Below are positions 1 to 64,000 of a DNA stretch of 64,000 nucleotides, piece after piece. The notes below the pieces were generated by a model. That model saw only the letters and a list, made by a program, of their open reading frames with translations, was not told where the DNA came from and did not search any database. This stretch comes from Naegleria gruberi. Taxonomy: Eukaryota. Position 1 is the first letter of the stretch; each line of letters begins with the position of its first letter. Location of the stretch: assembly GCA_000004985.1 (NCBI GenBank), contig GG738881.1; one strand, written 5' to 3'. The position numbers and the translations under genes were made by a program.

Positions 1-1468
1 GGATCTTCGTTTAACCAGAGTTTTAAAATATGGAATAGCTCTATCATTATTCTCAAAGTATTGATCATATTCAGGTGTATTAGAATAAAATGCAACAAAA
101 TCCAAACAGTATTCTTTGATTTGATTCAAATAGGAATTATTGTTATCAGAATCTCTATTCTGATAATTAGTAATTGTGTAGACAATATTTAACACACTTT
201 TCATATCGATCATGGAAATAATTGATTCCAATAACTCATTTTGAAATTTAGACATTTCATTTGATACTTTATCCAATATAAATAATACAAATAACTTTTG
301 TTTGATAGTTGTAAATGTGATTTCTGGATTGTAAATTAATTTATCTATCAGTAATTGTAATATTTCAGATTCACTATTGTTAAGTGATCGAATAAACTCC
401 TCATTTAGCAATACATTTTCCAAGAATTTAGGTGCAATAATATTAATGATATCTTTAAAAACAATAATGTGACTATTTGGTAATTTGTCATATTCATATT
501 TCTTGAAATGAATTATTTGTAAAATTTGTTCTGGTAAGATCAAGTCTTTGTCAACGATAATATTAGGTTGGCATAACAATAATTTAGCAATTTCAAAATG
601 TTGTTTCTCTACAGTGATTCTTAATGGATTCTAATGGCATTAATTGACTAACTTATAGATATACCTACATCCTTATATTTTTAGAATCAATGATATTATT
701 GACACTTACTTTCTAATATATTATTAAAAACAATATTTTAAACTAAAACTTACTTGCTAATATACTTTCAATATTAATATTCATATTCAATACTTACTTT
801 CTAATTTGTTTTTAGAATTAGACGAAGCTATTACTTACATACTGATATTGTTAAATTTAATAAAATAATCATTACTTACAAGCTAAAAACAATTAATATT
901 AAACTAATTTAATACTTACTTCCTAATAAACTTCAGACTACCAAAAATATTAATGTAATACATACGTACTAATTGTGTTAGCACAATTAAACATTTACTT
1001 ACAACCTATTTAAATTAATAATTGTATAATGATTGAATACGTACATACTATGTATTCAATAGTAAAAACACGATTGATTCGACACTTACTTTCTAGAAAA
1101 TTGTTAATATGCAAATAAATATATAATACTTGCTTCCTTATAATTTACTAGTAAATAATAGAATTGTAATTAATACTCACAGACTTAATTATTTAAATAA
1201 TTATTTAAATAATAATTTAAATACTTACTCCTAAATTGACATCAACATTCGGGACAGTCAACAATAATTTAACGATTTCCAAATGTCCCCTCTCGCAAGC
1301 TACATACAACAAGGTTTTTCCCAACGAAAATACCTTAAATTGGTAAGAATTGAAATAAAAATCATTAATGATCGGAGCCAAATCAAACTTTAACAATTCA
1401 GCAACATTTCCATCCTCCACCACTTGTAAAATTTTGTGTTTGTCAACAACTTCCACACCTCTTCTCAT
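1..1468 (-). CDS. Ankyrin-repeat protein, partial. The gene runs off the window start. The 5' coding exon is 1468..1229 and the large 3' exon is 630..1. They are joined through the intron/microexon array at 631..1228.
   Basis: ORF 1217..1468 holds an ankyrin consensus (LLYVACERGHLEIVKLLLTVPNVDVN). A GTAAGT donor follows ...NVDVNLG directly. The minus-strand frame 630..1 is open with no start and translates NPLRITVEKQHFEIAKLLLCQPNIIVDKD... (next ankyrin repeat), preceded by a CCATTAG acceptor. The frame is continuous across the putative splices. Confidence 0.6.
631..1228 (-). other. Tandem array of 11 short introns (37-84 nt) separated by ten 3-nt in-frame spacers (putative 1-codon microexons).
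   Basis: On the minus strand the pattern (T)TAG-NNN-GTAAGT recurs ten times. The 3-nt spacers lie at plus 710-712, 754-756, 798-800, 839-841, 880-882, 920-922, 1003-1005, 1090-1092, 1135-1137 and 1181-1183. Donors are GTAAGT eight times, GCAAGT once and GTGAGT once. Acceptors are TAG, CAG or AAG. Interior sequences of the units are unrelated AT-rich DNA. Phase 0 is kept throughout, linking ...NLG to NPLRI.... Confidence 0.5.
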
Positions 1469-1880
1469 TTTTTTCTAGAACGTGATTGGATGAAACTCAT
1501 TAATTGTAAGTTGACACGATAGTTAACGTGTTTCATCAGGAGTATTTCCATTAATTGATATTTTGCATTTCATAGAGTGTAAATGGATGATGTGAATTAT
1601 CATTCTCCGAAATATTTTCTTGAATTGTCACTTGTCCAAAATTTACAAAATATTATATTTTAGCAAACAATTGTATGCACCGACAATTATTTCCAAAACA
1701 AATCCTTGCAAGTTGTTTGGAATATCTTCCTCATTCAATGCAACTCCGTCATCAATATCCAATAGTACCTTTCGAATTTGTTCTTTGGACCATAAACATG
1801 CGCATGTTAAGGCAGCAAAGGCTCTTATTGTTCTTTTGTATTTATTTTTACAATGAAATATCTGCAACAAGAAAAAAAGT

Positions 1881-1954
1881 TGGGGTCAGTGAGGATCGAA
1901 CTCACGACCTTAGGATTATGAGACCTACGCGCTACCGACTGCGCCATGACCCCT
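1881..1954 (-). tRNA. tRNA-Met (anticodon CAT), elongator type.
   Basis: Reverse complement reads GGGGTCATGGCGCAGTCGGTAGCGCGTAGGTCTCATAATCCTAAGGTCGTGAGTTCGATCCTCACTGACCCCA. The cloverleaf has a 7-bp acceptor stem and a GTTCGATCC T-arm, and the anticodon loop is CTCATAA. The D- and T-arms are near-identical to metazoan elongator Met. An oligo-T run (A-run at plus 1872-1879) sits just 3' on the minus strand. Confidence 0.9.
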
Positions 1955-2049
1955 ACACAGTAATAATAAGAAATTACAAGTCCTTGATGAATAGGTTTCC
2001 TAAAGTGAAAGCGTAGGTTATTGAATAATTTTATGATTCTAAATTCCTC

Positions 2050-2619
2050 TGGATCAAAGATTGTAATGAGAAGTGGATGGAAAGGAATTTATCTCTTGCT
2101 GTGGTTAAGGAAACCCGCTCAAAACGACCATTCTCTCCGTGCATGTGTATGGCCATTTTTCTGAAATAACAAAATTAAATACTTAATCGAAATGAAATTC
2201 ATATGTTTTTAAGGATTTACATGTAGGAAATGAAATCCTTACAATGCATATGATTTTTTACACTGATAAATGCAATAATACTGTTGGTCAATTGATAGTT
2301 GATAAGGAAGTTTGCGTCGCGGACTTGGGAAGCCAAATTATTACATCCGCACGAAAGTGTTCAAAAACCAATAAAAAGCTTGTTGACCTTATTGGATGAG
2401 ATGGTTGCTGAGGAAAACAAAGTGGCTGCACGATTTACCATGACTGGCACACATGACGGTGTGTTTATGGGAATTCCAGCAAGTGGAAAGAATATTTGTG
2501 TGAAAGCCTCAAATTTTTACACGTTTAAGGATGGTCAGATTGTTGAAGAGTATGGCCAACCTGATTTATTGTCGTTGTTGCAACAAATTGGTGCCATCCC
2601 ACCAGCCAAATTGATTTAG
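2050..2619 (+). CDS. SnoaL-like / ester-cyclase-family protein (bacterial-type). The terminal exon 2299..2619 is secure. An upstream exon around 2050..2148 is tentative, and a possible frameshift makes this a possible pseudogene.
   Basis: ORF 2299..2619 encodes ...DEMVAEENKVAARFTMTGTHDGVFMGIPASGKNICVKASNFYTFKDGQIVEEYGQPDLLSLLQQIGAIP, the conserved C-terminal half of the ester-cyclase fold. It is preceded by a ...CAATTGATAG acceptor. The upstream frame at 2050-2148 (CNEKWMERNLSLAVVKETRSKRPFSP) resembles the N-terminal half but has no clean ATG or junction. Confidence 0.45.
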
Positions 2620-3529
2620 AATGGCTCTTGTAACTAGTGATAATCTACAACCTGTATAAATAGTGGAAAATTCTCGACTTTCAAATGGGTTGAAGAAACG
2701 AACCAGCTCTACCACAAGCTTGTTTGCATAAAATATTTGAATAGAAAGGTGAGAAACCTCAAATGTGGCATTTGTTTTCTCTCAACTAGTGGAATTGTTG
2801 AAATGTCACTTATCTAAATAAAACTTGAAAAAAATTATCGACCTACTTTTTGACATGCCACTTTGCAACAATTACAAGTCATTTATTTCGGCGTTTGGCT
2901 CGGAAAATCAATTATTTTAATAATTAAAAACATGTGAATTTTTATAAAATTGAAACCTTGCTGAACCAAACACTGAAATAAGTGAGTAAATCATCACGTC
3001 CTATTTTGAATTATTTTTACTATTAAATATTTATTTTATAAAATCCCGAATTAAATCTTTCATCGAATGATTTTTCATACAATCCATCAATGGGTGTTTT
3101 ACTGCCTAATTTCAAAATATCACAATGTGAATACTTATACTTTTTGAATAAATAATTTTTTTATTAGGTCACCCATGTGACAATTTTACTTCGGCAAAAA
3201 TAATATTCTAAAAGATTCGGTGTAAAAATACATGTTCAAGCCAAATTTAATGTTTAAAAATAAAAAAGCAAAAAGAGAAAAAATTAACAAGATTTTTCTC
3301 CCTCTCAGAGGCTTTTTATAAAACTCGCATACAACAACACAAAAACAACAAGAAGAATATATAATATTATATTCAACCAACACACTTACACTTTGAACAA
3401 ATATTTGAGAGTGTTTGTTACGTACCCACAACAATAATAACAGCAAAAATAGTCTAGTGGTAATAGCTAAGAATTTAAACCGTTAGAAAACACAATTGTA
3501 TCATATACTCTGCAAAGAAGGACAACAAA

Positions 3530-4296
3530 ATGGATACCACTTGTTATCAGGTAAGGAATTATAATAGATAGATAGGAGACGAAGAGGATTGGATGATTGG
3601 AAATTTATTTTGGTTTTCTTCGTATTATGCAATTTGATGATGAAATAATAATAATTAATTTAATATGATGATAATTAACAAAACAAAAAACAATATTGAA
3701 AAACAATTTAAAAAAACAATAACATGGCAACTATGATCAGGAAGCACAAATTGCCAAGTCATTCATCTCAAACATTTACGATAGTTGGAAAGAAGGAAAA
3801 AAGGATGAATTACAACAATACTATAATGAAAACTCCAAGTTAAGCTGGAATGGACTGATATATAAAGGCATTGATATCATGAAGCTTTTCATGAACATCT
3901 ATCAAAGATTTACTATTACCTCGATAGATTGTCAACCAATTGGTATGTGGTTATAGAGAAATACTCATCAACTGACTCAACAATTAAGACAAGGAACATT
4001 TACTGATCAACGTGACTGGAATTGTAATTTATGATGGAGATAACAAGACAGCTAAGCTATATTCACATCAGATAGTTCTAGAAAGCAAGAATACGAATGG
4101 AACAATAGGAGTTTGTGTAGTTTTAGAAAACTTTAGATGGCTTGCTCCATGCAGTGTGAGAGCAGAACAAGAAATGGCTGACAAACCACAAAAACAACAT
4201 ACACCTAGGAGACAAAATACACCACAAAGAGGAGGTTTCCAAAAAAAGAACTTTTACACTCCTGGAAGAAATCCAAAGTTTCAAAATCAAGAATAA
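3530..4296 (+). CDS. NTF2-like domain protein with a short basic, RGG-containing C-terminal tail. Three exons: 3530..3550, 3741..3942 and about 3989..4296.
   Basis: Exon 1 is ATG GAT ACC ACT TGT TAT CAG followed by GTAAGG. After a 190-nt intron ending ...GATCAG, exon 2 gives EAQIAKSFISNIYDSWKEGKK...NSKLSWNGLIYKGIDIMKLF...SIDCQPI. A GTATGT donor lies at 3943 and an AATTAAG acceptor at 3988. Exon 3 gives DKEHLLINVTGIVIYDGDNKTAKLYSHQIVLE...FRW. Order and spacing match the NTF2 fold (the DHQPTPDSCIISMVVGQ region). Confidence 0.7.
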
Positions 4297-4468
4297 CATG
4301 TAAAAAATATAAACTAGAGAGCTAATTTATTTATTTAAATTGGAAACAAAGTATTTTATTTGTCTTGACTGAATTGAGAAAAATGTTTTATTTAGATAGA
4401 TTATTACCTGTGTGTCTTTACTGCATTTGCATTGAGAAAAAATTCTAATATTTGTTTATGAAGATTAA

Positions 4469-6085
4469 TTACAAAATAAATTGATTCTGGTTCACAGAGA
4501 GAATCATCAATACTCCATCTCCTTGATCTGAAGCTTGTTGTTGAGATTTTGCAATATTAATTTCACTGTGATAATAATCATCTAGAAATGTAGTTGCTTT
4601 GAATCCAAACTTGGTGTAGAGTCTCTGAGCTGGTAAATTGAAAGAGGAAACATGTAATTGAATCCACAAACACTTCTTCCAATATTGAACAAATCCGCTT
4701 TGCATAGTTGGATAGTTATTCCAATATTTACATTCCTCTTCCTCAGTGTCAGCTATTTGGTCAACATTGACAATAACATGTTCATTAGAATTTAAAGATG
4801 AAACATAGTATGTTGTTTCAGAGGTATCTAAATTGCAGGCATTCGTCGTTGGTGTGATTGAATATTGAGAGCTTTGTACTTCATCATTCATTGATCTCCA
4901 CATCCAAGAATAGGTCAGAACATGTTGAATGGTAAATCTTAACAATTCCTGCCCAATTCCATTCTTTCTCAAATCTGGATGAACTGCAAATGAGGTAATT
5001 TCACATCGTTGCTTCTCCTTATTAATATTATAGGTAATGTAACCTGCAACAATGAGAGATCCAAAAATGTTGGTGTTATTCCTAGTACAAGCAACCCAGG
5101 TGAAATTATCAACTGGTTTTTCATGATTATTACATAGAGATTGTTTAAATGCCTGATAGAGATACTTCTTATCTAGTGGTTTTGAAAAGCAAGAGCATTC
5201 AATATCGTACAATGCCTCAAATGTTTGATCTGAGAATGGATAAATGAGAATATCTGCTGTCTTTTCTGTTGGACGAATATCAATCGAGTTGGAAGGAGAA
5301 TTATTTACATGATTTACATCCAATTGATTGGTTTGATCTGGTAAAATATCATTAAAATTGTCAACATAGATACTTTCAGCAATTCTTCTTGGTCTTTTCA
5401 TAATTGGAAGAGCTGATTGTAAGAATACATGATCAGACGGATGTGAAAATGATGAATTATTCGTAGTACTGGAATCAGTTCCACTCGTTACAGACATTGT
5501 ACTGACATTTAGCATCGATCCAGTTGTCTTTCTAATATGATTCTTCATACAAGTTGAGCACAAATCGAAATCTCTACAATTCAAACAGTGAAATCTCGTT
5601 CCATGAATGCTACACTCACATCCATCACAAGTAACACCCTTGTGAACTATCTTCCCCTGAACTATCTGAACTTGTTCCAAATTAAATGAATCAATTGGTT
5701 TGGTAAATAATTCATAATCTTTACAGTATTGATCAGCAACAAGCACTCCATTCTTTGATATTTTCTTATCCAATAATCCAATTCTTTCCAAAAGCGGATA
5801 TTTAAATTTTCTATTCAATACCAAAGCAAAACAATGTCCCTTTTTCTGATGATGTTTACCTTGTTCCTTTTTACAATTTAAACAGAGAGTATAGGCTGTT
5901 TGTTGAGAGGAAAGCGAACAATTTAAACAAATGGACATGATTTGATTTTCATTGATTTTTGATTTACAATTTTGACATGTACATTGATCGCTCCGATGAT
6001 GAATATCATTATTGAGAGGATGACCGGTCGAGGAAGAAAAAATGTGATTTCGAGAAGTAGCAGCAGGTTGGCGCAAATTGTTCAT
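4469..6085 (-). CDS. ZZ-type zinc-finger plus GNAT-family N-acetyltransferase protein (538 aa, single exon).
   Basis: Uninterrupted 538-aa ORF. The ZZ finger is CDGCECSIHGTRFHCLNCRDFDLCSTC. The C-terminal GNAT fold has the acetyl-CoA motif ...VHPDLRKNGIGQELL... and ...TKFGFK.... The N-terminus has further Cys clusters. Confidence 0.8.
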   Translation of the reverse strand: MNNLRQPAATSRNHIFSSSTGHPLNNDIHHRSDQCTCQNCKSKINENQIMSICLNCSLSSQQTAYTLCLNCKKEQGKHHQKKGHCFALVLNRKFKYPLLERIGLLDKKISKNGVLVADQYCKDYELFTKPIDSFNLEQVQIVQGKIVHKGVTCDGCECSIHGTRFHCLNCRDFDLCSTCMKNHIRKTTGSMLNVSTMSVTSGTDSSTTNNSSFSHPSDHVFLQSALPIMKRPRRIAESIYVDNFNDILPDQTNQLDVNHVNNSPSNSIDIRPTEKTADILIYPFSDQTFEALYDIECSCFSKPLDKKYLYQAFKQSLCNNHEKPVDNFTWVACTRNNTNIFGSLIVAGYITYNINKEKQRCEITSFAVHPDLRKNGIGQELLRFTIQHVLTYSWMWRSMNDEVQSSQYSITPTTNACNLDTSETTYYVSSLNSNEHVIVNVDQIADTEEEECKYWNNYPTMQSGFVQYWKKCLWIQLHVSSFNLPAQRLYTKFGFKATTFLDDYYHSEINIAKSQQQASDQGDGVLMILSVNQNQFIL

Positions 6086-6157
6086 TTTTTTCTTTGGTTG
6101 TTTACAATCTCTTCTATTTTTGAATCAGAGTTCATGTAAAATCATAAGAGGACAAAA

Positions 6158-6238
6158 CGTTGAGGATGGGATTCGAACCCACGCGGATTACTCCACCAAC
6201 TTAGCAGGCTGGCGCCTTAACCACTCGGCCACCTCAAC
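6158..6238 (-). tRNA. tRNA-Ser (anticodon GCT).
   Basis: Reverse complement reads GTTGAGGTGGCCGAGTGGTTAAGGCGCCAGCCTGCTAAGTTGGTGGAGTAATCCGCGTGGGTTCGAATCCCATCCTCAACG. It has the long variable arm typical of Ser and anticodon loop CTGCTAA. A T-run terminator follows (A-run at plus 6151-6157). It lies about 70 bp upstream of the ZZ-GNAT start codon. Confidence 0.9.
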
Positions 6239-6377
6239 TTACGATTTAATCTTTAAAATGGCAAACAGAACTGTAACACTTACAACCTTAGTAATCTCTG
6301 GAAATTCTATGCTTCAGAGGATAAAGATAGCAATTATTATGCAATATTATCCTCCAGAACTGGTAGACAGTTTATTC

Positions 6378-9300
6378 TTAAATATCTTCTCCTGCTGGAC
6401 TAATCATTATGGAAATCTTATCCAAATCATTGCCAATAGATATGGAAGACCTATTTGGACGCATCACAATTGGATTCACATGATGTTTCTCCTTTACAAG
6501 ATATGTTTTACATTCACCTTTTCCTTTTACCGAAACTTTTCTTTCTTCAAATTCGAATAAATCGTATGTTCTTTCGTAGGTACTTCGAGAAAGTTGGATT
6601 CGTCCTGGTACCCCAGTAGATTCCATTCTTGAGGAAGTATTGATGGTATCTCCCCATAAGTCTGTTTTTAATTATAAATATTCAATATTTTTGTAACAAA
6701 TTGTAATGCATAGTTAAAATATCGAAAAACATACCATAGGCAAATTTCTTTCTTCCAATCACACCAGCAATAACTCCTCCAGTATTCAATCCAATTCTAA
6801 CATTCAATTGTGAATCTAAATTTTCAGAATTATATGAACGGATTACTGACAAGGTGTCAATTGCAAATCTCAAAGTTCTTTCTGGATGATCGGATTGAGC
6901 ATTCACACCATGCAATCCTCCAACACAAAAATACGAATCCCCAATTGTTTTTATCTTTTCCAAATTGTATTTATCTGTCAAATCATCAAATCCGTTTACA
7001 ATTCTATTAAGCATTAGAACTAGCTCAGAAGGATTCATGTTAGAACTCAAATTTGTAAATCCAACCCTAAATAGATTATTTTCTAATAAATTCAAGGAAC
7101 TTACATATCACTGAAATAACAAGTAATGTCAGAAAATCTTTCGGCAATGAAAGTTTCTCCATTTTTAAGTTTCGTCGCAACTTCTTCTGGAAGAATGTTC
7201 CTTAATAAATTTTCAGAATTTTTCTTCTCCTCCGCAAGTAAACTATTCTGTTTCTTTTCCATTGTAATGTCCTTAATAAATAGAGAAACAAATGAGCTAT
7301 TGTTAATTTCAGTTCCAAAAATGCTCACTTTGGCGGGAAATTTACTCGAATTCTTTCGAATACAATCAATTTCCAATACTTCTCCCAATTCATTTTCTTC
7401 CCCTTTCGTATGGTATTTGAATTCGCCAGTTGCTTTCTTCATCAATTCGTGAAAAGACGGATCAAAGAGTGTTGTGAAGGATAAACCCAAAACGTCAACT
7501 GCTGATTTTCCAAACATTTTCTGAGCTGCAATATTGATAAATGTCACTTCTCCTCTTTCATTACATGTGACAGCTCCTTCTACCATTGAATTGAGAAGAT
7601 TCTTAATGGCATCGTCATATTCAGTCTTTCGTTTCACATGTGAACTATTAGAAAGTGTATTATTCACAATGAAATTCTTCAAAATATCATTCGAATCTAA
7701 ATAATCTATTGGAATGTAATTCAAAAACGTTCTCAATGTGGTAATATCATAATCAGTTGTGTGAAAGCTCATATAAATGTAATAATTAAAAGCAATCAAG
7801 AAGAAAAATCCAAACACAAAGAATACAATACTAATCACTTTCGATGATGAAGTAGAAGAAAGTGTTGTCAACAATTCCAATAATCTCTCAATCATTTCAT
7901 CTGTCATGTTAAATATACTGAGATAGTACAAAAAAGTGTCAGGTGCCTTTGCATAGAATGGATTCAAAATATCTTCATTGAATTTTGAACACAAATGAAG
8001 AACAGTTGCAACTAATTCTTGTAAATCATAACACGTTCCATTTAGACATGTAAGTGGAGCAGTAATTACCTCGTCAACTCCTGGATATTTGTTGAATATT
8101 GAGCTTGTCAAATTTCCACCGAATAAAAGTTCTGCAAATTGAGATTGTGCTTCAGAAATGTAGATGCGATTATCAGAGTGGTATGTATCTAGATTGGATT
8201 GATTGGCTAATGCAGGATCGTTAACAGAATGCCCTGACTTGATACCATAAAAGGCAAACAATTCACCCAATCGGACATTTAATCTTGTGCAAGCTCTTAT
8301 CACTGATGTGGCTGTGTCCACATTGACCATGGCCTGAGATGACATGGCCACATTCAGATTATTTTCCACATACATAAATGAAATACAAAGTGAAAATACT
8401 ATTAAGGAAAGAAAACCAATACTAAGGGACATGAATTTTGGACTAACTACCCTTCTCAAATGTTTCACTTCCTGAGTGGACCGTTTTTGAAGATCATGAT
8501 AGACGGATCCGACGAATTCTTTGGGAATCTTACTGAATAGGTTGATTATTCGAGAAGATTTAGACATTCCAATTCTGGAAATTATTAAAAATGTTCCATA
8601 AATGATAATTAATACAAATGTGGAAGTAAATAAGTAAATTCTCAAAATTCTATCAAGTAGCAAATTCTGAGCCCTCTTTCTAATCTGAAATTTTGAACAA
8701 AAAAGACCATTCGCCTCACTTGCAGCTCTTCTATTAAGGTAAGTATACATAAATTCATAAGATTTGATCGTTTCATTGTAATTCTTCCAATTGTAAATAA
8801 TTTTCGTGTTGGATATGAATTCTCTCGTCAACTCACTCATGGAAATGTTCTTCTTGTAGCTCGTCGTGTAAACTCTATCACTGGTGCTTACACTTGCTGT
8901 AGGAACAACAATCGGATTAATCACAGCTTTGTAATCTTCAACCATTTGTGTTGTAAACTGTGGTGATATTGAATTAGCAGCTAGATTTTGTAAATATTGC
9001 AAAATCCTTTTCAATCTACGTTGGTGATTATTCAGAAAATATTGAATAGTTTCATATTCAGAGGAATTCACAGCTGGTTGACTAATATTTAGATTATTGT
9101 AAAGCTCATTGTAAATTTGTCCCATTCTCACTTCACGCATCAAACTTGAAGGACTCGTTCCAGGTAAGCAAGAATCCAAAGATAATGGAATTTCCGTAAC
9201 TAAACTTCCCAAAACAATGCAAAGAATGAATGCAATTAAAAGTAAAACTATCTGAAACAAGGCTAAACCAATTAATGTGTAATTTCGTACTTTGGATTGA

Positions 9301-10970
9301 TAGGGAGTGTTAAGAGCGTTTCTAATAAAGAGATGTTTCTTTTCTGTGGATCCAGCCACTTCAATTCCTTCAAATTTTTCCTCCTCCAACTCAATCATGG
9401 TATTTCGTCTATTTTCTAATAAAGTATTTGGAGGTGTAATCATACTATTGGCAATACTAAAATGCTTTTCAGTTTTTGGTTTCGTCTTTTTCTCAAACTT
9501 TTTAACAATTGGCTGAGCTTTCGACTCTTCCTCTTCCAACTGAAAAGCTTGTTCGAATAAATCAGCAGCTGTTTCCTTGTCAAACTTGAAATTCTCTAAA
9601 TAACTTGCATAAAACCTCAACACTGTCTTATCGTGTTTAAAATTTGTCATTAAATGTTTAAATCTCTCATCACAATACAAGGTCAATGCAGTTGTACGAG
9701 AGATTAGTTGATTGATCTTAATTTCATTAGGTAGGTCAGAAATTATTTCCTTCCAAAACATGCGATGGATTGACCACAACTCATCCTGTTGTTTTTCCAG
9801 ATCGTGGAGCATGGTTTTGATTTCTACTTGATTAATTCCGTGAGTTTTAGTTGAGCTGTAAACTTCAATTTCTTTCATTCTTTCCATAATTAGAATTCTT
9901 GTCCAGCCATTGTTACAGAAGCGTTTTGCCTTTTTTAGAATGTAGGTAGCATAGGAAGAACTGTTTTCATCGTTCCAATANNNNNNNNNNNNNNNNNNNN
10001 NNNNNNNNNNNNNNNNNNNNNNNNNNNNNNNNNNNNNNNNNNNNNNNNNNNNNNNNNNNNNNNNNNNNNNNNNNNNNNNNNNNNNNNNNNNNNNNCCAAT
10101 TCGTTGTCTCCACACTCGTATCCTACTATGGACCTTTCCTTTCAAAGTTCTAAACTCGGTCACAAGTATGGCCATGAAGATAAAGTACATGGCCATGAGA
10201 ACACTAGTAATGGCAATTTTCGCCGTATATCCAATTGCATCCAATGAAAGTGTGATAGGATAATTGAGTACACGGAACACCCAACTAGCATACTGTCCAT
10301 ACGGATTTTCCTTAATATAATTGGTATTCGAAAGTGGATAATTACTTCTCTCTGAAGAAAGTGTTGGAAATATCAAATTAACCCAATACATGTACATGTA
10401 GAAACCAAAAATCAACACCCTCTCAAACATTCGAATCTCAGTTTCACTCGTTTTCACAGTCAAGTAAAAGTTTGCCAATTTTTCATTGAATAATTGAAAG
10501 ACTGAAGTTGGTGCACCACTCGAAGTTGTTAAAACATTATTGAAAGAGGACATGTTATCGGATGCTGTTGCTGGATTATTTCCTCCTCCAACTCCTGCTA
10601 TGGATAAATCGTACTGTGTATTTGTTGCTTGTGTTGGGCTGACAATTTGAATATTAGTTGAATTGTTATTGCTAATAGGAGTGGTTATTATGGTTGTGGT
10701 TGTGGAGTTTTTGTTGTTGTTGTTGTTATTCAGCTGATAAATTCCGCTACCACTCGAGGAATTAAGGAAATTAATATTGTTATTGTGATTAACATTGTTA
10801 TTGTTGTCGTTTGGTAATGTTGGAGAGGAAGTTAATGTAATTAGTGGAATGCTCATATCATCGCTTGCTTGTTGTTGAAGCATCGTCGTTGCTAAAGTAG
10901 AGACTTGTGGTGAAGATGAAGATGAAGAAGTGTTATCAACAATATTGCTCATCATCCTATGTTTTTTCAC
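6378..10970 (-). CDS. Multi-pass membrane class III nucleotidyl (adenylate/guanylate) cyclase with a PAS domain. Exons are 10970..7105 (interrupted by the assembly gap), 7066..6735 and 6661..6378.
   Basis: The 1289-aa ORF has many hydrophobic segments and a PAS-like block (VTCNERGEVTFINIAAQKMFGKSAVDVLGLSF...) followed by a coiled-coil region. It ends ...ERFSDITCYFSD|GTAAGT. After a 38-nt intron, exon 2 gives (M)VGFTNLSS...GDSYFCVGGLHG...RIGLNTGGVIAGVIGRKKFAY|GTATGT. After a 73-nt intron, exon 3 gives DLWGDTINTSSRMESTGVPGRIQLSRSTYE...KGKGECKTYLV, the canonical cyclase catalytic motifs. Confidence 0.8.
9981..10095. other. Assembly gap (115 N) inside the large cyclase ORF.
   Basis: Literal run of n characters. 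The ORF track shows X residues at this position. Confidence 0.99.
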
Positions 10971-11665
10971 TTGTCCTTACTTTGAAAATAGAAACCAATA
11001 GAGTTTTCGTACTGAAAAGGAAATACGGAGCAACACAAATCAGTCCCTTAATAATTTACAGAGTCATCATCACATCATCATTGTGCGAGTGTTGTTGGAG
11101 AGCTTGTATTGTTACATAGTGTTGGGTATACATCATTTCAAAGTAGTTCGTTTTTGTGCACTCAAATGGAGTCCAAATTTGGATAGCTTAATTTTTTAAA
11201 AAGTAAATTACATTCTGCTTATTGAGATGGTGTTGCAAGACCAATAATGTCAGGAATTTGAATAATATTGTTTGGTCAACTGTCCAAAAAATCAAATTTT
11301 CAATAGATCTAAGTATCTAAAGCCTTGAGGAGTAATGTAATTATTCAATATGGACAATGTTTTCAATTGTGTCATGGTGCTAATTAACATCCAGAACTTT
11401 GCTCCTTCATATTCAAGCTCATTTTCTCCAATGCAGAGTGTTTCAATACAGCAATTATCTGTAACACGGTTAGACTCAATTTGCTGGGGAATATTGCAGA
11501 AAGTTTAGTCAATCGATCCAGTTGACTAATTGGTCTAATTCCATCTTGTCTAAACTCGGCCCAAGACAAAGAAATACTTCATCTTTAATACGGGAACAAA
11601 TAATATTGTTTGGACACTTATTGGTATTAGTAGTTGATCAGTAATTACATGAATAAACAATTGGT

Positions 11666-13792
11666 TTATTCATCATCTTGATAGATTTTTTCCAAACCGA
11701 GTATGGTATTCTTTTCAACTTGAACTGTGAGATTGTGTTCTTTGAGTAAACCGTTTGAGCAAAAGATTCTTCTCACCGATTGCAAGACACGTTGATGATC
11801 TACTTGGTCATTATTGGCGACACGAACCTTAATGGTAGCAATTAATTCTTGCTTTCTCTTGTCAGCATCAATTTCAATGTCCTCCTCATCAGCTTCATCG
11901 AGTGAGGAACAATTGAGAGCCCAAAAATGTTCACTATGACATTCCAATACTCCTTCAACCATGGATGAAACTTCCTTTACACACGAGTTCAAATGATTAG
12001 ATAAATTTTCAGGAGTTGTCTGCAATAGAATTTTTCCATTGGCCTTCAACACAGGAAGAGAGAAGAATACGCATGTCATTGTACTCATACAACATAGAAC
12101 AAAATCAAATCCAATACCAGCACTTGAATAGTAAACAGCTTTCAAATAAATAAAGAGAGCAACGTGAATGTGAGCCTCTCTCATAATGATATAGATCCAA
12201 AACTTGGCAGATGGAATCTTTTCTCTGATATAATTGTGAATAGTATTGTAGTATCTTCCAATAGTTGTTGTTTGGGAGGTGTTAAAAACCGAGTTGAAGG
12301 AGGAAAATTGTTGGTACCACATTGGTGAGCTATTCATTCTATTCAAAGGAACACTTCCTCGAGAGGAATTAGAAGATGGATTCTTTCGCTTCTCGGCAGA
12401 AGAGAGCAATAAAAAGTCTTCTTCATTCTTCTTTGCCTGATAGGAGGAACTTCCTGAATAATTTCCAAACAAGTAAATTGATAATCCATTAATAAATAAT
12501 CCAAATAATACGAGAAGATATGTGAAAATACCAACTCTGTACTGATCCAATAGTGTGTCAATAGTTGTTGAATGATCATTAGAAGCCCTAGCTGATGAAG
12601 GAATGTGCAAACCAACGCCATTCTCTTCCTCATGAGCTTGGGAAGAGAATTTAGAGGTGAGTACATATTGAATCATTTCAGAAAAGATACTCAATGAGAG
12701 GAAGGAAGAAAATACAGCATTGGCAAAACGTAACAATACTCTCAAACGTTTCCACAAAGAATAAGTATAGGGTTGGAAGAGTAATCTCTTGATTGAACCC
12801 TCCTCTTCCAGTGTGGAATTATCCCCAAATGACGATGTATTATTTAGTGATGATGTTGTTGATCCGAGAGGAGAGTCAAAGGTGTTGCTATTATTATTAT
12901 TATTGGGAACAGAGTTTGTCTTGAATTGGCTCGACTTGTTAATGACACTACTGCTCGACCCCTGTAATGTATTCTCTTCGTGTGTAGTCTTGATGTAAAT
13001 TACAATTAAATCGATCAAAAACATAAATCCTCTGTGGAGGAGATAAAATCCAGAAAATAATATTAACAAGCTGACCATGAATCCGTGATTTCTAAAGCTT
13101 TGTACAATATTCTCTTGTTCTTCATTGTTAGATTTGGCAGATTCGTGATTATGTGTACTGCCATACTGAATCATACCAATGAAAATTTCCAAAATTGAAA
13201 ATGTTAAAATGATAATGCAAAATAGGAAATGTGTCTTCAATTGTTGATGTTGTTGGAAGGAGAGGGAGTAATTTCTTGATGAACTCAAGGAGAGGGGAGA
13301 AATGAAAAACGAAACAAATTGTTGAATATTTCCCAGCAACCAATGTGCTTCAGGATTAGTATTCTGTAAGGATTGAATCCAATTGGACAAACTGGTCAAA
13401 TTGTCGGAAATATTCTTCTTTGTAAATAATTGTTTGTATCCACCAGTGGTAATTAAATGTTTCAAATTCAAGATAAAACCAATCACAAACACAATCAATG
13501 TCTTGAACCAATTTAAAAACATGGTTGAAAATAAATGTATTCTGACAGACATATCTTGAGCAATAACAAGAATAGGCATGTCACCTTCATCTATTTCTTG
13601 TCCAGAACAGAAAATTCTTTTAAACGATCTAATTCCTCTCTGTAATCTTCTCCAAACATTGTTACCCAATTGCATACTTTTTGCTTTTCTTTGGTCATTT
13701 GGAATATGATTACATTGTTCATTACATTGATTGTTGTTGTTGTTGCTGGAATTGTTTTTGTCGTCTATTACTGGTACTGCTGCTACTACCAA
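11666..13792 (-). CDS. Cation diffusion facilitator (SLC30/ZnT5-ZnT6-like) zinc transporter homologue with a long low-complexity N-terminal region.
   Basis: The 708-aa ORF has several TM helices. Its C-terminal cytoplasmic domain (...ANGKILLQTTPENL...VEGVLECHSEHFWAL...ATIKVRVANNDQVDHQRVLQSVRRIF...LTVQVEK) matches the ZnT5/6 C-terminal domain pattern (ILLQ.TP...GVLEV.NEHFW.L...VHVRI.RD...TLTVQIFKD). The canonical HxxxD pairs are not obvious, as in ZnT6. Confidence 0.6.
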   Translation of the reverse strand: MVVAAVPVIDDKNNSSNNNNNQCNEQCNHIPNDQRKAKSMQLGNNVWRRLQRGIRSFKRIFCSGQEIDEGDMPILVIAQDMSVRIHLFSTMFLNWFKTLIVFVIGFILNLKHLITTGGYKQLFTKKNISDNLTSLSNWIQSLQNTNPEAHWLLGNIQQFVSFFISPLSLSSSRNYSLSFQQHQQLKTHFLFCIIILTFSILEIFIGMIQYGSTHNHESAKSNNEEQENIVQSFRNHGFMVSLLILFSGFYLLHRGFMFLIDLIVIYIKTTHEENTLQGSSSSVINKSSQFKTNSVPNNNNNSNTFDSPLGSTTSSLNNTSSFGDNSTLEEEGSIKRLLFQPYTYSLWKRLRVLLRFANAVFSSFLSLSIFSEMIQYVLTSKFSSQAHEEENGVGLHIPSSARASNDHSTTIDTLLDQYRVGIFTYLLVLFGLFINGLSIYLFGNYSGSSSYQAKKNEEDFLLLSSAEKRKNPSSNSSRGSVPLNRMNSSPMWYQQFSSFNSVFNTSQTTTIGRYYNTIHNYIREKIPSAKFWIYIIMREAHIHVALFIYLKAVYYSSAGIGFDFVLCCMSTMTCVFFSLPVLKANGKILLQTTPENLSNHLNSCVKEVSSMVEGVLECHSEHFWALNCSSLDEADEEDIEIDADKRKQELIATIKVRVANNDQVDHQRVLQSVRRIFCSNGLLKEHNLTVQVEKNTILGLEKIYQDDE

Positions 13793-14483
13793 TTAATTGT
13801 GGAGAGAAGGAGAAGGAATCCCGTGATGAATCAGTCAATTGTTGTTGTTGATTGTTATTATGAGAAGGAGAGGAGGGAATAAAGAAACTAATAGCCAAAT
13901 CAGAGTTGCTATTAATTCCACTGTTTAAAGATGGTGATGATGAGGTTGCTATAACAACATTTGCTGATGTTTGTGTGGAATTGAAAAGATCATAGGGATT
14001 TGGTACACGGGCACTTGTTGTTGTAATATTCAAGTGAGAAGTGGCAGTACTACCCGAGGATGATGCAGAAGGTGAAGCAATCCTCGCACTACCTGCCAAT
14101 GACAGTGGTGGTACGGTTATCAATGAAGCACCACCTTGTTCTGGTGATTTTACTCCAAATCCACCAGTAGCAATAATGGTATCATTTGGTATTGTTGTAG
14201 TTATTGTTGGCGAAGAAGAAGAATTGGTATCAACAGCAGCAGCAACTACACTCACTATAGATCCTCCATCATCTTCATTGTTGTTATTATTTGTTGTACT
14301 TCTACCACCATCAACAATTACATCAGACACCTTCGGATGGATTATTGTTACTGTTGTTACTAACATCCACTTGCTGTGATGGAAGCGCGGAGGTGTTTTC
14401 CATTTTTTTCTCGGATGATGACGATATTTATTGTGATGATGATAATATGACATCACCAACATTGATATTCTTATTGGTGGCAA
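13722..14483 (-). CDS. Low-complexity ORF (Ser/Thr/Asn/Gln-rich). It is possibly the true N-terminal exon of the ZnT-like gene, since it overlaps that gene's start by 71 nt in another frame.
   Basis: The 253-aa ORF ends 71 nt inside the downstream ORF. Either a short intron or an indel in the CAACAACAACAA tract would join them. No domain is recognisable. Confidence 0.3.
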   Translation of the reverse strand: MPPIRISMLVMSYYHHHNKYRHHPRKKWKTPPRFHHSKWMLVTTVTIIHPKVSDVIVDGGRSTTNNNNNEDDGGSIVSVVAAAVDTNSSSSPTITTTIPNDTIIATGGFGVKSPEQGGASLITVPPLSLAGSARIASPSASSSGSTATSHLNITTTSARVPNPYDLFNSTQTSANVVIATSSSPSLNSGINSNSDLAISFFIPSSPSHNNNQQQQLTDSSRDSFSFSPQLIGSSSSTSNRRQKQFQQQQQQSM

Positions 14484-14762
14484 CAGAGGGATTATTGTTA
14501 CTTATTGGATAATATTAAGATGAAATGGTGTTGTGAAGAATGAATAAAATTTGAATAAAAAATTGTTGGTTGCATTGTTTTAATAATTAAATGGTTGTGT
14601 AAAAAGTTTTGATAATAAATAAGGTTTTCAGTGCGCCTTTTACTAAATAATTTAAATTTAAATAGTCCAACTTATATTAATATCTAATAAGTATTTAAAT
14701 AAATTTTAAAATAAAAAATAAATTTCCTTACCAGATTGAAATCCAAAATTAGAACAAAAAAA

Positions 14763-16593
14763 ATGTTGTTCAAACAATCAGAAGGCACTTCCAACTCTTT
14801 TTCTTCGTCGGAAGAGGCCTCTTCTTCCTCATCCATGAGTGATGATCAAAATACTAATAACAATAATAATACAAATCAGAATAATAGTGATCACGAAGAT
14901 CAACATGAGGATGATGAAGGAATTAATAGGAGAAAATCATCAACTAGTTTTAGAAAATTAGTGGAAAAGAGAAAGTATGGAGTGATGGTAAGTCTTTCAT
15001 TGAATGAGTTTAAATTAATGAATTAATAATATTAAGAATGGATCGGAATTTTCTGATCAAGTCTATTCTTCATCCTCTATCATTCAATCATTGAGTGCTA
15101 GTGGTAAATTAATTGGCCACAAGGTAAGCTTACTTTTAATCATTAATTGATCAAATATATTGAATCATTCAATATAATAGGGTTGTGTCAATTCTATCAA
15201 TTTTAATGTGTCTGGTGATTTGATTGTAACTGGAAGGTAAGTTTTGATTAACACATTCATATATGAAAATCAATATAGTGACGATACAACTGTAAAGGTG
15301 TGGGATACTTGGACTGGAAAGTGTTTGAAAACATTTGGTGGACATGTTTCGAATGTTTTTGCAGTTTCATTCCTTAATGGAAATGATAATATGGTGATTA
15401 GCGGAGGAAATGATTCAGATATTCGTCTATATGATGTGGAAAGGGGATCATGTACTGTTTTTCAACATCATAGAAAGAAGGTACTAAAAATTGCATGTCA
15501 CTCTGCACTTCCAAGTTGTTTTATGAGTTGTTCTGCTGATGGAACCATTCGTTTGTTTGACACACGTTGTAAATATGAAAATTGTAAAATAGAGCAGGAT
15601 TTAAGGTTAAACCCCAATATAATAGATGCCTACGATCATGATATGAATGTTGCTCCTCAATACAGTGGTGGAGGTAGAAAGAATACAGTCATTTCAAGAG
15701 AAGTTACTGAACCTTCATTGATTGTTGATTTTGAAGGTGAAACCTTGTACAGTGTAGATATTAATCCATCTTGTTCGAATGAGTTTATTGTCTCATCAGA
15801 ACTTTCAGATACTCGTTTATTTGATATGAGAAAAGTTGGTAATCATTCATACCAATCCTACTTGAATATTTTCAGAAATTTGGAAGTGGAGTCGGCTCCA
15901 GTTTCTGGTAGTAGTTTTTCAACGAATGGACGCCAAATTGTACATACTCATTTAGGAGAAAAGATTTATACCTTTGATACGTATCATAATTTTGAGAAGG
16001 ATGAAGGTCTTAATTATTCAGATCAAGAAAAAGCAGAATCAGATGTAAAATCATACCAGAGAAGATATCGGTAAGTTTACTAATTTATAATATTAATTTT
16101 TAATTATTTCATCTTAATTTGTAGTGGTCACGTATCTGAGGATACAATTAAGGGAGTTAGCTTTTTCGGTAGAAATTCTGAATATGTCATGTCAGGTTCT
16201 GACAATAATGATATTGTCATTTGGGATAATCAAACAGGAGAACTTGTGAGAATTTTGGAGGGTCATGGTGAAACAGTCAACACTGTTGTTGGCCATCCAA
16301 AATATCCAATCATTTGTTCTGGAGGTATTGAGGACTTTGTGTATATTTGGAAACCATCTGCAGATAAAATGACTTTATCTGAGGAGGAAGTAAAAAAAAG
16401 AAAGCTGGACATTGAAAGAGCTCTTTCCAATGAATCAACTGGAGAATATTCATCAAATGCATTCGAGTTCATGATGGCCTTTCATGAACTCTTAAATTCT
16501 GGAAATCCTAATTGGCAACGAATATTATTAAGACATATTGCCATGACAGAAGAGGATGATTCTGAAGAAGAGGAAGAGGATGATGAAAATTAA
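14763..16593 (+). CDS. DCAF8-like WD40-repeat protein (DDB1/CUL4-associated-factor family). Five exons: 14763..14987, 15037..15123, 15181..15236, 15279..16070 and 16125..16593.
   Basis: ATG lies in an A-run. Four introns of 49, 57, 42 and 54 nt have GTAAGT/GTAAGC donors and TAG/AAG acceptors that keep the frame. The product reads ...KYGVM|NGSEF...GKLIGHK|GCVNSINFNVSGDLIVTG|SDDTTVKVWDTW...YQRRYR|GHVSEDTIKGVSFFGRNSEYVMSGSDNNDIVIWDNQTGELVRILEGH..., followed by an acidic tail. Order and motifs match DCAF8/WDR42. Confidence 0.75.
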
Positions 16594-16616
16594 ATGTTTT
16601 TTATCAATATAATAGA

Positions 16617-19419
16617 CTACTTTTCTGTAGCAATATATACACCATTCCAAGAATCTGGAGGTGGTTCAAGCAAATAAGCTCTGCATCTCTCTGCCATTTC
16701 AAGAGCTGCTGAATCTTGATTATACTTGTCAGCATACTCTCTGAATGCCTTCTCTGCAACACCAAACTTTTTCTTCAGGTACAAGTCTTCCAGAATGTTA
16801 TTGTACAATCTGCAATAATCAACCTTATCTTGTGGAATCATAACCGAATCTCCTTGGAATGGTGACCATTTTCTAGCAACAATTTCATAAACTCTAACAC
16901 CAGTTACTTTACCCTTGACAGCGACCACATCTAACATTCTGAAAAGGAACAAGTCTTTGACAATTTCATAACAAAACTCTGACACCATAATGTTAGTTCC
17001 ATACACCTTATTCAAACCTTCCAATCTAGAAGCAAGATTTACAGAGTCTCCCAAACAAGTATAAGATAAACGATATGTTGAACCAATATTACCGACAAGG
17101 ACATCACCACAACTAACACCCACTCTAGTGTAGAGACCTGGCTTGCCTTCCTTTTCTAATTGTCTATTATAAGGCTGGAGGGATTTTTGCATTTCGAATG
17201 CAGCATTGCAACCGAAAAAGACATAAAAATCAAATGTATCTGGAGCACCAAACAAGGCCATCTAATATTATTTCATTGAAAATGGTTAAGCATTGCACAA
17301 GTTATTAAAACCTACCAAAGAGTCGCCAATATACTTATCCAAAACACCTCTATTTCTATATACAACTTCAGAGGTAACTTCAAAGTATTTACCCAAGATG
17401 GCAATCAATGTGTTGGGCTCTGTTGCTTCACAAATAGTCGTAAAACTCTTAATATCTGAAAATAGAATGGCAATATGTTTGGAATCAACACCCAAATCAA
17501 ACGATGCTGAATCACTGCCAATAAATTTGGAGACAATTTCTTTTGGTACGTATTTCATGAAACCATCGACAGCCAAAGACATTTTAGTAAAGTGGTTTCT
17601 CAATTTCTTAACTTCGTGGAAGAGAATTAGACGCTTCTTCTTTGCTTGAACTTGACCTTTACCAAGAGCGTCCATATCATTTCCGAGCGAAACAAGAGGG
17701 GCTGTAATTAACATACTCACAACGACAGCAATAACTAAGGAAACAAACAAAATGATACAGTCAGCAATCAAGACGATATTTCTAAACCAAATAACAGAAC
17801 CCATAAAATCGTCGACTGACATGATTGTTAAGACCTTCCAATTAAGGTCATGTTCATCGTCTACGGATTCCATATTCAACAAGTAACTGTTACCATTCAC
17901 TGTGTATTGATTGTCATGGCCTGTGAAATCTTGCAGATTACCCCCATACTTGGTCATAAGTAATTTACCAATTTCCTGCACATCCGGCAGTGAGCTTTCA
18001 TGAAGTTTCTTTCGCACCAGTTTATGAGGAACAATTTGATCATAAACATATAAAATTTCTTCGTTTGGTTTGGAGCAAGCAATCATTTCACTGGTTAGAG
18101 AAGAAACCACATACACCATTGAGTTGGGACTCATTTTGACACTTGCCAAATAGGCATTAATATCTTTGACAAGCAGATCTGTCGTTACCACATATTGAAC
18201 ATCTCCTGTAGCATTCAGAATTGGATGGTATGCTGTAATCCAAACACTTTCTACATTACTTGTTGCATACAAACTTGTCCATCCTTTCTTTTTTCTTTCT
18301 AAGGGGAAAGTCCACCATTCGAAACCGTACACAATTTCAGCATCCAATGATTGAGGTTCTTTTCTGCTCAAATTATACCTAAAATCACTAAAAATTGGTT
18401 CTTCAGCATAAAGAACACCATTCTGATAGTACTCTATTGTACATGCTGTCGTATTACTCAATATACCAAAATAGTAGTCATCTTTGTGAGTGAATGAGGC
18501 ATAACGAAGTCCAAAACCCATGACCATAGAGTAGAGAACTTGAATTCTTAGATTCCAATCAACCATTTTGGGGCTCAACTTGTCAAGTGCAGTAAAACTG
18601 TTCGTTACACTATCAGTAATTTGGAACGGTAGTTGAATAAAGTTATTCACGAATTCAACTGTTCTCAGCTTTGTTTGTGATCCCAGATTGGTAGTGAATT
18701 CATTAATAGATGCACCTATAGTTTTCAATTCATTATAAGAATCAGAAATTTAAGAAATTGATTGACTAAAAAGACATACCTTGTAAAACAATAGTAGCAA
18801 CGAATATGGAAATAGTCGAAATAAGGATCAATAGAATGATAATCACAGAAAGACAAAACTTAATGGAGAATATTCTAGATACCAGAGAATTCAAATAATT
18901 TTTCTCCTTCTCCACTTTTTTCCCCTTCTCCAGTGTGAGATCTTCATCTTCGGCTAGTACTTCTTTAAGCTTTTTCTCATCTTCTGCACTTGCAACGGGC
19001 ACTATCAATTTACTATTGCTTGCCTTTCTTGTGGCATTGCTCTTTTGCTTTTTAACTTCCTTCTTATTTGTTGTCTTTGTATTCTTTCTAAGTGATTCCT
19101 TGGTCGTTAAGGACTTTTTCATAGGTGATGATGGTGTGTTCGTCGACACAACAGCAGCCTTTGATAAATTATTGCTGCTACTACCGTTGGTACCAGTAAT
19201 ATTATTACTACTACTATTATTATTATATGCAACAACATTATTATTTGATAAATCAGTGATGGGTGTGAGTGTTGTTATTGGGGTTACGGGCGATGTGGTC
19301 GATTCATCATTATTATAATCATTAAGGATTTGTAATTCCGAACTGGTTGATGTTACCAGAGCTGCTGCTGAGGAGGAATTATTGGTTGATTTATTCTTTT
19401 GGGCTACTCGTGTGACCAT
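16617..19419 (-). CDS. Receptor-type class III nucleotidyl cyclase. Domains run: N-terminal low-complexity, TM, extracellular Cache-like sensor domain, TM, cyclase domain. Exons are 19419..18780, 18715..17316 and 17261..16617.
   Basis: Exon 1 ends ...FVATIVLQ|G GTATGT. After a 64-nt intron, exon 2 begins (G)ASINEFTT.... It contains WITAYHPILNATGDVQYVVTTDL (Cache-like), a second TM (VIWFRNIVLIADCIILFVSLVIAVVVSMLI) and the cyclase start KHIAILFSDIKSFTT...DKYIGDSL|GTAGGT. After a 54-nt intron, exon 3 gives MALFGAPD...GDSVNLASRLEGLNKVYGTNIMVSE.... Confidence 0.8.
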
Positions 19420-19845
19420 ATTGATGATAAGGCATTTATTTTTTCTACTGCTGTTTTTATTGTTGTTGGTTTTAAGGTTCGTTAAGGTTCGGTTTTGAGT
19501 TGTTTTTTTATTGTGGAATATTAAAAAATTACAGTAATTTCCATTTTGAAACCTGTTACTAACTTTTTTGGATACACCATAGTGTATATATATTGGATTA
19601 AGGCACTTTCAGTCCATTAATTTTCAACGGCTTGTTTTTACAACCGTCCCTCAGTGCCAATATATTAAGCACTTTAGAATCAATTCCTATAAGGAAGATA
19701 CTCCTTCCAGCCATTTCGAATTTTATTGAGAGTGAACATTTTTCTATCTCCAGATAATTATATAGAAATAAGAGTACAGTTAAACAACATTGTAATCAGC
19801 TTGTCATGTTGCTGGAAAAATAATGATTTTCTAACTTTAAAAAAA

Positions 19846-21166
19846 ATGTCATTACTTGATCTTCCCCTCGAAGTTGTTATTGATTTTGTATTTCCCTTCC
19901 TGACGGATGGAGAGTTGATTCGGAGAACAAATTTTACAATCAAAAATTCGTGTGCTTTTTTTGAATAATCGCTTGCTCCCTATTAGATGGATGGAAGGGA
20001 ATTATAGAGATTCACTCTTTAATGATCGTGGAGCATTGTTTAGATTGTTGGATAAATTGAAAAATGTTGAGTATTTGAAAGGAATTTCAAAGACTGGAAT
20101 CCACAAATACTGTCAAATATTCAGTCAGGATTCTGAATTTCTCTATGAAATTATTTCACATTTACCAAAATTAAGAAAGATTTTTGATAAAACTTATAGC
20201 ATGGATTTGATGAAAATTGTGACAATTTGTCCAATATTTGAACATGTGCATTATAGCCAAATGACAGACGAAGAAATCAAAGAATTGAACCCAAAAAGAT
20301 GCAAGATTGCAGATGTTTTCGATAATATCAATTCATGGGAAGAAATCAATCTTGTTTTTCATTATTTAGAGGAGATTAATTGGTATCCCAGAGAAATTAA
20401 TTGGAAACTATTACAGAAAGAAATTACATTTAGAATTGAGCATAATCGAAAAGTTTTGAAGGAAAAACAAAATGCTGATCTCTATCCTGAAACCCTTCGA
20501 ATTAACTTTCATGATTGGAGTGAAATTATAACATGCCCTCTTTCCACAAACATTCTTCTTTGCATTGAAACTGAACACGTCAAAGTAATTCAGCCATTAG
20601 CTCCATTTTGTGAAAGTATTAAATATTCTGGAAGCATTAGAGACCTTATCAAGTTACCAGAATATGATTGTCAAGCCAAAGAACTAGATTTATCAGGAAA
20701 GCGTTTGAGATTTGACTGGGTGGTGCCTAAAAACTCTACCTTGACAGCTGTTGTAAGAACTGACCAAAATTTTAAAGACCTTGAAATGGATCTATACAGA
20801 AAAGTAATCATTCAAATACTCCACCGAGTGAAATCTTTACAAGTGGTCAAATTATCCCTTCCATTCAATATTCTTGTCTTATTTGGCAATGACTTGAAAC
20901 CAAACCTATCTCATTACAATTTGGAAAAGCATGTTCAATTAGATTGGATTCCACTCAATTTTTATGCATCTGTGAGCACTTTTGAAAGTGTTCCTCTATT
21001 GATTCTAAAGAAGAGATTGAGTTGCCCATTATATAAGGAGCCGGAGCATTATGAATCGATTGACTTTTCTGCTTTGGATTCATTTTATTCAACTCAAACA
21101 ATGACAGTATTAGGAACAACAAGCAATACTCAATCAAGTGGAGGTTTTGGATTATTTGACTTTTAG
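19846..21166 (+). CDS. F-box domain protein. Two exons: 19846..19949 and 19987..21166.
   Basis: The N-terminus MSLLDLPLEVVIDFVFPFLTDGELIRR matches the F-box consensus. A 37-nt GTGTGC...TATTAG intron joins this frame to the 404-aa ORF 19952..21166 (WMEGNYRDSLF...), removing the apparent +1 frameshift between the two listed ORFs. Confidence 0.6.
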
Positions 21167-21320
21167 ATCAACTCAACATCCATCTCTTAATTCTTCAGAA
21201 GCTTACTACTTCCATCTAAATGTGACGCCTTCTCAATTCATTGAGAGCGTACAGTATGGTTTATTCGGCTTTATATCCATTATGAATGATAGTCTGAATA
21301 ATTATCAAAGCTGCTTAGTT

Positions 21321-22475
21321 TTAAATAGTTTCGAAATCCACTGTTTCAATTCTTGTTAATTTGTAAGCTTTTGATTCATTAATCTTTACAATGACAGTAC
21401 CATTAATATCCAATTTTTCAAATTCCTCTCGTAACTTATCAAGTGTCTCCTTATCCATGTTTGTATCTTTAGCATGTTGTTCCAATTCTTCAACAGAAAG
21501 AGCAACCAGTGGAAATATTGTGTATCTGGTTTCTAGAATGCTTTTGTAATGATCAACTGCTGAATCTATCAGTAAACTCATCAAGAACTTGGGAGCACAC
21601 TTGGCTTCTATTTTTCTTGCTTCGATCAGTGTTTGAAAATAGGCATCTCTATTCTTAAACATTGGAAATGGAAATGGACAACACCAGTCCAATATTCTCT
21701 TTGAAATTAATCTACACAGTCTTCCATTACCATCTGGGAAAGGATGAATGTCGACAAAATGGAATTGTGCAAAGGCAGCTAATGCAAATACATATAAAAG
21801 CTGTTTTTCACAGTTTTCAGGATAGCATTTGGTAATTGCTTGACTGAGTGAGTAAACATCATTGCACAATAGTCTTGTGGTTGATTTTACAATAGTGTGT
21901 TTAGGATAAGTATGAGTAATTCCATTATATGAAGAAGCTTCGCTACCATGATCTCTATACTCCATTTTGGCATTTGGTATGACAATGCCAAACCATTTCT
22001 TCAAGGATGATTCATCAAAAATTACAGAGGATATCATCTTGTTTTTGTAATTTTCCTTTCTGAAAGTTTCGTTTAATAATGACAATGTGATCATAACAGC
22101 CTCGATCTCTTGTTCGTTACTGGAATCCAATTGATTGTTCAGAATCTTTTCCGTGTCTTCAAGTGAGCTTGGTCCAACATTTTCAATCATATTAGTATAA
22201 TATATCCATTCACAAACCGAGTGAGGAATTGAGGACGAAATGAGGTTTTCATTACCTTCAACCTCTTCTAACAGGCGACAAAACTCTCCAATTTTATTCT
22301 CTTCAAACTCATCAGCAAATCCAAGCAATTCCTCTAAATAAAATCTTGCTTTTTCTTCAATATCTGCAGGTGGTGTGCCGAGCTTTTCGTGCACCTCCAT
22401 CAAACAACAACTTTGAGGACCATTATCAAGGCACGATAAATATTCAGTGGTGTGCATTTTTTTTGAGGTGTACAT
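21321..22475 (-). CDS. Fic (filamentation induced by cAMP)/Doc-family domain protein, a putative AMPylase-type enzyme.
   Basis: Single 384-aa ORF with the canonical Fic active-site motif HPFPDGNGRLCR (HxFx[DE]GNGRxxR) in FHFVDIHPFPDGNGRLCRLISKRIL. Confidence 0.8.
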   Translation of the reverse strand: MYTSKKMHTTEYLSCLDNGPQSCCLMEVHEKLGTPPADIEEKARFYLEELLGFADEFEENKIGEFCRLLEEVEGNENLISSSIPHSVCEWIYYTNMIENVGPSSLEDTEKILNNQLDSSNEQEIEAVMITLSLLNETFRKENYKNKMISSVIFDESSLKKWFGIVIPNAKMEYRDHGSEASSYNGITHTYPKHTIVKSTTRLLCNDVYSLSQAITKCYPENCEKQLLYVFALAAFAQFHFVDIHPFPDGNGRLCRLISKRILDWCCPFPFPMFKNRDAYFQTLIEARKIEAKCAPKFLMSLLIDSAVDHYKSILETRYTIFPLVALSVEELEQHAKDTNMDKETLDKLREEFEKLDINGTVIVKINESKAYKLTRIETVDFETI

Positions 22476-22585
22476 TTTGATAAGGAGAAAATAAGTAAAA
22501 GTTTGTTGCCTTAGTTGCGTGGATCTATTGTTGAATAAACAACTAAATATTATTGGAATATTTTTAATTGTAAAAACGAAACAAA

Positions 22586-24514
22586 ATGAAACAATTGAAT
22601 GCTAGAGGATTATTTGAAAATTCTAAAGTGTCGGAAAGTAATCATCAGTGTGTTTTAGATTTATCCCTCTCTTCAAAATTACTTTCCACTAAAATTCAAG
22701 ACATTCCACAGAAAGATAAATATGAAATAATTATAAAACCACTATTCGAATATTGTTTCGGAACGAGTGATGATTCTGTTTGGGAGAAACTAAATGATGA
22801 TGAAGAGGAATACGAAAGTGATGATAATGACCACGATGAAGAGGAAGATGAAAGAATTGATGAAAATAATGACCAAAATGACACTAGTCAAATAATATAT
22901 TTAAAGATTGATTGGAACAGAGATCGAACTTTTATTCATGGGCAAATATTCAATTTGGTTGTTGGTAAATTTCTCATTTTGGCCAATAAGCTTGGATTGT
23001 GGAAGAATAGATCATTTGTTTTGACTACGACCGAATATAGAGATATTAAAACACTCAAGTATGTGGACGATAATTTCAGGAATGATAGGGAAATTGTAAT
23101 GGCAGCTGTCAACGAAAATGGACGTACCCTTAAATATGCATCGAGTGAATTGAGAAATGATTTTGAAATTGTAAAAACAGCCGCTCGGAATAATCGTCGA
23201 GCACTGTGGTATGCATCGAAACAATTGAGTAGTAATAAGGAAATTGTAATGACAGCTGTTAAAAGTAATGGACTATCTCTTGAATATATGCCTACACAAA
23301 TTAGAAATGACAGAAAAATTGTTAAAATTGCTATACAAGAGAATGGTAATGCACTTGGATATGCTTCAAAAGAATTGAAGAGTGATAAGGAAATTGCCCT
23401 ACTTGCTATAGAATCAAGCCCAAAAGCATATGAATGTGCATCTAATCAATTGACGAATGACCAAGATCTAATTCTTAAAGTGTTGTCCAAATCGTGCGAC
23501 TATATTTTCGGTATTGACCAATCAATTAAGCTATTTAAAAACGATAGAAAATTTATACTTGCTATTGCAAAGTTGGATGGCCTTAAAGCCCTTCGTAATG
23601 CTTCACTGGAATTGAGAGATAATAGAGAGATAGTAATTGAAGCAGTTCAACAAAATCCAAATGCTTTGGTCTATGCATCTAGTGAATTGAGGAATGACAA
23701 GGAGATTGTGAAAATGGCAGTAATGGAAAATGGAAGCTGTTTGACTTTTGCATCAAATGAATTGAAAGATGATAAGGAAATTGCGGAATTGGCATTCAAA
23801 TCTTCTGAAATTGCTGTTCGATATTTTTCTGAAAGATTGAGAAATGATATTGAATTCCTGAGCGGATTTGGAAAGAGAGGTTATTTATTAAAGATTTTAC
23901 CAGATCATTTCATGAATGACAGAGAAATAGTATTGGAAGCAATCAAACTGGACCCACAAATTATTTTGACTCTTCCCAATGAATTGAAAAGAGACAGAGA
24001 ATTTATATTGCAAGCTGTAACAAGATGTGGTATGGCACTTCGTGGAGTGAGTTCAGAATTTCAAAAAGATAGAGAATTAGTTTTGGCTGCAGTAACACAA
24101 AATGGAAATTCAATCAATTTTGCCTCACAAGAAGTTTGGAATGATAAGGAAATTGTTCTGAAAGCTGCCGAAACATGCAATCAAGAACTATTACTTAAAT
24201 TACCAAGTTTCGACAAACAAATTTACCTGCAACTCATCAAAAAACGTGGAGGTGAATGCCTGAAATATTTTCCAAGAAAATTTCAAATAGATAGAGAAAT
24301 TCTAATGGAAGCCTTAAAAACCCATCCTAAAACTGCATTCCTCAATGCTTCTGGCACGTTAAAGGTAATGGATCGAGTATTTGCTATGCGAGTTGTGAAA
24401 AGAGATGGCATGCTTTTAGGTGAAATGTGTTCAAAACACAAAAGTGATAGAGAAATAATTTCCTGTGCAGTCAAACAAAATATCAAAGCACTGAAATATG
24501 CATCCATTGATTGA
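22586..24514 (+). CDS. DUF4116-repeat protein (642 aa) with an acidic N-terminal region.
   Basis: More than 12 tandem units of about 36 aa, of the form ..N(D/E)REIV(L/M)(A/T)AV..NG.AL.YAS.ELR... The ATG at 22586 lies in an A-rich context. It is transcribed divergently from the Fic gene, 110 bp away. Confidence 0.8.
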   Translation: MKQLNARGLFENSKVSESNHQCVLDLSLSSKLLSTKIQDIPQKDKYEIIIKPLFEYCFGTSDDSVWEKLNDDEEEYESDDNDHDEEEDERIDENNDQNDTSQIIYLKIDWNRDRTFIHGQIFNLVVGKFLILANKLGLWKNRSFVLTTTEYRDIKTLKYVDDNFRNDREIVMAAVNENGRTLKYASSELRNDFEIVKTAARNNRRALWYASKQLSSNKEIVMTAVKSNGLSLEYMPTQIRNDRKIVKIAIQENGNALGYASKELKSDKEIALLAIESSPKAYECASNQLTNDQDLILKVLSKSCDYIFGIDQSIKLFKNDRKFILAIAKLDGLKALRNASLELRDNREIVIEAVQQNPNALVYASSELRNDKEIVKMAVMENGSCLTFASNELKDDKEIAELAFKSSEIAVRYFSERLRNDIEFLSGFGKRGYLLKILPDHFMNDREIVLEAIKLDPQIILTLPNELKRDREFILQAVTRCGMALRGVSSEFQKDRELVLAAVTQNGNSINFASQEVWNDKEIVLKAAETCNQELLLKLPSFDKQIYLQLIKKRGGECLKYFPRKFQIDREILMEALKTHPKTAFLNASGTLKVMDRVFAMRVVKRDGMLLGEMCSKHKSDREIISCAVKQNIKALKYASID

Positions 24515-24847
24515 ATTTGAATTGAGGAACTATAAGAAACTATTCAAATTTTCAAAAAGCCACAAACATTTTTGTGGGTTATTAATAAAATTAAATTGAA
24601 AAAATAAAAATACAATTTTGCAACAGCTCGGAATTCGGAAGCACTTTAAAAAAAACACACAACACGTTTTGGTGGCTTGTTTGAGAGAGTTTCTTTTTTT
24701 CATCATCATCATCCACTCACGGAAAAGATATCACTGAGATTTCTCAACACACACAAATTTTATAGTAGTATTTATTAGTATTAATAATATTGTTATTATT
24801 ATTGCGAGAATATATCATCATACAACAAAATCAACAAACACAAAAAG

Positions 24848-26737
24848 ATGGTCAGAGAATTAAAATCCGATGCTGAATTTAATACCGAGTTAGTCAAGGC
24901 AGGTGGTAAACTTGTTGTTGTAGACTTTTTTGCTACATGGTGTGGTCCATGTAAAAAGATTGCACCATATTTTGAACAATTAGAAACACAATATAAGGAT
25001 GTTCTCTTTTTAAAGGTTGATGTGGATATTTGCCAGCAAACAGCTGCCAAGTGCAATATTTCAGCCATGCCAACATTCCAATTATTCAAGAATAGATCCA
25101 AAGTTGAAGAAGTTGTCGGAGGAGATGTTCAAAAACTTGTCCAATTAATTAATCAACACAAGGGTGTTTCATCCTCTTCATCTTCGTCATCATCATCACA
25201 AGTTGAAGATAATGAACCAATACCAAGTCATCTTTCCACTGCGGAACAATTCAAAGAGGAAGGAAACAATAGATACAAGAAGGGATCATACAAAAAAGCT
25301 GTGGAATGTTATACAAGAGCTATTGAATTGGATCCAAGCCAAGCACCAATTTATACTAACAGAGCTGCTTGCAACTTACAATTACTCAAGTATAAGAAGG
25401 TTGTTGAAGATGGTTTAAAGGCTGCTCAATTGGATCCAAAATTCTCAAAGGCGTATCTTCGCGCTGGTCAAGGTTATTTACAAATGGGTAAAACTAGAGA
25501 AGCTAGGGAACAATTCGATTTGGCTCTTAAATTGGAACCAAATAGTGACTTGTATAAGAGAGAAAGAGAAAATTCTCTCAAAATTGAAAAGTACTTGTCG
25601 AATGGTAAGAGCTTTTTAGAACAATCTCTCTATAAGGAAGCTAGTAATGAAATGGATTTGGCATTCCAAATTGCTCCTCACTCAGTGCCATTGAAACTTT
25701 GTAAAATTGAAGCATTGATTGGATTGAAGGAACTTGATACTGCTGCCAAGGAAGCTAGCGTTATTCTTCGTGATATTGACAATAACAATTCCGAAGCTCT
25801 CTTCTTGAGAGGTCAAGCATTGTACTATGCTGGTAGTACCGAAAGTGGATTGAGTCATGTCACTCAAGCTTTAATGATTGATCCAGACAATCAAAAATGT
25901 TTACAATTCAGAAAGCAAATCAAGAAGATTGAACAATTGAAAGAGGAAGGCAACAAACTTTTGCGAGCTGGTAAATTCCAAGAATCCTATGATGAATATT
26001 CTAAAGCCATTGAAATTGATCCAAAGAATGCCAATTTGAATGCAGTTCTTTATTGCAATAGAGCTGCTGCTGCCACTAAACTCGGAAAACATCAAGTAGC
26101 CATCAAGGATGCTACCAAAGCCATTGAATTGAATGAAAATTATACAAAGGCATACATTAGAAGAGGTTCCAGCTATGTTGAACTTGAACAATACGAAGAT
26201 GCCATGCGTGACTATAGTAAGGCCCATGAATTGGACAAGGACGATGAACAAGTTGCACAAAAATTGAAGGAAGTCAGAAAGCTCTACAAGCAAAGCAAGA
26301 AGAAGGACTTTTACAAGATTCTTGGTGTGGAAAGAAATGCCTCTACTGATGAAATCAAAAAGGCCTACAAGAAGTTAGCCATGCAATGGCACCCTGACAG
26401 ATATATGGACGAAGAGGAAAAGAAGAATGCTGAAAATAAGTTTAAGGACATTACAGAGGCATACAGTATTCTCTCTGATCCACAAAAGAGACAACAATTC
26501 GATTCTGGCGCAATGGATGCTGATTTTGATGGTTTTGGTGGAATGGGAGGAGGAATGGGTGGTATTGACCCTAATGACATCTTTAGAATGTTCTTTGGTG
26601 GAGGTGGTATGGGTGGAGGAATGGGAGGTGGATTTGGTGGTATGGGAGGTGGAATGGGAGGAATGGGAGGAATGGGAGGAGGAGGAAGAAGAGGAGGCCG
26701 AGGTGGAATGGGTGGCCAACAATCATTCTTCTTTTAA
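24848..26737 (+). CDS. Thioredoxin - TPR repeats - DnaJ (J domain) co-chaperone with a Gly/Met/Phe-rich tail.
   Basis: Single 629-aa ORF. WCGPC thioredoxin motif ([20 protein letters not shown]). Multiple TPRs ([16 protein letters not shown]..., [13 protein letters not shown]..., [14 protein letters not shown]...). J domain [32 protein letters not shown] with the HPD motif. C-terminal [13 protein letters not shown] repeats. Confidence 0.85.
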
Positions 26738-26806
26738 ACTTTCAAAACTTTCTACCCCAATATAACTCCTCTAATTTATTCTTTTATTCTTTTTAAATTT
26801 ATTAAA

Positions 26807-28672
26807 TCACTTAAATTTATTCTTTTCAACGAAAAATTGTGGCATTAGTTCAATAGTGGCAAGACACTGATTGTAAAGATAGGCCATTTTTTCCTCTCCG
26901 AAAAAAGAATGAAAGTTTGTTTCTTCGGTGGAATATTTGTGACGAATGGTTTGGCAATATTGAGCGAATGGCATTCCATTGTATTGAATATGTTCAAGAG
27001 CATACTTGAAACCATCTAGCATGTGTGGATTCGTTAGGCCTGCATATCCAAGAGATCCAGTGGTATAGGGGTTGAAGAAATCTGCAATTTTTTCAATACA
27101 TTCCACACCTATGGATGGACTAAAGTTGTCAATCATGAGTTTAAATGATTCCCTAACATCATCAAAACCATAATAATCCACAAAGCAAGTAAGCATTTTG
27201 GAATTGATTTCTGATAAAAACTCCAAAGTTATTCCCTTGTAATTATTAAATAGAATATTCAAATCATACTTTGCAGGGTACATCTCAAAGAATGGTTTGA
27301 AAAATTGATTAGGTGAGCTTTTGCAATAGTTTCTAAAGTATGATAAAATAAAGTTAGTATTTCCCGTTTCTGGACTTATTTCATAAGGGTCAAAATTTTC
27401 AATTTTTGATAACAAGTGTGAAATCTTTGAACGGTAGTTGAATCTGTGAAAGATAATCTTTAAATCGATTGGAGTAATCATTCCACGCTCACTTAATAAA
27501 TCAATAATTTCTCTTTCATAACCATATAAAAAGAGACTATGTGATTTGACTCTGGAATAATCAATAGATTTTTCCTCAAAAACTTCCAAAAACTGACAAA
27601 GACTGTTGACAACTTCTTCTGGCGTTTCACATGAGTCAGGACTGAAGAATTCCATAAAATATTTGTCTTTTTGATATCTGAAATGCCACTCAAAACATGT
27701 TTGAAAGTTATCAAGCCATTGATTAGGATAAATAGCATTGAACATCTTTTTTAAATATCTCAATCTCACCATTCTTTTGGTACGTGTCAGCTGCATGAAA
27801 TCAATATATGGATCTTCACTTTTTTCATAATTTCCCTCCACAGAAATATAGTTCAGTAAAAAATCCAAAAAGCTTTCATTTCCATTTTCATCTTCATTCA
27901 CATTCCAATAGGAAATTAAAATCTTTTCCAAAATCTTGTCATTTAGAATTGGTTTGAAATTTTGAACAAAGCAAATTACTTGAGGAGAACAATCATCGTC
28001 TGTTTTCCCAATCTCACCACTCATCACATCAGCAATTGAAAAAGTAAATCGTTTCCAATACTCTTGAGCATAAAGAGAATTATTCACTCGTCCATTCAAT
28101 GTGAACTTTTTAGCTTGGTTAAGGAAATACTGAGCCATATATCCAGAATGTTCATAATTGACCACTCCCTTCGTGAAATCGTGACGAATCTCATCCACTC
28201 CCTTTGCCATCTTCATATTATAGTGCATAATCATGGCAGAGGAGGCCAACTTTTTAAATCTCATCCCAAATACTGTCGATTTCTCTCCCTTCTCTCCATA
28301 CCTATCTTCATCCATATACTTTTCAAAACTTGCCCTACTCACCGATTTTTCCTTCACAATCTGCGATTCATAAAACTTGTTCAATTGACTAATTATTGAC
28401 TTGTACAAATTCCCGCCTTTTTTTTTTCTTTCATGACCCATCACCATCATCAAATCATTTTCATCACCATCATCGGAATGATTTAATTTTCCATAATAAT
28501 CAATCTTTGTTTGTATAAAATTGGACAGCAGTGTTTTCCACACAATTTCAAACCGATCCAATTCGTACCAATTTTTGCAGGTGCAGAGGAGTGAGAGACC
28601 ATCTGCAATGGAGAGAAATTCGAGGATGGCAAAGAGTGTGTCAATGTGAATCTCTGTATTGTTGCTGGACAT
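26807..28672 (-). CDS. F-box-like protein (621 aa); the C-terminal region has no recognisable domain.
   Basis: The N-terminus IDTLFAILEFLSIADGLSLLCTCKNWYELDRFEIVWKTLL is F-box-like. It is a long uninterrupted ORF. Its 3' end is only about 70 bp from the 3' end of the convergent Trx-TPR-J gene. Confidence 0.65.
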   Translation of the reverse strand: MSSNNTEIHIDTLFAILEFLSIADGLSLLCTCKNWYELDRFEIVWKTLLSNFIQTKIDYYGKLNHSDDGDENDLMMVMGHERKKKGGNLYKSIISQLNKFYESQIVKEKSVSRASFEKYMDEDRYGEKGEKSTVFGMRFKKLASSAMIMHYNMKMAKGVDEIRHDFTKGVVNYEHSGYMAQYFLNQAKKFTLNGRVNNSLYAQEYWKRFTFSIADVMSGEIGKTDDDCSPQVICFVQNFKPILNDKILEKILISYWNVNEDENGNESFLDFLLNYISVEGNYEKSEDPYIDFMQLTRTKRMVRLRYLKKMFNAIYPNQWLDNFQTCFEWHFRYQKDKYFMEFFSPDSCETPEEVVNSLCQFLEVFEEKSIDYSRVKSHSLFLYGYEREIIDLLSERGMITPIDLKIIFHRFNYRSKISHLLSKIENFDPYEISPETGNTNFILSYFRNYCKSSPNQFFKPFFEMYPAKYDLNILFNNYKGITLEFLSEINSKMLTCFVDYYGFDDVRESFKLMIDNFSPSIGVECIEKIADFFNPYTTGSLGYAGLTNPHMLDGFKYALEHIQYNGMPFAQYCQTIRHKYSTEETNFHSFFGEEKMAYLYNQCLATIELMPQFFVEKNKFK

Positions 28673-28785
28673 TTTTTTTTTTAATTGTTTTTTAAACTTT
28701 GAAAACTATTTGTAAATAAATTTATGAATTTTACAAAATAATTTCACATAAAAATTACATCAATAATGGGTACACAGATCCTTTT

Positions 28786-28975
28786 ACAGTTCTGATTTTA
28801 ATCAAGTAGATATTCGTGAGGGTATCAATACTGGAGCTGCAATTGCTGGAGTGATTGGGTAAAAAACAATTAAAAAAAAAATGTCCAGCAACAATGCAGA
28901 GAAGTTGTTTCTAGAAATTTAAACATTAACAAATAATAGCACCAAGAAATTTGCATATGATTTGTGGGGTGTAAG
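28786..28975 (+). pseudogene. Relic of a class III cyclase catalytic-domain gene: two exon-like pieces with intact splice-site flanks but no continuation.
   Basis: ...FNQVDIREGINTGAAIAGVIG|GTAAAA... (79-nt intron) ...[24 protein letters not shown]. It is similar at both protein and nucleotide level to the [25 protein letters not shown] segment of the cyclase at 6378..10970, but the intron positions differ. The downstream DTVNTASRMES-type motif is absent. Confidence 0.45.
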
Positions 28976-29239
28976 TATTTCAATACTGTATTGTTGATAT
29001 GTAAACATGCAAGGAATTGTAAGCTCTCAACTATGTTGTATAAATATTCCTCGGTCTGTTGAGATTTCGTTTCAAATTCAAATGTCATCAACTTTACACA
29101 ACAACTTTTCAATCAGTTTCTTCTTCACTGATGAAAAATTTGGACCACTGGAAAGATTTTTTACTGACACCATGATCAAAAAAATGTCGTGAAGCGAACC
29201 GAATTCGACAGATTTCTAATAATGGTAAAGTAACTATTT

Positions 29240-29417
29240 CCAATTGCTGGAACTGGTGAGTCTGGAGAGAGTGGAGAAGGTGGACCTGTTGTCAATGCTC
29301 AAATTTATTCTCCATACTCTCTTGATGTTAACTCTAAAGGTGAACTAATCTTTATCGATGAAAATTACAAAGTTAAAAAGATTTTCAAGAAAGGTACATT
29401 ACCGTATCGAATTCGTT
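29240..29417 (+). pseudogene. NHL-repeat-like coding fragment, probably part of a disrupted NHL/EGF gene.
   Basis: One frame translates to IAGTGESGESGEGGPVVNAQIYSPYSLDVNSKGELIFIDENYKVKKIF, an NHL-type beta-propeller blade pattern. It is bounded by a stop/donor-like GTACAT and has no start. Confidence 0.35.
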
Positions 29418-29447
29418 AAATGGCAAATCGATTTCAAATAAATCTAC

Positions 29448-30473
29448 TTATTTTTTATTGAATTTAGCATACATCTCTTGTAGTTTAGTTTTGGCAAGTT
29501 CCTTTTCTTTTTCGATTTCTTCTTTCATTTCTTGTTGAACACCTGCAATAATGGTATCATACATATCAATATTCTTGTTCATTAATTTCAAATCTTCGTT
29601 TTCTTCTGCTGCTGATTTGTCGGAAACTATCTTGTTGTATCTTTCTTGCCAATCTTTTAAGAACTGTTCTTTCTCTTCCAATAATTTGCGTTCAGCATCT
29701 AAAAACTTGAAATACTTGCTTTGAATCGCTTTCATTTGAACAACAACTTTGTGTGACTTTTCTAATTTCAAGTTGGATTCGAATTTGTCAAGTTCAATTG
29801 CTTTAAAGAATTGAATTTCCAAAGTACCAAATTTCTTCATATCCTTTTCATTGATATTTTTCAATTTGGTTGCAAAAATAGGCGAAACAGCTTCTGTTTT
29901 TCTTTTTTTGTAAGCTTGACTGATTTCTGCTTTGTTCTTCTCATACTCCTTTAAAAGGTTATCAACAAATTCATCTTCATCATCACTTGAACAATAATCA
30001 TCTTTAAAAGAAGCCTTCATAGTAGTATCCAACACTTTCTGTGCATTATCTTTTGTTTCTTTAGCACCATTTAATTCCTTTTCAATGTCGTCAATTATAC
30101 TCTGAAGGTTCTTTTTTACAAAACCATCGAATAGCTTATTGATATAGGAGTGATTTGGATAGCTTTTCGAAGATTTAGGAATGAAACCTTGTTTTCTAAG
30201 CTTACCACCAGTAGATGGAAACATAAATTGATCATTTTTGGATTCTTTTACCATTTTTTCATACCATAACTTTGACACCAAAACAATTTCCGAATCTTCG
30301 AGCATACTTTCTCCATAGGGCTTATGGCTGAGATTTGCGAGTAAGACTTCAACAAATCTATCAAATGTGTCAAAGTTGGCAGAGAGTTTGGTTGGAATTT
30401 TGAGTGATTTTTTTTGTGGAAATTCCAAAATAAAGAAAGGTGATGTTCTTTTTGTAAAATCACCCAAAAACAT
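29448..30473 (-). CDS. Coiled-coil protein of unknown function (about 341 aa), located between the two NHL-repeat fragments.
   Basis: Uninterrupted ORF with an ATG at about 30473 preceded by an A-run. The C-terminal half is strongly heptad/charged (KEK.., EEK..). No domain is recognised. Confidence 0.6.
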   Translation of the reverse strand: MFLGDFTKRTSPFFILEFPQKKSLKIPTKLSANFDTFDRFVEVLLANLSHKPYGESMLEDSEIVLVSKLWYEKMVKESKNDQFMFPSTGGKLRKQGFIPKSSKSYPNHSYINKLFDGFVKKNLQSIIDDIEKELNGAKETKDNAQKVLDTTMKASFKDDYCSSDDEDEFVDNLLKEYEKNKAEISQAYKKRKTEAVSPIFATKLKNINEKDMKKFGTLEIQFFKAIELDKFESNLKLEKSHKVVVQMKAIQSKYFKFLDAERKLLEEKEQFLKDWQERYNKIVSDKSAAEENEDLKLMNKNIDMYDTIIAGVQQEMKEEIEKEKELAKTKLQEMYAKFNKK

Positions 30474-30532
30474 TGGCACAACGAAAATACAATTTGATTT
30501 TTATTTTAAATCGAAATTAGATATCGAATGTG

Positions 30533-31490
30533 AGGTGAATCCATTTACATTATTGGTGATGGACCTGCACTTGCTGTTACTTTGAATAATCCATTTCAGA
30601 TGGTTTTCAATTCAGATGGTGATTTATACTTTTCAGAAGAATTGAATAGAATTAAAAAGCTCAGTAATGGACAAGTAACAACTTTGGTTGGAAATGAAGC
30701 CAATGGTTATTCTGGAGATGGTACTTTAGCACAAAATGCACAGGTTAATTTACCATCTGGTTTAGCTATCAAACCAGGAACTAATTTCGAATGGAACTAT
30801 TATAACAATTACACTGTTGGGGTTGATATGGGAAGCTTTGATGGAGATTTGGCCATAAATGCAGGACTGAACTTTCCATTTGGATTAATTGTCACTCCCG
30901 CAGATGAAATTGTTTTTGTTGATGTAGTCAATCATAGAATTTGTATTGTTTTCTCAAATGGAACTATCAATACTATTGCAGGTAATGGGAAGAGTGGATT
31001 TAGTGCAGATGGTCAATTGGCAACTCTTCGTTGGATTTGAGAGGAGGAATTGCAATGAATTCACTTGGTGAAATAGTTTTCTCTGACAGTAATAGAATTC
31101 GTAAATGGGTAACGAATGGAACACTGACAACAATTGCTGGTAGGCAAAGCTCTGGATATAGTGGTGATGGTCAGTTGGCCCTTAATGCCCTTCTCAAAGC
31201 TCCACTATTATAAGTTGATTCGAGTGATAATATTTACATTACTGATACAGAAATTCGACAGATTTCAATGATTTGTTCATCTCCATATGTAATGAGAGGA
31301 AATGAATGCATTCCAACTTGTTTTGGTTTCAATTCAAGTAGTTTACATGTTTGTTCTGGACGTGGACAATGCAACGAAACAGATACATACACCTTATTAT
31401 GGAAGCAATTGTGAATTGGTTGTTTGTAATGAAATTGCCAAGAATTCATCTCTTGTTTGTTCTTGAAGTGGAATTTGTCAATCTCATGTA
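30533..31490 (+). pseudogene. NHL-repeat region (about 30533..31213) followed by tenascin/teneurin-type EGF-like Cys pattern fragments (about 31214..31490). The reading frame is broken in several places.
   Basis: The frames give IIGDGPALAVTLNNPFQMVFNSDGDLYFSE...LVGNEANGYSGDGTLAQNAQVNLPSGLAI...TIAGNGKSGFSADGQLATLRWI*. After a frame switch comes LRGGIAMNSLGEIVFSDSNRIRKWVTNGTLTTIAGRQSSGYSGDGQLALNALLKAP*. Then come CSGRGQCNETDTYT and, in another frame, PYYGSNCELVVCNEIAKNSSLVC. No clean GT-AG introns were found to repair the shifts. Confidence 0.4.
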
Positions 31491-31614
31491 AACCTGGATA
31501 TTATGGAACCGTACAAAAAAAATGAATTAACAAGGAAACACTTTATTTCACAAGATATTAAATATTAATAACACTAATATTATGATTGGATATGTGAGAT
31601 CTTTTTGAGTTTTC

Positions 31615-32001
31615 TTAACACCATCTAACACCTCCAACACAACCATATCCACCATAACCACCATAACCACCATATCCACCATAGAATGGAACACCATATC
31701 CACCATAACCACCATAGAATGGCATTGAATAAGCACTTCCATAATTGTTTCCATAACTAGTTGGTCCAGTATAATAAGATCCATAACTTGAATATGGATT
31801 TGAGTTGACTGCATTCACTTGATTCCAATAGGATTGAGTATTTTGTCCATATTGATTGTAATTTCCTCCAGTGACTCCATAGTTAGAACCAGAACCTCCT
31901 GATGTACCATAATTAGTACCATAATTGTTGCTATATTGGCAGTTGACCAAGCAAGAAGCGATGAGTACAGTGGCTACAAGAGCAATGATTAGTTTGTTCA
32001 T
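31615..32001 (-). CDS. Small secreted Gly/Tyr/Asn-rich protein (128 aa) with an N-terminal signal peptide.
   Basis: MNKLIIALVATVLIASCLVNC is a hydrophobic signal. It is followed by YG(S/G)NYG and GGYGGYG repeats and a C-terminal CVGGVRWC. A TATTTAAA (TATA-like) element lies about 65 bp upstream on the same strand. Confidence 0.65.
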   Translation of the reverse strand: MNKLIIALVATVLIASCLVNCQYSNNYGTNYGTSGGSGSNYGVTGGNYNQYGQNTQSYWNQVNAVNSNPYSSYGSYYTGPTSYGNNYGSAYSMPFYGGYGGYGVPFYGGYGGYGGYGGYGCVGGVRWC

Positions 32002-32282
32002 TGTTTTGATTTTGTTTTTTTGAGTGTGAATTGATTTTGAATGAGGATGTTCAGGTTGAGTATTTAAATGTTTTTGGAAAGATTGTGTTTGGATGATAAT
32101 AGCTTGTTTTCTAAATGTAAATTAGTCAAAATAGGAATGTCCGTTATGTTGAATGGGTTTTGTAAGAGAAAATAGAAAGTTGACTAAATTGTAACGTTAC
32201 AATTTTGGTTTCGAATAATTTCCTAAACTGTGCAGTTGACCATGTTGTTCAATTAAAAAGAATAAAGCATATATTGAAAGAA

Positions 32283-34811
32283 TCATTTCAAATAGCAAGC
32301 ATCAAGATAGGTTGTACAAATTCGTTTCTGAAACAATTCTTCACTGAATTCACAGCAAAATCCACTTTTCATGGCAATTTCTTCTTTCATTTCAACTAGT
32401 GGCGAAAGTAATTGTTTTAGAAGGGCACATATTCCACATTCGTTTCGTTTCAGTGCTTCCAGAACCATTTCCAGATCCATAGTGATGCTAGCTTGATGAG
32501 TGATAAAGAATGAACATGAGAGTCCATTTCGTATAGCTTCTAAAATACAGAGATTGTCCTGGATTAGGTCATTTGAGGCGAAATAAATCGAATCTGCCTT
32601 ATTTCTAATGGCTGCAAGAACGACATCCCTATCATTTCGCATTTCAACTGATAGAAACTTTAACAAGTCACCTCTCAAACTAACAACTATCAAGGCAATT
32701 TCTTTACAATTTCTCACCCTTTCGGATGCTAATTCAATGACAGTTGGATCGGTCATGACAGCCAATTTCATTATTTCCAAATCATCTTTCAATATGGAGC
32801 ATGTATGCTTCAAAGGAATGATAGATTGCTTAACAGCTTCCAAAATAAATTCCCTGTCATTCTTGAATTTGCGTTTCAAATCGTCTGGAATGGAGAAGAA
32901 ATTGGTTTTCAAACCCGCCAATATAATTTCCTTGTCTGATCTTAAATTTTCATTAAGGAAATGGAATGACAACACTTCTGGATCGTTTTTGACTGATTCT
33001 AATACAATTTGTCTGTCTTGTTGTAATTTTGGAGAGGCAAATTCAAGGGAGCATCCACGATTTCTGACAGCTGTCAAGACTATTTCTCTATCTTGAACCA
33101 AATCTTCACACACAAATTCCAGTGCATCTCCCTCACTTTCCACAGCTTTCAAAACAACCTCTCTATCATTCCAAAAATCAGGGAAATATTCCAAATAATA
33201 TCCATTATACGAAACTGTTTCCAATGCAAAATCTCTATCCTCAATCAACATGGTTTCAATTTCACTGAAAATCTCAATCGGACATTCCTTAATTGCTTCC
33301 AACATGAACGATCGACTATTCCTCAAAAATAATGAAGCATCTTCCAGACATTGAGGATACAACCTTAATATTTTTAACATGAAAATTCTGTCATTCTTTT
33401 GTTTCATTGTAATGAGATGAAAGAATTGATAATTCGATTCGACTATCTGATATACGAAATCATTGTCTGTTTCCCAGGATTTGTTCCAAATTCTGGAAAT
33501 GAGTTGTTTGGAATTGAATGGTGAACTGTCAATTAGACAACTGATAATTTTGAAAATTTGTAAAACTAAATCTTGGTGTTGTTTCACATTGGTTTCGTCT
33601 AATAAATTATTGATGCATGAAAATAAAGTTGCTGAAAGCCCAGAGTTTGCTAATTTCGCTCCTTCTGCATGGGAAACAACCTTCAAAGTATGTGAAATTA
33701 TTTCTGTGAGGATTGACTTGTCATTTTTCAAATCTTTCGAAAGCCATTCCAAAATTTCGAATAACTTATTAAGCAATGATATTGCCGATTGTTCATTTGT
33801 AATTCTATTACATTCCAATCCGTTTTGTCTAATAGATTCAATAACAATCTCAATATCATTCACACATTCGTCCAATCTAAGAACAATCGAATAAGCTCCT
33901 CGTTTCACACATGTCAATGCCATCTTTCTCCATGAATAATTTTCATTACAATTATTGGCTATCTGCTTCATAGCTAACAAGATAATTTCTCTATCCTTAC
34001 TAAATTGAGAATCAATTACATATTCCATTACTCTTCCATTTTCTCTCACTGCATCCATTACAAAATTTCTATCACGACATAATTTCTCCTTTACCAATTT
34101 AAAAACTGTTGCATTATTCGAAAGGGCTTGAAGGGCAACTTGTCGATCGTATTGATAGTGATTTGAGAGAAGAGGTAAAATCAGTCCATTGTTTCGAACA
34201 CATTCGAATATAAACTCTCTATTCTTCATCAATTCCTTATTTACAAAACTAATAGCCTTTTCATTATTCTTGATAGATTCCAAAACAACATTTCGATCAT
34301 CATTGAAATTCTTCAACTCCTTCAATGCTAATCCATCCTTTCGTACAATTTGCAAGACGAAACTCTTCTTATGAATTTGATAAAGATTTCTCAAGGTTGC
34401 AACTGTTTGCCACGAATCAGGTTTACAAATTCTGAAAACTTTCTCCACAATTTCAAAATCATTTTCCAATAATTGTGGATGAATATTCTCCCACAATCGA
34501 TCTGCATCATTATTCGAATGTTTGTTCCGATCATGGAAATCATCAAGGAATTGCATGATATATTGTTTGTCCTTCGAGTATTCGATCGGAATGAAGTTTA
34601 GAATAGTAAATCGATTGATCAACCATTTGTATTTTCCCTTGCTTTGATTTTCGAATCGTTTCTTCAAATTCGAATACAAATAATGATCATTGTGATGATG
34701 CTGACTGAGAAAATCATAAAGGATGAGAACTACCAAATCATGATTGCATTGGTGCATTGTATTTGAACTTGGGAGTGATGCAAATACACTTTCTAATATT
34801 TTATTCGACAT
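32283..34811 (-). CDS. DUF4116-repeat protein (842 aa), paralogue of the gene at 22586..24514.
   Basis: Tandem repeats such as ..DREVVLKAVESEGDALEFVCEDLVQDREIVLTAVRNRGCSLEFASPKLQQDRQIVLESVKN.... Single exon. Confidence 0.8.
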   Translation of the reverse strand: MSNKILESVFASLPSSNTMHQCNHDLVVLILYDFLSQHHHNDHYLYSNLKKRFENQSKGKYKWLINRFTILNFIPIEYSKDKQYIMQFLDDFHDRNKHSNNDADRLWENIHPQLLENDFEIVEKVFRICKPDSWQTVATLRNLYQIHKKSFVLQIVRKDGLALKELKNFNDDRNVVLESIKNNEKAISFVNKELMKNREFIFECVRNNGLILPLLSNHYQYDRQVALQALSNNATVFKLVKEKLCRDRNFVMDAVRENGRVMEYVIDSQFSKDREIILLAMKQIANNCNENYSWRKMALTCVKRGAYSIVLRLDECVNDIEIVIESIRQNGLECNRITNEQSAISLLNKLFEILEWLSKDLKNDKSILTEIISHTLKVVSHAEGAKLANSGLSATLFSCINNLLDETNVKQHQDLVLQIFKIISCLIDSSPFNSKQLISRIWNKSWETDNDFVYQIVESNYQFFHLITMKQKNDRIFMLKILRLYPQCLEDASLFLRNSRSFMLEAIKECPIEIFSEIETMLIEDRDFALETVSYNGYYLEYFPDFWNDREVVLKAVESEGDALEFVCEDLVQDREIVLTAVRNRGCSLEFASPKLQQDRQIVLESVKNDPEVLSFHFLNENLRSDKEIILAGLKTNFFSIPDDLKRKFKNDREFILEAVKQSIIPLKHTCSILKDDLEIMKLAVMTDPTVIELASERVRNCKEIALIVVSLRGDLLKFLSVEMRNDRDVVLAAIRNKADSIYFASNDLIQDNLCILEAIRNGLSCSFFITHQASITMDLEMVLEALKRNECGICALLKQLLSPLVEMKEEIAMKSGFCCEFSEELFQKRICTTYLDACYLK

Positions 34812-34881
34812 AGTTAACCAATTATTTCGACCACCAAGAAAGGGGAACTAACAAGACTTCTATTCAGAAATATCAGAAACT

Positions 34882-37800
34882 TTATTCCAAAATCTTGAAT
34901 TGGAAACTATAATCCACAGGACTAAACTTGATATGGACATTGGCATAGGCCATTGTGAGTGATAAATCTTTTCTAATTTCTGCATCCCTTGGCAGCAAGT
35001 TAATCACCCAATTCATAACAGTTTCCTTATTATCTCCAAATAATCCTAAATGAGTTGCGAATATTGAAGGCAAAACAAGAACCTTAGTTTGTGGATTGAA
35101 ATTTGAATCATGAAGGAGAACGCCAGTTGCTTGTTGCCTCAATTGAGTTTTAACAAGCTCTGCATTATTGGGATAATAAATTCGAATAGGTGGTGAGGAG
35201 AATGAGCAATTACTGATAGCCAAACAATTCAATGGATCCTTTTGATAGACATCCAAAAGTAGTTTGTGTTTCTCTGTATTGGAAATGTTTCTTGAACTTG
35301 TCAATAGACATTGAATATCATCCAAAGAGAGTGGAATATTTCCAACACAATAAATTGGTTCCTTCATAAATCTTCTACGACTTGAAGTGTTGAGCATTGG
35401 ATAGAATCCTCCACGAATAAAACCATGCAACAACATGACGTGGTACAAGTTGATTAAAAAGACGGTAATCAAGTGTTTTTTGGTTTTCAAATGATCTAAA
35501 TCAATAGATTCCAACTTGTAGGTCAATTGGGTAAATTGTTCAAGTTTTTCCTCTTGATCTGCTAAAATAATAAATTCCTTTCCGAGTTTCAATTGTTTTC
35601 CCCATCCCATTCGTTCTTGACCATCTCCAGTTGTTTGTGTAATCCAATCAGAGGCTCTATAAATTTCCACAATCTTTTCCAATAACAGAACAGTCAATTC
35701 TACTGCTTGTTGAGCAGATAGAGTAGAAAGTGAGAGAATGTTGGAGTGAGTTTCAGAGAGGACTGATGTTGTTGATGGTGATTGTTCAACAACAGCAAAT
35801 ACATCATCTTCAAATAATTTGTCAGGTGTTTGTGGAATGCTAGTGGAAGCTGAAAGTGAATTGTCTGACGTGTCAACTGGTGAAGTAACAACTGGTAGAT
35901 CGATGGCTGTTTGTGGTGGACTTCCTGATGAGGTACTGGCAGCATCTTCATCATCTTCCTCAATTGGAATGGCCTCAACTCTGGTTGAATTGAAAACAGA
36001 CATGGAACGATAGTGAGCCGATTTCCCTTCAAACATGTTTGCTCCCTCATCTTGTTCAACTTCTTCAATGTACTGAGTTTCAACTCCCTCGACAACTGAA
36101 TCTAGTGGTTTGTTGAGCATGACACTCAATCCTCTTGTCTTTCTGAATTGAATTTCAGAATCACGTCTCTTTCTGAATTCTTCTTGTTGTTTCTTCAACT
36201 CCAATTGCACCTTGAACATTTGATCTAATTGTTCCCAATTCAATGTTTGCATATAATCGACAGCAATTTGAAGAGTGACCAGAGAATAACCCATAGGTCC
36301 CATCATGAGAGATTCGTGAACGAAATCTTCTAAAATCTTCAAATGACAATACAAATCTGGAATGGCTGCCTTGATCATGACAAAGATGAAAATTGGCATC
36401 AATGCATCAGCAGAAACTTCCTTTGGTTTTCCATAGTAATTTTTCACACAATCCACAATGGCCTTTGAGGTATTCATCAAAATTTTCATTTTACCATCAA
36501 TTAAACTATTGCTAGTTGAAATTTGAGAAAGAGTCTGAATGGCAAGGGCGTAATTTTCATCAGCTGTCTTGCCATTTCCTTCCAAACAATATTCATCTGC
36601 AATTTCCAAGTGTCTTGGTGTACAATCCTTCAATTCCGCATACTTTTGATTGACGAATGATGATTTCTCTGCTAGCTCTCTCCTGTACAATTCAAAAACG
36701 ATTGGGAAAATCTTATCGAAAAAGACATAGTCTACACATTGAGCAAAGAGTGGCTCCATCTCGTTCGGAACCACCTTCAAATTAACGTTATAATTCACAG
36801 CAGGTGTGATAATAATCTTTTGAACTTGTCTTGACATGACTTTGTACATTTCATCAAAGAATGTTGCAATCAGTGATTTGGCTCTTGAAGTAGCCACAAT
36901 CTTCTCCTCAGATGTTAACTTGTCAAAATATTCCAAAGAATAAGCTTGTAAGAACATGTCTGACTGTTGTGTAAGAACTCTATTAAAGAGACTGCCAGGA
37001 TTCTGACATTTGCTGAACAAGTGTCTGAAAATAATTTGTTCCTGTTCATCAACACTTTGACATTTGGCAATATCTGAATAAAAATCAGATTCAGAACCTT
37101 GCAACTCGATAATATCAGAAAACTTGATCAAAGAACTTTCCACAAATTCTTTCAAAGTTTTCAATTTTTTACCCATCACTGATTCAAATTCCAAAATATC
37201 AGATGAATAGTCGATGGCATCGCTGTCCTTTGCAAATGTTAAATAATAGACCATCTCCTTCTTGATAGCTCTATGCTCGAAAATTTCCTTGTGATCAGTG
37301 CACAGACATGGGAATGCCTTATTGATATCGATGGCAGCACAGGAAACAGGTTTCTTCAGAACTTCAGACAAGATTCGAGAAATTTCACGGAAACTAGCTT
37401 TTGTACCATGAGCTACAAAGTTCTTGATCATTTGTTCCGAGTCAACCTTGATTGTTTTCATCAGGTGAAGAATAAAATCAATGACATCATCTCCATCACA
37501 CCATTCCAATCTTTCATTCAGAGTGTCTATGGTAGAAGAGGTTGGAAGGGACATTGAGGAATAGGTTTGAAGTTCAGAGCCAGACAAGGTTGCTAGAGTT
37601 TGATACAACCAACCAAATTCTATAAATGTATAAGCTACAGGGCACTTTCTCGATAAATAAATGGAAACTTGGGTGAGGAAATCCTGACATATTCTCTTCG
37701 TTGCAGAATCGTACAACAAAAAGATGTGTTTCAGTTTGGTAGATCTGGCTGCATTGTCCATAATCTTCTTAAAAGCATCCAAATCAAACCACTTATTAAG

Positions 37801-39282
37801 CAGATATTTGGCCTTGATAAAGAAGATTAATTTCTCACTTTGCATGACTGCATCACTGGCATATTCGACGAATTTCTCATTCAGGATGTGTTTGGTTTTA
37901 CTCTCTACATAGTCCTCTCCCTCCAGATCCATCACAGATCCAGAACGAGAAGCTCTGAAAGGAACATTAATCATGCTGGAATTGGCAAGAATGTCTTCTG
38001 TTCTACGTCTTCTCTGATCTTCTGAAATTTGAGATCTCAAATTGACCTCAACTGTTTTCTTTTCCTTCTCATAGTCAAATATGATATATTGAGCCGTTTT
38101 GAATGGATAGTCTGGAATTTCCTTCTTTGAAAAGATGATATTCTTTGAAATGAAATTCATATCATGGAGGGCATGTAAGAGTTTCGATTGGATAAAGTGA
38201 ATAGAACCAATCATACAAATGCATGGATTGTGATCTTGGAATGTTTCCAATTCTCTCTCGATAAAGTTGTCAAAAATAGTGGCTGCAGAACCTTTCAGTT
38301 CAAGTAAATCTGAAAAGACAGTGGCTGCTAAACCTTCATCATAAATTGTCGAGTAGACACTGTGTAAGGCATCACATTCCCACTTTCCTAATCCCTTCAA
38401 GTTCATTAATCTATTCATGGAAACATCTCGATCAACTACCTTGTACTCCACTGGAACGTTGGTCTTTTTAGAGAACTTTTTAATGACATCTAAAATGGTT
38501 AAGGATTCGGGACCTGACATGACATAGGTGTGCATCTTTCTATCATTGGAATTTTTGGATTTGTCTTGTTTTTGAATATTAGAATTGACTTGGAAGAGAA
38601 TGTTCATAACGGTGGTACAAATGGCAAGACCAACATCACGAGCATCGACCCATGAAACTCTCTTCTTGATAGTATCCTCTTTTTCCTTCAAATCTCCAAA
38701 TGGGAAATAGAATGTTCTTGTTTTTTCATCATAGAACAAAAGAAAATCTTGCATAGTTCCATTATATCTGAATATCGTACATGAATTTCCGAAATATGAT
38801 TTAACAGTTTGTTCACATTGCAAATGATCATCAAACATTTGTGGAAGAATGACATCCTGTTCATCGAGTCCACCACTCACCACTGGAAAATATTTTGAAC
38901 ACAAAATGAATGAATCAATACTCAATTGGAGTGAGAAATTAATGGCTTGATTCATATCTTCTAGGATACGTTCGCCATCCATTGGCACGTGAACAATGGC
39001 TGCAATGTGATATTGACGTGTAGTGATTTGTTCCACCAATGAAATGGTTTCAAAATTACGAAATCCTCCCTCCAAACAAATGACTTGAGCTCCATAACTT
39101 TTCAATAAATTTTCCTTTAAATTTCCATTGTGAATGGCTGAATTCTTTCTTGATGATGATGAATTGTTTTGTTGTTGAGTTTTTAATGTTCTGGAAGGAT
39201 AATAAATAGCAATGACACGAATCTTTCTCAATAGAAGTGATTTTACAACTTCAATACCAACATTGGATGTTGCATTTGTCAC
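34882..39282 (-). CDS. Large multidomain protein (1466 aa): N-terminal NmrA-like NAD(P)-binding domain, central VPS9 (Rab5-family GEF) domain, C-terminal DUF547.
   Basis: NmrA-like: GIEVVKSLLLRKIRVIAIYYPSR...GAQVICLEGGFRNFETISLV...IAAIVHVP. VPS9: YALAIQTLSQI...ADALMPIFIFVMIKAAIPDLYCHLKILEDFVHESLMMGPMGYSLVTLQIAVDYMQTL. DUF547: HLKTKKHLITVFLINLYHVMLLHGFIRGGF...YCVGNIPLSLDDIQCLL. No introns are needed. Confidence 0.8.
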   Translation of the reverse strand: MTNATSNVGIEVVKSLLLRKIRVIAIYYPSRTLKTQQQNNSSSSRKNSAIHNGNLKENLLKSYGAQVICLEGGFRNFETISLVEQITTRQYHIAAIVHVPMDGERILEDMNQAINFSLQLSIDSFILCSKYFPVVSGGLDEQDVILPQMFDDHLQCEQTVKSYFGNSCTIFRYNGTMQDFLLFYDEKTRTFYFPFGDLKEKEDTIKKRVSWVDARDVGLAICTTVMNILFQVNSNIQKQDKSKNSNDRKMHTYVMSGPESLTILDVIKKFSKKTNVPVEYKVVDRDVSMNRLMNLKGLGKWECDALHSVYSTIYDEGLAATVFSDLLELKGSAATIFDNFIERELETFQDHNPCICMIGSIHFIQSKLLHALHDMNFISKNIIFSKKEIPDYPFKTAQYIIFDYEKEKKTVEVNLRSQISEDQRRRRTEDILANSSMINVPFRASRSGSVMDLEGEDYVESKTKHILNEKFVEYASDAVMQSEKLIFFIKAKYLLNKWFDLDAFKKIMDNAARSTKLKHIFLLYDSATKRICQDFLTQVSIYLSRKCPVAYTFIEFGWLYQTLATLSGSELQTYSSMSLPTSSTIDTLNERLEWCDGDDVIDFILHLMKTIKVDSEQMIKNFVAHGTKASFREISRILSEVLKKPVSCAAIDINKAFPCLCTDHKEIFEHRAIKKEMVYYLTFAKDSDAIDYSSDILEFESVMGKKLKTLKEFVESSLIKFSDIIELQGSESDFYSDIAKCQSVDEQEQIIFRHLFSKCQNPGSLFNRVLTQQSDMFLQAYSLEYFDKLTSEEKIVATSRAKSLIATFFDEMYKVMSRQVQKIIITPAVNYNVNLKVVPNEMEPLFAQCVDYVFFDKIFPIVFELYRRELAEKSSFVNQKYAELKDCTPRHLEIADEYCLEGNGKTADENYALAIQTLSQISTSNSLIDGKMKILMNTSKAIVDCVKNYYGKPKEVSADALMPIFIFVMIKAAIPDLYCHLKILEDFVHESLMMGPMGYSLVTLQIAVDYMQTLNWEQLDQMFKVQLELKKQQEEFRKRRDSEIQFRKTRGLSVMLNKPLDSVVEGVETQYIEEVEQDEGANMFEGKSAHYRSMSVFNSTRVEAIPIEEDDEDAASTSSGSPPQTAIDLPVVTSPVDTSDNSLSASTSIPQTPDKLFEDDVFAVVEQSPSTTSVLSETHSNILSLSTLSAQQAVELTVLLLEKIVEIYRASDWITQTTGDGQERMGWGKQLKLGKEFIILADQEEKLEQFTQLTYKLESIDLDHLKTKKHLITVFLINLYHVMLLHGFIRGGFYPMLNTSSRRRFMKEPIYCVGNIPLSLDDIQCLLTSSRNISNTEKHKLLLDVYQKDPLNCLAISNCSFSSPPIRIYYPNNAELVKTQLRQQATGVLLHDSNFNPQTKVLVLPSIFATHLGLFGDNKETVMNWVINLLPRDAEIRKDLSLTMAYANVHIKFSPVDYSFQFKILE

Positions 39283-39388
39283 AACTGTATTTAAATTTCA
39301 TTAATTTTCATCAAATTTAAATTCATATCCAATTTAAATCAATTTTAGTAAATTCACATTCAAATATATTAATAATAAAATTAACAAA

Positions 39389-40476
39389 TTAAATAGAAAA
39401 ATAAAACTCACCAACAGCAACACTCTTCTTCACTGCAGTAGATGATTTCATTTCCTGTTGTTGTTGTGTAGGTCCAAATGGTGAAGAACTTGTCATGGGA
39501 TTTTGACCACCTGCTCTGGTTCGTGTCCTCATTCTCGAACGAACGTGTTGAGTGGCAGCACGTTTCAATTTTTGTGCCCAATCCTCTCTCTCATCATCTG
39601 TATCTTCGGAACACAATTGGAATGTGTAGGATCTCTCGCTAAACACTTTATCCTTGCTATATGACTGTTTTTCATCATGATTTTTACATGATTTTCATCA
39701 ATTCATTAAATTCACATTGAAATAGTTGATGTGTGTGTGAATTTTTTGTGTTTGTTCAAATCAGAACAGTACAATACAGTAATCATAACATTATGGAGTA
39801 ATGCATACCATATTAAAATCCGTTCGAGTAAGGGGCGCACAAATTGTTGAATTTTGCAATTTTCAACAACATTCATCAAAATTGTTGCATTGCAAAACGG
39901 GCCATTCATCAATTCATTAACATCAACATCATCATATGAATATAATAGCATGAATAATAACAATAATAATTCAATTATTATTATTATAATTTAAATCAAA
40001 TAACAACAAACCTTTTCACACTTGACATGAAACATTCTCCTATTCTTCTCATCCAAAACAATACTTCCATTCTGTAATTGCAACACGCCAATAACTTTGG
40101 ATTGTTCGGGTAGACCAGATGTTGAAGATGATGATGAATCCGAAGAAACTTTCTTGTATATTAAAATGTCATCAATTAGAACGAAGAGTCGTTTCTTCCA
40201 GGATTTCCATTTCATTCCCTGTTTCATCAGGTATCCACTCTTCACAATACAATGCTGATTCTGTGAAGAGGATGAGGAAGGAGATGAAGCACTTTGCGAG
40301 ATTGATGGCAAATCTCCATGTGAATTTAATCCATATTTGGCGAGGACGAATTGAAGTTCTGTTGTTGAGGAGGATGAAGATTTAGTTGTTGCTTTTCTTC
40401 TTGGAGTAATTCCACCATTGCCTCCTCCTGATGATGATGAACCTCCCAAGTGATGATGTTCTGGGAGGGATGTCAT
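39389..40476 (-). CDS. PH-domain protein. Probably two exons (40476..about 40012 and about 39669..39389) joined across an intron of about 340 nt.
   Basis: Exon 1 has a Ser/Gly-rich N-terminus, then IVKSGYLMKQGMKWKSWKKRLFVLIDDILIYKK...VIGVLQLQNGSIVLDEKNRRMFHVKCEK|GTTTGT. The downstream ORF supplies ...RSYTFQLCSEDTDDEREDWAQKLKRA, the C-terminal strand and helix of a PH fold, behind an ...AAAAACAG acceptor. The GTTTGT donor is atypical, but the same donor is used in the lariat-debranching-enzyme gene of this window. Confidence 0.55.
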
Positions 40477-41100
40477 TTTTTTTTTGATTTTCAACGAAGG
40501 TTGACGTGTTGTGTGAGGATGTTAGATTTGTTGTGGAATGATTTTGGGTTGGACTGTTGAGGCGACAACCACGAATCAAATAAGTTTGTAACAGAATGTT
40601 TGAAAGATTAGATTTTTCTTGATTTATCAAAGGAGAGAAACAAACTTGAAAAATACACACTTTGTGTTAGAGGAATTTTTATTACTCATCAAGTGACTTG
40701 TATCCACAATATTAATAATATTACACACCTTTTCTACATTGATTGAAACACTGTCGACAACATTGAGAACATCTTGTTTGTATTTTCCTCAGAGAATAAA
40801 CAGGATGATTAGAAATATAACATGACTGGCCATTAAATTACTACTTTAATTTTATACTTTAGGAATTGATATTGTATCAGTCAATTTGTGTTGCAATCTG
40901 ATCTAATCAAAATTAGGACAATCACTTTCTGGTCTGTCTAGTAAATTGATCCATGTGCAACTCATAGCCAAGGTTAATTGCAAGACAGTGTTTGGTCCAT
41001 TGTGTAATTCCATCCGACTTTTTGTAATAAAACTTCCTAATGGTCCTGTGTGGCTATCTTTCTTACAATGTAAAAATTACGGAATTTAAAATTCAAAAAA

Positions 41101-42271
41101 ATGTCTCTTCTCAAATCCATTACCGAACCTCTCAGTAACGCTTTCGCTACTCTCTCTCCACTTCAACAGAAGGCATCATTGGGTGTATTATTGGGATCTG
41201 CTCTTTATTTAGGAAGAAAATATTTCAAGGGACCATATGTTTCTTCACAATTATTGCAAAGTGATTTGAGTGGACAAGTTGTATTGGTAACAGGTGCCTC
41301 AAAGGGTGGAATTGGTTATGAGACTGTCAAGAGTTTGTATCAATTGGGAGCAATTGTTGTGATGGCTGTGAGAAATGTTGAAAGAGGTGAAGTGGAAAAG
41401 AAGGAATTAGTGGAATTGTGTGGTGGAAAGAAGGTTGGAAAATTGATTGTAATGAAATTGGATTTGGAAGATTTGGAATCTGTTAGAGAGTTTTCACGTC
41501 AATTTTTGAAGGATTTCACTCGATTGGACATTCTTGTCAATAATGCAGGTCTTGCCCAAGGTCCAGGTGTTTCCAAACAACAAATTGTAAGTAGTACCAT
41601 CATTTATTTTCGTGTTAATGAAACATGTCAGGAACTCCATTTTGCAGTGAATCATCTAGGCCACTTCTTATTGGTTCGCTTCTTGAAAGATCTCATCCAA
41701 GAGACTAGTGTCAAGTATTCTAAACAATGTAAGGTTATCAATGTTTCAAGTGAGGCTCATTATAGAGTCATAACAGAAAATGACATCCTCGATGCTGACA
41801 AATTGGTCAATCAAGATGGTTCTAATCTTCCAATGTTATTTGCTTATGGTCATTCCAAGTTTTGTAATGTTATCTTTACCAAATCATTGGCTAGATATTT
41901 TAAACAAGATCCAAAGGCAAATGTTGGTTGTTACTCTCTCCATCCTGGTATGTTTTTTAATACTTTTAAATTGTTTACAAACATATTTGAATATTACAAA
42001 AGGTGTTGTCTCTACCAATGTATTCAGACATTCCCCAACAATTGTTCGTGGTATCTTGTCAATGCTTAGTTTGTACTTTTTGAAAACTCCAGAATCTGGA
42101 GCTCAAACTCAAATCTTCTTAGCACTTGAGAAGAATGAAAAACTCTCCAATGGAGGTTACTACAAGGATTGTTCCGCACGTGAGGTAAGACCAGTGGCCA
42201 ACAGTGAAAATGTTCAAGACAGATTGTGGACTTTGAGTGAGAATTTGTGTAAAGATTTTGCCTCTCTCTAA
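41101..42271 (+). CDS. Short-chain dehydrogenase/reductase, retinol-dehydrogenase (RDH11/12)-like. Three exons: 41101..41586, 41632..41947 and 42003..42271.
   Basis: TGASKGGIGYE Rossmann motif and ...LVNNAGL.... A 45-nt in-frame GTAAGT...GTCAG intron has to be removed to restore the spacing to ELHFAVNHLGHFLL. The catalytic YGHSK motif is present. Exon 2 ends HPG|GTATGT. After a 55-nt intron, exon 3 gives VVSTNVFRHS...SGAQTQIFLAL...GGYYKDC. Confidence 0.8.
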
Positions 42272-42352
42272 TTGATCTAATTGATATTAAAAATTATTAA
42301 GGTTAATATTCTGAATGCCATGACATTACACTTTTGAATATCAACAGTGTAA

Positions 42353-42439
42353 CCGATGATAGCTCAGCTGGTAGAGCATGGGACTGTAGCAAGAAAAACT
42401 GTCATCCTGTGGTCGGCGGTTCGATTCCGTCTCATCGGA
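42353..42439 (+). tRNA. tRNA-Tyr (anticodon GTA) with a 14-nt intron 3' of the anticodon.
   Basis: CCGATGATAGCTCAGCTGGTAGAGCATGGGACTGTAG[caagaaaaactgtc]ATCCTGTGGTCGGCGGTTCGATTCCGTCTCATCGGA. The exons are near-identical to the conserved eukaryotic tRNA-Tyr. A TCTTTTT terminator follows. It lies 80 bp downstream of the SDR stop codon. Confidence 0.9.
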
Positions 42440-42845
42440 TCTTTTTATCTCTTTTACATTATTATTCTTTCAATTGCCAAATAAGCAAATGCTACTATTG
42501 AGACATTAATTGATATTTTACAGTGGATTTACTACCTTCTTTTCTGCGCATTCATGTAAAACAAAGGAGAAGGAATGGATCAAATAATGAAATTTACGAT
42601 GTAAACACTAAGAGTAACACTCTAAAACACCACCAAAACATGTTCTCCTTATTATCTTGAGTGAAAAAGAAATCAAGAACGAATCCTCTTCCATCAGGAG
42701 AGCGAAAAAGCCAAGCTTCCAATCCAGAAGTATTTCTCCATAAAAATCAACCTTTGCAACCAATTCTATACTGGAGAGTTTCCAGCGCTAAATATTAACA
42801 AGAAGAAAATACAAGAAGAAATATATATATTGGATCATTAGAACA

Positions 42846-43139
42846 ATGAAAAACTTCTTCTCCTCGCGATCTATTGATTCCAAAAGGCTATTCTCTGAAG
42901 ATTTGGATGATGATGCAACATCACAAAGTAGTAGCAATTTAGCAACGAGTCCAATGCCAACTACACCAATTAAATCTTCATCACAACCATCAAATAATAA
43001 TAATAACCAGCGACATCCTCATCATAAGATGCAAGCCATCAATCCGGAAGATATCTTTGAATTGAGAGTGCAACAACAACACAGCAACAACAAATTGTTC
43101 CATCATTACATTCCGAGACTACCAACACAACAGTGGTAA
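42846..43139 (+). CDS. Ser/Asn/Gln-rich ORF ending at a GTAAGA/GTAAGT donor. It is possibly a 5' coding exon of the PP2C gene, or an independent small gene.
   Basis: The 97-aa ORF terminates exactly where CAGTG|GTAAGAGAAAGAAAG|GTAAGTTTT donor-like motifs occur. No domain is recognised. Confidence 0.25.
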   Translation: MKNFFSSRSIDSKRLFSEDLDDDATSQSSSNLATSPMPTTPIKSSSQPSNNNNNQRHPHHKMQAINPEDIFELRVQQQHSNNKLFHHYIPRLPTQQW

Positions 43140-43588
43140 GAGAAAGAAAGGTAAGTTTTACATTTCATCTTGAAAGCTAAAATTATTTAAAATTAAAATT
43201 ATTTTAAATCTAAATTTAATATTATTATTTTCAACTTCACCTTCACACATGAATGCAATCTAACTATTAATACCCTAAATATGTTCTGATATTTGAATAT
43301 TCATCAATTATGAATCTTTACAAAACACTGGAATCGCGAATTATTTCCTCGCTATTGGATTTTTAAAAAAAACAACAATTTTAATTAACCAACCACGGAA
43401 ACAATACTTCGGTTGATACAACCACAACAACAACAACATATTAATATCATCACCATCATCAAATTAAATATATTAATAACAACAATATATTTCTGGTGAT
43501 CAAAAAATTGTAAATACTTTAAATCATCTGGACAAAATAGTCATTAAGAGACCTTATAGAAGAAGAACATTCACGAATACAAACACAA

Positions 43589-53694: not shown

Positions 53695-54864
53695 TTGCAA
53701 ATAATCGACTATCATCTGCCAACCATAAAAAAAATGCCATCATTCAATCAGGCCATAAATTTACCATCAGCAACTCGGACATCACTTCTCACGTTAACAA
53801 AACGAACACTTATTGGAATTGACATCCTAGTACTTGTTGTTCCTTCAATAGTTTTTGCAATTTGGTCCTCAATTTTATTATACGATACTATCAAGATTGA
53901 TAATTCTCTATTGATTAAAAATTCAAAGAATTATTCGGATCCATTTTCAGTTATTATTGATGAAAATAATAATTCATCAAGTATTTTTAATTCTACAGCT
54001 GTTTTTGCTAATCAAGACACTGGCAGTTATGTTCCATTGATTTTTCAATGTTTGACATTTTCGATTTTGTTTGGATTGACTATAGCTGATTGGTTGAATG
54101 TTTTGATTGTGAGTTTTGGAGGTGAAATTTGTGAAAGATTTGCATTGTGGAGATGGAAACAGAAAAAGATAAAGGAAAATCCATCACTAGTATTTTCAGA
54201 AGAGACAAATGAGAGGGCAGAGATGGAGGATGCTGCAACAGATGCCAACATTCCACCAATTAATGAACATTGGATTGATGAGGATGATACCTGTGAAATG
54301 GCTCAAACTACTTGTTTGGCTCATGGTGGTTTCATTATTGTGAAATGGATCATTATGGGAGGTATCATTTTGGGTCTCTTTTCTTGGTTTACCTATGAAT
54401 TATTGACGACCAATAATAGATTGAAAGGTGGCAAGAGTATTCTCTCTGGACATGATAACAATACCATAATTGGAAACCCTGCAGTTGGTTCACTTGATTC
54501 AACCTCTGCCTATTGGATCAATTCTCAATTGGCAACACCACTCAACACCACCACCAACACAACCATGGATGCTTGTGCTACCTTATTTTTCACACCAGTT
54601 GGAACCAAAAGTGGCTCTTCCTTTCTAATGCAACGTTCCAAAATCTCTTCCTTTGGAGATTCTGTTTTCATTTACATGTTGGTGAGATGGTTAATCTTTG
54701 GTTTGTCTCTCCTCATTTCAATTTCTGTTAGTATCCTTGTTGCTTGCTTTGGGTGTTGCACCTGTTTCTCTGAGAAGAATAACAAGAAACGAAAATCAAA
54801 TAGAATTGGAGAAAATGTAATCTATCGACCTCTTTCCACTCTATCCGATGAAGAAGACGATTAA
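53695..54864 (+). CDS. Hypothetical multi-pass membrane protein (about 375-389 aa).
   Basis: ORF with at least four hydrophobic helices (ILVLVVPSIVFAIWSSILLY, LIFQCLTFSILFGLTIADWL, FIIVKWIIMGGIILGLFSWF, LIFGLSLLISISVSILVACF). The probable ATG at 53734 (MPSFNQ) lies after an A-run. No known domain. Confidence 0.45.
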   Translation: MQIIDYHLPTIKKMPSFNQAINLPSATRTSLLTLTKRTLIGIDILVLVVPSIVFAIWSSILLYDTIKIDNSLLIKNSKNYSDPFSVIIDENNNSSSIFNSTAVFANQDTGSYVPLIFQCLTFSILFGLTIADWLNVLIVSFGGEICERFALWRWKQKKIKENPSLVFSEETNERAEMEDAATDANIPPINEHWIDEDDTCEMAQTTCLAHGGFIIVKWIIMGGIILGLFSWFTYELLTTNNRLKGGKSILSGHDNNTIIGNPAVGSLDSTSAYWINSQLATPLNTTTNTTMDACATLFFTPVGTKSGSSFLMQRSKISSFGDSVFIYMLVRWLIFGLSLLISISVSILVACFGCCTCFSEKNNKKRKSNRIGENVIYRPLSTLSDEEDD

Positions 54865-55234
54865 AAAATGTAATAATTTCAATTTCACACTCTTGCAATT
54901 TGTCCAAGATTCTTGCAAGCAGAAATGTGGCCAGTAAATGGTCAATTCGTCACACCACCGGAAAATTTCAAGCTCTTTCTTTACATGCCCAAATAAATCA
55001 CTGAGTGATGTAGTGTGGGTCCATTCATTCACATTATCTGAGAGAGCACCCACAATACAAACAAAATGGAATTATGTTTAAGGAGTTTATCAAAAAAAAT
55101 TGGTCGATTGGTGCTAGCCTTTATCAAAATTAAACAGCCCCACACAAACCAAGTAAGATTGGATAAGCAACAATAAGAGTTTGAGGACGTGCTTTTTTTG
55201 AAGAGGAGTAATAAGTAAAACAGAGAGAGAAAGG

Positions 55235-57266
55235 ATGCCTCTTAAGAATTGTTTGATAGATTTTGCAGCCTATTTATTTTGTCCTAATGGTTGGTCGTCA
55301 TCAGCCAAATCGGAATCAAAGAGAAGAGTTTCAAGATGGAAGAACTTCTTCACCGATAAGGATTCTAGAAGAAATCATATTGCATCAGAATGGAGAAAAT
55401 ACCTGGTGGTTATCCTGTATGTGTTGATCAATATAGGATTATTCATTGAGGCTGCGTGGAGATGGCACGACATAATCGAACCTGTTGCAAACAGTCTAAC
55501 AGCCTTCCCAAAGGAAGATCGACTTAGGATTACTTGGTATGTTACCTTTGCTAGAGGTTTTGGGCAATTGCTGAATTTCAACTCGGCTCTCTTGATTGTT
55601 CCAACAATGAGAACCCTCTCCAATACATTGAGAACATTGAAATTAGGAAACATTATTACACTCGATAAGAATACCGTCTTCCACAGGTATATTGCCTATT
55701 GGATTGTTGTTTGCACTGTTGGGCACGGATTCTTCCACTAGTAAGTTATTCATTTCTTAACATTTACCAAAAATACTGTTTTTCTTAATAGTTTGAATTA
55801 TGCTAGCTATTACTTTGCCTATACTAATACACAAACCAAGGTTGAAAATTCCTTCATGGCCTGTTGGATTCAAAAGTATGGTATTACTGGTAACTTATTG
55901 TGTTTGGTCATGTACTTGATGTATGCCACAAGTCATGCAAATTATAGAAGAACCAAGAATTATACTGTTTTTTGGTATACTCACCACTTGTTTATTGTGT
56001 TCTATGTTCTTTTGCTTGTTCACGGAAAAGTGTTTTGGATTTGGTTTTTGGGACCTTGTGTCTTGTACTTGTTTGAAAGAATTTTGAGAAATGTTAGAGG
56101 TTCTGAGGAAACCATTGTAAAGAAAGTCAATTGTTTACCGAGTAGAGTATTGGAATTAGTATTGGAAAAACCAAGATTTGATTATCGTGCTGGTCAATAT
56201 TGTTTCATTAATTGTCCACTTATCAGTAGATTTGAGTGGCATGCTATGACTAGTAAGTTTTTAAAATAGTTTTCATTTTCTAGAAAAAGAAAATAGTTTC
56301 TTCTGCTCCTGAAGATGAATATTTACATTTCCACATCAAGTGTGCTGGAGATTGGACTAATGCTGTAATGGACTTGTTCAATCCTAAACAACATCAAACC
56401 GTTGTAATTGATAAACCAATGACACCTGACAATAAGGATTATTTGATAAAAATTGATGGTCCTTTCGGTACTGCAGCAGAGTAAGTTGTTAAACGAATCA
56501 ATGGCTTATTTGAAAATGTAATAGTGAGGTATTTGACTATGAAACAGTTGTTTTAATTGCAGCTGGTATTGGTGCTACACCATATGCATCTTTGTTGAAA
56601 CATTTTAATTATACGTTGGATCTTGAAAAGAGAGGAGGAAAGCCATTGAAGATTAAGAAATGTTTCTTCTACTTTATTAATAGAGATCACGGAAGTTGGG
56701 AATGGTTTTCTAACTTGTTGAATGAAATGGAAGACCATCACCCTGAATTTTTCGAGCTCAATACATACATGACTGGTAAATTGAAGGCAGAAGAAATTAA
56801 AAAGCTCTATTTCGGAAGTTCTGAATATCAACAAGCTACTGGTCACAAACAAACTGCTGATGTTCTTTTGAGAGCCATGTATGACTATACACCTGTTAGT
56901 TCTGATGAGTTGGAACTCCATGCCAATGATATCATTTCTTTGAAGGAACAAGACGAATCTGGATGGTGGGAAGGAACCAATCTCACTACCAATGAATCTG
57001 GTTTATTCCCAAGCAATTACGTTATTCACATTGATGCACTCACCAAGTTGAGAGAAAATAAGAATCGTCACTATGGTAGACCAGATTGGGAAAGAGATTT
57101 GGCTTCTGTTAGAAATTATGCAGAAAAGGCTCATACTCGTAAGGGAAGAGCTAAGGTTGGTGTCTTTGTTTGTGGTCCTCCAGCATTGTCAAAGGATGTC
57201 TATTCGTACTCTTTATCTATGAGTAGTCCTACTGTTCAATTCGTTTATCACAAGGAAAACTTTTAA
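55235..57266 (+). CDS. NADPH oxidase (NOX/ferric-reductase family) catalytic subunit with an SH3 domain inserted in the C-terminal dehydrogenase region. Four exons: 55235..55740, 55792..56252, 56297..56480 and 56525..57266.
   Basis: Heme-His helices (HRYIAYWIVVCTVGHGFFH; FWYTHHLFIVFYVLLLVHG). FAD/NADPH motifs (FEWHAMT|ISSAPEDEYLHFHIKCAGDWT; GPFGTAAE|DVFDYETVVLIAAGIGATPYASLL; C-terminal VGVFVCGPPALSKDV...FVYHKENF). Introns of 51, 44 and 44 nt (GTAAGT...AG). The SH3 domain is AMYDYTPVSSDELELHANDIISLKEQDESGWWEGTNLTTNESGLFPSNYV. Confidence 0.8.
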
Positions 57267-57396
57267 TTACAATATTTAATATTCAATCAAGTGTTAAAAA
57301 CACCTTAATAAAGTTCATTTCCAACTTGATATTAAATAATTGAAATAAAAATAGAATTCATGTTCAATTAAAATAATAAAATTATTAATAAAAAAT

Positions 57397-59034
57397 ATGC
57401 CACACATTGCAGTAGAAGGATGTTGTCATGGTGATCTCGACAAGATCTATGCAACACTAGAGCATGCCATTGAACAAAAACAATTAAAGGATCAACAAGA
57501 ATTAGCCTTGAAATCTGTCGAATCGGATGATGATTTTTTAAATGCTCTCGAAGAATACAAAAAACCAAGCATTGATCTCTTACTTGTTTGTGGAGATTTT
57601 GAATGTATTAGACATGCAGATGATTTAAATAGTATGAGTGTACCTGATAAATATAAGGAATGGAAGGATTTTCACAAATATTTCCCTCAAAGTCAACTCC
57701 GAAAGGAAGGAGAAGAAACTAAAGTAGCACCAATGCCAACATTATTCATTGGAGGTTTGTTTTTTTAATTTCAACACATAATTCTAATTTACATTGGATT
57801 AATTTTCATCTAATCTGGTAAAATATGATGATGATGAATTTTAATAATTAATATTTTAGGAAATCATGAAGCTAGTCTCTACTTGATGAGTTTACCATTT
57901 GGTGGATTTGTGACTGATAAAATTTATTTTATGGGAAATTGTGGATTTGTTCAATTCAAGAAGAAGTTTTCAAATGGTAGAATGACCAGTATGAGAATTG
58001 GAGGTTGGAGTGGAATTTATAAGGATAATGATTTTTGGAAGGATAGTGCAAGATTTTTACTTCCAAAACAAGAAAAGGGACTCGCTCAGGAAGAAGATAC
58101 AAACCTAGGAACTACTCTGTTCGATGAACAACATGTACCATTCTCTGAGAATGCAAAGAGAAGTGTTTATCATGTGAGATTTTTCGAATTTTGGAAAATA
58201 ATGAATATGAAACTATGTTTGAAAGCTAAAGAAGAAAGTCAACCTCTTGATATTTTCCTTTCGCATGATTGGCCAACTGGAGTGACTAGACATGGTGATT
58301 TGACAAATATTAGACGTTTTAAGGATCATGTAATGAAGGAAATTGAGGAATCAGATCACAAACTTGGAAATCCTTGGGGAGAGAAATTATTGACCGAATT
58401 AGAGCCAAAGTTTTGGTTTGCTGCCCACATGCATTGTAAATTCTCCTCCGTTGTTACACATACAGAGACAGTTTCTCAATCTAGCACTTTGAAGAAGAAT
58501 ACCAAATTCCTTGCTCTGGATAAGTGTTTACCAAAGAGAGACTTTTTACAAATGGTTGATATGGATCACTATATTGAATACGCCAACCACGATGAACTAT
58601 TGGAAAATGAAAAGGAAGGAGAATACTATTTTGATTTGGATTGGCTTGCCATCACAAAATTGTTCCATGCCTACAGATATGAAATCTCCAAATTATTGAA
58701 ACAACCAAATATTCAAAAGATTCAAAGAAATGCCGATCAACTAGACAAGAATTTCAATTATTCTCAAATTGTAGAACACGTCAACTCTACGCCTCTCCCA
58801 TTCATAAAGAGTAGAATGTATCCTCTCTTCACTTTGGAAGAAATTGAGAAGGAAAAGAATTGGATTCTCGAGAGAAGTAAGACCTATGATGATGGAAAGT
58901 TTGCCAATTTGCGTATCCCAATACCAACAAGCTATTCTTTGGGTGCTTTGAATGGTAATGTAAATGAAAGATTGCCACTTCAAATGAATCCTCAAACTGT
59001 TGAACTATTGGACTTTCTTGGATTGAATGAATAA
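57397..59034 (+). CDS. DBR1: Lariat debranching enzyme (Dbr1, metallophosphoesterase). Two exons: 57397..57754 and 57860..59034.
   Basis: MPHIAVEGCCHGDLDKIY...LLLVCGDFE...TLFIGG|GTTTGT. After a 105-nt intron ending TTTTAG, exon 2 gives NHEAS...GGWSGIY...IFLSHDWP...FWFAAHMHCKF...FLALDKCLP. All Dbr1 signature blocks are present in order. Confidence 0.85.
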
Positions 59035-59260
59035 ATTGTAAAATTACAGTGATTTACGATACGAATGATTATTCCAATGGCACAAACAATAATAATGTAA
59101 TTAATTAGGTTTAAAATATCAATTCCAATCTCCAAAACACGTTCCAGTACTGAACCCCATTATCATTATTCCCAATCAAAACAAGATTGAGATTTATTCG
59201 AATGTTGTGAATAAGTAAATTGTAAGGCATAAGAAACAGTTGCAATATTTTAATATTTAA

Positions 59261-60025
59261 TTACAGTCCAGGTCCGAGTGGAACTCTGTGAATTACTGAA
59301 AAACTAGTTTCCTTATCAGGTCTGTAAATAAGACAAACTTCATTCACTCTGACAGTGACAGGTTTCCATTTAGAATTTAGTTCCTTAACCTTCTTTTCCA
59401 CAAACTTTAAAGCTTGTTGTCCAACAGTCAAGTGAGGCACAAATTCACCCTTCTCATTCTTCTTCTCATCACAATATGGAAATAGTTCTGCAATCAATGC
59501 TTGCACTTGTTGCAATTTCTTTATACTTTCCTCATCCTGATCCAACCACATAACACTCGAATTCTTGGCAAAATAATTCACTCCACTAAATGTAATATCA
59601 AACGGCTCAACACGTGCCAATTTCTCCCTAATTAATTCCTGAGCTTGTTCAAAGTATTGCTCTGGAATGAACGGAAAGAGGAAATTAATGTGTGGAGGCC
59701 ATCTTTCATAAGCTTTATCCATCACTGATCTCATCTCTTGAATAGGTTCCCATATTTCTGTTGGTGCAATAAAACAACAAGCTGTATGGAAAGCCTTTGA
59801 TGAATTATTCTTTACATCTGAAGAGGATGATGAAAATATATTTCCAAATGTTGATTCAATTTCTGTGGTTCCGTACTCCATCAAGAGTGCTTCCTTTTCC
59901 TTCTTACCATTATTCTTCTTCTTTTGATTATTATTTAAATTATTGTTATTATTATTAGCTTGTGATGGTGATGAGGCAACATGTTGAGAGGAGAATGAAA
60001 ATTGTTTAGATGTGGATGACGACAT
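59261..60025 (-). CDS. 2H-phosphoesterase-superfamily (LigT/cyclic-phosphodiesterase-like) protein. The start is probably MSSSTSK at about 60025, although the listed ORF extends to 60298.
   Basis: Second catalytic motif VPHLTVG (H-x-T-x), and an upstream FHTACCF region in the right spacing. The 90 codons upstream of 60025 are AT-rich low-complexity with no ATG context, so the shorter model is preferred. Confidence 0.55.
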   Translation of the reverse strand: MSSSTSKQFSFSSQHVASSPSQANNNNNNLNNNQKKKNNGKKEKEALLMEYGTTEIESTFGNIFSSSSSDVKNNSSKAFHTACCFIAPTEIWEPIQEMRSVMDKAYERWPPHINFLFPFIPEQYFEQAQELIREKLARVEPFDITFSGVNYFAKNSSVMWLDQDEESIKKLQQVQALIAELFPYCDEKKNEKGEFVPHLTVGQQALKFVEKKVKELNSKWKPVTVRVNEVCLIYRPDKETSFSVIHRVPLGPGL

Positions 60026-60316
60026 GATTAATAATGATTCTGCAGCTAGTACTTGTCTAATTAAATTATTCGTTATTGTCTTGTTTTTAAATAATATGAA
60101 ACTCTTTGATCGGAGCAAACGCGAGTTGTAACTTTTTAAAATAAATTTTTTCATGATATCAATTTTGGAAATGCACAGTTTGATAAGCTTGAAAGTTTGA
60201 TTATCAACTTGCACCTTCACATCATTGTATAAGTGGCGTGTAATATTAACACAATACATTACAAAGATTACAATACAGATATTTTGTAAAAGTTTCACTT
60301 GTTGATTGATGAAAGG

Positions 60317-60423
60317 TTGTGCTGAGAAGAGTGTTCTAATGTTTAGAGTGGAATGTTAGGGACTTAAAAGCATAATTCAGTTCCTTGTGTAAGAAGTCGT
60401 GCTGAGAAGGGTTTCTAACATTC
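60317..60423. repeat. Imperfect direct repeat of about 27 bp (GT[TC]GTGCTGAGAAG[AG]GT.TTCTAA..TT) present twice, 80 bp apart, in a long 5'-flanking region.
   Basis: Copies at 60317-60344 and 60397-60423, read directly from the sequence. Confidence 0.4.
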
Positions 60424-61361
60424 GATTGAAAGTTAACGATTATGTGAAATAAATCATCTTTCTAAAAAAGGGAAAAAAGAGTTTTTGTGGTAGGTTTGTA
60501 GCGTGTTTTGGTTGAATCAAGCTCTTAGTGAAAAACAACGGCACTTTCAACAACTTTCCAATAGTCACCAACTTGTCATTGAAATGTTTTCATAATTAAA
60601 AAGAGAAGAACCACTAAACATTTCACCAATTATCATACTAATCAAAACATGCTTTACCAAATATTAATTCTTACAACAAGTTCTCTTTGTTTCTTTAGAG
60701 TGACAGTGTTGAAAACTGTTCGAAACTTGAATAAAAATCCTTCGAAAGAACATCCTGACCAAAAATGACACGTCTCATCACACAACAACACTAAACAAAT
60801 CGGATCGTTGACGCATAGTTCTCAAATAGTGATACTGATTTTGATGAATTTGCTCATTCGTATTTTCTGATACATTGCTTTTACTTTACCAAGAAGAAAA
60901 AAACCAATCGATTATTGTTTCACTATTCACTGCCATCAACACTCCATTCTCCAATCAAACTCATTTGGCATCAAGAAGTGTTGGACGAATCACAGAGAAA
61001 TTAGACGAAAGAAGAAGAAACTCATCTTGTTAAGCCTTTTTTCCAAAGAACAATTCACCACCTCTTCCAATACTGTTGGCAAACACCGGGTTATTGCTTT
61101 TCTGGTGTTGTTTCCAATCGACCTCCACCACACAAGAGCTCTTTTGAAATATTACATCACATCCAACAAAACAACAACAATATAACATTATCATCCTACA
61201 TTGGAAATTGATCCTCATTCTCATCATCATCATCTGCTTAGTCTCATACAACATTTTGTTGCGGCAGCATCACCATTCTGATATAATTTCCTTTATCATT
61301 ACTTTCCCAATACCACTACTGTACCATCATCATTACTAAACAAACAATACATTAATCAAAC

Positions 61362-62700
61362 ATGCCCAATAATCCTTCCCCTACTACTTCTCAGCAACAT
61401 GTTCTTTCCCTTCTCCAGCAACAACAACAGCAACAACAGCAATTTTTACAAATTATCAATTTGGCGGCAAACAACAATCCAAGTCCCAACCAGCTACAAA
61501 TGAATCCACAACAACATGTTTCCCTCCAAAATCTCAATCAATCCCCAACCACTCCAAACAGCAGTAGTACTAGTGGCAGTCAAACACCTCTGAGTACTGG
61601 TAATGGGAGTCCTGCTAATGGCTTGTCTCCTTCCCTAATTTTCAATACTTCTTCTTCGATAAGTAATAATAATAATACAAATGGTGCTGGTGGTGGATCT
61701 GGAAGTGGAAATAGCATGCAAACAACACCTTGGTTTTTGAATCAAAACAATAATATTAATAATAATAATAGTGGAAATAATAATGGAAATAATAATAATC
61801 AGCAAAGATCAAATTCATTGGGAAGTTCGAGTCATGTGAATGAATCATCATCTTTTGGAAATAAGAAATTAATAATGAATAATAATAATAATTTATTATT
61901 GAATCATGGTGGTCAATTGATACATCAAGGAAATTCATCACCTTCTACTCCTCTCAATAACAAGTCAATTCTGCAATCAATGATTACTCCACCAAGCACT
62001 TCATCCTCACCATCTACCAATAATAACACGACTCCACCATCAGCTAATTTCATTCCTCCTGGTTATGTTCCTCTGAATGCTGTTTCGAATCAACAAATTG
62101 TTGGTGCTCAACCACAACAACAACAACGAAACATTTCAATGCAAAATCAGCAAGTGGGAAATCCATTAGTTGAAAAATTGAGACAATTGTTACAATTAAT
62201 GAGGATTAGAGGAAGATCCAAATCATCCAATGTTCAAAACAGTTTCACACCAAATGATAACTAATCAAATTATGCAAATTGTACAACAAATAGGAGGAGA
62301 TGGAAGTGCTTTTGGTGTTGACATGTTTCTGAATTCTCTAAAATCTCAACAACAACAAATTAATGTAAATAATAATAATAATAGAAATAATAGTGTGATG
62401 CAATCTGTTCATCCTCAAACAGTTGGCCACCTTTCACAGCAAGCCCAACAGATGCAACACAATATATACAAACAAACACAACAACAAGCATTGATATCCC
62501 AGCAATTTAGTCCAATGATTTCTACGACCACTTCGATATCTTCATCCTCAGTTGGATCGAATAATACTCAACAAGTGGACACTATGATGTTGGATAATGA
62601 TATGGATTTTGAAATATTCAAATCTACAATATTAGGAAATGACAATACAGTATTTCCATTGAAATTGGATTTTAGTGATCTAGTTGACTTTAAAAAGTAA
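61362..62700 (+). CDS. Gln/Asn/Ser-rich low-complexity protein. The two listed ORFs (61362..62264 and 62230..62700) probably belong to one gene with a +1 frame change near 62230-62264.
   Basis: Both ORFs are strongly Q/N-rich with similar composition and abut with a 35-nt overlap. No GT-AG intron of plausible size resolves the shift, so it may be an indel, a sequencing error or a pseudogene. The second part has a non-repetitive block HQMITNQIMQIVQQIGGDGSAFGVDMFLNSL and a C-terminal ...MLDNDMDFEIFKSTILGNDNTVFPLKLDFSDLVDF. Confidence 0.45.
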
Positions 62701-62837
62701 AATGTACCATATTAATTGTTCAACTTTTTTGATGGGATTCATTACCTTACACATTAATAATTGATTTGTTTCCATTCCTCATCTAAATTCAGTAGAAAGT
62801 TCATAAAACTTTGAACTTTTTTACAAATCAAAAAAAA

Positions 62838-63995
62838 ATGAAAAACGACAAATCCAAGGAAAATGTTGATAAAAGTTCTTCGGAGGAAATGGTAATACAA
62901 AATTCTAAAGATATGACTACATTGATCGATTCTTGTCGGAAAATTCAAGAACAAAAGCAATATCATTCCATTACACAAATTGAATTTATTAATCTTGCTA
63001 CTAACAAATTAATACATCCATTCAATAATTACAATTTAAAAGGATTTAATATGAGACAAATTAATTTAGCAGATTTTCTAGTGAGAGATACAATTATTTC
63101 AGATAGTGATTTTACTGAAAGTAAATTGGAAAATATTCAATTCATTCTTTGTAAATTTAATAATAGTAATTTTAATTATGAGAATTTTGAAAATGTTACA
63201 TTTACAGATTGTATTTATGATGATAATTGTTCATTTTCAGGTGAAAAACAATTAAAAGGAATAGCTCTAAATCAAAATAGTATTAAATTTGAAATTTTGG
63301 ATCAAAAAAATAATTGGATTATTAATTATTTAGATCTCAATAATAATGTTGGATATAAACTTGCTAAATTTATTGGTAAATTGAATAATTTAATAACACT
63401 AAATATCACTTCTTGTAATATTGGAGAAGAAGGTTCAAAGGAAATTGCTAAATTAAGTAATTTAACAGAACTTAAAATTGATAATAACAATATTGGATCT
63501 GAAGGTGTAAAATATATTGCTCAATTGAGTAATTTAACATCACTTAATGTATATAATAATAACATTGGAACAGAAGGTGCAAAAGAAATTGGTAAATTAC
63601 TAAATTTAAAAACTCTTAATATTGATAATAATTATATTGGAGATGAAGGAGCACAAGAAATTTCCAAATTAATCAATTTAACATCATTAAATATGTATAA
63701 AAATAGTATCGGATATGAGGGTGCAAAAGCAATTTCTAAATTGGGTAATTTAAGAGCTCTTACTATATATAATAATTATATTGGAGAAGAAGGTGCAAAA
63801 GAAATTAGTAAATTGACTAACTTAACCTCGCTCAATATCAGTAATAATAATATTGGAGATGAAGGCGCAAAAGAAATTACTAAATTAAGTAATTTAACAG
63901 GACTTAAAATTGATAATAATAATATTGGATATGAAGCTGCTAAAGAAATCAGGCAATTGTTGAAGAATTTAAAATATTTGGGAAACATCAATTAA
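62838..63995 (+). CDS. Leucine-rich-repeat protein of the ribonuclease-inhibitor (RNI)-like class, with about 10 units of about 24 aa.
   Basis: Repeats of LTSLN(I/V)xNNNIG(D/S/T)EGAKEI(S/A)KLxNL. The N-terminal region of about 180 aa has no clear domain. ATG at 62838 lies after an A-run. Confidence 0.75.
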   Translation: MKNDKSKENVDKSSSEEMVIQNSKDMTTLIDSCRKIQEQKQYHSITQIEFINLATNKLIHPFNNYNLKGFNMRQINLADFLVRDTIISDSDFTESKLENIQFILCKFNNSNFNYENFENVTFTDCIYDDNCSFSGEKQLKGIALNQNSIKFEILDQKNNWIINYLDLNNNVGYKLAKFIGKLNNLITLNITSCNIGEEGSKEIAKLSNLTELKIDNNNIGSEGVKYIAQLSNLTSLNVYNNNIGTEGAKEIGKLLNLKTLNIDNNYIGDEGAQEISKLINLTSLNMYKNSIGYEGAKAISKLGNLRALTIYNNYIGEEGAKEISKLTNLTSLNISNNNIGDEGAKEITKLSNLTGLKIDNNNIGYEAAKEIRQLLKNLKYLGNIN

Positions 63996-64000
63996 CTAGG

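What the first reader, a model, noticed from the sequence alone, without database searches (positions are those of the whole stretch)
631..1228. Ten consecutive in-frame 3-nt putative microexons separated by eleven canonical mini-introns inside an ankyrin-repeat gene
On the minus strand the ankyrin exon ends ...NVDVNLG|GTAAGT at about 1229. The next long exon starts CCATTAG|AATCCATTAAGA (NPLRITVEKQH...) at 630 in the same frame.

In the 598 nt between them there are ten copies of the arrangement [T/C/A]AG - NNN - GT(A/G)AGT (one GCAAGT). Each 3-nt spacer is flanked upstream by a polypyrimidine/AT-rich tract ending in AG and downstream by a strong 5' splice site. The spacers are AAA, CAA, AAA, TAT, CTT, GAA, GTT, AAA, GAA and TCT. 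Every intervening segment (37-84 nt) falls in the size range of the verified introns elsewhere in this window.

The segment interiors are unrelated to each other, so this is not a recent tandem duplication. Only the splice motifs and the 3-nt spacing are conserved, which is what selection on splicing, rather than on repeat sequence, would give.

If all are used, the mRNA gains 10 codons (S-E-K-V-E-L-Y-K-Q-K in transcript order) in a loop between two ankyrin repeats. A run of ten 1-codon microexons would be exceptional.

Alternatives are a single 598-nt intron carrying a fossil array of splice-site pairs, or a set of competing or recursive splice intermediates.
Basis: seen in the sequence. Interest (0 to 1): 0.85.

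Follow-up and report, generated by a model that had tools for sequence, protein, structure and literature searches.

The report
Chain of single-codon exons in Naegleria
Inside one ankyrin-repeat gene of the amoeba Naegleria gruberi, 598 bases are laid out as 14 minimal introns separated by 13 exons of exactly one codon each, an extreme gene structure that looks functional but still lacks RNA proof.

Summary
The window is Naegleria gruberi nuclear DNA. The gene is NAEGRDRAFT_69871 (XP_002674929.1).

- **Motif count:** AG-NNN-GYRAGT occurs 12 times on both strands of the 64 kb window. Ten of those lie in 631-1228 (minus strand).
- **Extra units:** The three long segments each hide one more unit with a weaker donor (GTACGT, GTATGT, GTAGGT). 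Such donors are used by ordinary introns here.
- **Full array:** It has 14 mini-introns of 34-45 nt and 13 one-codon spacers (SEKYVYELYKQKD, no stop).
- **Retention:** Every mini-intron, if retained, gives a stop or a frameshift.
- **Donors:** They carry A at +7 in 11 of 14 units, against 0 of 11 ordinary introns. This extends U1 pairing.
- **Interiors:** They are no more alike than shuffles.
- **Public model:** It already uses eight of the triplets, but it wrongly splices out the second ankyrin repeat, so it looks ab initio.
- **Analogue:** Metagenome contig L007 has four one-codon exons (K-W-N-S) in the same ankyrin loop. They restore the canonical 33-residue repeat.

No transcript data were reachable and no orthologue exists. 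The best reading is a real chain of single-codon exons, born by serial duplication of a codon-plus-intron module (about 0.58). The main rival is one long intron with relic sites.

The parts
1229..1468 (-). Exon 1 of NAEGRDRAFT_69871, 80 codons (MRRG...NVDVNLG). Contains ankyrin repeat 1 (TLLYVACERGHLEIVKLLLTVPNVDVNLG).
1184..1228 (-). Mini-intron 1, 45 nt, GTAAGTAT...TTAAG. In-frame stop if retained.
1181..1183 (-). One-codon exon 1, TCT (S). Used in the public model.
1137..1180 (-). Mini-intron 2, 44 nt, GTGAGTAT...ATAAG.
1134..1136 (-). One-codon exon 2, GAA (E). Followed by a GC donor. Not in the public model.
1093..1133 (-). Mini-intron 3, 41 nt, GCAAGTAT...TCTAG (GC-AG).
1090..1092 (-). 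One-codon exon 3, AAA (K).
1048..1089 (-). Mini-intron 4, 42 nt, GTAAGTGT...CATAG.
1045..1047 (-). One-codon exon 4, TAT (Y). New here. Weaker donor GTACGTAT follows.
1006..1044 (-). Mini-intron 5, 39 nt, GTACGTAT...AATAG.
1003..1005 (-). One-codon exon 5, GTT (V).
969..1002 (-). Mini-intron 6, 34 nt, GTAAGTAA...GCTAACACAATTAG. Shortest unit, below the 38-nt minimum seen elsewhere in the window.
966..968 (-). One-codon exon 6, TAC (Y). New here. Weaker donor GTATGTAT follows.
923..965 (-). Mini-intron 7, 43 nt, GTATGTAT...ATTAG.
920..922 (-). One-codon exon 7, GAA (E). Not in the public model.
883..919 (-). Mini-intron 8, 37 nt, GTAAGTAT...TTTAG.
880..882 (-). One-codon exon 8, CTT (L).
842..879 (-). 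Mini-intron 9, 38 nt, GTAAGTAA...ATCAG.
839..841 (-). One-codon exon 9, TAT (Y).
801..838 (-). Mini-intron 10, 38 nt, GTAAGTAA...ATTAG.
798..800 (-). One-codon exon 10, AAA (K).
757..797 (-). Mini-intron 11, 41 nt, GTAAGTAT...ATTAG.
754..756 (-). One-codon exon 11, CAA (Q).
713..753 (-). Mini-intron 12, 41 nt, GTAAGTTT...ATTAG.
710..712 (-). One-codon exon 12, AAA (K).
672..709 (-). Mini-intron 13, 38 nt, GTAAGTGT...ATAAG.
669..671 (-). One-codon exon 13, GAT (D). New here. Donor GTAGGTAT follows.
631..668 (-). Mini-intron 14, 38 nt, GTAGGTAT...CATTAG.
1..630 (-). Start of the last exon. It contains ankyrin repeat 2 (NPLRITVEKQHFEIAKLLL...) and then runs into a kinase-like C-terminus beyond the window edge. 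The open frame is bounded upstream by the TAG of the acceptor.

Best explanation
The 598 nt between the two ankyrin-coding exons of NAEGRDRAFT_69871 are a chain of 14 minimal spliceosomal introns (34-45 nt). They are separated by 13 exons of exactly one codon; at least the 10 triplets with strong donors are used.

**Mechanism (inferred).** The organism splices very short introns by recognition across the intron. Each donor is bound by U1, helped by extended intron-side pairing (GTAAGTAT). Each mini-intron is removed on its own, probably not simultaneously with its direct neighbours because the sites are only 3 nt apart. The triplets stay in the mRNA. They add up to 13 residues (SEKYVYELYKQKD) to the hairpin loop between ankyrin repeats 1 and 2 of an ankyrin/kinase-like protein.

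**Origin (inferred).** The array grew by serial tandem duplication of a [one codon + mini-intron] module at a pre-existing phase-0 intron in front of the xPLx start of the repeat. Each duplication adds only one loop residue, so it is nearly neutral. Afterwards every unit must stay spliceable, because retaining any one of them destroys the reading frame. That requirement preserves the splice signals and the 3-nt spacing while the interiors drift.

**Shown:** the anatomy, its non-random nature, the donor peculiarity, the consequences of retention, and the analogue. **Inferred:** actual splicing, inclusion of the triplets, and the origin.
For: - **Concentration of the motif.** Ten of the 12 AG-NNN-GYRAGT motifs in the window lie here, and the enrichment is exclusive to the 3-nt spacer.
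- **Regular array.** Including the three weaker donors gives 14 units of 34-45 nt with no stop among the 13 triplets. GTATGT and GTAGGT donors are used by ordinary introns of the window, which are 38-127 nt long.
- **Conserved signals, diverged interiors.** Splice signals are kept in all 14 units, while the interiors are no more alike than shuffles and vary in length.
- **Donor signature.** Donors have A at +7 in 11 of 14 units, against 0 of 11 ordinary introns (Fisher p = 1e-4). All five non-GTAAGT donors read ...GTAT at +5 to +8. From general knowledge of the U1 5' end, this maximises intron-side pairing where the exon side cannot contribute.
- **Retention is never silent.** A retained unit gives an in-frame stop in 11 of 14 cases and a frameshift in 3 of 14.
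- **The gene looks maintained.** Exon 2 can only be expressed by splicing, and the downstream reading frame is long and intact in 27% GC DNA.
- **Analogue L007.** An ankyrin gene on a 17% GC contig has four one-codon exons AAA TGG AAT AGT, separated by introns of 40, 35, 38, 44 and 36 nt, in the same loop, ending immediately before TPLH.
  - With K-W-N-S the repeat is the canonical 33 residues.
  - Pfam Ank_5 rises from 73.3 to 92.5 bits.
  - The spliced protein aligns without a gap to an uninterrupted homologue: AKNKWNSTPLHFAS against ARDKWKETPLHFAS.
  - Its intron interiors are still similar to each other (0 of 500 shuffles reach the observed score), which fits growth by duplication.
- **Loop length is within family.** Homologues and paralogues have loops of comparable length at this position: 15 residues in P0002, 18 in N. 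gruberi P0006, counted between the DVN motif and the next xPL motif.
Against: - No RNA evidence could be reached. The protein database holds no transcript-derived copy of this gene.
- Joining 1229 directly to 630 gives a 29-residue repeat period that also occurs in homologue P0002.
- Pfam Ank_2 scores do not favour inclusion: 39.3 bits for the direct join, 38.8 with 10 codons, 37.0 with 13.
- One unit (34 nt) is shorter than any clear intron in the window.
- Donor and acceptor sit 3 nt apart, which must hinder simultaneous recognition.
- The gene is an orphan. It has no orthologue, and a 95-98% identical Naegleria lacks it at the syntenic position. Long-term selection on it is therefore uncertain.
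- The public model that uses eight of the triplets wrongly removes ankyrin repeat 2. It is probably ab initio and does not count as evidence.
Confidence: 0.58

Rival explanations
1. The region is one 598-nt intron, removed in a single step from 1228 to 631. The internal acceptor-donor pairs are relics of an old duplication array, or decoys, and contribute nothing to the mRNA.
For: - The direct join gives ...DVNLG|NPLRITVEKQH. That is the 29-residue spacing seen repeatedly in homologue P0002 (for example DVNRDEPLALAAGNGH).
- Ank_2 scores highest for the direct join (39.3 bits).
- Nothing transcript-derived is available.
- Three-nucleotide exons are sterically awkward.
Against: - All 13 internal AG + donor pairs, and the exact 3-nt spacing, survive although the interiors are randomised and differ in length.
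- The donors carry a special +7/+8 signature that strengthens U1 pairing.
- The clear introns of the window are 38-127 nt, so the nearest acceptor, 45 nt away, should win under recognition across the intron.
- In the analogue L007 the one-codon exons are needed for a canonical repeat.
Confidence: 0.2
2. The sites are used, but variably. Because every spacer is one codon, any subset keeps the frame. The array would then yield a population of loop variants (up to 2^13) at a binding-surface loop of the ankyrin domain, either as splicing noise or as regulated diversity.
For: - All exons are symmetric and there is no stop among the triplets.
- Donor strengths differ: GTAAGT, GTGAGT, GCAAGT, GTACGT, GTATGT and GTAGGT. 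This should give unequal usage.
- Skipping a triplet merges two mini-introns into a 75-90 nt intron, which is well within the normal range.
- Loop lengths at this position vary widely among paralogues.
Against: - There is no RNA evidence.
- Exon skipping is generally rare outside animals according to PMC6142364.
- The weaker donors all carry compensating +7/+8 AT, which suggests selection for use rather than for skipping.
Confidence: 0.15
3. The region is not a splicing feature at all. It would be a DNA-level repeat or protein-binding array, or junk in a dying strain-specific gene, that merely resembles splice sites.
For: - The gene lies in a strain-variable, low-GC (27%) end of the window.
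- It has no orthologue.
Against: - The motif is exactly the species' splice consensus and in the gene's orientation. The array begins at the donor of exon 1 and ends at the acceptor of exon 2.
- The flanking reading frames are intact.
- Rfam finds nothing in the region.
- Scans of viral and prokaryotic collections with the pattern returned almost only tandem repeats and simple periodic sequence. Nothing like a diverged AT-rich array appeared.
Confidence: 0.05

Closest known systems
Ultra-short microexons of animals and plants
   Same: These are exons of one codon or less, flanked by ordinary GT-AG introns and included in the mRNA. Examples: the 3-nt exons in RPS24, CYTH1 and MAP4K5, and plant exons of 1-15 nt (PMC12207440, PMC6314551, PMC8632122, PMC8831610). 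Adjacent pairs are known and verified by RNA-seq, for example 5 + 12 bp (PMC11096116).
   Different: Known cases are single exons or pairs, usually between long introns, and are often conserved over long times. Here 13 one-codon exons stand in a row, separated by near-minimal introns, in an orphan gene.
Micro-exon genes (MEGs) of Schistosoma
   Same: They carry many consecutive exons whose lengths are multiples of three (3-81 bp), so any combination keeps the frame. They are proposed to create protein variants (bioRxiv 10.1101/2023.06.21.545858; PMC4015677).
   Different: MEG exons are mostly 6-36 bp, their introns reach kilobases, and the products are small secreted proteins encoded mostly by micro-exons. 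Here only one loop of an intracellular-type ankyrin/kinase-like protein is affected. All the small exons are 3 nt and the introns about 40 nt.
Recursive splicing ratchet points (Drosophila)
   Same: They juxtapose an acceptor and a strong donor inside a long intervening region, allowing stepwise removal (PMC8605326).
   Different: Ratchet points have a zero-length exon (AG|GTAAGT) and leave nothing in the mRNA. Here the spacer is always 3 nt, and no zero-spacer site exists in the array, so each step would leave a codon.
Intron gain by tandem genomic duplication
   Same: A duplicated segment carrying splice signals creates a new intron (PMC3265369, PMC4974935, PMC2891723). This is the proposed way the array grew.
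   Different: Published cases create one intron from a duplicated AGGT-containing exon segment. Here the duplicated unit would be a whole mini-intron plus one codon, repeated up to 13 times.
Tiny introns whose retention is always visible to translation (Paramecium rule; Jaillon et al. 2008, recalled from memory, not checked here)
   Same: The introns are very short. Those whose length is a multiple of three carry in-frame stops, so mis-splicing is detected. In the array, 3 of 3 such units have stops.
   Different: That rule describes genome-wide statistics, not an array.

Membership tests
U2-type GT-AG spliceosomal introns of N. gruberi | GT (rarely GC) at the 5' end, AG at the 3' end, and a donor matching the species consensus GTRNGT | tested here: met
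   All 14 units meet it. Thirteen are GT and one is GC. Donors are GTAAGT x9, GTGAGT, GCAAGT, GTACGT, GTATGT and GTAGGT. Ordinary introns use GTAAGT, GTATGT, GTAGGT and GTGAGT.
U2-type GT-AG spliceosomal introns of N. gruberi | Length within the range of the species' verified introns | tested here: inconclusive
   Thirteen of 14 units (37-45 nt) sit at the low end of the 38-127 nt seen in the window. One unit is 34 nt. Only 11 reference introns from one window were available.
U2-type GT-AG spliceosomal introns of N. gruberi | Removal demonstrated in RNA | not testable with these tools
   No transcript data were reachable. RNA-seq PRJEB23822 exists.
Microexon (an exon of 30 nt or less that is included in mRNA) | A short coding segment bounded by an acceptor and a donor, in frame, without a stop | tested here: met
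   There are 13 triplets, all exactly 3 nt, with no stop. The frame is kept between exon 1 and exon 2.
Microexon (an exon of 30 nt or less that is included in mRNA) | Inclusion in the mature transcript or protein | not testable with these tools
   Support is indirect only. In the analogue L007 the four triplets restore the canonical 33-residue repeat.
Schistosoma-type micro-exon gene | Most of the coding sequence lies in symmetric micro-exons, introns are long, and the product is a small secreted protein | tested here: not met
   Only 39 of more than 1500 coding nt are in micro-exons. The introns are about 40 nt. The product is an ankyrin plus kinase-like protein of 506 or more residues, and its N-terminus (MRRGVEVVDKHK...) does not look like a signal peptide by eye; no predictor was run.
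Recursive splice site (ratchet point) | Acceptor directly abutting a donor (AG|GTAAGT, zero-length exon) | tested here: not met
   No zero-spacer AG-GYRAGT site lies inside the array. All spacers are 3 nt.
Tandem repeat / minisatellite | Head-to-tail units of recognisable sequence similarity | tested here: not met
   Tandem Repeats Finder reports only a short 12-nt repeat at 1186-1227. No pair of unit interiors exceeds shuffles. Only the splice motifs and the +7 to +9 ATT are shared.
Ankyrin repeat protein | Pfam Ank-family match above threshold, spanning the junction | tested here: met
   Ank_2 scores 39.3 bits (cut-off 27.3) over residues 45-101 of the directly joined protein. Ank scores 32.6 bits.

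The most novel reading that the evidence does not exclude
The array is a splicing-based diversity or dosage device. It is a cassette of 13 independently skippable one-codon exons at the tip of an ankyrin binding loop. It would give thousands of in-frame loop variants, or act as a splicing-efficiency gate, since 14 introns must all be removed.

Such 'codon + mini-intron' modules would be a recurrent, self-propagating way of growing protein loops in AT-rich protists. L007 shows a second, younger instance in the same ankyrin loop.
Probability: 0.15. Interest if true: 0.9.

Novelty: new variant of a known kind. Interest (0 to 1): 0.68.

Why it matters
If the triplets are spliced in, this would be the densest run of minimal exons and introns that I could find described. 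It would show that a spliceosome can handle acceptor and donor sites only 3 nt apart, 13 times in a row.

It would also give a concrete, stepwise route for growing both introns and protein loops, by duplication of a codon-plus-intron module. A young example (L007) and an old one (Naegleria) sit at the same structural position of the ankyrin repeat.

It also matters for annotation. Gene predictors and RNA-seq aligners normally cannot place 3-nt exons, and the current public model of this gene is wrong around the array.

Tried and rejected
- **Metagenome scan.** The scan used a pattern of three donors and two triplets. Most hits were (GTAA)n microsatellites and perfect tandem repeats, because AG-TAA-GTAAGT is part of (GTAA)n. 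Only L007 was a true analogue.
- **Viral and prokaryotic scans.** The same pattern, with the third triplet base required not to be A, was run on viral contigs and prokaryotic genomes. Almost everything returned was tandem repeats or simple periodic sequence. One two-unit match (L208) looked like chance.
- **L007 in viral contigs.** A search for L007's exon found nothing.
- **Other N. gruberi loci.** Attempts to fetch P0001, P0006, P0008 and a window ORF by exact protein failed, because they are not on record. The paralogue with a 16-residue loop could therefore not be inspected.
- **Orthologue in the related metagenome Naegleria.** The neighbouring gene was found (L261), but synteny breaks at window position ~1789 and the ankyrin gene is not there.
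- **Unit similarity.** The mean pairwise score is above mononucleotide shuffles (z about 5), but no pair stands out. I treat this as composition and low-complexity effects, not as homology.
- **Pfam scoring of the Naegleria variants.** It does not discriminate between 0, 10 and 13 inserted codons.
- **Rfam.** No RNA family matches in the array.
- **Literature.** No paper was found on Naegleria microexons or on runs of single-codon exons.
- **Structure prediction.** Not attempted. It would not tell whether the triplets are spliced in.
Full report
**What the window is**

The window is nuclear DNA of Naegleria gruberi. Exon 1 and the last exon of the gene in question are identical to 'predicted protein [Naegleria gruberi]' P0001. 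Its identifiers are XP_002674929.1, EFC42185.1, NAEGRDRAFT_69871 and UniProt D2VLR3, on a 379,849-bp scaffold. Six other open reading frames of the window are exact matches to N. gruberi proteins of the same scaffold. The window is gene-dense, about 33% GC, and carries tRNA genes and short GT-AG introns.

**Check of the observation**

- On the minus strand, exon 1 (1468-1229, MRRG...NVDVNLG) ends in front of GTAAGT at 1228. The next long open frame starts right after a TAG acceptor at 630 (NPLRITVEKQH...).
- AG-NNN-GYRAGT occurs 12 times on both strands of the 64 kb window, 10 of them in these 598 nt.
- For spacer lengths of 0-12 nt the whole window holds 2-9 matches per length. Only the 3-nt spacer is enriched, and no zero-spacer site lies in the array.
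- A pattern of three donors and two triplets matches four times here and never in 100 dinucleotide shuffles.

**Refinement of the array**

The three long segments (84, 80 and 79 nt) each contain one further unit with a weaker donor...CATAG TAT GTACGT...TTAG TAC GTATGT and ...TAAG GAT GTAGGT. GTATGT and GTAGGT are donors of ordinary introns in this window.

- The full array is 14 mini-introns of 45, 44, 41, 42, 39, 34, 43, 37, 38, 38, 41, 41, 38 and 38 nt.
- The 13 triplets are TCT GAA AAA TAT GTT TAC GAA CTT TAT AAA CAA AAA GAT, encoding SEKYVYELYKQKD, with no stop.
- The clear introns elsewhere in the window are 38-127 nt. The units therefore sit at the lower limit, and one (34 nt) lies below it.

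**Signs that the sites are functional**

- **Conserved signals, drifted interiors.** The interiors of the units are no more alike than shuffled sequences, no pair stands out, and Tandem Repeats Finder sees no roughly 44-nt period. Yet all 14 donors, all 14 acceptors and all 13 three-nucleotide spacings are intact.
- **A special donor signature.**
  - Position +7 is A in 11 of 14 units, but in 0 of 11 ordinary introns of the window, where it is T in 9 of 11 (Fisher p = 1e-4).
  - Eight units read GTNNGTAT, including all five whose core is not GTAAGT.
  - From general knowledge, the 5' end of U1 snRNA pairs with CAG|GUAAGUAU, so A at +7 and U at +8 extend pairing on the intron side.
  - That is what a donor would need when its exon is only three unconstrained bases. 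I could not check the N. gruberi U1 sequence.
  - The shared GTAAGTATT can equally be read as a trace of common descent of the units.
- **Retention is never silent.** Eleven units contain an in-frame stop, and the other three have lengths that shift the frame.
- **The gene depends on splicing.** The last exon has no start codon of its own near its beginning. Pfam Ank_2 covers residues 45-101 of the directly joined protein, spanning the junction.

**The public gene model**

P0001 reads ...NVDVNLG-SKVLYKQK-KYEYDKL.... It already uses eight of the one-codon exons. It skips both GAA triplets and the three with weak donors. It then jumps to an acceptor inside the last exon and removes NPLRITVEKQHFEIAKLLL...HFK, which is the second ankyrin repeat according to Pfam. 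The model is therefore most likely an ab initio path through the strongest splice sites. I do not count it as expression evidence. No transcript-derived protein of this gene is in the searched protein collection.

**An independent analogue**

The metagenome scan mostly returned (GTAA)n microsatellites and perfect tandem repeats. One contig was a true analogue: L007 (Ga0207864_1037532, 1425 nt, 17% GC).

- **Structure.** It carries an ankyrin gene in which the exon [29 protein letters not shown] is followed by GTAAGT...TAG AAA GTAAGT...TAG TGG GTAAGT...TAG AAT GTAAGT...TAG AGT GTAAGT...TAG. Then comes the next exon, [11 protein letters not shown].... The introns are 40, 35, 38, 44 and 36 nt.
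- **The triplets are coding.**
  - With the four triplets (K-W-N-S) the repeat has the canonical 33 residues.
  - Pfam Ank_5 rises from 73.3 to 92.5 bits, and the other Ank models rise slightly.
  - The spliced protein aligns without a gap to an uninterrupted homologue, AKNKWNSTPLHFAS against ARDKWKETPLHFAS.
- **Same loop.** The array occupies the loop between the DVN motif and the next xPLx. Its last acceptor is at the identical position to the Naegleria array, immediately before T/N-P-L. Its first donor is one codon further from DVN than in Naegleria.
- **A younger array.** Four of its five donors are also GTAAGTAT. Its intron interiors are still similar to each other (0 of 500 shuffles reach the observed score).

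**Protein context in Naegleria**

- Joining 1229 directly to 630 gives DVN-LG-NPL. That is a 29-residue period, which homologue P0002 shows several times (DVNRDEPL, DVNKNTPL).
- P0002 also has one 15-residue loop at this position (DVN-MGSEVFGSMERDRFH-TPL).
- The N. gruberi paralogues have 5 residues (P0008, DVN-LGRKF-PPLY) and 18 residues (P0006, DVN-KGFTYHFISIKLGQEEME-SPLH).
- A loop of 2 + 13 = 15 residues is therefore within the family range, but so is a loop of 2.
- Pfam scores do not choose between them: 39.3, 38.8 and 37.0 bits for 0, 10 and 13 inserted codons.

**Most likely mechanism and origin**

I conclude that the region is a real chain of mini-introns and single-codon exons (confidence about 0.58). 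The argument is indirect. Splice signals kept against a randomised background imply use. Any use of an internal acceptor together with the following donor leaves the codon in the mRNA.

The most economical origin is repeated tandem duplication of a [codon + mini-intron] unit, at an ancestral phase-0 intron in front of the repeat's xPLx start. Each step adds one residue to a tolerant loop and creates one more intron that must thereafter be kept spliceable. L007 fits as a young array and Naegleria as an old one.

One caveat applies. In L007 the triplets give exactly the canonical loop, with K-W shared with an intronless homologue. That would also fit insertion of intron copies between existing codons, and I cannot decide between these two routes.

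**Rivals**

- **One 598-nt intron with relic sites (about 0.2).** It is favoured by the in-family direct join and by the absence of RNA data. It is disfavoured by the conservation pattern, the donor signature and the short-intron habit of the genome.
- **Variable use of the triplets (about 0.15).** Any subset stays in frame. This is the most interesting reading that the evidence does not exclude.
- **A non-splicing repeat or a dead gene (about 0.05).** This fits poorly with the orientation, the boundaries and the intact reading frames.

**Strain comparison**

- A Naegleria 95-98% identical in DNA is present in ENA metagenome ERZ929261 (run ERR1078381).
- Its contig L261 is collinear with window 1789-2764, which holds tRNA-Met and an ester-cyclase gene. 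To the left of position ~1789 the two sequences are unrelated.
- No orthologue of the ankyrin gene appears in the protein collection.
- The gene therefore lies in a strain-variable, low-GC (27%) segment. This prevented a test of conservation and weakens any claim of long-term selection.

**Comparison with what is known**

- Single 3-nt exons and adjacent pairs of microexons are documented: PMC12207440, PMC8632122, PMC6314551, PMC8831610 and PMC11096116.
- Schistosome micro-exon genes have many symmetric exons of 3-81 bp, but with long introns and secreted products (10.1101/2023.06.21.545858).
- Recursive splice sites have zero-length exons (PMC8605326).
- Intron gain by tandem duplication is documented for single introns (PMC3265369, PMC4974935).
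- Four literature searches found nothing on runs of single-codon exons or on Naegleria microexons.

I therefore rate this as a new variant of a known kind. The anatomy is well supported and the function is unproven.

Noticed in passing
window 1-1468 (-), versus P0001 / XP_002674929.1: The public gene model NAEGRDRAFT_69871 uses eight 3-nt exons. It then splices out 43 codons (NPLRITVEKQH...IIHFK), which Pfam recognises as the second ankyrin repeat. The model is very likely wrong around the array.
   Followed up: yes
window ~1-1789, versus L261 1-672: Synteny with a 95-98% identical Naegleria from ENA metagenome ERZ929261 breaks at about window 1789. The ankyrin/kinase-like gene and its upstream region have no counterpart there. 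This segment is also lower in GC (27% against about 33%), as is the other window end (62001-64000), which encodes a leucine-rich-repeat protein.
   Followed up: partly
window 2244-2619 (+), versus L261 1235-1681: This is an ester cyclase (SnoaL) gene 70-76% identical to bacterial ester cyclases, a candidate horizontal transfer. In the reference window it lacks about 220 nt, including the start, that are present in the metagenome strain's intact 140-148 aa gene. It therefore looks truncated in NEG-M.
   Followed up: partly
window 42353-42439 (+): Rfam finds a fourth tRNA (87 nt, 54.8 bits) that ARAGORN did not report. It possibly contains an intron.
   Followed up: no
window 1881-1953 (-): A tRNA-Met (CAT) gene lies about 410 nt upstream of the ankyrin gene's start codon. 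It is conserved in the metagenome strain. A second tRNA-Met is at 45536-45607.
   Followed up: no
window 22586-24514 (+) and 32283-34811 (-): Two large proteins are made almost entirely of DUF4116 repeats (12-13 copies each, E = 1e-109 to 1e-132).
   Followed up: no
L028, L029, L044 and many other loci: Long imperfect (GTAA)n / (AGTA)n microsatellites are abundant among the JGI metagenome contigs hit by the scan. They mimic AG-TAA-GTAAGT arrays, so any genome-wide scan for this motif must mask them.
   Followed up: yes
L007 1021-1425: The two ankyrin exons of L007 are 82/87 nt identical. The intron after the second exon starts like the first intron of the array (GTAAGTATATT.ATTTAATAAT). The whole [exon + array] block is therefore itself tandemly duplicated, and a second array probably follows beyond the contig end.
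   Followed up: partly
N. gruberi paralogue P0006 (NAEGRDRAFT_73154): At the same ankyrin loop this model has a 16-residue insert (FTYHFISIKLGQEEME) between DVNKG and SPLH. It could hide a similar array. Its DNA could not be fetched.
   Followed up: no

What the first reader, a model, noticed from the sequence alone, without database searches (positions are those of the whole stretch)
2050..2619. Bacterial-type SnoaL/ester-cyclase-like gene next to a tRNA gene: candidate horizontally acquired gene, possibly decaying
The C-terminal exon matches the ester-cyclase (SnoaL-like polyketide cyclase) family, which is overwhelmingly prokaryotic. The match is the block DEMVAEENKVAARFTMTGTHDGVFMGIPASGKN...FKDGQIVEEYGQPDLLSLLQQIGAIP. 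The N-terminal half is recognisable upstream (CNEKWMERNLSL...PFSP) but lacks a clean start and needs a frameshift or a non-obvious splice.

The gene sits about 100 bp downstream of a tRNA-Met gene on the other strand. Together with the Fic, DUF4116 and 2H-phosphoesterase genes in this window, it hints at a genome with appreciable bacterial-like gene content.
Basis: inference. Interest (0 to 1): 0.5.

Follow-up and report, generated by a model that had tools for sequence, protein, structure and literature searches.

The report
Truncated bacterial-type SnoaL pseudogene in Naegleria
The amoeba Naegleria gruberi carries the dead back half of a small bacterial-type enzyme gene: a 222-base deletion removed its start and first 65 codons, while a closely related environmental Naegleria still has the whole gene, an ordinary case of a borrowed gene being lost.

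Summary
The C-terminal SnoaL block is real. Window 2392-2619(+) encodes residues 66-140 of a 140-aa SnoaL-like protein (Pfam PF07366, E 9.6e-21, profile positions 60-126 only).

That peptide lies in window-specific intergenic insertions and matches neither Pfam nor the family profile.

The window is Naegleria gruberi: a neighbouring ORF is 100% identical to an annotated N. gruberi protein. A metagenome contig (L001) comes from a Naegleria that is about 99% identical to the window at another locus. L001 carries the same tRNA-Met / upstream / 3'-flank block with an intact, intronless 140-aa gene.

Against L001, the window has one clean 222-bp deletion. It removes 26 bp of leader, the ATG and codons 1-65, which form all three N-terminal helices of the predicted alpha+beta barrel. 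No intron or frameshift is needed; this is a 5'-truncated pseudogene.

All close relatives are bacterial (56-68% identity; Acidobacteriota, Bacteroidota, Proteobacteria, Firmicutes). Nothing related lies within 10 kb of the neighbouring gene's orthologue in N. fowleri or N. lovaniensis. Bacterial origin is therefore well supported, but the donor is unresolved.

This is an ordinary finding: horizontal acquisition followed by decay. It is unresolved whether L001 is the allele or a paralogue of the window copy.

The parts
2392..2619 (+). Remnant of the SnoaL-like (ester-cyclase family) gene: codons 66-140 plus the TAG stop. It is 100% identical in protein to residues 66-140 of the intact 140-aa protein P0001.
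   Evidence: Pfam SnoaL profile positions 60-126 only. There are 2 synonymous and 0 non-synonymous differences from L001 over 75 codons.
2391..2393 (+). Deletion scar. Window ...GACCTTAT|T|GGATGAG... corresponds to L001 1232 joined to L001 1455. 222 bp are missing (L001 1233-1454: 26 bp of leader, the ATG and codons 1-65), with 1 nt (T) of microhomology at the junction.
2222..2391 (+). Retained 5' upstream region of the former gene. It aligns to L001 1027-1232 at about 93% identity and lacks 32 bp that L001 has. It holds several out-of-frame ATGs.
2620..2764 (+). Retained 3' flank or 3' UTR of the former gene, with 4 mismatches in 145 bp against L001. Similarity to L001 ends abruptly at 2764.
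1881..1953 (-). Elongator-type tRNA-Met(CAT) gene, identical in L001 (781-853) and part of the same shared block.
1789..2764 (.). The whole block shared with metagenome contig L001 (L001 673-1826). Sequence on both sides of it is unrelated between the two contigs.
2064..2163 (+). It is made largely of 47-bp and 35-bp segments absent from L001 and is not part of the gene.

Best explanation
Window 2392-2619 is a 5'-truncated, non-functional remnant of a small intronless gene for a SnoaL-like (NTF2-like alpha+beta barrel) protein. An ancestor in the Naegleria gruberi lineage acquired this gene from bacteria.

A single 222-bp deletion with 1 nt of junction microhomology (consistent with an end-joining-type event) removed the last 26 bp of the leader, the start codon and codons 1-65. 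Those residues form the three N-terminal helices that make up half of the substrate pocket. What is left encodes only the beta-sheet. It has no proper start: the first in-frame ATG, at 2401, would give 72 aa and is preceded by out-of-frame ATGs.

A very closely related environmental Naegleria still has the complete gene in the same tRNA-Met-linked sequence block. The loss is therefore recent and specific to this copy.

Shown here: the homology, the deletion, the host identity, and the bacterial affinity of all close relatives. Inferred: the direction and age of the transfer, loss of function, and the deletion mechanism.
For: Host. ORF 4469-6085(-) is 100% identical over 100% of its length to 'predicted protein [Naegleria gruberi]'. 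Another window protein has N. fowleri (79%) and N. lovaniensis (74%) as its best named hits.

Intact copy. P0001 (140 aa) is identical to the window over residues 66-140. It is encoded without introns on L001. L001 comes from metagenome sample ERZ929261. The same sample holds contig L003, which is collinear with window 23815-29395 with 0.65% coding substitutions.

Deletion. L001 and the window align through the tRNA-Met, the upstream region and the 3' flank, with one 222-bp gap exactly over the 5' end of the gene.

Intact gene looks functional. P0001 covers Pfam SnoaL positions 2-126 of 126. It keeps all 40 invariant columns of a 32-sequence family alignment. Its AlphaFold2 model is confident (pLDDT 91.9), with helices at 3-17, 20-26 and 44-58, and it matches SnoaL-fold structures at TM 0.81-0.83.

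Bacterial origin. The 27 GTDB genome hits are all bacteria at 54-67% identity over most of the protein (up to 79% on short partial matches), spread over several phyla. The best JGI metagenome hit over most of the protein is 68%. None of the top 120 protein hits comes from a eukaryote source set. P0002 sits in an operon-like run of overlapping ORFs. The Naegleria sequence lies inside the bacterial set on a long terminal branch. tblastn finds no homologue, and there is no tRNA gene, within 10 kb of the neighbouring gene's orthologue in N. fowleri or N. lovaniensis. The coding sequence has GC 42.8% and GC3 37.6%, against 34.8 +/- 1.6% and 29.9 +/- 2.9% for 20 window ORFs.
Against: - L001 and the window share only about 1.0-1.15 kb. 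Both flanks are unrelated. The shared intergenic parts are more diverged (3-6%) than intergenic DNA in the L003 comparison (1.6-1.8%). L001 may therefore be a paralogous locus rather than the allele, and an intact copy could still exist elsewhere in this genome.
- The deletion rests on one assembly; reads were not available.
- The retained coding part shows only synonymous changes (2 of 2). That is too few to tell neutrality from constraint.
- The synteny test in N. fowleri and N. lovaniensis covers only +/-10 kb, and local gene order there differs.
- The donor lineage is unresolved (best sister support 27 of 60 bootstraps).
Confidence: 0.85

Rival explanations
1. One reading: a full-length gene is still present, split into an upstream N-terminal part (CNEKWMERNLSL...PFSP) and a C-terminal exon, joined by a frameshift or unusual splice.
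For: Only that frame 1 has an open stretch upstream, and that the 106-aa ORF extends 5' of the homologous block.
Against: - The upstream peptide has no Pfam hit.
- It has no similarity to the true N-terminus or to the family profile (probability 0.17%).
- It lies in insertions absent from L001.
- The intact relative has no intron.
- The true N-terminal 65 codons are not anywhere in the 64-kb window.
Confidence: 0.02
2. The window copy is a decayed duplicate. L001 represents a different (paralogous) locus, and N. gruberi keeps an intact SnoaL gene elsewhere. This would be loss of a redundant copy, not loss of the function.
For: Homology to L001 stops abruptly on both sides of a block of about 1 kb. 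Intergenic divergence inside the block is 2-3 times that of the L003 comparison. The N. gruberi annotation has gaps: the 629-aa DnaJ/TPR gene in this window has no N. gruberi entry in the protein collection.
Against: No N. gruberi protein resembling P0001 is in the protein collection, although N. gruberi proteins are included. P0001 is known from a single metagenome contig. Large intergenic indels also occur in the clearly orthologous L003 comparison, for example one of about 190 bp.
Confidence: 0.25
3. The remnant is still used: a 72-aa beta-sheet protein translated from ATG 2401, for example a dominant partner or a new small protein.
For: The upstream region that would hold the promoter is largely retained. 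The frame is open from 2401 to 2619, and the only differences from L001 are synonymous.
Against: - The fragment lacks all three helices of the barrel, so it is unlikely to fold alone.
- An out-of-frame ATG at 2396 and others upstream precede the start.
- Two synonymous changes carry no statistical weight.
- No such product is on record.
Confidence: 0.05
4. The deletion is an assembly artefact of the reference scaffold, and the real genome has the intact gene here.
For: The window comes from a draft assembly with a gap (N run at 9981-10095). Reads could not be inspected.
Against: The junction is clean, with no Ns or repeats near it. Assemblers do not normally drop 222 bp of unique sequence. Other, independent indels distinguish the two copies in the same region.
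Confidence: 0.05
5. The gene is an old, vertically inherited eukaryotic gene rather than a bacterial acquisition.
For: SnoaL-like domains do occur in some eukaryotes. The Naegleria sequence sits on a long branch, and its GC3 is fairly close to the host's.
Against: All close relatives are bacterial. No eukaryote-source hit is in the top 120. The gene is absent from the region examined in two other Naegleria genomes. It has no intron.
Confidence: 0.05

Closest known systems
Bacterial 'ester cyclase' / SnoaL-like proteins of about 139 aa (Pfam PF07366). Examples are Paraflavisolibacter caeni, Serratia plymuthica, and Acidobacteriota and Mucilaginibacter homologues.
   Same: Same length and the same single-domain architecture. 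Identity to the intact Naegleria protein is 56-68%. All family-invariant residues are shared.
   Different: The window copy lacks residues 1-65. The Naegleria gene sits in a eukaryotic chromosome beside a tRNA-Met gene, has host-like AT-rich flanks, and lies on a long branch. The function of this bacterial subfamily is itself untested. Its neighbours in bacteria are LysR- or HxlR-type regulators and oxidoreductases, not polyketide synthase clusters.
SnoaL / AknH / DnrD anthracycline methyl-ester cyclases, and TsrD (PDB 1sjw, 2f98, 5x7l).
   Same: Same alpha+beta barrel fold. The predicted model matches at TM 0.81-0.83, and sequence E-values range from 1.9e-13 (TsrD) to 4e-4 (SnoaL).
   Different: Sequence identity is only 19-30%. 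The protein scores 38 bits against a cut-off of 200 for NCBIfam NF033407. There is no polyketide pathway context. Conservation of the catalytic residues was not tested.
SnoaL-like polyketide cyclase genes transferred from bacteria into Pythium (oomycetes), PMC5023847.
   Same: A bacterial SnoaL-like gene resident in the genome of a soil or water protist, flanked by host genes.
   Different: The Pythium proteins have two SnoaL domains and a signal peptide, are multi-copy and are retained. Here there is a single domain, no signal peptide was noted, and the copy is truncated.
Other bacterial-derived genes reported in Naegleria gruberi (genome paper by Fritz-Laylin et al. 2010, cited from my own knowledge and not read here).
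   Same: A phagotrophic amoeboflagellate holding intronless bacterial-type genes.
   Different: This locus is a pseudogene. As far as the searchable literature shows, it has not been described.

Membership tests
Pfam SnoaL (PF07366), SnoaL-like polyketide cyclase domain | Score above the gathering threshold | tested here: met
   Window ORF: 74.4 bits against 28.4. Intact P0001: 109.7 bits.
Pfam SnoaL (PF07366), SnoaL-like polyketide cyclase domain | Complete domain (profile positions about 1-126) | tested here: not met
   The window copy covers positions 60-126 only. The intact relative covers 2-126. The window sequence is therefore a fragment of a member, not a complete member.
NTF2-like / SnoaL alpha+beta barrel fold | Three N-terminal helices packed on a curved beta-sheet that forms a pocket | tested here: not met
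   The intact P0001 model has helices at 3-17, 20-26 and 44-58 plus four long strands, and matches 1sjw and 5x7l at TM 0.81-0.83. The window remnant starts at residue 66 and lacks all three helices.
SnoaL/DnrD methyl-ester cyclase subfamily (NCBIfam NF033407) | Score at or above the curated cut-off of 200 bits | tested here: not met
   21.5 bits for the window ORF and 38.1 bits for intact P0001.
SnoaL/DnrD methyl-ester cyclase subfamily (NCBIfam NF033407) | Catalytic acid/base residues of SnoaL and a polyketide biosynthetic gene cluster context | not tested
   Residue-level mapping onto 1sjw was not done. Bacterial homologues examined show no polyketide synthase neighbours, and Naegleria has none nearby.
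Ketosteroid isomerase-related protein (TIGR02096) | Score at or above the curated cut-off of 97.1 bits | tested here: not met
   47.9 bits and 67.8 bits.
Prokaryote-to-eukaryote horizontally transferred gene | Physically integrated in host DNA, not contamination | tested here: met
   The remnant lies between a eukaryotic tRNA-Met and N. gruberi genes on one scaffold. The same context appears in the independently assembled L001.
Prokaryote-to-eukaryote horizontally transferred gene | Nested within prokaryotic homologues and absent from related eukaryotes | tested here: inconclusive
   All close hits are bacterial. The NJ tree places the gene inside bacteria, but the sister group is unresolved. 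It is absent from +/-10 kb of the syntenic anchor in N. fowleri and N. lovaniensis. Whole genomes of other eukaryotes were not searched, and no maximum-likelihood tree with eukaryote sampling was made.
Unitary or truncated pseudogene | A disabling lesion relative to an intact close homologue | tested here: met
   A 222-bp deletion removes the ATG and codons 1-65 relative to L001.
Unitary or truncated pseudogene | No expression, or neutral evolution | not testable with these tools
   No RNA-seq or reads were available. Only 2 substitutions fall in the retained codons.

The most novel reading that the evidence does not exclude
The block of about 1.15 kb holding tRNA-Met plus the SnoaL gene is a unit that has been duplicated or moved within Naegleria genomes. 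Its homology ends abruptly on both sides. On this reading, a bacterial-derived gene travels with a tRNA gene, and the two copies (one intact, one truncated) capture turnover of an acquired gene within a single species complex.
Probability: 0.12. Interest if true: 0.45.

Novelty: new member of a known kind. Interest (0 to 1): 0.22.

Why it matters
The value is mostly in annotation and bookkeeping.

- The stretch should be annotated as a SnoaL-like pseudogene, not as a split gene.
- It adds one dated example of a bacterial gene in Naegleria gruberi that is intact in one close strain or locus and broken in the reference.
- Such intact/truncated pairs are useful calibration points for how fast acquired genes are lost in phagotrophic protists. 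They also show how reference lab strains (NEG-M is axenically adapted; this is my own knowledge) can under-represent the gene content of wild relatives.
- It does not bear on any major open question.

Tried and rejected
- The true N-terminal 65 residues were searched for in all six frames of the window (tblastn, word size 2, E up to 100). No credible match turned up near the locus or anywhere else.
- Pfam scans of the upstream frame-1 and frame-3 peptides gave nothing. The profile comparison gave no match.
- Exact-sequence look-ups found no record for the Fic ORF, the N. gruberi neighbour protein, the ankyrin-like ORF at 1217-1468 and the 72-aa remnant. The N. gruberi annotation and a second contig of the metagenome strain could therefore not be fetched.
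- The JGI metagenome scan found only bacterial-type relatives (at most 68% identity over most of the protein) and no second Naegleria-like copy.
- The search of 1.84 billion representatives confirmed a very large family (15,039 clusters at E <= 1e-3). Its top ranks are multi-domain repeats without names, so it added nothing on taxonomy.
- An NJ tree with 60 bootstraps did not resolve the donor. Candidate sisters were P0002 (27/60) and Dysgonomonas (18/60), probably pulled together by long branches and AT bias. A first attempt with Biopython distances timed out.
- The literature has no relevant paper on Naegleria plus SnoaL, and PRJEB11402 was not found.
- I considered tRNA-targeted integration as the route of acquisition. 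Nothing supports it beyond adjacency.
- I considered a chimeric assembly of L001. I rejected it because Naegleria-matching sequence flanks the extra 222 bp on both sides within one continuous ORF.

Full report
**What is in the sequence**

The region 1500-3300 is AT-rich. That ORF hits Pfam SnoaL (PF07366) at E 9.6e-21, 74.4 bits against a gathering score of 28.4. The match covers only profile positions 60-126 of 126.

The NCBIfam models for the SnoaL/DnrD methyl-ester cyclases and for ketosteroid-isomerase-related proteins are hit far below their cut-offs. ARAGORN finds tRNA-Met(CAT) at 1881-1953(-). The C-terminal observation and the tRNA neighbour are therefore real.

**Whose genome this is**

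The window has 33.5% GC, long ORFs with N/Q/S runs, and one assembly gap at 9981-10095.

- The ORF at 4469-6085(-) is 100% identical over its full length to "predicted protein [Naegleria gruberi]" on a 379,849-bp contig.
- The Trx-TPR-DnaJ protein at 24848-26737 has N. fowleri (79%), N. lovaniensis (74%) and Acrasis kona (50%) as its best named hits.

The window is Naegleria gruberi.

**The key comparison**

A protein search with the ORF returned one hit identical over the C-terminal 75 residues: P0001, 140 aa, from an ENA metagenome. It was followed by hundreds of proteins of about 139 aa at 65-76% identity over that part. Those that carry names are bacterial "ester cyclases".

P0001 is encoded, without interruption, at 1259-1681 of a 1,887-bp contig, L001 (sample ERZ929261). 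The same sample holds L003. L003 is collinear with window 23815-29395, with 0.65% substitutions in coding DNA and 1.6-1.8% in intergenic DNA. That metagenome therefore contains a Naegleria very close to the window's strain.

L001 aligns to the window as follows.

| L001 | Window | Content |
|---|---|---|
| 673-956 | 1789-2066 | includes an identical tRNA-Met |
| 1027-1175 | 2222-2368 | upstream region |
| 1209-1232 | 2370-2393 | upstream region, up to the deletion |
| 1455-1826 | 2393-2764 | 98.4% identical; retained coding part and 3' flank |

The only part of the L001 gene with no counterpart in the window is L001 1233-1454. This is 222 bp: 26 bp of leader, the ATG and codons 1-65. The junction reads GACCTTAT-T-GGATGAG, and the single T is attributable to either side.

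tblastn with the missing 65 residues finds nothing credible anywhere in the 64 kb.

The peptide CNEKWMERNLSL...PFSP (about 2064-2160) fails every test.

- It has no Pfam hit.
- It gives no match to the family profile (hhalign probability 0.17%).
- It lies in 47-bp and 35-bp segments that L001 lacks.

The 106-aa ORF matches the family profile only from its residue 30 onward (probability 100%). No intron, frameshift or splice is involved. The 5' half of an intronless gene has simply been deleted.

**Is the intact version a working gene, and what did the deletion remove?**

P0001 looks like a working gene.

- It covers Pfam SnoaL positions 2-126 of 126.
- It keeps all 40 invariant columns of an alignment with 31 homologues.
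- Its AlphaFold2 model is confident: pLDDT 91.9, pTM 0.83. The model has helices at 3-17, 20-26 and 44-58, strands at 63-72, 75-85, 99-111 and 114-122, and a helix at 124-130.
- Foldseek matches TsrD (5x7l, TM 0.83), IdmH, AclR, SnoaL (1sjw, TM 0.81) and AknH. Sequence-level PDB hits agree.

The deletion removes all three helices and the start of the first long strand, that is, half of the barrel that forms the pocket.

The first in-frame ATG left in the window is at 2401. It would give 72 aa and is preceded by an out-of-frame ATG at 2396 and by others upstream. Loss of function is inferred from this; it was not measured.

In the retained 75 codons the two copies differ at two synonymous sites and no non-synonymous site. 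That is too few to test for constraint, but it fits a recent deletion.

**Origin**

- In one genome per GTDB species, 27 loci encode relatives. Those matching most of the protein are 54-66% identical; two short partial matches reach 67% and 79%. All are bacteria: Acidobacteriota, Chitinophagaceae, Mucilaginibacter, Flavobacterium, Dysgonomonas, Pseudomonas, Rhizobium, Novosphingobium, Paenibacillus and Ectobacillus.
- JGI metagenomes give 74 loci. Those matching most of the protein reach at most 68% identity, and none is Naegleria-like.
- None of the top 120 protein hits comes from a eukaryote source set, although N. gruberi proteins are in that collection.
- P0002, the next-best hit after P0001, lies in a run of overlapping ORFs typical of a bacterial operon.
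- An NJ tree puts the Naegleria protein inside the bacterial set. Its terminal branch is long (0.286 against a median of 0.05) and its sister group is unstable.
- Within 10 kb of the orthologue of the neighbouring ZZ/GNAT gene in N. fowleri and N. lovaniensis there is no SnoaL homologue and no tRNA gene.
- The coding sequence is somewhat GC-richer than 20 ORFs of the window: GC 42.8% against 34.8 +/- 1.6%, and GC3 37.6% against 29.9 +/- 2.9%. Possible donors range from 25 to 76% GC3, so composition does not date the event.

Taken together, a bacterium-to-Naegleria transfer on the N. gruberi branch is the best reading. The donor is unknown, and the long branch argues against a very recent transfer. 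A comparable transfer of SnoaL-like genes into Pythium has been published (PMC5023847).

**Function of the family**

Even the intact protein misses the curated cut-offs of NF033407 (38 bits against 200) and TIGR02096 (68 bits against 97). In bacteria its neighbours are LysR- or HxlR-type regulators, an NADP-oxidoreductase-like gene and short-chain dehydrogenases, not polyketide synthase clusters. It is a generic SnoaL-like small-molecule enzyme of unknown substrate. "Ester cyclase" is a name given by homology.

**What remains open**

Similarity between L001 and the window stops abruptly at window 1789 and 2764. The 672 bp to the left and the 61 bp to the right in L001 match nothing in the window.

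Intergenic divergence inside the block (3-6%) is higher than in the L003 comparison. L001 could be the allele in a region full of indels, or it could be a paralogous copy of a block of about 1.15 kb holding tRNA-Met plus SnoaL. In the second case an intact copy might exist elsewhere in this genome.

The reference annotation is incomplete: the DnaJ gene of this window has no N. gruberi entry. Its silence on a P0001-like protein is therefore weak evidence. Reads were not available to verify the deletion. Look-ups aimed at finding a second metagenome contig for this locus found nothing.

**Verdict**

This is a 5'-truncated pseudogene of a bacterial-derived SnoaL-like gene in Naegleria gruberi, with an intact counterpart in a close environmental relative. 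This is a new instance of a well-known kind of event, and its interest is low to moderate.

Noticed in passing
window 24848-26737 (+): An uninterrupted 629-aa thioredoxin-TPR-DnaJ ORF has orthologues in N. fowleri and N. lovaniensis but no N. gruberi entry in the protein collection. Its only near-identical match is a metagenome protein (P0121, 627 aa). It may be a gene missed or mis-modelled in the reference annotation.
   Followed up: partly
window 9981-10095: A run of N (assembly gap) lies inside the long ORF 7101-10970(-), which looks like a membrane adenylate/guanylate cyclase-type protein. The gene model there is incomplete.
   Followed up: no
window 21321-22475 (-), 22586-24514 (+), 32283-34811 (-), 59261-60298 (-): Pfam confirms the Fic domain (E 3.8e-9), two proteins with 12-13 DUF4116 repeats (E 1e-132 and 5e-109), and a 2'-5' RNA ligase / 2H-phosphoesterase domain (E 2.8e-38). 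Whether any of them is of bacterial origin was not tested.
   Followed up: partly
window 1-4468: About 4.4 kb at the start of the window is unusually gene-poor and AT-rich (27-31% GC) for this dense genome. It holds only the tRNA-Met, the SnoaL remnant, an 83-aa ankyrin-repeat ORF fragment (1217-1468, minus strand; Pfam Ank E 5e-6) and short ORFs with no family. This may be a zone of decayed or rearranged sequence.
   Followed up: partly
window 45536-45607 (+) and 6158-6238 (-): A second tRNA-Met(CAT), unrelated in sequence to the first and with an A1:U72 end typical of eukaryotic initiator tRNA, and a tRNA-Ser(GCT) next to the ZZ/GNAT gene. Neither tRNA is present in the corresponding N. fowleri or N. 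lovaniensis regions.
   Followed up: partly
L004 (ENA ERZ27315067, contig k141_1710759): A metagenome contig encodes the orthologue of the window's DnaJ gene at 74% protein and 75.6% nucleotide identity. It is probably another, unsequenced Naegleria-like species.
   Followed up: no
L108 10001-13104 (N. lovaniensis) against L106 10001-13949 (N. fowleri): In N. lovaniensis the ZZ/GNAT gene is annotated as fused to the downstream cytochrome-b5-reductase-like gene (854 aa). In N. fowleri the two are separate genes. In the N. gruberi window no reductase gene follows at all, so local gene order differs between species.
   Followed up: no
window 2176-2208 equivalent; L001 1176-1208: L001 has 32 bp (CATAGTATGTGGCAAGACTGTCAGTCTTCTCA) in the upstream region of the gene that the window lacks. 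This is a second lesion, or an insertion in L001, close to the 222-bp deletion. Its polarity is unknown.
   Followed up: no

What the first reader, a model, noticed from the sequence alone, without database searches (positions are those of the whole stretch)
6378..19419. Two structurally different membrane class III nucleotidyl cyclases on the same strand within 13 kb, flanking a ZnT-like transporter and a WD40 gene
Gene A (6378..10970) combines many TM segments, a PAS-like domain, a coiled coil and one cyclase domain. Gene B (16617..19419) has a TM - Cache-like extracellular sensor - TM - cyclase layout typical of bacterial or protist receptor cyclases.

Both have the GDS(Y/L)..G...G..........RIG(L/V).TG..IAGV(I/V)G.KKF.Y(D)LWGD(T/S)(I/V)N(T/L) catalytic motifs. 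Their cyclase domains are interrupted by introns at different positions. A third, truncated cyclase-domain copy lies at 28786..28975. This indicates a locally expanding sensor-cyclase family with heterogeneous input domains.
Basis: partly seen in the sequence, partly recalled or inferred. Interest (0 to 1): 0.55.

Follow-up and report, generated by a model that had tools for sequence, protein, structure and literature searches.

The report
Two known Naegleria receptor adenylate cyclases
The window comes from the amoeba Naegleria gruberi, and the two genes are real but unrelated members of its already published repertoire of membrane adenylate cyclases, so the finding is correct but ordinary.

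Summary
The window is Naegleria gruberi; three encoded proteins match its GenBank proteins exactly. Both genes exist as described, on the minus strand.

- **Gene A** is XP_002674931.1, already named "membrane bound adenylate/guanylate cyclase with PAS domain". It has a multi-TM module with a TmcB-type TPR domain, a PAS domain, a signalling helix and a class IIIa cyclase domain.
- **Gene B** is XP_002674934.1 (D2VLR9). A 2016 paper already lists it as a dCache_1 "bacterial-type adenylate cyclase". It has TM, a PDC/Cache-like sensor, TM and a class IIIb cyclase domain with a bacterial-type C-terminal tail.

Both keep the six catalytic residues, with Lys/Asp in A and Lys/Thr in B, so both are predicted active adenylate cyclases.

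"Local expansion" is not supported. The two cyclase domains share only 27% identity and belong to different subclasses. The third copy is a roughly 40-codon relic on the opposite strand, closer to other paralogues than to gene A.

New minor points:
- A 115-N assembly gap lies inside gene A and probably hides about 250 residues.
- The public gene A model mis-splices a 38-nt intron and so loses the VGFT motif.
- Gene A belongs to a family seen only in Heterolobosea (89 cluster representatives). Its membrane module is predicted to carry helical-bundle extracellular loops.

Verdict: already known, low interest.

The parts
6378..10955 (-). Gene A, whole CDS (XP_002674931.1 / NAEGRDRAFT, 'membrane bound adenylate/guanylate cyclase with PAS domain'). 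My model has exons 10955..7105, 7066..6735 and 6661..6378.
   Evidence: The public 1399-aa model differs from mine at two places.
9981..10095 (.). Assembly gap of 115 N inside gene A exon 1. It probably hides about 250 residues, including 4-5 TM helices.
   Evidence: One search gives the N run. Paralogues have 6-7 hydrophobic segments and about 330 more residues between the N-terminal region and the TPR domain.
9519..9857 (-). Gene A cytosolic TPR_TmcB domain (PF25474).
   Evidence: E 3.1e-12, 47 bits against a cut-off of 27. It is helical in the AF2 model.
7788..9266 (-). Gene A second membrane module. It has 4 TM helices (residues 564-582, 775-793, 841-859 and 1038-1056 of my 1488-aa model). 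Between them are two loops of about 180-190 aa, predicted to be extracytoplasmic helical bundles with nearly invariant Cys residues.
7263..7580 (-). Gene A cytosolic PAS domain.
   Evidence: PAS_9 1.7e-13, 51 bits against a cut-off of 27; the closest solved PAS domains are FixL and DosP; the proximal His of those is not conserved in the family.
7146..7262 (-). Gene A signalling helix and cyclase-transducer-like element (…EKKQNSLLAEEKKNSENLLRNILPEEVATKLKNGE).
   Evidence: the alignment to AC9 starts at LLRNI(L/I)P..VA..LK; weak hit to the end of HNOBA.
6492..7145 (-). Gene A class IIIa cyclase domain, interrupted by introns 7104..7067 (38 nt) and 6734..6662 (73 nt). Catalytic residues are D1283, K1323, D1327, D1395, N1402 and R1406.
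   Evidence: All 17 regex-matched of 21 scanned family cyclase domains have D-K-D-D-N-R.
16617..19419 (-). Gene B, whole CDS (XP_002674934.1 / NAEGRDRAFT_69877 / D2VLR9). Exons are 19419..18780, 18715..17316 and 17261..16617.
   Evidence: Exact match.
17778..18789 (-). Gene B extracytoplasmic sensor (residues 211-526) between TM1 (18790..18846) and TM2 (17721..17777). It is PDC/dCache-like.
   Evidence: One search gives the TM segments. Searches give MCP-like_PDC_1 at 5.7e-5, 24 bits against a cut-off of 27. One search gives the published dCache_1 hit at 323-521, E 5.6e-7. There is no PDB sequence hit. AF2 without an alignment failed.
16902..17480 (-). Gene B class IIIb cyclase domain, interrupted by intron 17315..17262 (54 nt). 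Catalytic residues are D634, K674, D678, T748, N755 and R759.
16620..16901 (-). Gene B C-terminal helical tail, ending …PPPDSWNGVYIATEK. The CHASE2-type cyclase P0001 has the same tail, which ends …PPGRDWDGVFTHTSK.
   Evidence: 33% identity over 310 aa, running to the last residue of both proteins.
28770..28970 (+). Relic of a third, class IIIa-type cyclase. Piece 1 is 28770..28858, a GT..AG intron-like stretch is 28859..28939, and piece 2 is 28940..28970, followed by GTAAGT. It has no start, no metal-binding region and no N/R region.
   Evidence: tblastn 1.2e-6.; the spliced peptide matches family members at 87-90%.
28651..28902 (.). Inverted repeat with arms 28651-28692 and 28861-28902 (42 nt, 88% complementary). 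The second arm is an inverted copy of the F-box gene's 5' UTR and first 7 codons. It lies inside the relic's intron-like stretch.
11666..13792 (-). Intervening ORF, weakly ZnT/CDF-like.
   Evidence: No Pfam hit; 2.4e-5 to SLC30A1, ZnT7 and ZnT8.
15244..16593 (+). Intervening WD40-repeat gene on the opposite strand, with at least two exons.

Best explanation
Two unrelated receptor-type adenylate cyclase genes of Naegleria gruberi lie 5.6 kb apart on the same strand. Both are ordinary members of the organism's large, published cyclase repertoire.

**Gene A.** It encodes a large polytopic membrane protein.
- The N-terminal TM helices are partly lost in an assembly gap.
- A cytosolic TmcB-type TPR domain follows.
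- Then come four more TM helices, whose two long outside loops are predicted to fold into helical bundles.
- A cytosolic PAS domain, a signalling helix and one class IIIa catalytic domain complete the protein.

Because there is a single catalytic domain, the enzyme must work as a homodimer with two symmetric active sites. Each site has two metal-binding Asp, Lys and Asp for adenine, and Asn and Arg for the transition state. The predicted product is cAMP. I infer that activity is set by a signal read by the outside bundles and/or the PAS domain and passed down the helix.

**Gene B.** It encodes a bacterial-style receptor cyclase. After TM1 come a double-PDC (dCache-like) outside sensor, TM2 and a short linker that is HAMP-like by eye. 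A class IIIb catalytic domain (Lys/Thr) and a helical C-terminal tail follow; CHASE2-type cyclases share that tail. It too is predicted to be a homodimeric adenylate cyclase, gated by a small extracellular ligand.

**Shown versus inferred.** Gene models, domain content, catalytic residues, subclass affinity and identity with the database entries are shown. Dimerisation, cAMP as product, ligand gating and topology are inferred.
For: - **Organism and identity:**
- **Domains:**
- **Catalytic hexads:**
- **Subclass affinities:** one search gives AC9/8/5 and mycobacterial adenylate cyclase structures at 1e-45 to 1e-66 for gene A. One search gives CyaB, a cyanobacterial cyclase fusion, CyaC-type cyclases and photoactivated cyclases at 1e-19 to 1e-27 for gene B.
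- **A versus B:** 27% identity.
- **Gene B tail:** cyclase and tail are colinear with a CHASE2 cyclase to the last residue.
- **Gene B sensor:** published dCache_1 assignment and the label "bacterial-type adenylate cyclase".
- **Gene A family:** 89 representatives among 1.84 billion proteins. At least 35 of them carry TPR_TmcB, the TM module, PAS and the cyclase domain. All named members are Heterolobosea.
- **Background:** the cyclase expansion is published.
Against: - No biochemical data exist for either protein.
- Gene B's Cache assignment is below Pfam's present cut-off in my own scan. No homologue of the sensor was retrieved.
- Pfam does not detect a HAMP domain in gene B's linker.
- Gene A is incompletely assembled, so its TM count and topology are provisional.
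Confidence: 0.85

Rival explanations
1. A local tandem expansion. On this view A, B and the relic descend from one ancestral cyclase gene duplicated in place, and later acquired different sensors.
For: Three cyclase-related sequences lie within 23 kb. The relic shares KKFAYDLWG with gene A.
Against: - The A and B cyclase domains share 27% identity and belong to different subclasses.
- Their intron positions differ.
- Gene B is colinear with CHASE2 cyclases, including the tail.
- The relic is closer to paralogues P0043 and P0062 (87-90%) than to gene A (63%). It also has a different intron position and lies on the other strand.
Confidence: 0.05
2. One or both proteins are guanylate cyclases, or catalytically dead pseudo-cyclases used only as scaffolds.
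For: GenBank names gene A "adenylate/guanylate cyclase" without deciding between the two. Class III specificity predictions sometimes fail.
Against: - Both proteins have both metal-binding Asp plus the Asn and Arg.
- The specificity pair is Lys/Asp in A and Lys/Thr in B, not the Glu/Cys or Glu/Ser pair of guanylate cyclases.
- All 17 regex-matched of 21 scanned family members carry the same hexad.
Confidence: 0.07
3. Gene A is an assembly or annotation chimera. On this view the ORF upstream of the N gap belongs to a different gene from the TPR-PAS-cyclase part.
For: The open frame across the gap is an artefact of N codons. Gap length is arbitrary.
Against: The part upstream of the gap matches the N-terminal regions of paralogues, with E down to 9e-29. 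Those paralogues carry TPR_TmcB further downstream in the same protein. Same-strand order and orientation are as expected.
Confidence: 0.05

Closest known systems
Mammalian membrane adenylate cyclases (AC9, AC8, AC5) and mycobacterial Cya/Rv1625c-type cyclases (class IIIa)
   Same: Gene A's catalytic domain and the helix before it align over their full length, at 1e-45 to 1e-66. The residues shared are Lys/Asp for adenine, the two metal-binding Asp, and Asn and Arg. Like Rv1625c (this point is from my own knowledge), gene A has one catalytic domain and so must act as a homodimer.
   Different: The membrane part is unrelated to the 6-TM bundles of those enzymes. Gene A has a TmcB-type TPR domain, large helical outside loops and a PAS domain between the membrane and the catalytic domain.
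Bacterial class IIIb receptor cyclases: CHASE2-type cyclases, P. aeruginosa CyaB, cyanobacterial CyaB1 and CyaC
   Same: Gene B's linker, catalytic domain and C-terminal tail are colinear with a CHASE2 cyclase, at 33% identity over 310 aa. Thr replaces the specificity Asp, as in class IIIb.
   Different: The sensor is PDC/dCache-like rather than CHASE2 or MASE2. The gene has two spliceosomal introns and a 180-aa low-complexity N-terminus typical of Naegleria.
Dictyostelium ACG and trypanosome receptor cyclases (from my own knowledge, not tested here)
   Same: The layout is the same: TM, extracellular sensor, TM, single catalytic domain. These are protist enzymes that act as their own receptors.
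   Different: From memory, they use different sensor folds: CHASE in ACG and a periplasmic-binding-protein-like fold in trypanosomes. No sequence comparison was possible with these tools.
Dictyostelium TmcB/TmcC membrane proteins, the source of Pfam PF25474. The name 'tiny macrocysts protein' is from my memory.
   Same: Gene A and its family carry the TPR_TmcB domain above Pfam's cut-off, embedded between TM helices.
   Different: From my own knowledge, the Dictyostelium proteins have no cyclase. phmmer with the whole module found only heterolobosean proteins. Homology outside the TPR part is therefore untested.
FixL / DosP heme-PAS sensors
   Same: They are the closest solved PAS domains to gene A's, at 8e-5 to 7e-3.
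   Different: The proximal heme-binding His aligns with Leu in gene A and is not conserved in the family. There is no case for heme binding.

Membership tests
Class III nucleotidyl cyclase (PF00211), gene A | Profile match above the curated cut-off. | tested here: met
   181.6 bits against a cut-off of 21.9.
Class III nucleotidyl cyclase (PF00211), gene B | Profile match above the curated cut-off. | tested here: met
   76.2 bits against a cut-off of 21.9.
Catalytically competent class III cyclase | Two metal-binding Asp plus the transition-state Asn and Arg. | tested here: met
   Gene A has D1283, D1327, N1402 and R1406. Gene B has D634, D678, N755 and R759. Positions were read from the alignments to AC9 and CyaB. 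Activity itself was not tested.
Class IIIa adenylate cyclase (gene A) | Lys/Asp specificity pair, and closest relatives among animal membrane cyclases and Rv1625c-type enzymes. | tested here: met
   K1323 and D1395. The best PDB matches are AC9/8/5 and mycobacterial adenylate cyclase structures.
Class IIIb adenylate cyclase (gene B) | Thr in place of the specificity Asp, and closest relatives among CyaB, CyaC and the photoactivated cyclases. | tested here: met
   K674 and T748. The best PDB matches are 3r5g (CyaB), 6fht, 2w01, bPAC/OaPAC and 1wc1.
Guanylate cyclase | Glu with Cys or Ser at the two specificity positions. | tested here: not met
   Lys/Asp in A and Lys/Thr in B.
PAS domain (gene A) | Profile match above the curated cut-off. 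| tested here: met
   PAS_9 at 51.2 bits against 27, and PAS at 29.4 bits against 22.6.
Heme-binding PAS of FixL/DosP type (gene A) | Conserved proximal His. | tested here: not met
   That position aligns to Leu in gene A and varies across 20 family members.
dCache / double-PDC extracellular sensor (gene B) | Profile match or fold match. | tested here: inconclusive
   - The current Pfam library gives only MCP-like_PDC_1 at 24 bits, below the 27-bit cut-off.
- AF2 without an alignment failed, with pLDDT 39.7.
- The published dCache_1 profile hits residues 323-521 at E 5.6e-7.
HAMP linker (gene B) | Profile match. | tested here: not met
   No Pfam hit at E<=10 for residues 546-618. The resemblance is by eye only.
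TmcB/TmcC family (gene A) | TPR_TmcB domain. | tested here: met
   47 bits against a cut-off of 27.
TmcB/TmcC family (gene A) | Homology of the membrane parts to Dictyostelium TmcB. | not testable with these tools
   No Dictyostelium sequence could be fetched. phmmer found only Heterolobosea.
Tandem (local) gene duplicates | Neighbouring copies are each other's closest relatives. | tested here: not met
   A and B share 27% identity. The relic is closer to P0043 and P0062 than to gene A.
CDF/ZnT transporter (ORF 11666..13792) | Cation_efflux or ZT_dimer profile match. | tested here: inconclusive
   No Pfam hit. phmmer gives 2.4e-5 to SLC30A1, ZnT7 and ZnT8 over 70 residues.

The most novel reading that the evidence does not exclude
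Gene A may represent a receptor-cyclase family restricted to Heterolobosea that has not been described as such. The family has 89 cluster representatives, at least 35 of them with the complete architecture. In it, a polytopic TmcB-like membrane module with two extracytoplasmic helical-bundle loops and conserved cysteines would act as a ligand sensor. That sensor would be wired through a PAS domain and a signalling helix to a class IIIa adenylate cyclase. This would make the family a major chemosensory receptor class of Naegleria, Willaertia and Acrasis. One paralogue carries the label FM179. From memory, 'FM' marks the flagellar-motility-associated gene set of the 2010 genome paper, which hints at a role in the flagellate stage.
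Probability: 0.4. Interest if true: 0.4.

Novelty: already known. Interest (0 to 1): 0.12.

Why it matters
It matters little as a discovery. The other is tabulated in a published survey of Cache domains. The cyclase expansion in Naegleria has been reported since the genome paper.

The practical value lies in corrections and a lead:
- **Gene A model.** The public model of gene A skips an assembly gap. It also mis-splices the first intron in the catalytic domain, which removes the conserved VGFT strand. Anyone expressing it from the database sequence would get a broken enzyme.
- **Possible sensor.** Gene A's family has a confidently modelled membrane module with helical-bundle outside loops. This gives a concrete candidate sensor to test in an organism whose relative N. 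fowleri is a lethal pathogen.

Tried and rejected
- **Homologue search with full-length gene B.** It returned only two CHASE2 cyclases, because the low-complexity N-terminus swamped the word index.
- **Word-index search with gene A's membrane module.** It returned one hit. The exhaustive search was needed.
- **Word-index search with gene B's sensor.** It returned nothing. The database representative of gene B's cluster is only a 214-aa fragment, so absence of hits is weak evidence.
- **AF2 of gene B without an alignment.** Mean pLDDT was 39.7, which is unusable. I therefore ran no fold search on it.
- **Other failed look-ups.**
  - The look-up of encoding contigs found no record for two proteins of the window.
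  - The AlphaFold database library was not available.
  - The 2010 genome paper is not held.
  - A literature search for TmcB found nothing relevant.
- **Heme-PAS idea for gene A.** Rejected, because the proximal His is not conserved.
- **Tweety-homologue (TTYH) resemblance.** Rejected. Foldseek gave E>=0.03 and TM-scores of about 0.1.
- **cAMP-pathway gene cluster.** Rejected. The other genes of the window are unrelated: GNAT-ZZ, Fic, DUF4116, thioredoxin-TPR-DnaJ, VPS9, a short-chain dehydrogenase, PP2C, an esterase, a nucleotide pyrophosphatase, a kinase, an ion channel, DBR1, a 2H phosphoesterase and an LRR protein.

Full report
**Source of the window**

The window has 33% G+C, short GT..AG introns and Asn-rich proteins. 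Three encoded proteins match Naegleria gruberi GenBank entries exactly. These are my spliced gene B model, the ORF at 4469..6085 and the F-box ORF at 26807..28672. All three lie on one 379,849-bp contig.

**Gene A**

Gene A is on the minus strand. The long ORF 10970..7101 ends in FSDM followed by a stop, so an intron is required. Reading the DNA gives three exons: 10955..7105, 7066..6735 and 6661..6378. The introns are 38 nt and 73 nt, both GT..AG.

Pfam finds three domains:
- TPR_TmcB, 3e-12
- PAS_9, 1.7e-13
- Guanylate_cyc, 1.5e-53

A hydropathy scan finds at least six TM segments.

The gene is XP_002674931.1, named "membrane bound adenylate/guanylate cyclase with PAS domain".

Two defects surfaced:
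- **Assembly gap.** A 115-N gap at 9981..10095 lies inside exon 1. Paralogues have 6-7 hydrophobic segments and about 330 more residues between the N-terminal region and the TPR domain. Gene A shows only two such segments before the gap. The gap therefore probably hides about 250 residues.
- **Mis-spliced intron.** The public 1399-aa model bridges the gap with an invented intron. It also uses a longer first intron that deletes MVGFTNLSSNMNPSELVLMLNR. My 38-nt intron restores FSDMVGFT, which agrees with the family consensus CFFSDMVGFT..SS...P..LV.MLN.IV.GFD.

**Gene A's family**

I ran an exhaustive HMMER search with the 774-aa membrane module against 1.84 billion representative proteins. It found only 89 proteins at E<=1e-3.
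- At least 35 of them carry TPR_TmcB, the TM module, PAS and the cyclase domain in the same order.
- The shorter hits whose clusters carry names are fragmentary gene calls of the same genes.
- Every named member is heterolobosean: N. gruberi, N. fowleri, N. lovaniensis, Willaertia magna or Acrasis kona.
- Of 21 family members with a cyclase domain that I scanned, 17 fitted my search pattern. All 17 have the hexad D-K-D-D-N-R.

**Gene A's membrane module**

AF2 with a 28-sequence alignment gave a confident, almost wholly helical model, with mean pLDDT 84.4 and pTM 0.67. Four TM helices extend into two loops of about 180-190 residues. By the even-TM rule these loops lie outside the cell. They carry nearly invariant cysteines.

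The closest solved PAS domains are the FixL and DosP heme domains. The proximal His of those domains is not conserved in the family, so I drop the heme idea.

**Gene B**

Gene B is on the minus strand. Its exons are 19419..18780, 18715..17316 and 17261..16617, giving 894 aa.
- Two TM helices, 192-210 and 527-545, bracket a 316-aa loop.
- In the current Pfam library the loop gives only a sub-threshold MCP-like_PDC_1 hit. It has no PDB sequence match.
- The supplementary table of Upadhyay et al. 2016 lists D2VLR9_NAEGR (894 aa) with dCache_1 at 323-521, E 5.6e-7. The text speaks of a Cache domain in "a bacterial-type adenylate cyclase" of Naegleria. The same table lists a second Naegleria dCache cyclase, D2V3A4.
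- The linker, catalytic domain and C-terminal tail align at 33% identity over 310 residues with a CHASE2-type cyclase. The alignment runs to the last residue of both proteins.

**Catalytic residues and subclass**

| | Gene A | Gene B |
|---|---|---|
| Closest solved structures | AC9, AC8, AC5, mycobacterial adenylate cyclase structures | P. aeruginosa CyaB, a phytochrome-cyclase fusion, bPAC/OaPAC, other bacterial cyclases |
| Metal-binding Asp | D1283, D1327 | D634, D678 |
| Specificity pair | K1323 / D1395 | K674 / T748 |
| Transition state | N1402, R1406 | N755, R759 |
| Subclass | IIIa | IIIb |

Established knowledge of class III cyclases says Lys/Asp or Lys/Thr marks ATP use, while Glu/Cys marks GTP use. 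Both proteins are therefore predicted to be active homodimeric adenylate cyclases.

**Relationship between the copies**

The two cyclase domains share 27% identity, and their introns are at different positions.

The "third copy" is on the plus strand. It has three parts:
- 28770..28858 encodes …QVDIREGINTGAAIAGVIG.
- 28859..28939 is an 81-nt GT..AG stretch.
- 28940..28970 encodes TKKFAYDLWG and is followed by GTAAGT.

The spliced peptide is 87-90% identical to family members P0043 and P0062, but 63% identical to gene A. Nothing upstream or downstream resembles the rest of a cyclase. It is a decayed remnant of a different paralogue.

The intron-like stretch holds a 42-nt inverted copy of the neighbouring F-box gene's 5' end.

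None of this fits tandem duplication of one gene. From memory, the 2010 genome paper (not held) reports 108 cyclases in about 41 Mb. The pangenome paper reports at least 81. At that density about 0.17 cyclases are expected per 64-kb window, so several windows with two are expected by chance.

**Neighbouring genes**

- The WD40 gene is real but lies on the other strand.
- The ZnT-like call rests only on a weak match to the TM6 and C-terminal-domain junction of SLC30A1, ZnT7 and ZnT8. It has no Pfam support.
- The other genes in the window have unrelated functions.

**Verdict**

The "locally expanding family" reading does not hold. Both genes are already in the public record with essentially these descriptions. 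What is left is two gene-model corrections and a lead on an uncharacterised heterolobosean receptor module.

Noticed in passing
window 28651-28692 and 28861-28902: A 42-nt inverted repeat, 88% complementary with a 22-nt perfect core. The second arm copies the F-box gene's 5' UTR and first seven codons (ATGTCCAGCAACAAT…) in inverted orientation, 168 nt upstream of that gene. It lies inside the intron-like part of the cyclase relic. This looks like a fold-back or template-switch scar.
   Followed up: partly
window 29240-29400 (+): A short open stretch, IAGTGESGESGEGGPVVNAQIYSPYSLDVNSKGELIFID…, looks like one NHL or beta-propeller blade (TEN_NHL E 0.016, below the cut-off). It has no gene around it. 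It may be a second gene relic next to the cyclase relic, which would suggest a rearrangement breakpoint between 28.7 and 29.45 kb.
   Followed up: partly
window 7067-7104 and 9981-10095 (gene A): The public protein XP_002674931.1 lacks 21 residues of the catalytic domain (MVGFTNLSSNMNPSELVLMLNR), because a longer intron was chosen. It also skips the N gap with an invented intron.
   Followed up: yes
P0048 (NAEGRDRAFT_78958), a paralogue elsewhere in the genome: One member of gene A's family is labelled 'Uncharacterized protein FM179' by UniRef. From memory, FM marks the flagellar-motility-associated gene set of the 2010 genome paper. This is a possible link between the family and the flagellate stage.
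   Followed up: no
window 22586-24514 (+) and 32283-34811 (-): Two large proteins made of 10-11 DUF4116 repeats (E 1e-132 and 5e-109) lie within 10 kb of each other. This is another locally repeated family in the window.
   Followed up: no
window 49461-50930 (+): A voltage-gated-type ion channel ORF (Ion_trans 2.9e-24). I did not check whether it has a cyclic-nucleotide-binding domain in a further exon.
   Followed up: no
window 21321-22475 (-): A Fic/DOC-domain protein (3.8e-9).
   Followed up: no
PMC4822843 supplementary file 12: The paper's text says Naegleria has a Cache domain in a single protein. Its own table lists two dCache_1 cyclases: D2VLR9, which is gene B, and D2V3A4 (745 aa).
   Followed up: partly

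Follow-up and report, generated by a model that had tools for sequence, protein, structure and literature searches.

How an intact gene comes to lie antisense between the two parts of a broken β-propeller gene, with a sliver of a cyclase beside them, is the question raised by positions 28,786-31,490 of the window analysed here, a 64,000-nt stretch of contig GG738881.1 (assembly GCA_000004985.1) whose Naegleria gruberi origin is supported by the intact open reading frame (ORF), the product of which matches a predicted N. gruberi protein with 100% identity. The interval is bounded on the left by an F-box-like gene (26807-28672, minus strand) and on the right by a Gly/Tyr-rich secreted-protein gene (31615-32001, minus strand). 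We consider it probable that the cyclase sliver and the frame-broken NHL/EGF gene are both dead and that a small live gene inserted into the second, so that the interval would amount to a small gene graveyard holding one live gene, "dead" and "live" here being judged from the sequence. The process is ordinary genome decay plus one tidy insertion footprint. The four sequence features that the initial annotation had placed here (cyclase pieces, NHL blades, EGF-type cysteines and an antisense ORF) lie at the positions it gave and each is statistically real; of its interpretation, the NHL-EGF pseudogene with an insertion is supported, the tiny introns are rejected, and the segmental duplication that it also entertained finds no support. 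No Rfam match at E<=0.1 was found in 27-33 kb, none of the window's three tRNAs lies near the region, and a literature search on the locus tag NAEGRDRAFT_69882 or on Naegleria NHL/EGF proteins found nothing.

The larger of the two relics, at about 29150-31525 on the plus strand, is a pseudogene of a Naegleria family that combines an NHL propeller with an EGF array. It consists of an upstream NHL part of about two blades (29150..29412; TEN_NHL and tblastn), a downstream NHL part of about five (30530..31270; tblastn and junction read-outs) and an EGF-array relic of about 2.5 repeats (31271..31525; tblastn, with a weak EGF_2 match). The stitched NHL translation matches PF25021 TEN_NHL at E=1.7e-13 (50.7 bits; cut-off 27.1), which bears out the NHL-type blades proposed earlier; the relic reaches further left than they did, to about 29150, where 'FFTDT...ANRIRQISNNGKVT' occupies roughly 29150-29232. 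Among the 74 NHL proteins that the stitched translation finds is N. lovaniensis C9374_011613, 34% identical over 99% of the relic; tblastn to this protein (six NHL repeats plus an EGF array) is collinear through frames 2 / 0 / 2 / 0 (window position modulo 3) with a sum E of 2.5e-36, and seven blade motifs of the relic align with its blades (protein P0005 of our set). The EGF-type cysteine spacing fares less evenly: against the EGF repeats of C9374_011613, 31271-31525 gives tblastn E=3e-5 to 6e-4 per repeat with the cysteines aligned, whereas in Pfam it reaches only EGF_2 at E=0.015 and 16.1 bits, below the cut-off of 22.1. Among annotated N. gruberi proteins there is no model over the NHL pieces. 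A tblastx comparison of window positions 20-42 kb with the N. lovaniensis locus (L001) yielded repeat-family-level similarity only; because the loci are not syntenic, we count C9374_011613 as belonging to the family and do not claim it as an orthologue.

The lesions of this relic are numerous: at least six frameshifts with no room for introns, exceeding the minimum of three frame switches first noticed, three in-frame stops (TGA 30531, TAA 31214 and TGA 31464) and the loss of both ends. The upstream NHL part is frameshifted near 29190 and 29232 and shows neither a start codon nor a signal peptide. At about 30790-30815 the core of blade 4 is deleted, with local frame slips, and a 1-nt deletion at about 31024 (GQLAT|SSLDLRGG) is crossed by the homology with zero missing residues. 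In the EGF part, a frameshift with loss of a C-x-C segment at about 31386 is followed by another frameshift at about 31490, and the array is cut off close to where the neighbouring gene has its 3' end. No uninterrupted ORF for a closed propeller exists here, given these lesions and a 1.1-kb insertion.

Could these pieces nevertheless form a working NHL-EGF gene, either split into multiple exons by numerous very short introns or read by recoding? Three in-frame stops in 400 stitched codons are few for non-coding AT-rich DNA, and GT and AG dinucleotides are common. The frame switches themselves speak strongly the other way, since homology runs straight across them with no intervening sequence at the junctions, the stops fall inside conserved blade strands (APLL*VDSSDN), a blade core, the start and part of the EGF array are gone, and the standard code fits all neighbouring long ORFs. 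We rejected the many-tiny-introns reading, and hold a functional or recoded gene to be extremely improbable; what survives of that proposal is that a single in-frame GT(29394)...AG(30534) intron around the antisense ORF is formally possible. The scarcity of stops speaks to age: about 30 would be expected at equilibrium in 400 codons, and an off-frame comparison gave 64 in 794, so the pseudogene looks young. It appears to be non-functional and fairly recent. We suggest that a member of the six-bladed NHL-propeller plus EGF-array family lost both ends, part of a blade and, through frameshifts and three nonsense codons, its reading frame.

Between the two NHL parts lies the gene for a helical Lys/Glu-rich protein (29448..30473, minus strand; NAEGRDRAFT_69882, XP_002674937), intact over 341 codons plus stop. 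The annotated model comprises 268 aa, covering residues 74-341 only, and looks 73 residues short at its N-terminus. The chance of a stop-free ORF of this length at the local composition is 2.6e-12, which upholds the uninterrupted frame described at the outset. It has no Pfam family. An exhaustive HMMER search recovered just two homologues, both distant, collinear and from environmental metagenomes, which share with it the motifs W.TFDRFVE, F.FPT..G..KKQG and KKRK.E.VSP; word-indexed searches returned the N. gruberi protein and P0077 only, and scans of two JGI metagenomes added no further members, leaving one family protein in N. gruberi and three in the whole library searched. An exact-sequence look-up of the ORF and of P0001 in the contig collection gave no record; separately, SRR636569, an environmental metagenome, was the only sample accession found. 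An AlphaFold2 model built on the three-sequence alignment is all-helical with a mean pLDDT of 46 and a pTM of 0.20, too poor for a fold search. On its intactness and conservation in the sequence, the ORF is a real, lineage-restricted gene, and it is presumably expressed.

How did this gene reach its place? The inserted segment, 1,109 bp at 29413..30521 (minus strand), consists of a 35-nt 3' flank, the ORF and a 48-nt 5' flank, its limits being set by repeat statistics and blade restoration. It is enclosed by two copies of the 8-bp direct repeat TATCGAAT, a putative target-site duplication, at 29405..29412 and 30522..30529. Such a repeat is weak evidence by itself: within the window, 7.9% of flank pairs of a comparable kind show a match of at least 8 bp. 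When the segment is removed together with one repeat copy (29413-30529), the result is KKIFKKGTLPYRM*GESIYIIGDGPA, a blade that is gap-free and in frame against nine other blades; the TGA within it sits at a conserved Gly and is a single substitution away from GGA. The blade comes out at exactly the right length when the cut is made at the 8-bp repeat, whereas splicing from GT(29394) to AG(30534) leaves the blade 8 residues short, a difference that favours insertion over a gene nested in an intron.

This difference bears directly on a rival history, in which the ORF had always been an antisense resident of an intron in a working NHL-EGF gene and survived when this host later decayed. The putative donor and acceptor do join the upstream and downstream frames exactly (K-G-E-S), and the topology recurs in a metagenome contig described below. 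Yet the spliced product lacks 8 residues found in every other blade, NHL-like spacing runs beyond the putative donor up to the direct repeat, that repeat is a perfect 8/8 match at the segment ends, and an intron of 1.14 kb would be long for Naegleria. The ORF probably did not originate nested in an ancestral intron, and we regard the history of an old nested pair as unlikely. Most likely the segment arrived by insertion, through staggered-cut integration or repair capture: 1.1 kb of gene-sized DNA would have landed antisense in blade 2 of what may already have been an NHL pseudogene, duplicating an 8-bp target in a site that would previously have read as a continuous blade, ...CCGTATCGAATGTGAGG... 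The reading that the initial annotation put first, in which an NHL-EGF gene became a pseudogene and an insertion event was involved, agrees with the unspliceable lesions and with the footprint around the ORF.

Whether the insertion was that of a mobile element, or of something derived from one, such as a hAT-like DNA transposon with an 8-bp target-site duplication or a retrocopy, possibly preferring NHL-repeat targets, can be judged from the segment's ends and contents. Target-site duplications are 8 bp for hAT-type DNA transposons and variable for retrocopies, and the repeat here has the hAT length; the insert is gene-sized with very short flanks, and a 15-nt inverted repeat near both ends (29428-29442 and 30500-30514) has a counterpart in only 0.16% of control flank pairs. 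This inverted repeat, however, does not abut the duplication, being set back by 15 nt at the left end and by 7 nt at the right, and it is built on a palindromic AAATCGATTT motif; we rejected it as a terminal inverted repeat (TIR). The segment carries no TIRs, no poly(A) tail (no A-run follows the stop codon within 35 nt on the gene strand) and no transposase or reverse-transcriptase domain, in keeping with its lack of any Pfam match, and the family's small size also tells against mobility. No second copy was seen among annotated N. gruberi proteins and no donor copy in the window self-comparison, which likewise held no second NHL, EGF or ORF copy. Since TIRs, poly(A), transposase and a second copy are all missing, the features point to no specific insertion mechanism, and we think a mobile element doubtful, somewhat more so than the old nested pair.

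Both rivals draw on the metagenome contig (L002, from ERR1078381), in which 70 nt separate an ORF homologue, 27% identical, from an NHL-repeat ORF on the opposite strand (Pfam NHL E=3e-6). NHL homology there ends about 200 nt from the stop and at another blade position than in N. gruberi, and the ORF on the far side of the homologue is non-NHL, both of which count against a shared nested arrangement. Repeated ATGCATATT motifs stand in both flanks of the homologue, as a mobile cassette might show. By eye, an ORF neighbouring the homologue resembles a helix-turn-helix N-terminus, a likeness that would suit a mobile element; it has no significant Pfam match (best E=0.075, below the cut-off) and no PDB sequence match, which weighs on the other side. 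A random recent insertion does not predict the NHL adjacency in this contig. The repeated adjacency would have to recur in more genomes before it could count as surprising; that genes for the helical protein and for NHL proteins are linked non-randomly across distant heterolobosean lineages, as an ancient antisense pair or an NHL-preferring, 8-bp-duplicating mobile cassette, is a speculation to which we give little credence. Were it true, what is seen in N. gruberi would be a snapshot of such a cassette as it kills its host gene or survives it.

Insertion and decay also mark the second relic, 40 codons of a class III cyclase catalytic domain at 28770-28970 on the plus strand. Its first piece (VHRSFYSSDFNQVDIREGINTGAAIAGVIG; 28770..28859) and its second, which ends in a splice donor (28941..28976), were delimited by PF00211 and tblastn and are separated by an 81-nt insertion (28860..28940, plus strand; delimited by the inverted repeat, blastn and tblastn). 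Read in the same frame, 28770-28859 and 28941-28970 match Guanylate_cyc (PF00211) at E=3.1e-8 (33.9 bits; cut-off 21.9) over profile positions 91-127 of 183 only, and tblastn against the C-terminus of the window's own cyclase gives E=1.1e-7, so that the two plus-strand cyclase pieces proposed earlier are genuine. Of their supposed GT/AG flanks, the GTAAGT donor at 28971-28976 is perfect and closes the relic, whereas the AG at 28788-9, taken for an acceptor, does not mark an exon boundary, because it lies within cyclase homology that begins about 16 nt upstream of 28786. As had been noticed, no downstream exon follows the donor. With in-frame stops in the insertion and partial profile coverage, no complete open catalytic domain is present.

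The insertion itself is informative. Its first ~44 nt, 28860-28902, are an inverted copy of 28651..28694 (arm 1, found by repeat search and blastn; 44 nt, 95% identity, E=7e-13), a stretch made up of the F-box-like gene's first 22 nt of coding sequence and 22 nt of its 5' leader; about 38 further nt complete the insertion. The supposed intron between the two pieces starts out as a copy of the 5' end of the adjacent gene. The intact cyclase paralogue is uninterrupted at this site, lacks that intron and carries its own at a different position. The filler has the look of a templated-repair or template-switch insertion, and the relic may be a single exon, ending at an old splice donor, left over from one of the many class III cyclase genes in this organism. 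That it arose by segmental duplication of the cyclase at 6378..10970 was not borne out: the sole blastn match in the window self-comparison spans 27/32 nt (E=0.004), identity to the gene (6378-10970, minus strand) is 72% at the nucleotide level over the aligned conserved core (84/117), and the intron positions differ.

The locus adds an unannotated young NHL-EGF pseudogene and a cyclase exon relic to the N. gruberi annotation, and the start of NAEGRDRAFT_69882 should move 73 codons upstream. It would also provide a clean and checkable example of insertion into a gene, involving an entire second gene and a duplicated target, in a protist whose mobile elements have been little described, and the 44-nt inverted copy of a neighbour's gene start in the cyclase relic would be a neat templated-repair footprint.

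Comparison with known systems places each part of the interval. Teneurins consist of a transmembrane segment, EGF repeats, then NHL, then a YD shell. The relic's blades match TEN_NHL (PF25021) and its intact Naegleria relative matches the teneurin-type EGF profiles (PF23106, PF25024), so that the "teneurin-like architecture" first proposed holds for domain types; it fails for their order, NHL preceding the EGF array in both the relic and C9374_011613. No YD-shell, transthyretin-like (TTR) or toxin-like part appears in the Pfam output, and teneurin identity was set aside on the reversed order and the missing YD module, the likeness being one of domains only. The closer relatives are C9374_011613 (637 aa, annotated as EGF-like domain-containing), with about six NHL blades followed by teneurin-type EGF repeats in an array, and the 1,004-aa protein encoded next to it at the same N. 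lovaniensis locus, which share the relic's domain types and order; C9374_011613 is intact with an N-terminal hydrophobic leader, whereas the copy in the window has lost its ends and no longer reads in one frame. The cyclase relic shares the (V/I)R(I)G(I/L)NTG...AGVIG core with class III cyclases (PF00211) and with the intact cyclase of the window, and differs from the latter in being interrupted by 81 nt with stops and in retaining 37 of 183 profile positions. Like hAT-type or retrocopy insertions, the 1,109-bp segment has a direct repeat at both ends, here of 8 bp, and its excision restores reading frame and length; unlike them, it lacks their diagnostic ends and enzymes and is apparently single-copy among annotated proteins. 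As in host/nested intronic antisense pairs, an intact antisense gene lies between host parts that an in-frame GT...AG could join; in contrast to such pairs, the host here appears dead, and the length of its blade argues for an insertion, not an old intron.

The frame-broken NHL-EGF sequence on the plus strand (~29150-31525) is, on its sequence, a pseudogene, and what the initial annotation observed here was accurate: the NHL pieces, the frame switches and an uninterrupted 341-codon minus-strand ORF are all present. Stitched together, the plus-strand translation from ~29234 to 31525 matches PF25021 (TEN_NHL; E=1.7e-13) and, as a query, retrieved 74 NHL proteins, among which the sole eukaryotic match is N. 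lovaniensis C9374_011613 (637 aa; 34% identity, 99% of the query), an intact relative in which six NHL blades precede an array of teneurin-type EGF repeats. The two are collinear through the blade-to-EGF junction (...ITDTEIRQISMICSSPYVMRGNECIPTCFG versus ...SDYGNLRIRKISITCQSGYGGANCDIFTCSS). None of the N. gruberi protein models extends over the relic.

Measured against this relative, the plus strand carries frameshifts, three stops, the loss of a blade core and an apparent 1.1-kb insertion. Extra sequence separates FFTDT from ANRIRQIS at a frameshift at ~29190, and another at ~29232 falls within NNGKVT/IAGTG, where an intron could not fit. The 1.1-kb segment at 29413-30529 interrupts the relic and is followed by a TGA (30531) at the conserved Gly position of a blade. 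Further on, a blade core is lost at ~30790-30815 through a local excursion to another frame (ISNGTIITI), a 1-nt deletion lies at ~31024 (between GQLAT and SSLDLRGG), a TAA at 31214 breaks a strand between APLL and VDSSDN, a frameshift at ~31386 removes a C-x-C segment, a TGA at 31464 separates CS from SGIC, and a last frameshift lies at ~31490. Neither a start codon nor a leader is found in the relic, and ~2.5 EGF repeats are left before the 3' end of the neighbouring gene. The lesions (frameshifts that leave no room for introns, and in-frame stops), the absent start and leader, and the truncated EGF array exclude the many tiny introns of one of two readings in the initial annotation, in which a gene with such introns hosts a nested antisense gene. 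The other, a pseudogenised NHL-EGF gene that received an insertion, appears essentially right in view of the lesions, an 8-bp repeat and the restoration of a blade. The pseudogene looks young, because the stitched frames hold 3 internal stops per 400 codons, far below the ~30 expected at compositional equilibrium; its off frames hold 64 in 794 codons.

The minus-strand ORF (29448-30473) has a part of one and the same NHL blade on each side, and two models preserve the reading frame. Under insertion, the 8 bp TATCGAAT recur exactly, as a direct repeat, at 29405-29412 and 30522-30529, and deleting 29413-30529 gives ...KKIFKKGTLPYRM, a stop and GESIYIIGDGPA; under splicing, an intron from GT 29394 to AG 30534 gives ...KKIFKKGESIYIIGDGPA. 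In an alignment of both products with nine blades, taken from the relic and from C9374_011613, the insertion product needed no gaps and kept the 14-residue NG-to-GDG spacing of every other blade, its TGA being one substitution away from GGA, whereas the intron product left an 8-residue gap. Taken alone the repeat is weak evidence, since 7.9% of control flank pairs in the window share at least 8 bp; combined with the restored frame and blade length, it inclines us somewhat, within the overall picture, towards insertion with target-site duplication. The putative insert is about the size of a gene, the ORF being flanked in it by 48 nt on the 5' side and 35 nt on the 3' side, and a poly(A) tract, terminal inverted repeats and a transposase are all absent from it. 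A sub-terminal 15-nt inverted repeat with one mismatch (29428-29442 and 30500-30514), its arms 6 nt beyond the ORF stop and 27 nt short of the ATG, is built on the palindromic motif AAATCGATTT; it is rare among control flank pairs (0.16%), and may serve in regulation or be what is left of an element.

The ORF is 100% identical to a "predicted protein [Naegleria gruberi]" (EFC42193.1 / XP_002674937.1; NAEGRDRAFT_69882), which identifies the window as nuclear DNA of N. gruberi, and a stop-free run of 341 codons has a probability of 2.6e-12 at local composition. It matches no Pfam family. Scanned exhaustively with HMMER, 1.84 billion representatives yielded, besides the N. gruberi protein itself, only two distant environmental-metagenome homologues, P0076 (423 aa; whole-library E=3e-4) and P0077 (365 aa; E=5e-4). 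These are collinear and have in common the motifs W.TFDRFVE, F.FPT..G..KKQG, IFD.FI and KKRK.E.VSP. We take the ORF to be a genuine cellular gene, restricted to its lineage. That its product is a coiled coil, as first annotated, is no more than plausible: the AlphaFold2 model is all-helical with a 99-residue terminal helix, though of low confidence (pLDDT 46), and Lys, Glu, Asp and Arg account for 36% of residues. The annotated 268-aa protein spans ORF residues 74-341, beginning at an internal Met. The preceding 73 codons (30254-30473, minus strand) are open and hold (F/W).T(F/I)DRFVE, kept in both distant homologues; since the annotated start comes after this first conserved motif, the model is probably N-terminally truncated and the true protein 341 aa long, a probable annotation error of small interest in itself.

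The cyclase relic comprises two plus-strand pieces in a common frame, 28770-28859 (VHRSFYSSDFNQVDIREGINTGAAIAGVIG) and 28941-28970 (10 residues), which match Pfam PF00211 (E=3.1e-8, above the curated cut-off) over profile positions 91-127 of 183 only and align with the C-terminal exon of the intact cyclase gene elsewhere in the window (6378-10970, minus strand; E=1.1e-7). A perfect GTAAGT at 28971-28976 closes the relic, nothing cyclase-like lies downstream, and the whole looks like the tail of a single exon. Of the GT/AG flanks first described, the AG at 28788-28789 is no exon edge, as cyclase homology is already present upstream of it. The 81 nt between the pieces are ruled out as an ancestral intron, the intact paralogue being continuous there, with its own intron 10 nt further on, and the insert's start copying the F-box-like gene region. 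Its first 44 nt (28860-28902) are an inverted copy, at 95% identity (E=7e-13), of 28651-28694, 165 nt away, a source made up of the first 22 coding nt (with the start codon) and 22 nt of leader of that gene; we infer a templated insertion, by fold-back or template switch. The copy falls exactly between the pieces and opens a 13-codon ORF (MSSNNAEKLFLEI, then a stop). Segmental duplication from the nearby cyclase, proposed earlier, finds no support: the sole nucleotide match is 27/32 nt (E=0.004), and across the best-conserved motif (117 aligned positions) the two sequences are 72% identical. The window holds a second cyclase-like gene (16617-18728), and the cyclase family of N. gruberi is very large. 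A tRNA-Ser(GCT) (6158-6238, minus strand) lies downstream of the intact cyclase gene, ~140 nt from its stop, and overlaps a spurious plus-strand ORF (6078-6560).

G+C in the window is 33%, and its ORFs are long and intron-poor. Two apparently live minus-strand genes bound the locus, an F-box-like gene (26807-28672; 621-aa protein, weak F-box-like match) and a Gly/Tyr-rich protein gene (31615-32001; 128 aa, hydrophobic leader). The latter protein, extreme in Gly, Tyr, Asn and Ser, is partly encoded by 9-nt and 33-nt tandem repeats and bears a weak, sub-threshold Pfam likeness to mussel foot protein 3. Between 27 and 33 kb no Rfam family matches at E<=0.1, and the 3 tRNAs of the window all lie away from the locus. 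Large DUF4116-repeat proteins are encoded a few kb to each side (22586-24514, plus; 32283-34811, minus), the 842-aa one with 15 repeats (E=5e-109); a DUF4116 neighbour also stands beside the N. lovaniensis NHL-EGF genes, the similarity being at repeat-family level only. At 63267-63958 (plus strand), within an ORF running to the window end, at least seven tandem 72-nt units encode 24-aa leucine-rich-repeat-like units (...NNNIGDEGAKEISKL...). As a whole the locus shows genome decay of an ordinary kind, in a protist rich in gene families; its interest lies in what appears to be the clean footprint of a gene inserted into a gene, and in the apparently templated inverted filler within the cyclase relic.

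Comparison of neighbourhoods rests on a 2.3-kb metagenome contig, L002, with the P0076 gene at 600-1871 (plus strand); contigs with P0077 have uninformatively short flanks, and metagenome scans gave no further loci with the ORF family. On L002 a convergent minus-strand ORF (1941-2255), lying 70 nt past the P0076 stop, contains a clear NHL blade (Pfam NHL, E=3e-6, above cut-off), the homology ending ~200 nt from that stop. The other flank carries a non-NHL ORF (1-384, minus strand) with no Pfam or PDB match and, by eye, a likeness to a helix-turn-helix N-terminus. Copies of a motif, (A/C)ATGCATATT(C/T)A(T/C)GC, flank the homologue, 4-5 of them upstream and two downstream (376-510 and 1901-2035), with a 31-nt tandem pair and a perfect 14-nt hairpin among them; the N. 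gruberi locus does not have this motif. The convergent topology on L002 matches that of the ORF and the upstream NHL piece at the N. gruberi locus, but NHL homology stops at differing blade positions. Chance could explain this adjacency if these amoebae have NHL genes in abundance, as at the N. lovaniensis locus, where two lie side by side; a neighbourhood of old standing or a preference for such targets could also be behind it. The teneurin-like architecture claimed for the plus-strand gene holds for the domain types and not for their order: in teneurins EGF repeats precede the NHL domain, whereas in the Naegleria relic NHL comes before EGF.

What the first reader, a model, noticed from the sequence alone, without database searches (positions are those of the whole stretch)
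56868..57035. NADPH oxidase catalytic subunit with an SH3 domain embedded in its NADPH-binding lobe
The NOX-family gene at 55235..57266 has the expected heme-His helices and FAD/NADPH motifs. About 55 residues, AMYDYTPVSSDELELHANDIISLKEQDESGWWEGTNLTTNESGLFPSNYV, form a textbook SH3 domain (ALYDY start, acidic RT-loop, WW, G.FPSNYV end). They are inserted in the dehydrogenase-domain loop between the nucleotide-binding segments.

In characterised NOX systems the SH3 domains sit on separate organiser proteins (p47phox/NOXO1 class) that dock onto a proline-rich partner. A NOX that carries its own SH3 domain implies either a self-contained regulatory interaction or recruitment of a proline-rich partner directly to the catalytic subunit. 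The protein also lacks EF-hands and has an N-terminal extension of about 80 aa.
Basis: partly seen in the sequence, partly recalled or inferred. Interest (0 to 1): 0.7.

Follow-up and report, generated by a model that had tools for sequence, protein, structure and literature searches.

The report
Naegleria NADPH oxidase with built-in SH3
The Naegleria gruberi NADPH oxidase gene really does carry a complete SH3 protein-docking domain inside its NADPH-binding lobe, but this was already reported in 2013 and the binding partner is still unknown.

Summary
The window is Naegleria gruberi. The four-exon gene at 55235..57266 encodes a 630-aa NOX that is 100% identical to a deposited N. gruberi protein. 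Residues 500-547 score 54.5 bits (E 8.7e-15) against Pfam SH3_1, and NAD_binding_6 matches end to end around them. AlphaFold2 models the SH3 at pLDDT 94-97.

The finding is not new. Zhang et al. [quoted passage not shown]

What I add:
- The insert sits inside the "NADPH-domain insertion sequence" (NOX2 484-504), three residues before the equivalent of NOX2 Asp500, a residue needed for oxidase assembly.
- The architecture is shared by 23 sequences that form one clade. The named ones are all Discoba (Naegleria, Willaertia, Acrasis, Pharyngomonas, Percolomonas, and the jakobid Andalucia).
- The ligand-binding residues are conserved, and the SH3 is as constrained as the catalytic parts.
- SH3-NOX fusions arose at least twice more, at the N-terminus.

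No partner could be identified. The likeliest mechanism is direct docking of a proline-rich regulator onto the dehydrogenase domain, and this is inferred. The stated 80-aa N-terminal extension is about 44 aa.

The parts
55235..57266 (+). Complete NOX-SH3 gene of Naegleria gruberi. Exons: 55235-55740, 55792-56252, 56297-56480, 56525-57266. 630 codons plus TAA.
   Evidence: The spliced ORF is 100% identical to deposited N. gruberi protein P0001. Three intron positions are shared with the N. fowleri orthologue.
55628..56014 (+). Ferric-reductase transmembrane domain core (aa 132-243, spanning intron 1). Heme-ligand codons: H150 (55682-55684), H164 (55724-55726), H233 (55982-55984), H246 (56021-56023).
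   Evidence: Pfam Ferric_reduct, 51.6 bits. The four histidines are invariant in alignment A1.
56117..56475 (+). FAD-binding domain (aa 278-382, spanning intron 2). The FAD motif reads HAMT (56240-56251) instead of the usual HPFT.
   Evidence: Pfam FAD_binding_8, E 1e-19. H319 and T322 are invariant.
56538..56780 (+). First half of the NADPH-binding domain (aa 389-469), including GIGATP (56565-56582). It ends at the ...YMTGK strand, which aligns with NOX2 ...YLTGW483.
   Evidence: Pfam NAD_binding_6. phmmer alignment to NOX2 chain 8gz3_B.
56781..56861 (+). Helical linker (aa 470-496). This is the retained helical part of the NOX 'NADPH-domain insertion sequence' plus a short variable tether to the SH3.
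   Evidence: AF2 helices 472-481 and 483-489, pLDDT 82-86. It aligns with the NOX2/NoxA segment that follows LTGW.
56862..57032 (+). SH3 domain (aa 497-553; Pfam SH3_1 core 500-547 = 56871-57014).
   Evidence: Pfam SH3_1, 54.5 bits. Matches Fyn, CD2AP and sorbin SH3 structures at E 1e-9 to 1e-11. AF2 models it as a beta-strand domain at pLDDT 94-97. Ligand-groove residues are conserved in 15-22 of 22 relatives.
57033..57035 (+). Asp554 codon, the equivalent of NOX2 Asp500.
   Evidence: phmmer aligns query I553-D554 with NOX2 K499-D500. D554 is present in 22 of 22 SH3-clade sequences. The role of NOX2 Asp500 in oxidase assembly is described in PMC4550764 and PMC11647612.
57036..57263 (+). Second half of the NADPH-binding domain (aa 555-630), with GRP 568-570, CGP 600-602 (57171-57179) and the terminal KENF.
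   Evidence: Pfam NAD_binding_6 continues to profile position 155. Aligns with NOX2 499-570.

Best explanation
This is the NoxA-type (NOX1-4-like, EF-hand-less) NADPH oxidase of Naegleria gruberi.

A complete, ligand-competent SH3 domain of about 56 aa, plus a short tether, is inserted into the surface loop of the NADPH-binding lobe known in NOX2 as the NADPH-domain insertion sequence (NIS, residues 484-504). It sits directly before the conserved Asp that corresponds to NOX2 Asp500. The N- and C-termini of an SH3 fold lie next to each other, so the domain can sit in a loop without disturbing the Rossmann fold.

The most likely function is a built-in docking module. It would bind a PxxP motif of a separate regulator, either a p67phox/NoxR-like activator or a p22phox-like membrane partner. 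That would bring the regulator directly to the part of the dehydrogenase domain where the cytosolic factors engage in NOX2, doing in cis what the SH3 domains of p47phox/NOXO1 do in trans. Binding would then promote or permit electron flow from NADPH to FAD.

Shown here: gene structure, domain identity, exact insertion site, predicted fold, conservation, clade distribution.

Inferred: that the SH3 binds a proline-rich ligand, which ligand, and that binding regulates activity.
For: - Domain calls and the end-to-end NAD_binding_6 match around the SH3.
- NOX2 alignment places query 470-552 in place of NOX2 484-498, with D554 = D500.
- The literature defines the NIS as 484-504 and says it influences oxidase activity. 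Asp500 is essential for complex assembly, and Leu505 affects p67phox-dependent activation (PMC4550764; PMC11647612).
- AF2 gives mean pLDDT 90.7 and pTM 0.85, with the SH3 at pLDDT 94-97. All Rossmann strands flanking the insert are intact. The best structural match is activated-state NOX2, 8wej_B, E 9e-42.
- SH3 ligand-groove residues are conserved across 22 relatives: Y503 in 16, Y505 in 20, D511 and E512 in 20 each, W531 and W532 in 22 each, P546 in 21, Y549 as 15 Y plus 5 F.
- Between N. gruberi and N. fowleri, pN in the SH3 is 0.149, the same as the whole protein (0.149), while synonymous sites are saturated.
- The SH3 is at the same site in every member. With the insert removed, all 23 SH3-bearing sequences form one clade. 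Named members are Naegleria, Willaertia, Acrasis, Pharyngomonas, Percolomonas and the jakobid Andalucia.
- No universally conserved internal PxxP exists, which favours a ligand in trans.
- Independent SH3-NOX fusions exist in Fabomonas tropica (N-terminal SH3) and in P0063 (two N-terminal SH3). This argues that an SH3-NOX functional link recurs.
- The p67-like activator of Dictyostelium, whose NoxA/B were reported as close to this protein, carries long proline-rich stretches (Kawahara 2007, supplementary file 1).
Against: - No partner was found. Kawahara et al. 2007 found no phox-type regulatory subunit in the N. gruberi genome. My attempts to reach p22phox-like or p67-like proteins returned nothing usable.
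- No binding or activity data exist for any member. The searchable literature holds no functional study of a Naegleria NOX.
- The tools return no coordinates. I therefore could not check whether the SH3 groove is solvent-exposed or packed against the enzyme in the model.
Confidence: 0.55

Rival explanations
1. Targeting rather than activation. The SH3 tethers the oxidase to proline-rich cytoskeletal or endocytic proteins (WASP/formin/dynamin-type), so that ROS is made at phagosomes, pseudopods or the contractile vacuole. It would have no direct effect on catalysis.
For: The closest solved SH3 domains by sequence belong to Fyn/Hck kinases and to actin or endocytosis adaptors: CD2AP, sorbin/vinexin, myosin-1e, PACSIN3, CIN85. 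The groove residues are generic class I/II PxxP-binding residues. N-terminal SH3 fusions in Fabomonas and P0063 show that the SH3 does not have to sit on the dehydrogenase domain to be useful to a NOX.
Against: In the 23 sequences of the clade the SH3 is kept at exactly the same place, three residues from the Asp500 equivalent. The NIS is a regulatory loop in NOX2. A pure address tag would be expected to tolerate other positions such as the termini.
Confidence: 0.25
2. Intramolecular switch. The SH3 binds a motif within the same polypeptide and holds the NIS over the NADPH site, giving autoinhibition that is released by a competing ligand or by phosphorylation. One candidate motif is KPxTP at aa 362-366 in the FAD-domain loop.
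For: A PxxP at aa 363-366 (VIDKPMTPDNK) is present in 12 of 22 clade members. The NIS was proposed to control NADPH access (PMC4550764). The linker and SH3 are modelled with high confidence rather than as a floppy appendage (pLDDT 82-97, pTM 0.85).
Against: The motif is absent from 10 of 22 members, including Acrasis and the jakobid branch. It does not fit class I or class II SH3 consensus because the basic residue is at -1. No other conserved internal PxxP exists.
Confidence: 0.12
3. Artefact or relic. The SH3 results from a mis-joined gene model or assembly error, or it is a decaying insertion with no function.
For: None found.
Against: The SH3 lies in frame in the middle of a single exon with no donor-like site before it. 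The same architecture occurs in independent genomes and transcriptomes of at least eight species. Binding residues are conserved and the domain is as constrained as the catalytic parts.
Confidence: 0.01

Closest known systems
N. gruberi NOX homologues with an SH3 in the NADPH-binding domain, architecture 'M17' of Zhang et al. 2013 (PLoS One 8:e58126). Named N. gruberi NoxA by Kawahara et al. 2007.
   Same: This is the same protein and the same observation. The paper states that N. gruberi NOX orthologues contain an SH3 (PF00018) within the C-terminal NADPH-binding domain and infers an unknown PRR-containing partner.
   Different: The paper does not map the insert to the NIS/Asp500 site. The passages I read name no species other than N. 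gruberi for this architecture. It identifies no partner. It mentions two N. gruberi orthologues, whereas this window holds one.
Human NOX2 (gp91phox) with p22phox, p47phox, p67phox and Rac
   Same: Same catalytic architecture: six TM helices, four heme histidines, FAD and NADPH lobes, no EF-hands. NOX2 is the best sequence and structure match. Assembly depends on SH3-PRR contacts, and the NIS loop with Asp500 takes part in assembly.
   Different: In NOX2 the SH3 domains are on separate cytosolic subunits and the PRR is on p22phox. The NIS is a 21-residue loop. Here an SH3 is part of the catalytic subunit and sits inside that loop.
Dictyostelium and other amoebozoan NoxA/NoxB
   Same: These are the nearest relatives without an SH3. 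In the tree the closest are Vermistella, Clydonella and Stenamoeba sequences. Kawahara 2007 reported the same relationship for Dictyostelium NoxA/B. They have the same short, EF-hand-less form.
   Different: They have no SH3. Their NIS is short (...GDEEK-DLITG...).
p47phox / NOXO1 organiser subunits
   Same: They use SH3 domains to bind a proline-rich region and so assemble an active oxidase. This is the proposed functional analogy.
   Different: They are not homologous as whole proteins. Organisers are soluble PX plus tandem-SH3 proteins. Here there is a single SH3, no PX domain, and the SH3 is covalently part of the enzyme.

Membership tests
NOX family, NOX1-4/NoxA-B type NADPH oxidase | Ferric-reductase transmembrane domain with two pairs of heme-ligating histidines, spaced 14 and 13 residues apart | tested here: met
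   Pfam Ferric_reduct, 51.6 bits. H150/H164 and H233/H246 are invariant in A1 and match NOX2 101/115 and 209/222 as given in PMC3591440.
NOX family, NOX1-4/NoxA-B type NADPH oxidase | C-terminal FNR-like dehydrogenase domain with FAD motif H-P-F-T, NADPH motif G-I-G-x-T-P, C-G-P and a C-terminal aromatic residue | tested here: met
   FAD_binding_8 E 1e-19 and NAD_binding_6 E 2e-42. GIGATP 398-403, CGP 600-602 and terminal F630 are present. The FAD motif is HAMT, with H and T invariant and P-F replaced.
NOX family, NOX1-4/NoxA-B type NADPH oxidase | No N-terminal EF-hand or peroxidase domain | tested here: met
   No EF-hand or peroxidase family at E<=0.01. The sequence groups with EF-hand-less amoebozoan NOX sequences.
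NOX family, NOX1-4/NoxA-B type NADPH oxidase | NADPH-dependent superoxide or H2O2 production | not testable with these tools
   This needs enzyme assays. No functional study was found in the library.
SH3 domain (Pfam PF00018) | Profile match above the curated threshold | tested here: met
   SH3_1 54.5 bits in context and 60.4 bits alone, against a cut-off of 22.9. SH3_9 and SH3_2 are also above cut-off.
SH3 domain (Pfam PF00018) | Small beta-barrel fold with ALYDY, acidic RT loop, WW and SNY ligand-groove motifs | tested here: met
   AF2 strands at 497-501, 520-526, 531-536, 541-546 and 550-553, pLDDT 94-97. AMYDY, SSDELE, GWW and FPSNYV are present and conserved.
SH3 domain (Pfam PF00018) | Binds PxxP-type peptides | not testable with these tools
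   This needs binding assays. Only conservation of the groove residues supports it.
p47phox/NOXO1 organiser family | PX domain followed by tandem SH3 domains in a soluble protein | tested here: not met
   There is a single SH3, no PX hit, and the SH3 is embedded in a membrane enzyme. The resemblance is functional only.
p22phox-dependent NOX complexes | A p22phox (PF05038) partner carrying a C-terminal PRR | tested here: inconclusive
   No partner could be searched for in the Naegleria genome with these tools. The indirect queries failed. Kawahara 2007 found none.

The most novel reading that the evidence does not exclude
The Discoba NOX-SH3 would be a self-organising oxidase. The SH3 in the NIS loop replaces the p47phox organiser, and a single proline-rich activator binds the catalytic subunit directly and opens the NADPH site allosterically, giving a minimal two-component version of phagocyte-type NOX activation. 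Independent N-terminal SH3-NOX fusions exist in an ancyromonad and in another protist; the latter possibly also includes a p22phox-like four-helix module. Taken together, this would mean that SH3/PRR-mediated NOX assembly is much older than the opisthokont/amoebozoan phox system, perhaps ancestral to eukaryotes.
Probability: 0.3. Interest if true: 0.55.

Novelty: already known. Interest (0 to 1): 0.3.

Why it matters
How NOX1-3-type oxidases came to depend on SH3/proline-rich subunit assembly is an open evolutionary question, and the role of the NIS loop in NOX2 activation is still debated. A natural enzyme with an SH3 wired into exactly that loop is a compact model. Identifying its ligand would show which surface of the dehydrogenase domain must be engaged for activation, and whether organiser function can be carried by the catalytic subunit.

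It is also the NOX of the genus that includes the pathogen N. fowleri, whose orthologue is 77% identical and has the same SH3.

The basic observation and its obvious inference have been in the literature since 2013. The value here lies in the finer mapping and the taxonomic breadth, not in discovery.

Tried and rejected
1. Partner search through the P0063 transmembrane module. It looked p22phox-like by eye. Pfam found no PF05038. PDB phmmer did not find p22phox. The homologue search returned nothing. Single-sequence AF2 gave pLDDT 62.5, too poor for fold search. Left as inconclusive.

2. Partner search with the TPR/activation region of Dictyostelium p67-like (sequence taken from Kawahara 2007, supplementary file 1). 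It returned a single unnamed metagenomic hit, P0127, and no heterolobosean protein.

3. Internal ligand. A PxxP scan of the clade found only KPxTP at 363-366, in 12 of 22 sequences. That is not enough to favour autoinhibition.

4. Proline-rich candidates in the window. The only proline-rich stop-free stretch lies in a short (122-codon) antisense frame near 26733. The neighbouring genes are unrelated: DBR1, a 2H phosphoesterase, an ion channel and a kinase. They are not syntenic with N. fowleri.

5. Representative-library search with the last exon. It was swamped by multi-SH3 proteins. It added only a few more NIS-SH3 fragments, the Fabomonas N-terminal fusion and a fungal NOX fragment with a non-SH3 insert at the same loop.

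6. dN/dS proper could not be computed because synonymous sites are saturated. Only pN could be compared.

7. Gene-model artefact and alternative splicing of the SH3 were considered and rejected.

Full report
**What is in the sequence**

It belongs to a four-exon gene: 55235-55740, 55792-56252, 56297-56480 and 56525-57266. The three short introns (51, 44 and 44 nt) each have GTAAGT...ATAG boundaries. The spliced ORF is 630 codons. It is 100% identical over its full length to a deposited 'predicted protein' of Naegleria gruberi, so the window is N. gruberi.

Pfam gives the following:
- Ferric_reduct, 132-243
- FAD_binding_8, 278-382
- NAD_binding_6, 389-613, profile positions 1-155 of 156 as one stretch
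- SH3_1, 500-547, inside the NAD_binding_6 match, at 54.5 bits (cut-off 22.9, E 8.7e-15)
- no EF-hand family at E<=0.01

The four heme histidines (H150, H164, H233, H246), GIGATP, CGP and the terminal KENF are present and conserved. The FAD motif reads HAMT rather than HPFT.

One detail of the finding is off. The N-terminal extension relative to NOX2 is about 44 residues, not 80 (A1).

**Where exactly the SH3 sits**

phmmer against PDB sequences aligns query 249-469 with NOX2 268-483, and query 553-630 with NOX2 499-570. Residues 470-552 therefore take the place of NOX2 484-498, and D554 corresponds to NOX2 Asp500.

NOX2 484-504 is the 'NADPH-domain insertion sequence' (NIS). It is absent from other FNR-type reductases and has been proposed to control NADPH access. 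Asp500 is essential for assembly of the oxidase, and Leu505 affects p67phox-dependent activation (PMC4550764; PMC11647612).

In the alignment with Dictyostelium and vertebrate NOX, query 470-487 matches the helical part of the NIS. The net insertion is therefore about 65 residues: a short variable tether plus the SH3. It lies between the NIS helix and the invariant Asp.

AlphaFold2, run on a 63-sequence alignment, gives mean pLDDT 90.7 and pTM 0.85. It models two helices at 472-489 (pLDDT 82-86) and an SH3 domain of five beta strands at 497-553 (pLDDT 94-97). All Rossmann strands on either side are intact. The best structural match of the whole model is NOX2 in the activated state (8wej_B, E 9e-42). 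The tool returns no coordinates, so I could not measure the orientation of the SH3 groove.

**Is the SH3 functional?**

- Across 22 relatives with the same architecture, the residues that form the canonical PxxP groove are kept: Y503 in 16, Y505 in 20, D511 and E512 in 20 each, W531 and W532 in 22 each, P546 in 21, and Y549 as 15 Y plus 5 F.
- Between N. gruberi and N. fowleri (77% identical overall) synonymous sites are saturated. The non-synonymous proportion in the SH3 (0.149) equals that of the whole protein (0.149).
- The SH3 lies in the last exon in both species, with no flanking introns. Three intron positions are shared.
- Exon 4 has no donor-like site before the SH3.
- Transcriptome-derived relatives carry the SH3 in frame.

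The artefact, relic and alternative-splicing readings are therefore rejected.

**Distribution**

The same insertion is found in N. fowleri, Willaertia magna (two paralogues), Acrasis kona, Pharyngomonas kirbyi, Percolomonas, the jakobid Andalucia godoyi, and a dozen unnamed environmental sequences.

In a neighbour-joining tree built with the insert removed, all 23 SH3-bearing sequences form one clade. The branch containing the jakobid Andalucia is sister to the rest of the clade, in which all named members are Heterolobosea. The nearest SH3-less relatives are amoebozoan. This points to a single ancient insertion, and all named members of the clade are Discoba.

A search of 1.84 billion cluster representatives added only a few more fragments.

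Two other architectures turned up:
- Fabomonas tropica (an ancyromonad) has a NOX with one N-terminal SH3.
- P0063, from an unnamed transcriptome, has two N-terminal SH3 domains, an extra module of about four helices, a short PTPAKKKKPTP tract, and then the NOX.

So SH3-NOX fusion has happened at least three times.

**Prior knowledge**

Zhang et al. 2013 (PMC3591440) state that N. gruberi NOX orthologues contain an SH3 (PF00018) within the C-terminal NADPH-binding domain. They conclude that an unknown PRR-containing partner regulates them. Kawahara et al. 2007 named the gene N. gruberi NoxA and found no regulatory subunit genes. No functional study of a Naegleria NOX is in the searchable library. 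The finding as written is therefore already known.

**Mechanism**

The best-supported reading is a built-in docking module. The SH3 binds a proline-rich motif of a separate regulator and holds it on the dehydrogenase surface next to the Asp500 equivalent, which is what p47phox/NOXO1 SH3 domains achieve indirectly in animals.

Supporting points:
- the fixed position in a known regulatory loop;
- the conserved groove;
- the lack of any universally conserved internal PxxP;
- the recurrence of SH3-NOX fusions;
- the long proline-rich tracts in the Dictyostelium p67-like activator.

The rivals are pure subcellular targeting through cytoskeletal or endocytic PRR proteins, and an intramolecular switch using the KPxTP loop at 362-366, which is present in only 12 of 22 sequences. 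None of these can be separated without binding or activity data.

My attempts to find a partner failed, and the tools cannot search the Naegleria proteome directly.

**Verdict**

The added value is the mapping to the NIS/Asp500 site, the conservation across the named Discoba members of the clade, the evidence of selection, and the independent fusions. Interest is modest.

Noticed in passing
P0138 (Fabomonas tropica transcriptome, EukProt EP00163), not in the window: A 618-aa NOX with a single SH3 at the extreme N-terminus (aa 8-55) and an ordinary short NIS. This is an SH3-NOX fusion independent of the Discoba one.
   Followed up: partly
P0063/P0122 (transcriptomes GILJ01/GILK01), not in the window: A 951-aa protein with two N-terminal SH3 domains, a module of about four helices, a PTPAKKKKPTP tract, and then a NOX. 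Pfam, PDB phmmer, a homologue search and single-sequence AF2 gave no support. If real, it would be a fusion of organiser-like, p22-like and catalytic modules.
   Followed up: partly
P0227 (Podila verticillata, NOX fragment), not in the window: It carries a low-complexity insert of about 50 aa (poly-Ala, Ser/Lys-rich) at the same NIS position where Discoba have the SH3. The loop appears to tolerate insertions.
   Followed up: no
window 56240-56251 (aa 319-322): The FAD-binding motif is HAMT in N. gruberi, N. fowleri and one Willaertia sequence (P0003). The other 19 SH3-clade sequences, including the Willaertia paralogue P0009, keep the canonical HPFT. The effect on FAD binding is unknown.
   Followed up: no
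window 56322-56333 (aa 363-366, within VIDKPMTPDNK): A PxxP motif (KPxTP) in the FAD-domain loop is shared by 12 of 22 SH3-clade NOX sequences. It is the only recurrent internal PxxP and a weak candidate for an intramolecular SH3 ligand.
   Followed up: partly
window 57397-59034 (+) and 59264-60298 (-): The gene immediately downstream of the NOX is a lariat debranching enzyme (a DBR1 C-terminal domain hit; its N-terminal MPHIAVEGCCHGDLDKIY looks like the DBR1 metallophosphatase start, a recognition from memory). It is followed, convergently, by a 2'-5' RNA ligase/2H phosphoesterase family gene. Two enzymes of 2'-5' RNA chemistry thus sit side by side.
   Followed up: no
window 47781-49262 (+) and 49461-50927 (+): A protein kinase gene and a voltage-gated-type ion-channel gene (Ion_trans) lie 4-7 kb upstream of the NOX. 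There is no evidence of a functional link. The neighbours of the N. fowleri orthologue are different: an LRR protein, peptidase M28 and DOCK.
   Followed up: no
L001 5154-5228 (N. fowleri orthologue): N. fowleri has one extra intron, splitting the exon that corresponds to N. gruberi exon 3 at codon 342. The other three intron positions are identical.
   Followed up: yes
window 1881-1953 (-), 6158-6238 (-), 45536-45607 (+): Three tRNA genes are predicted: Met-CAT, Ser-GCT and Met-CAT.
   Followed up: no
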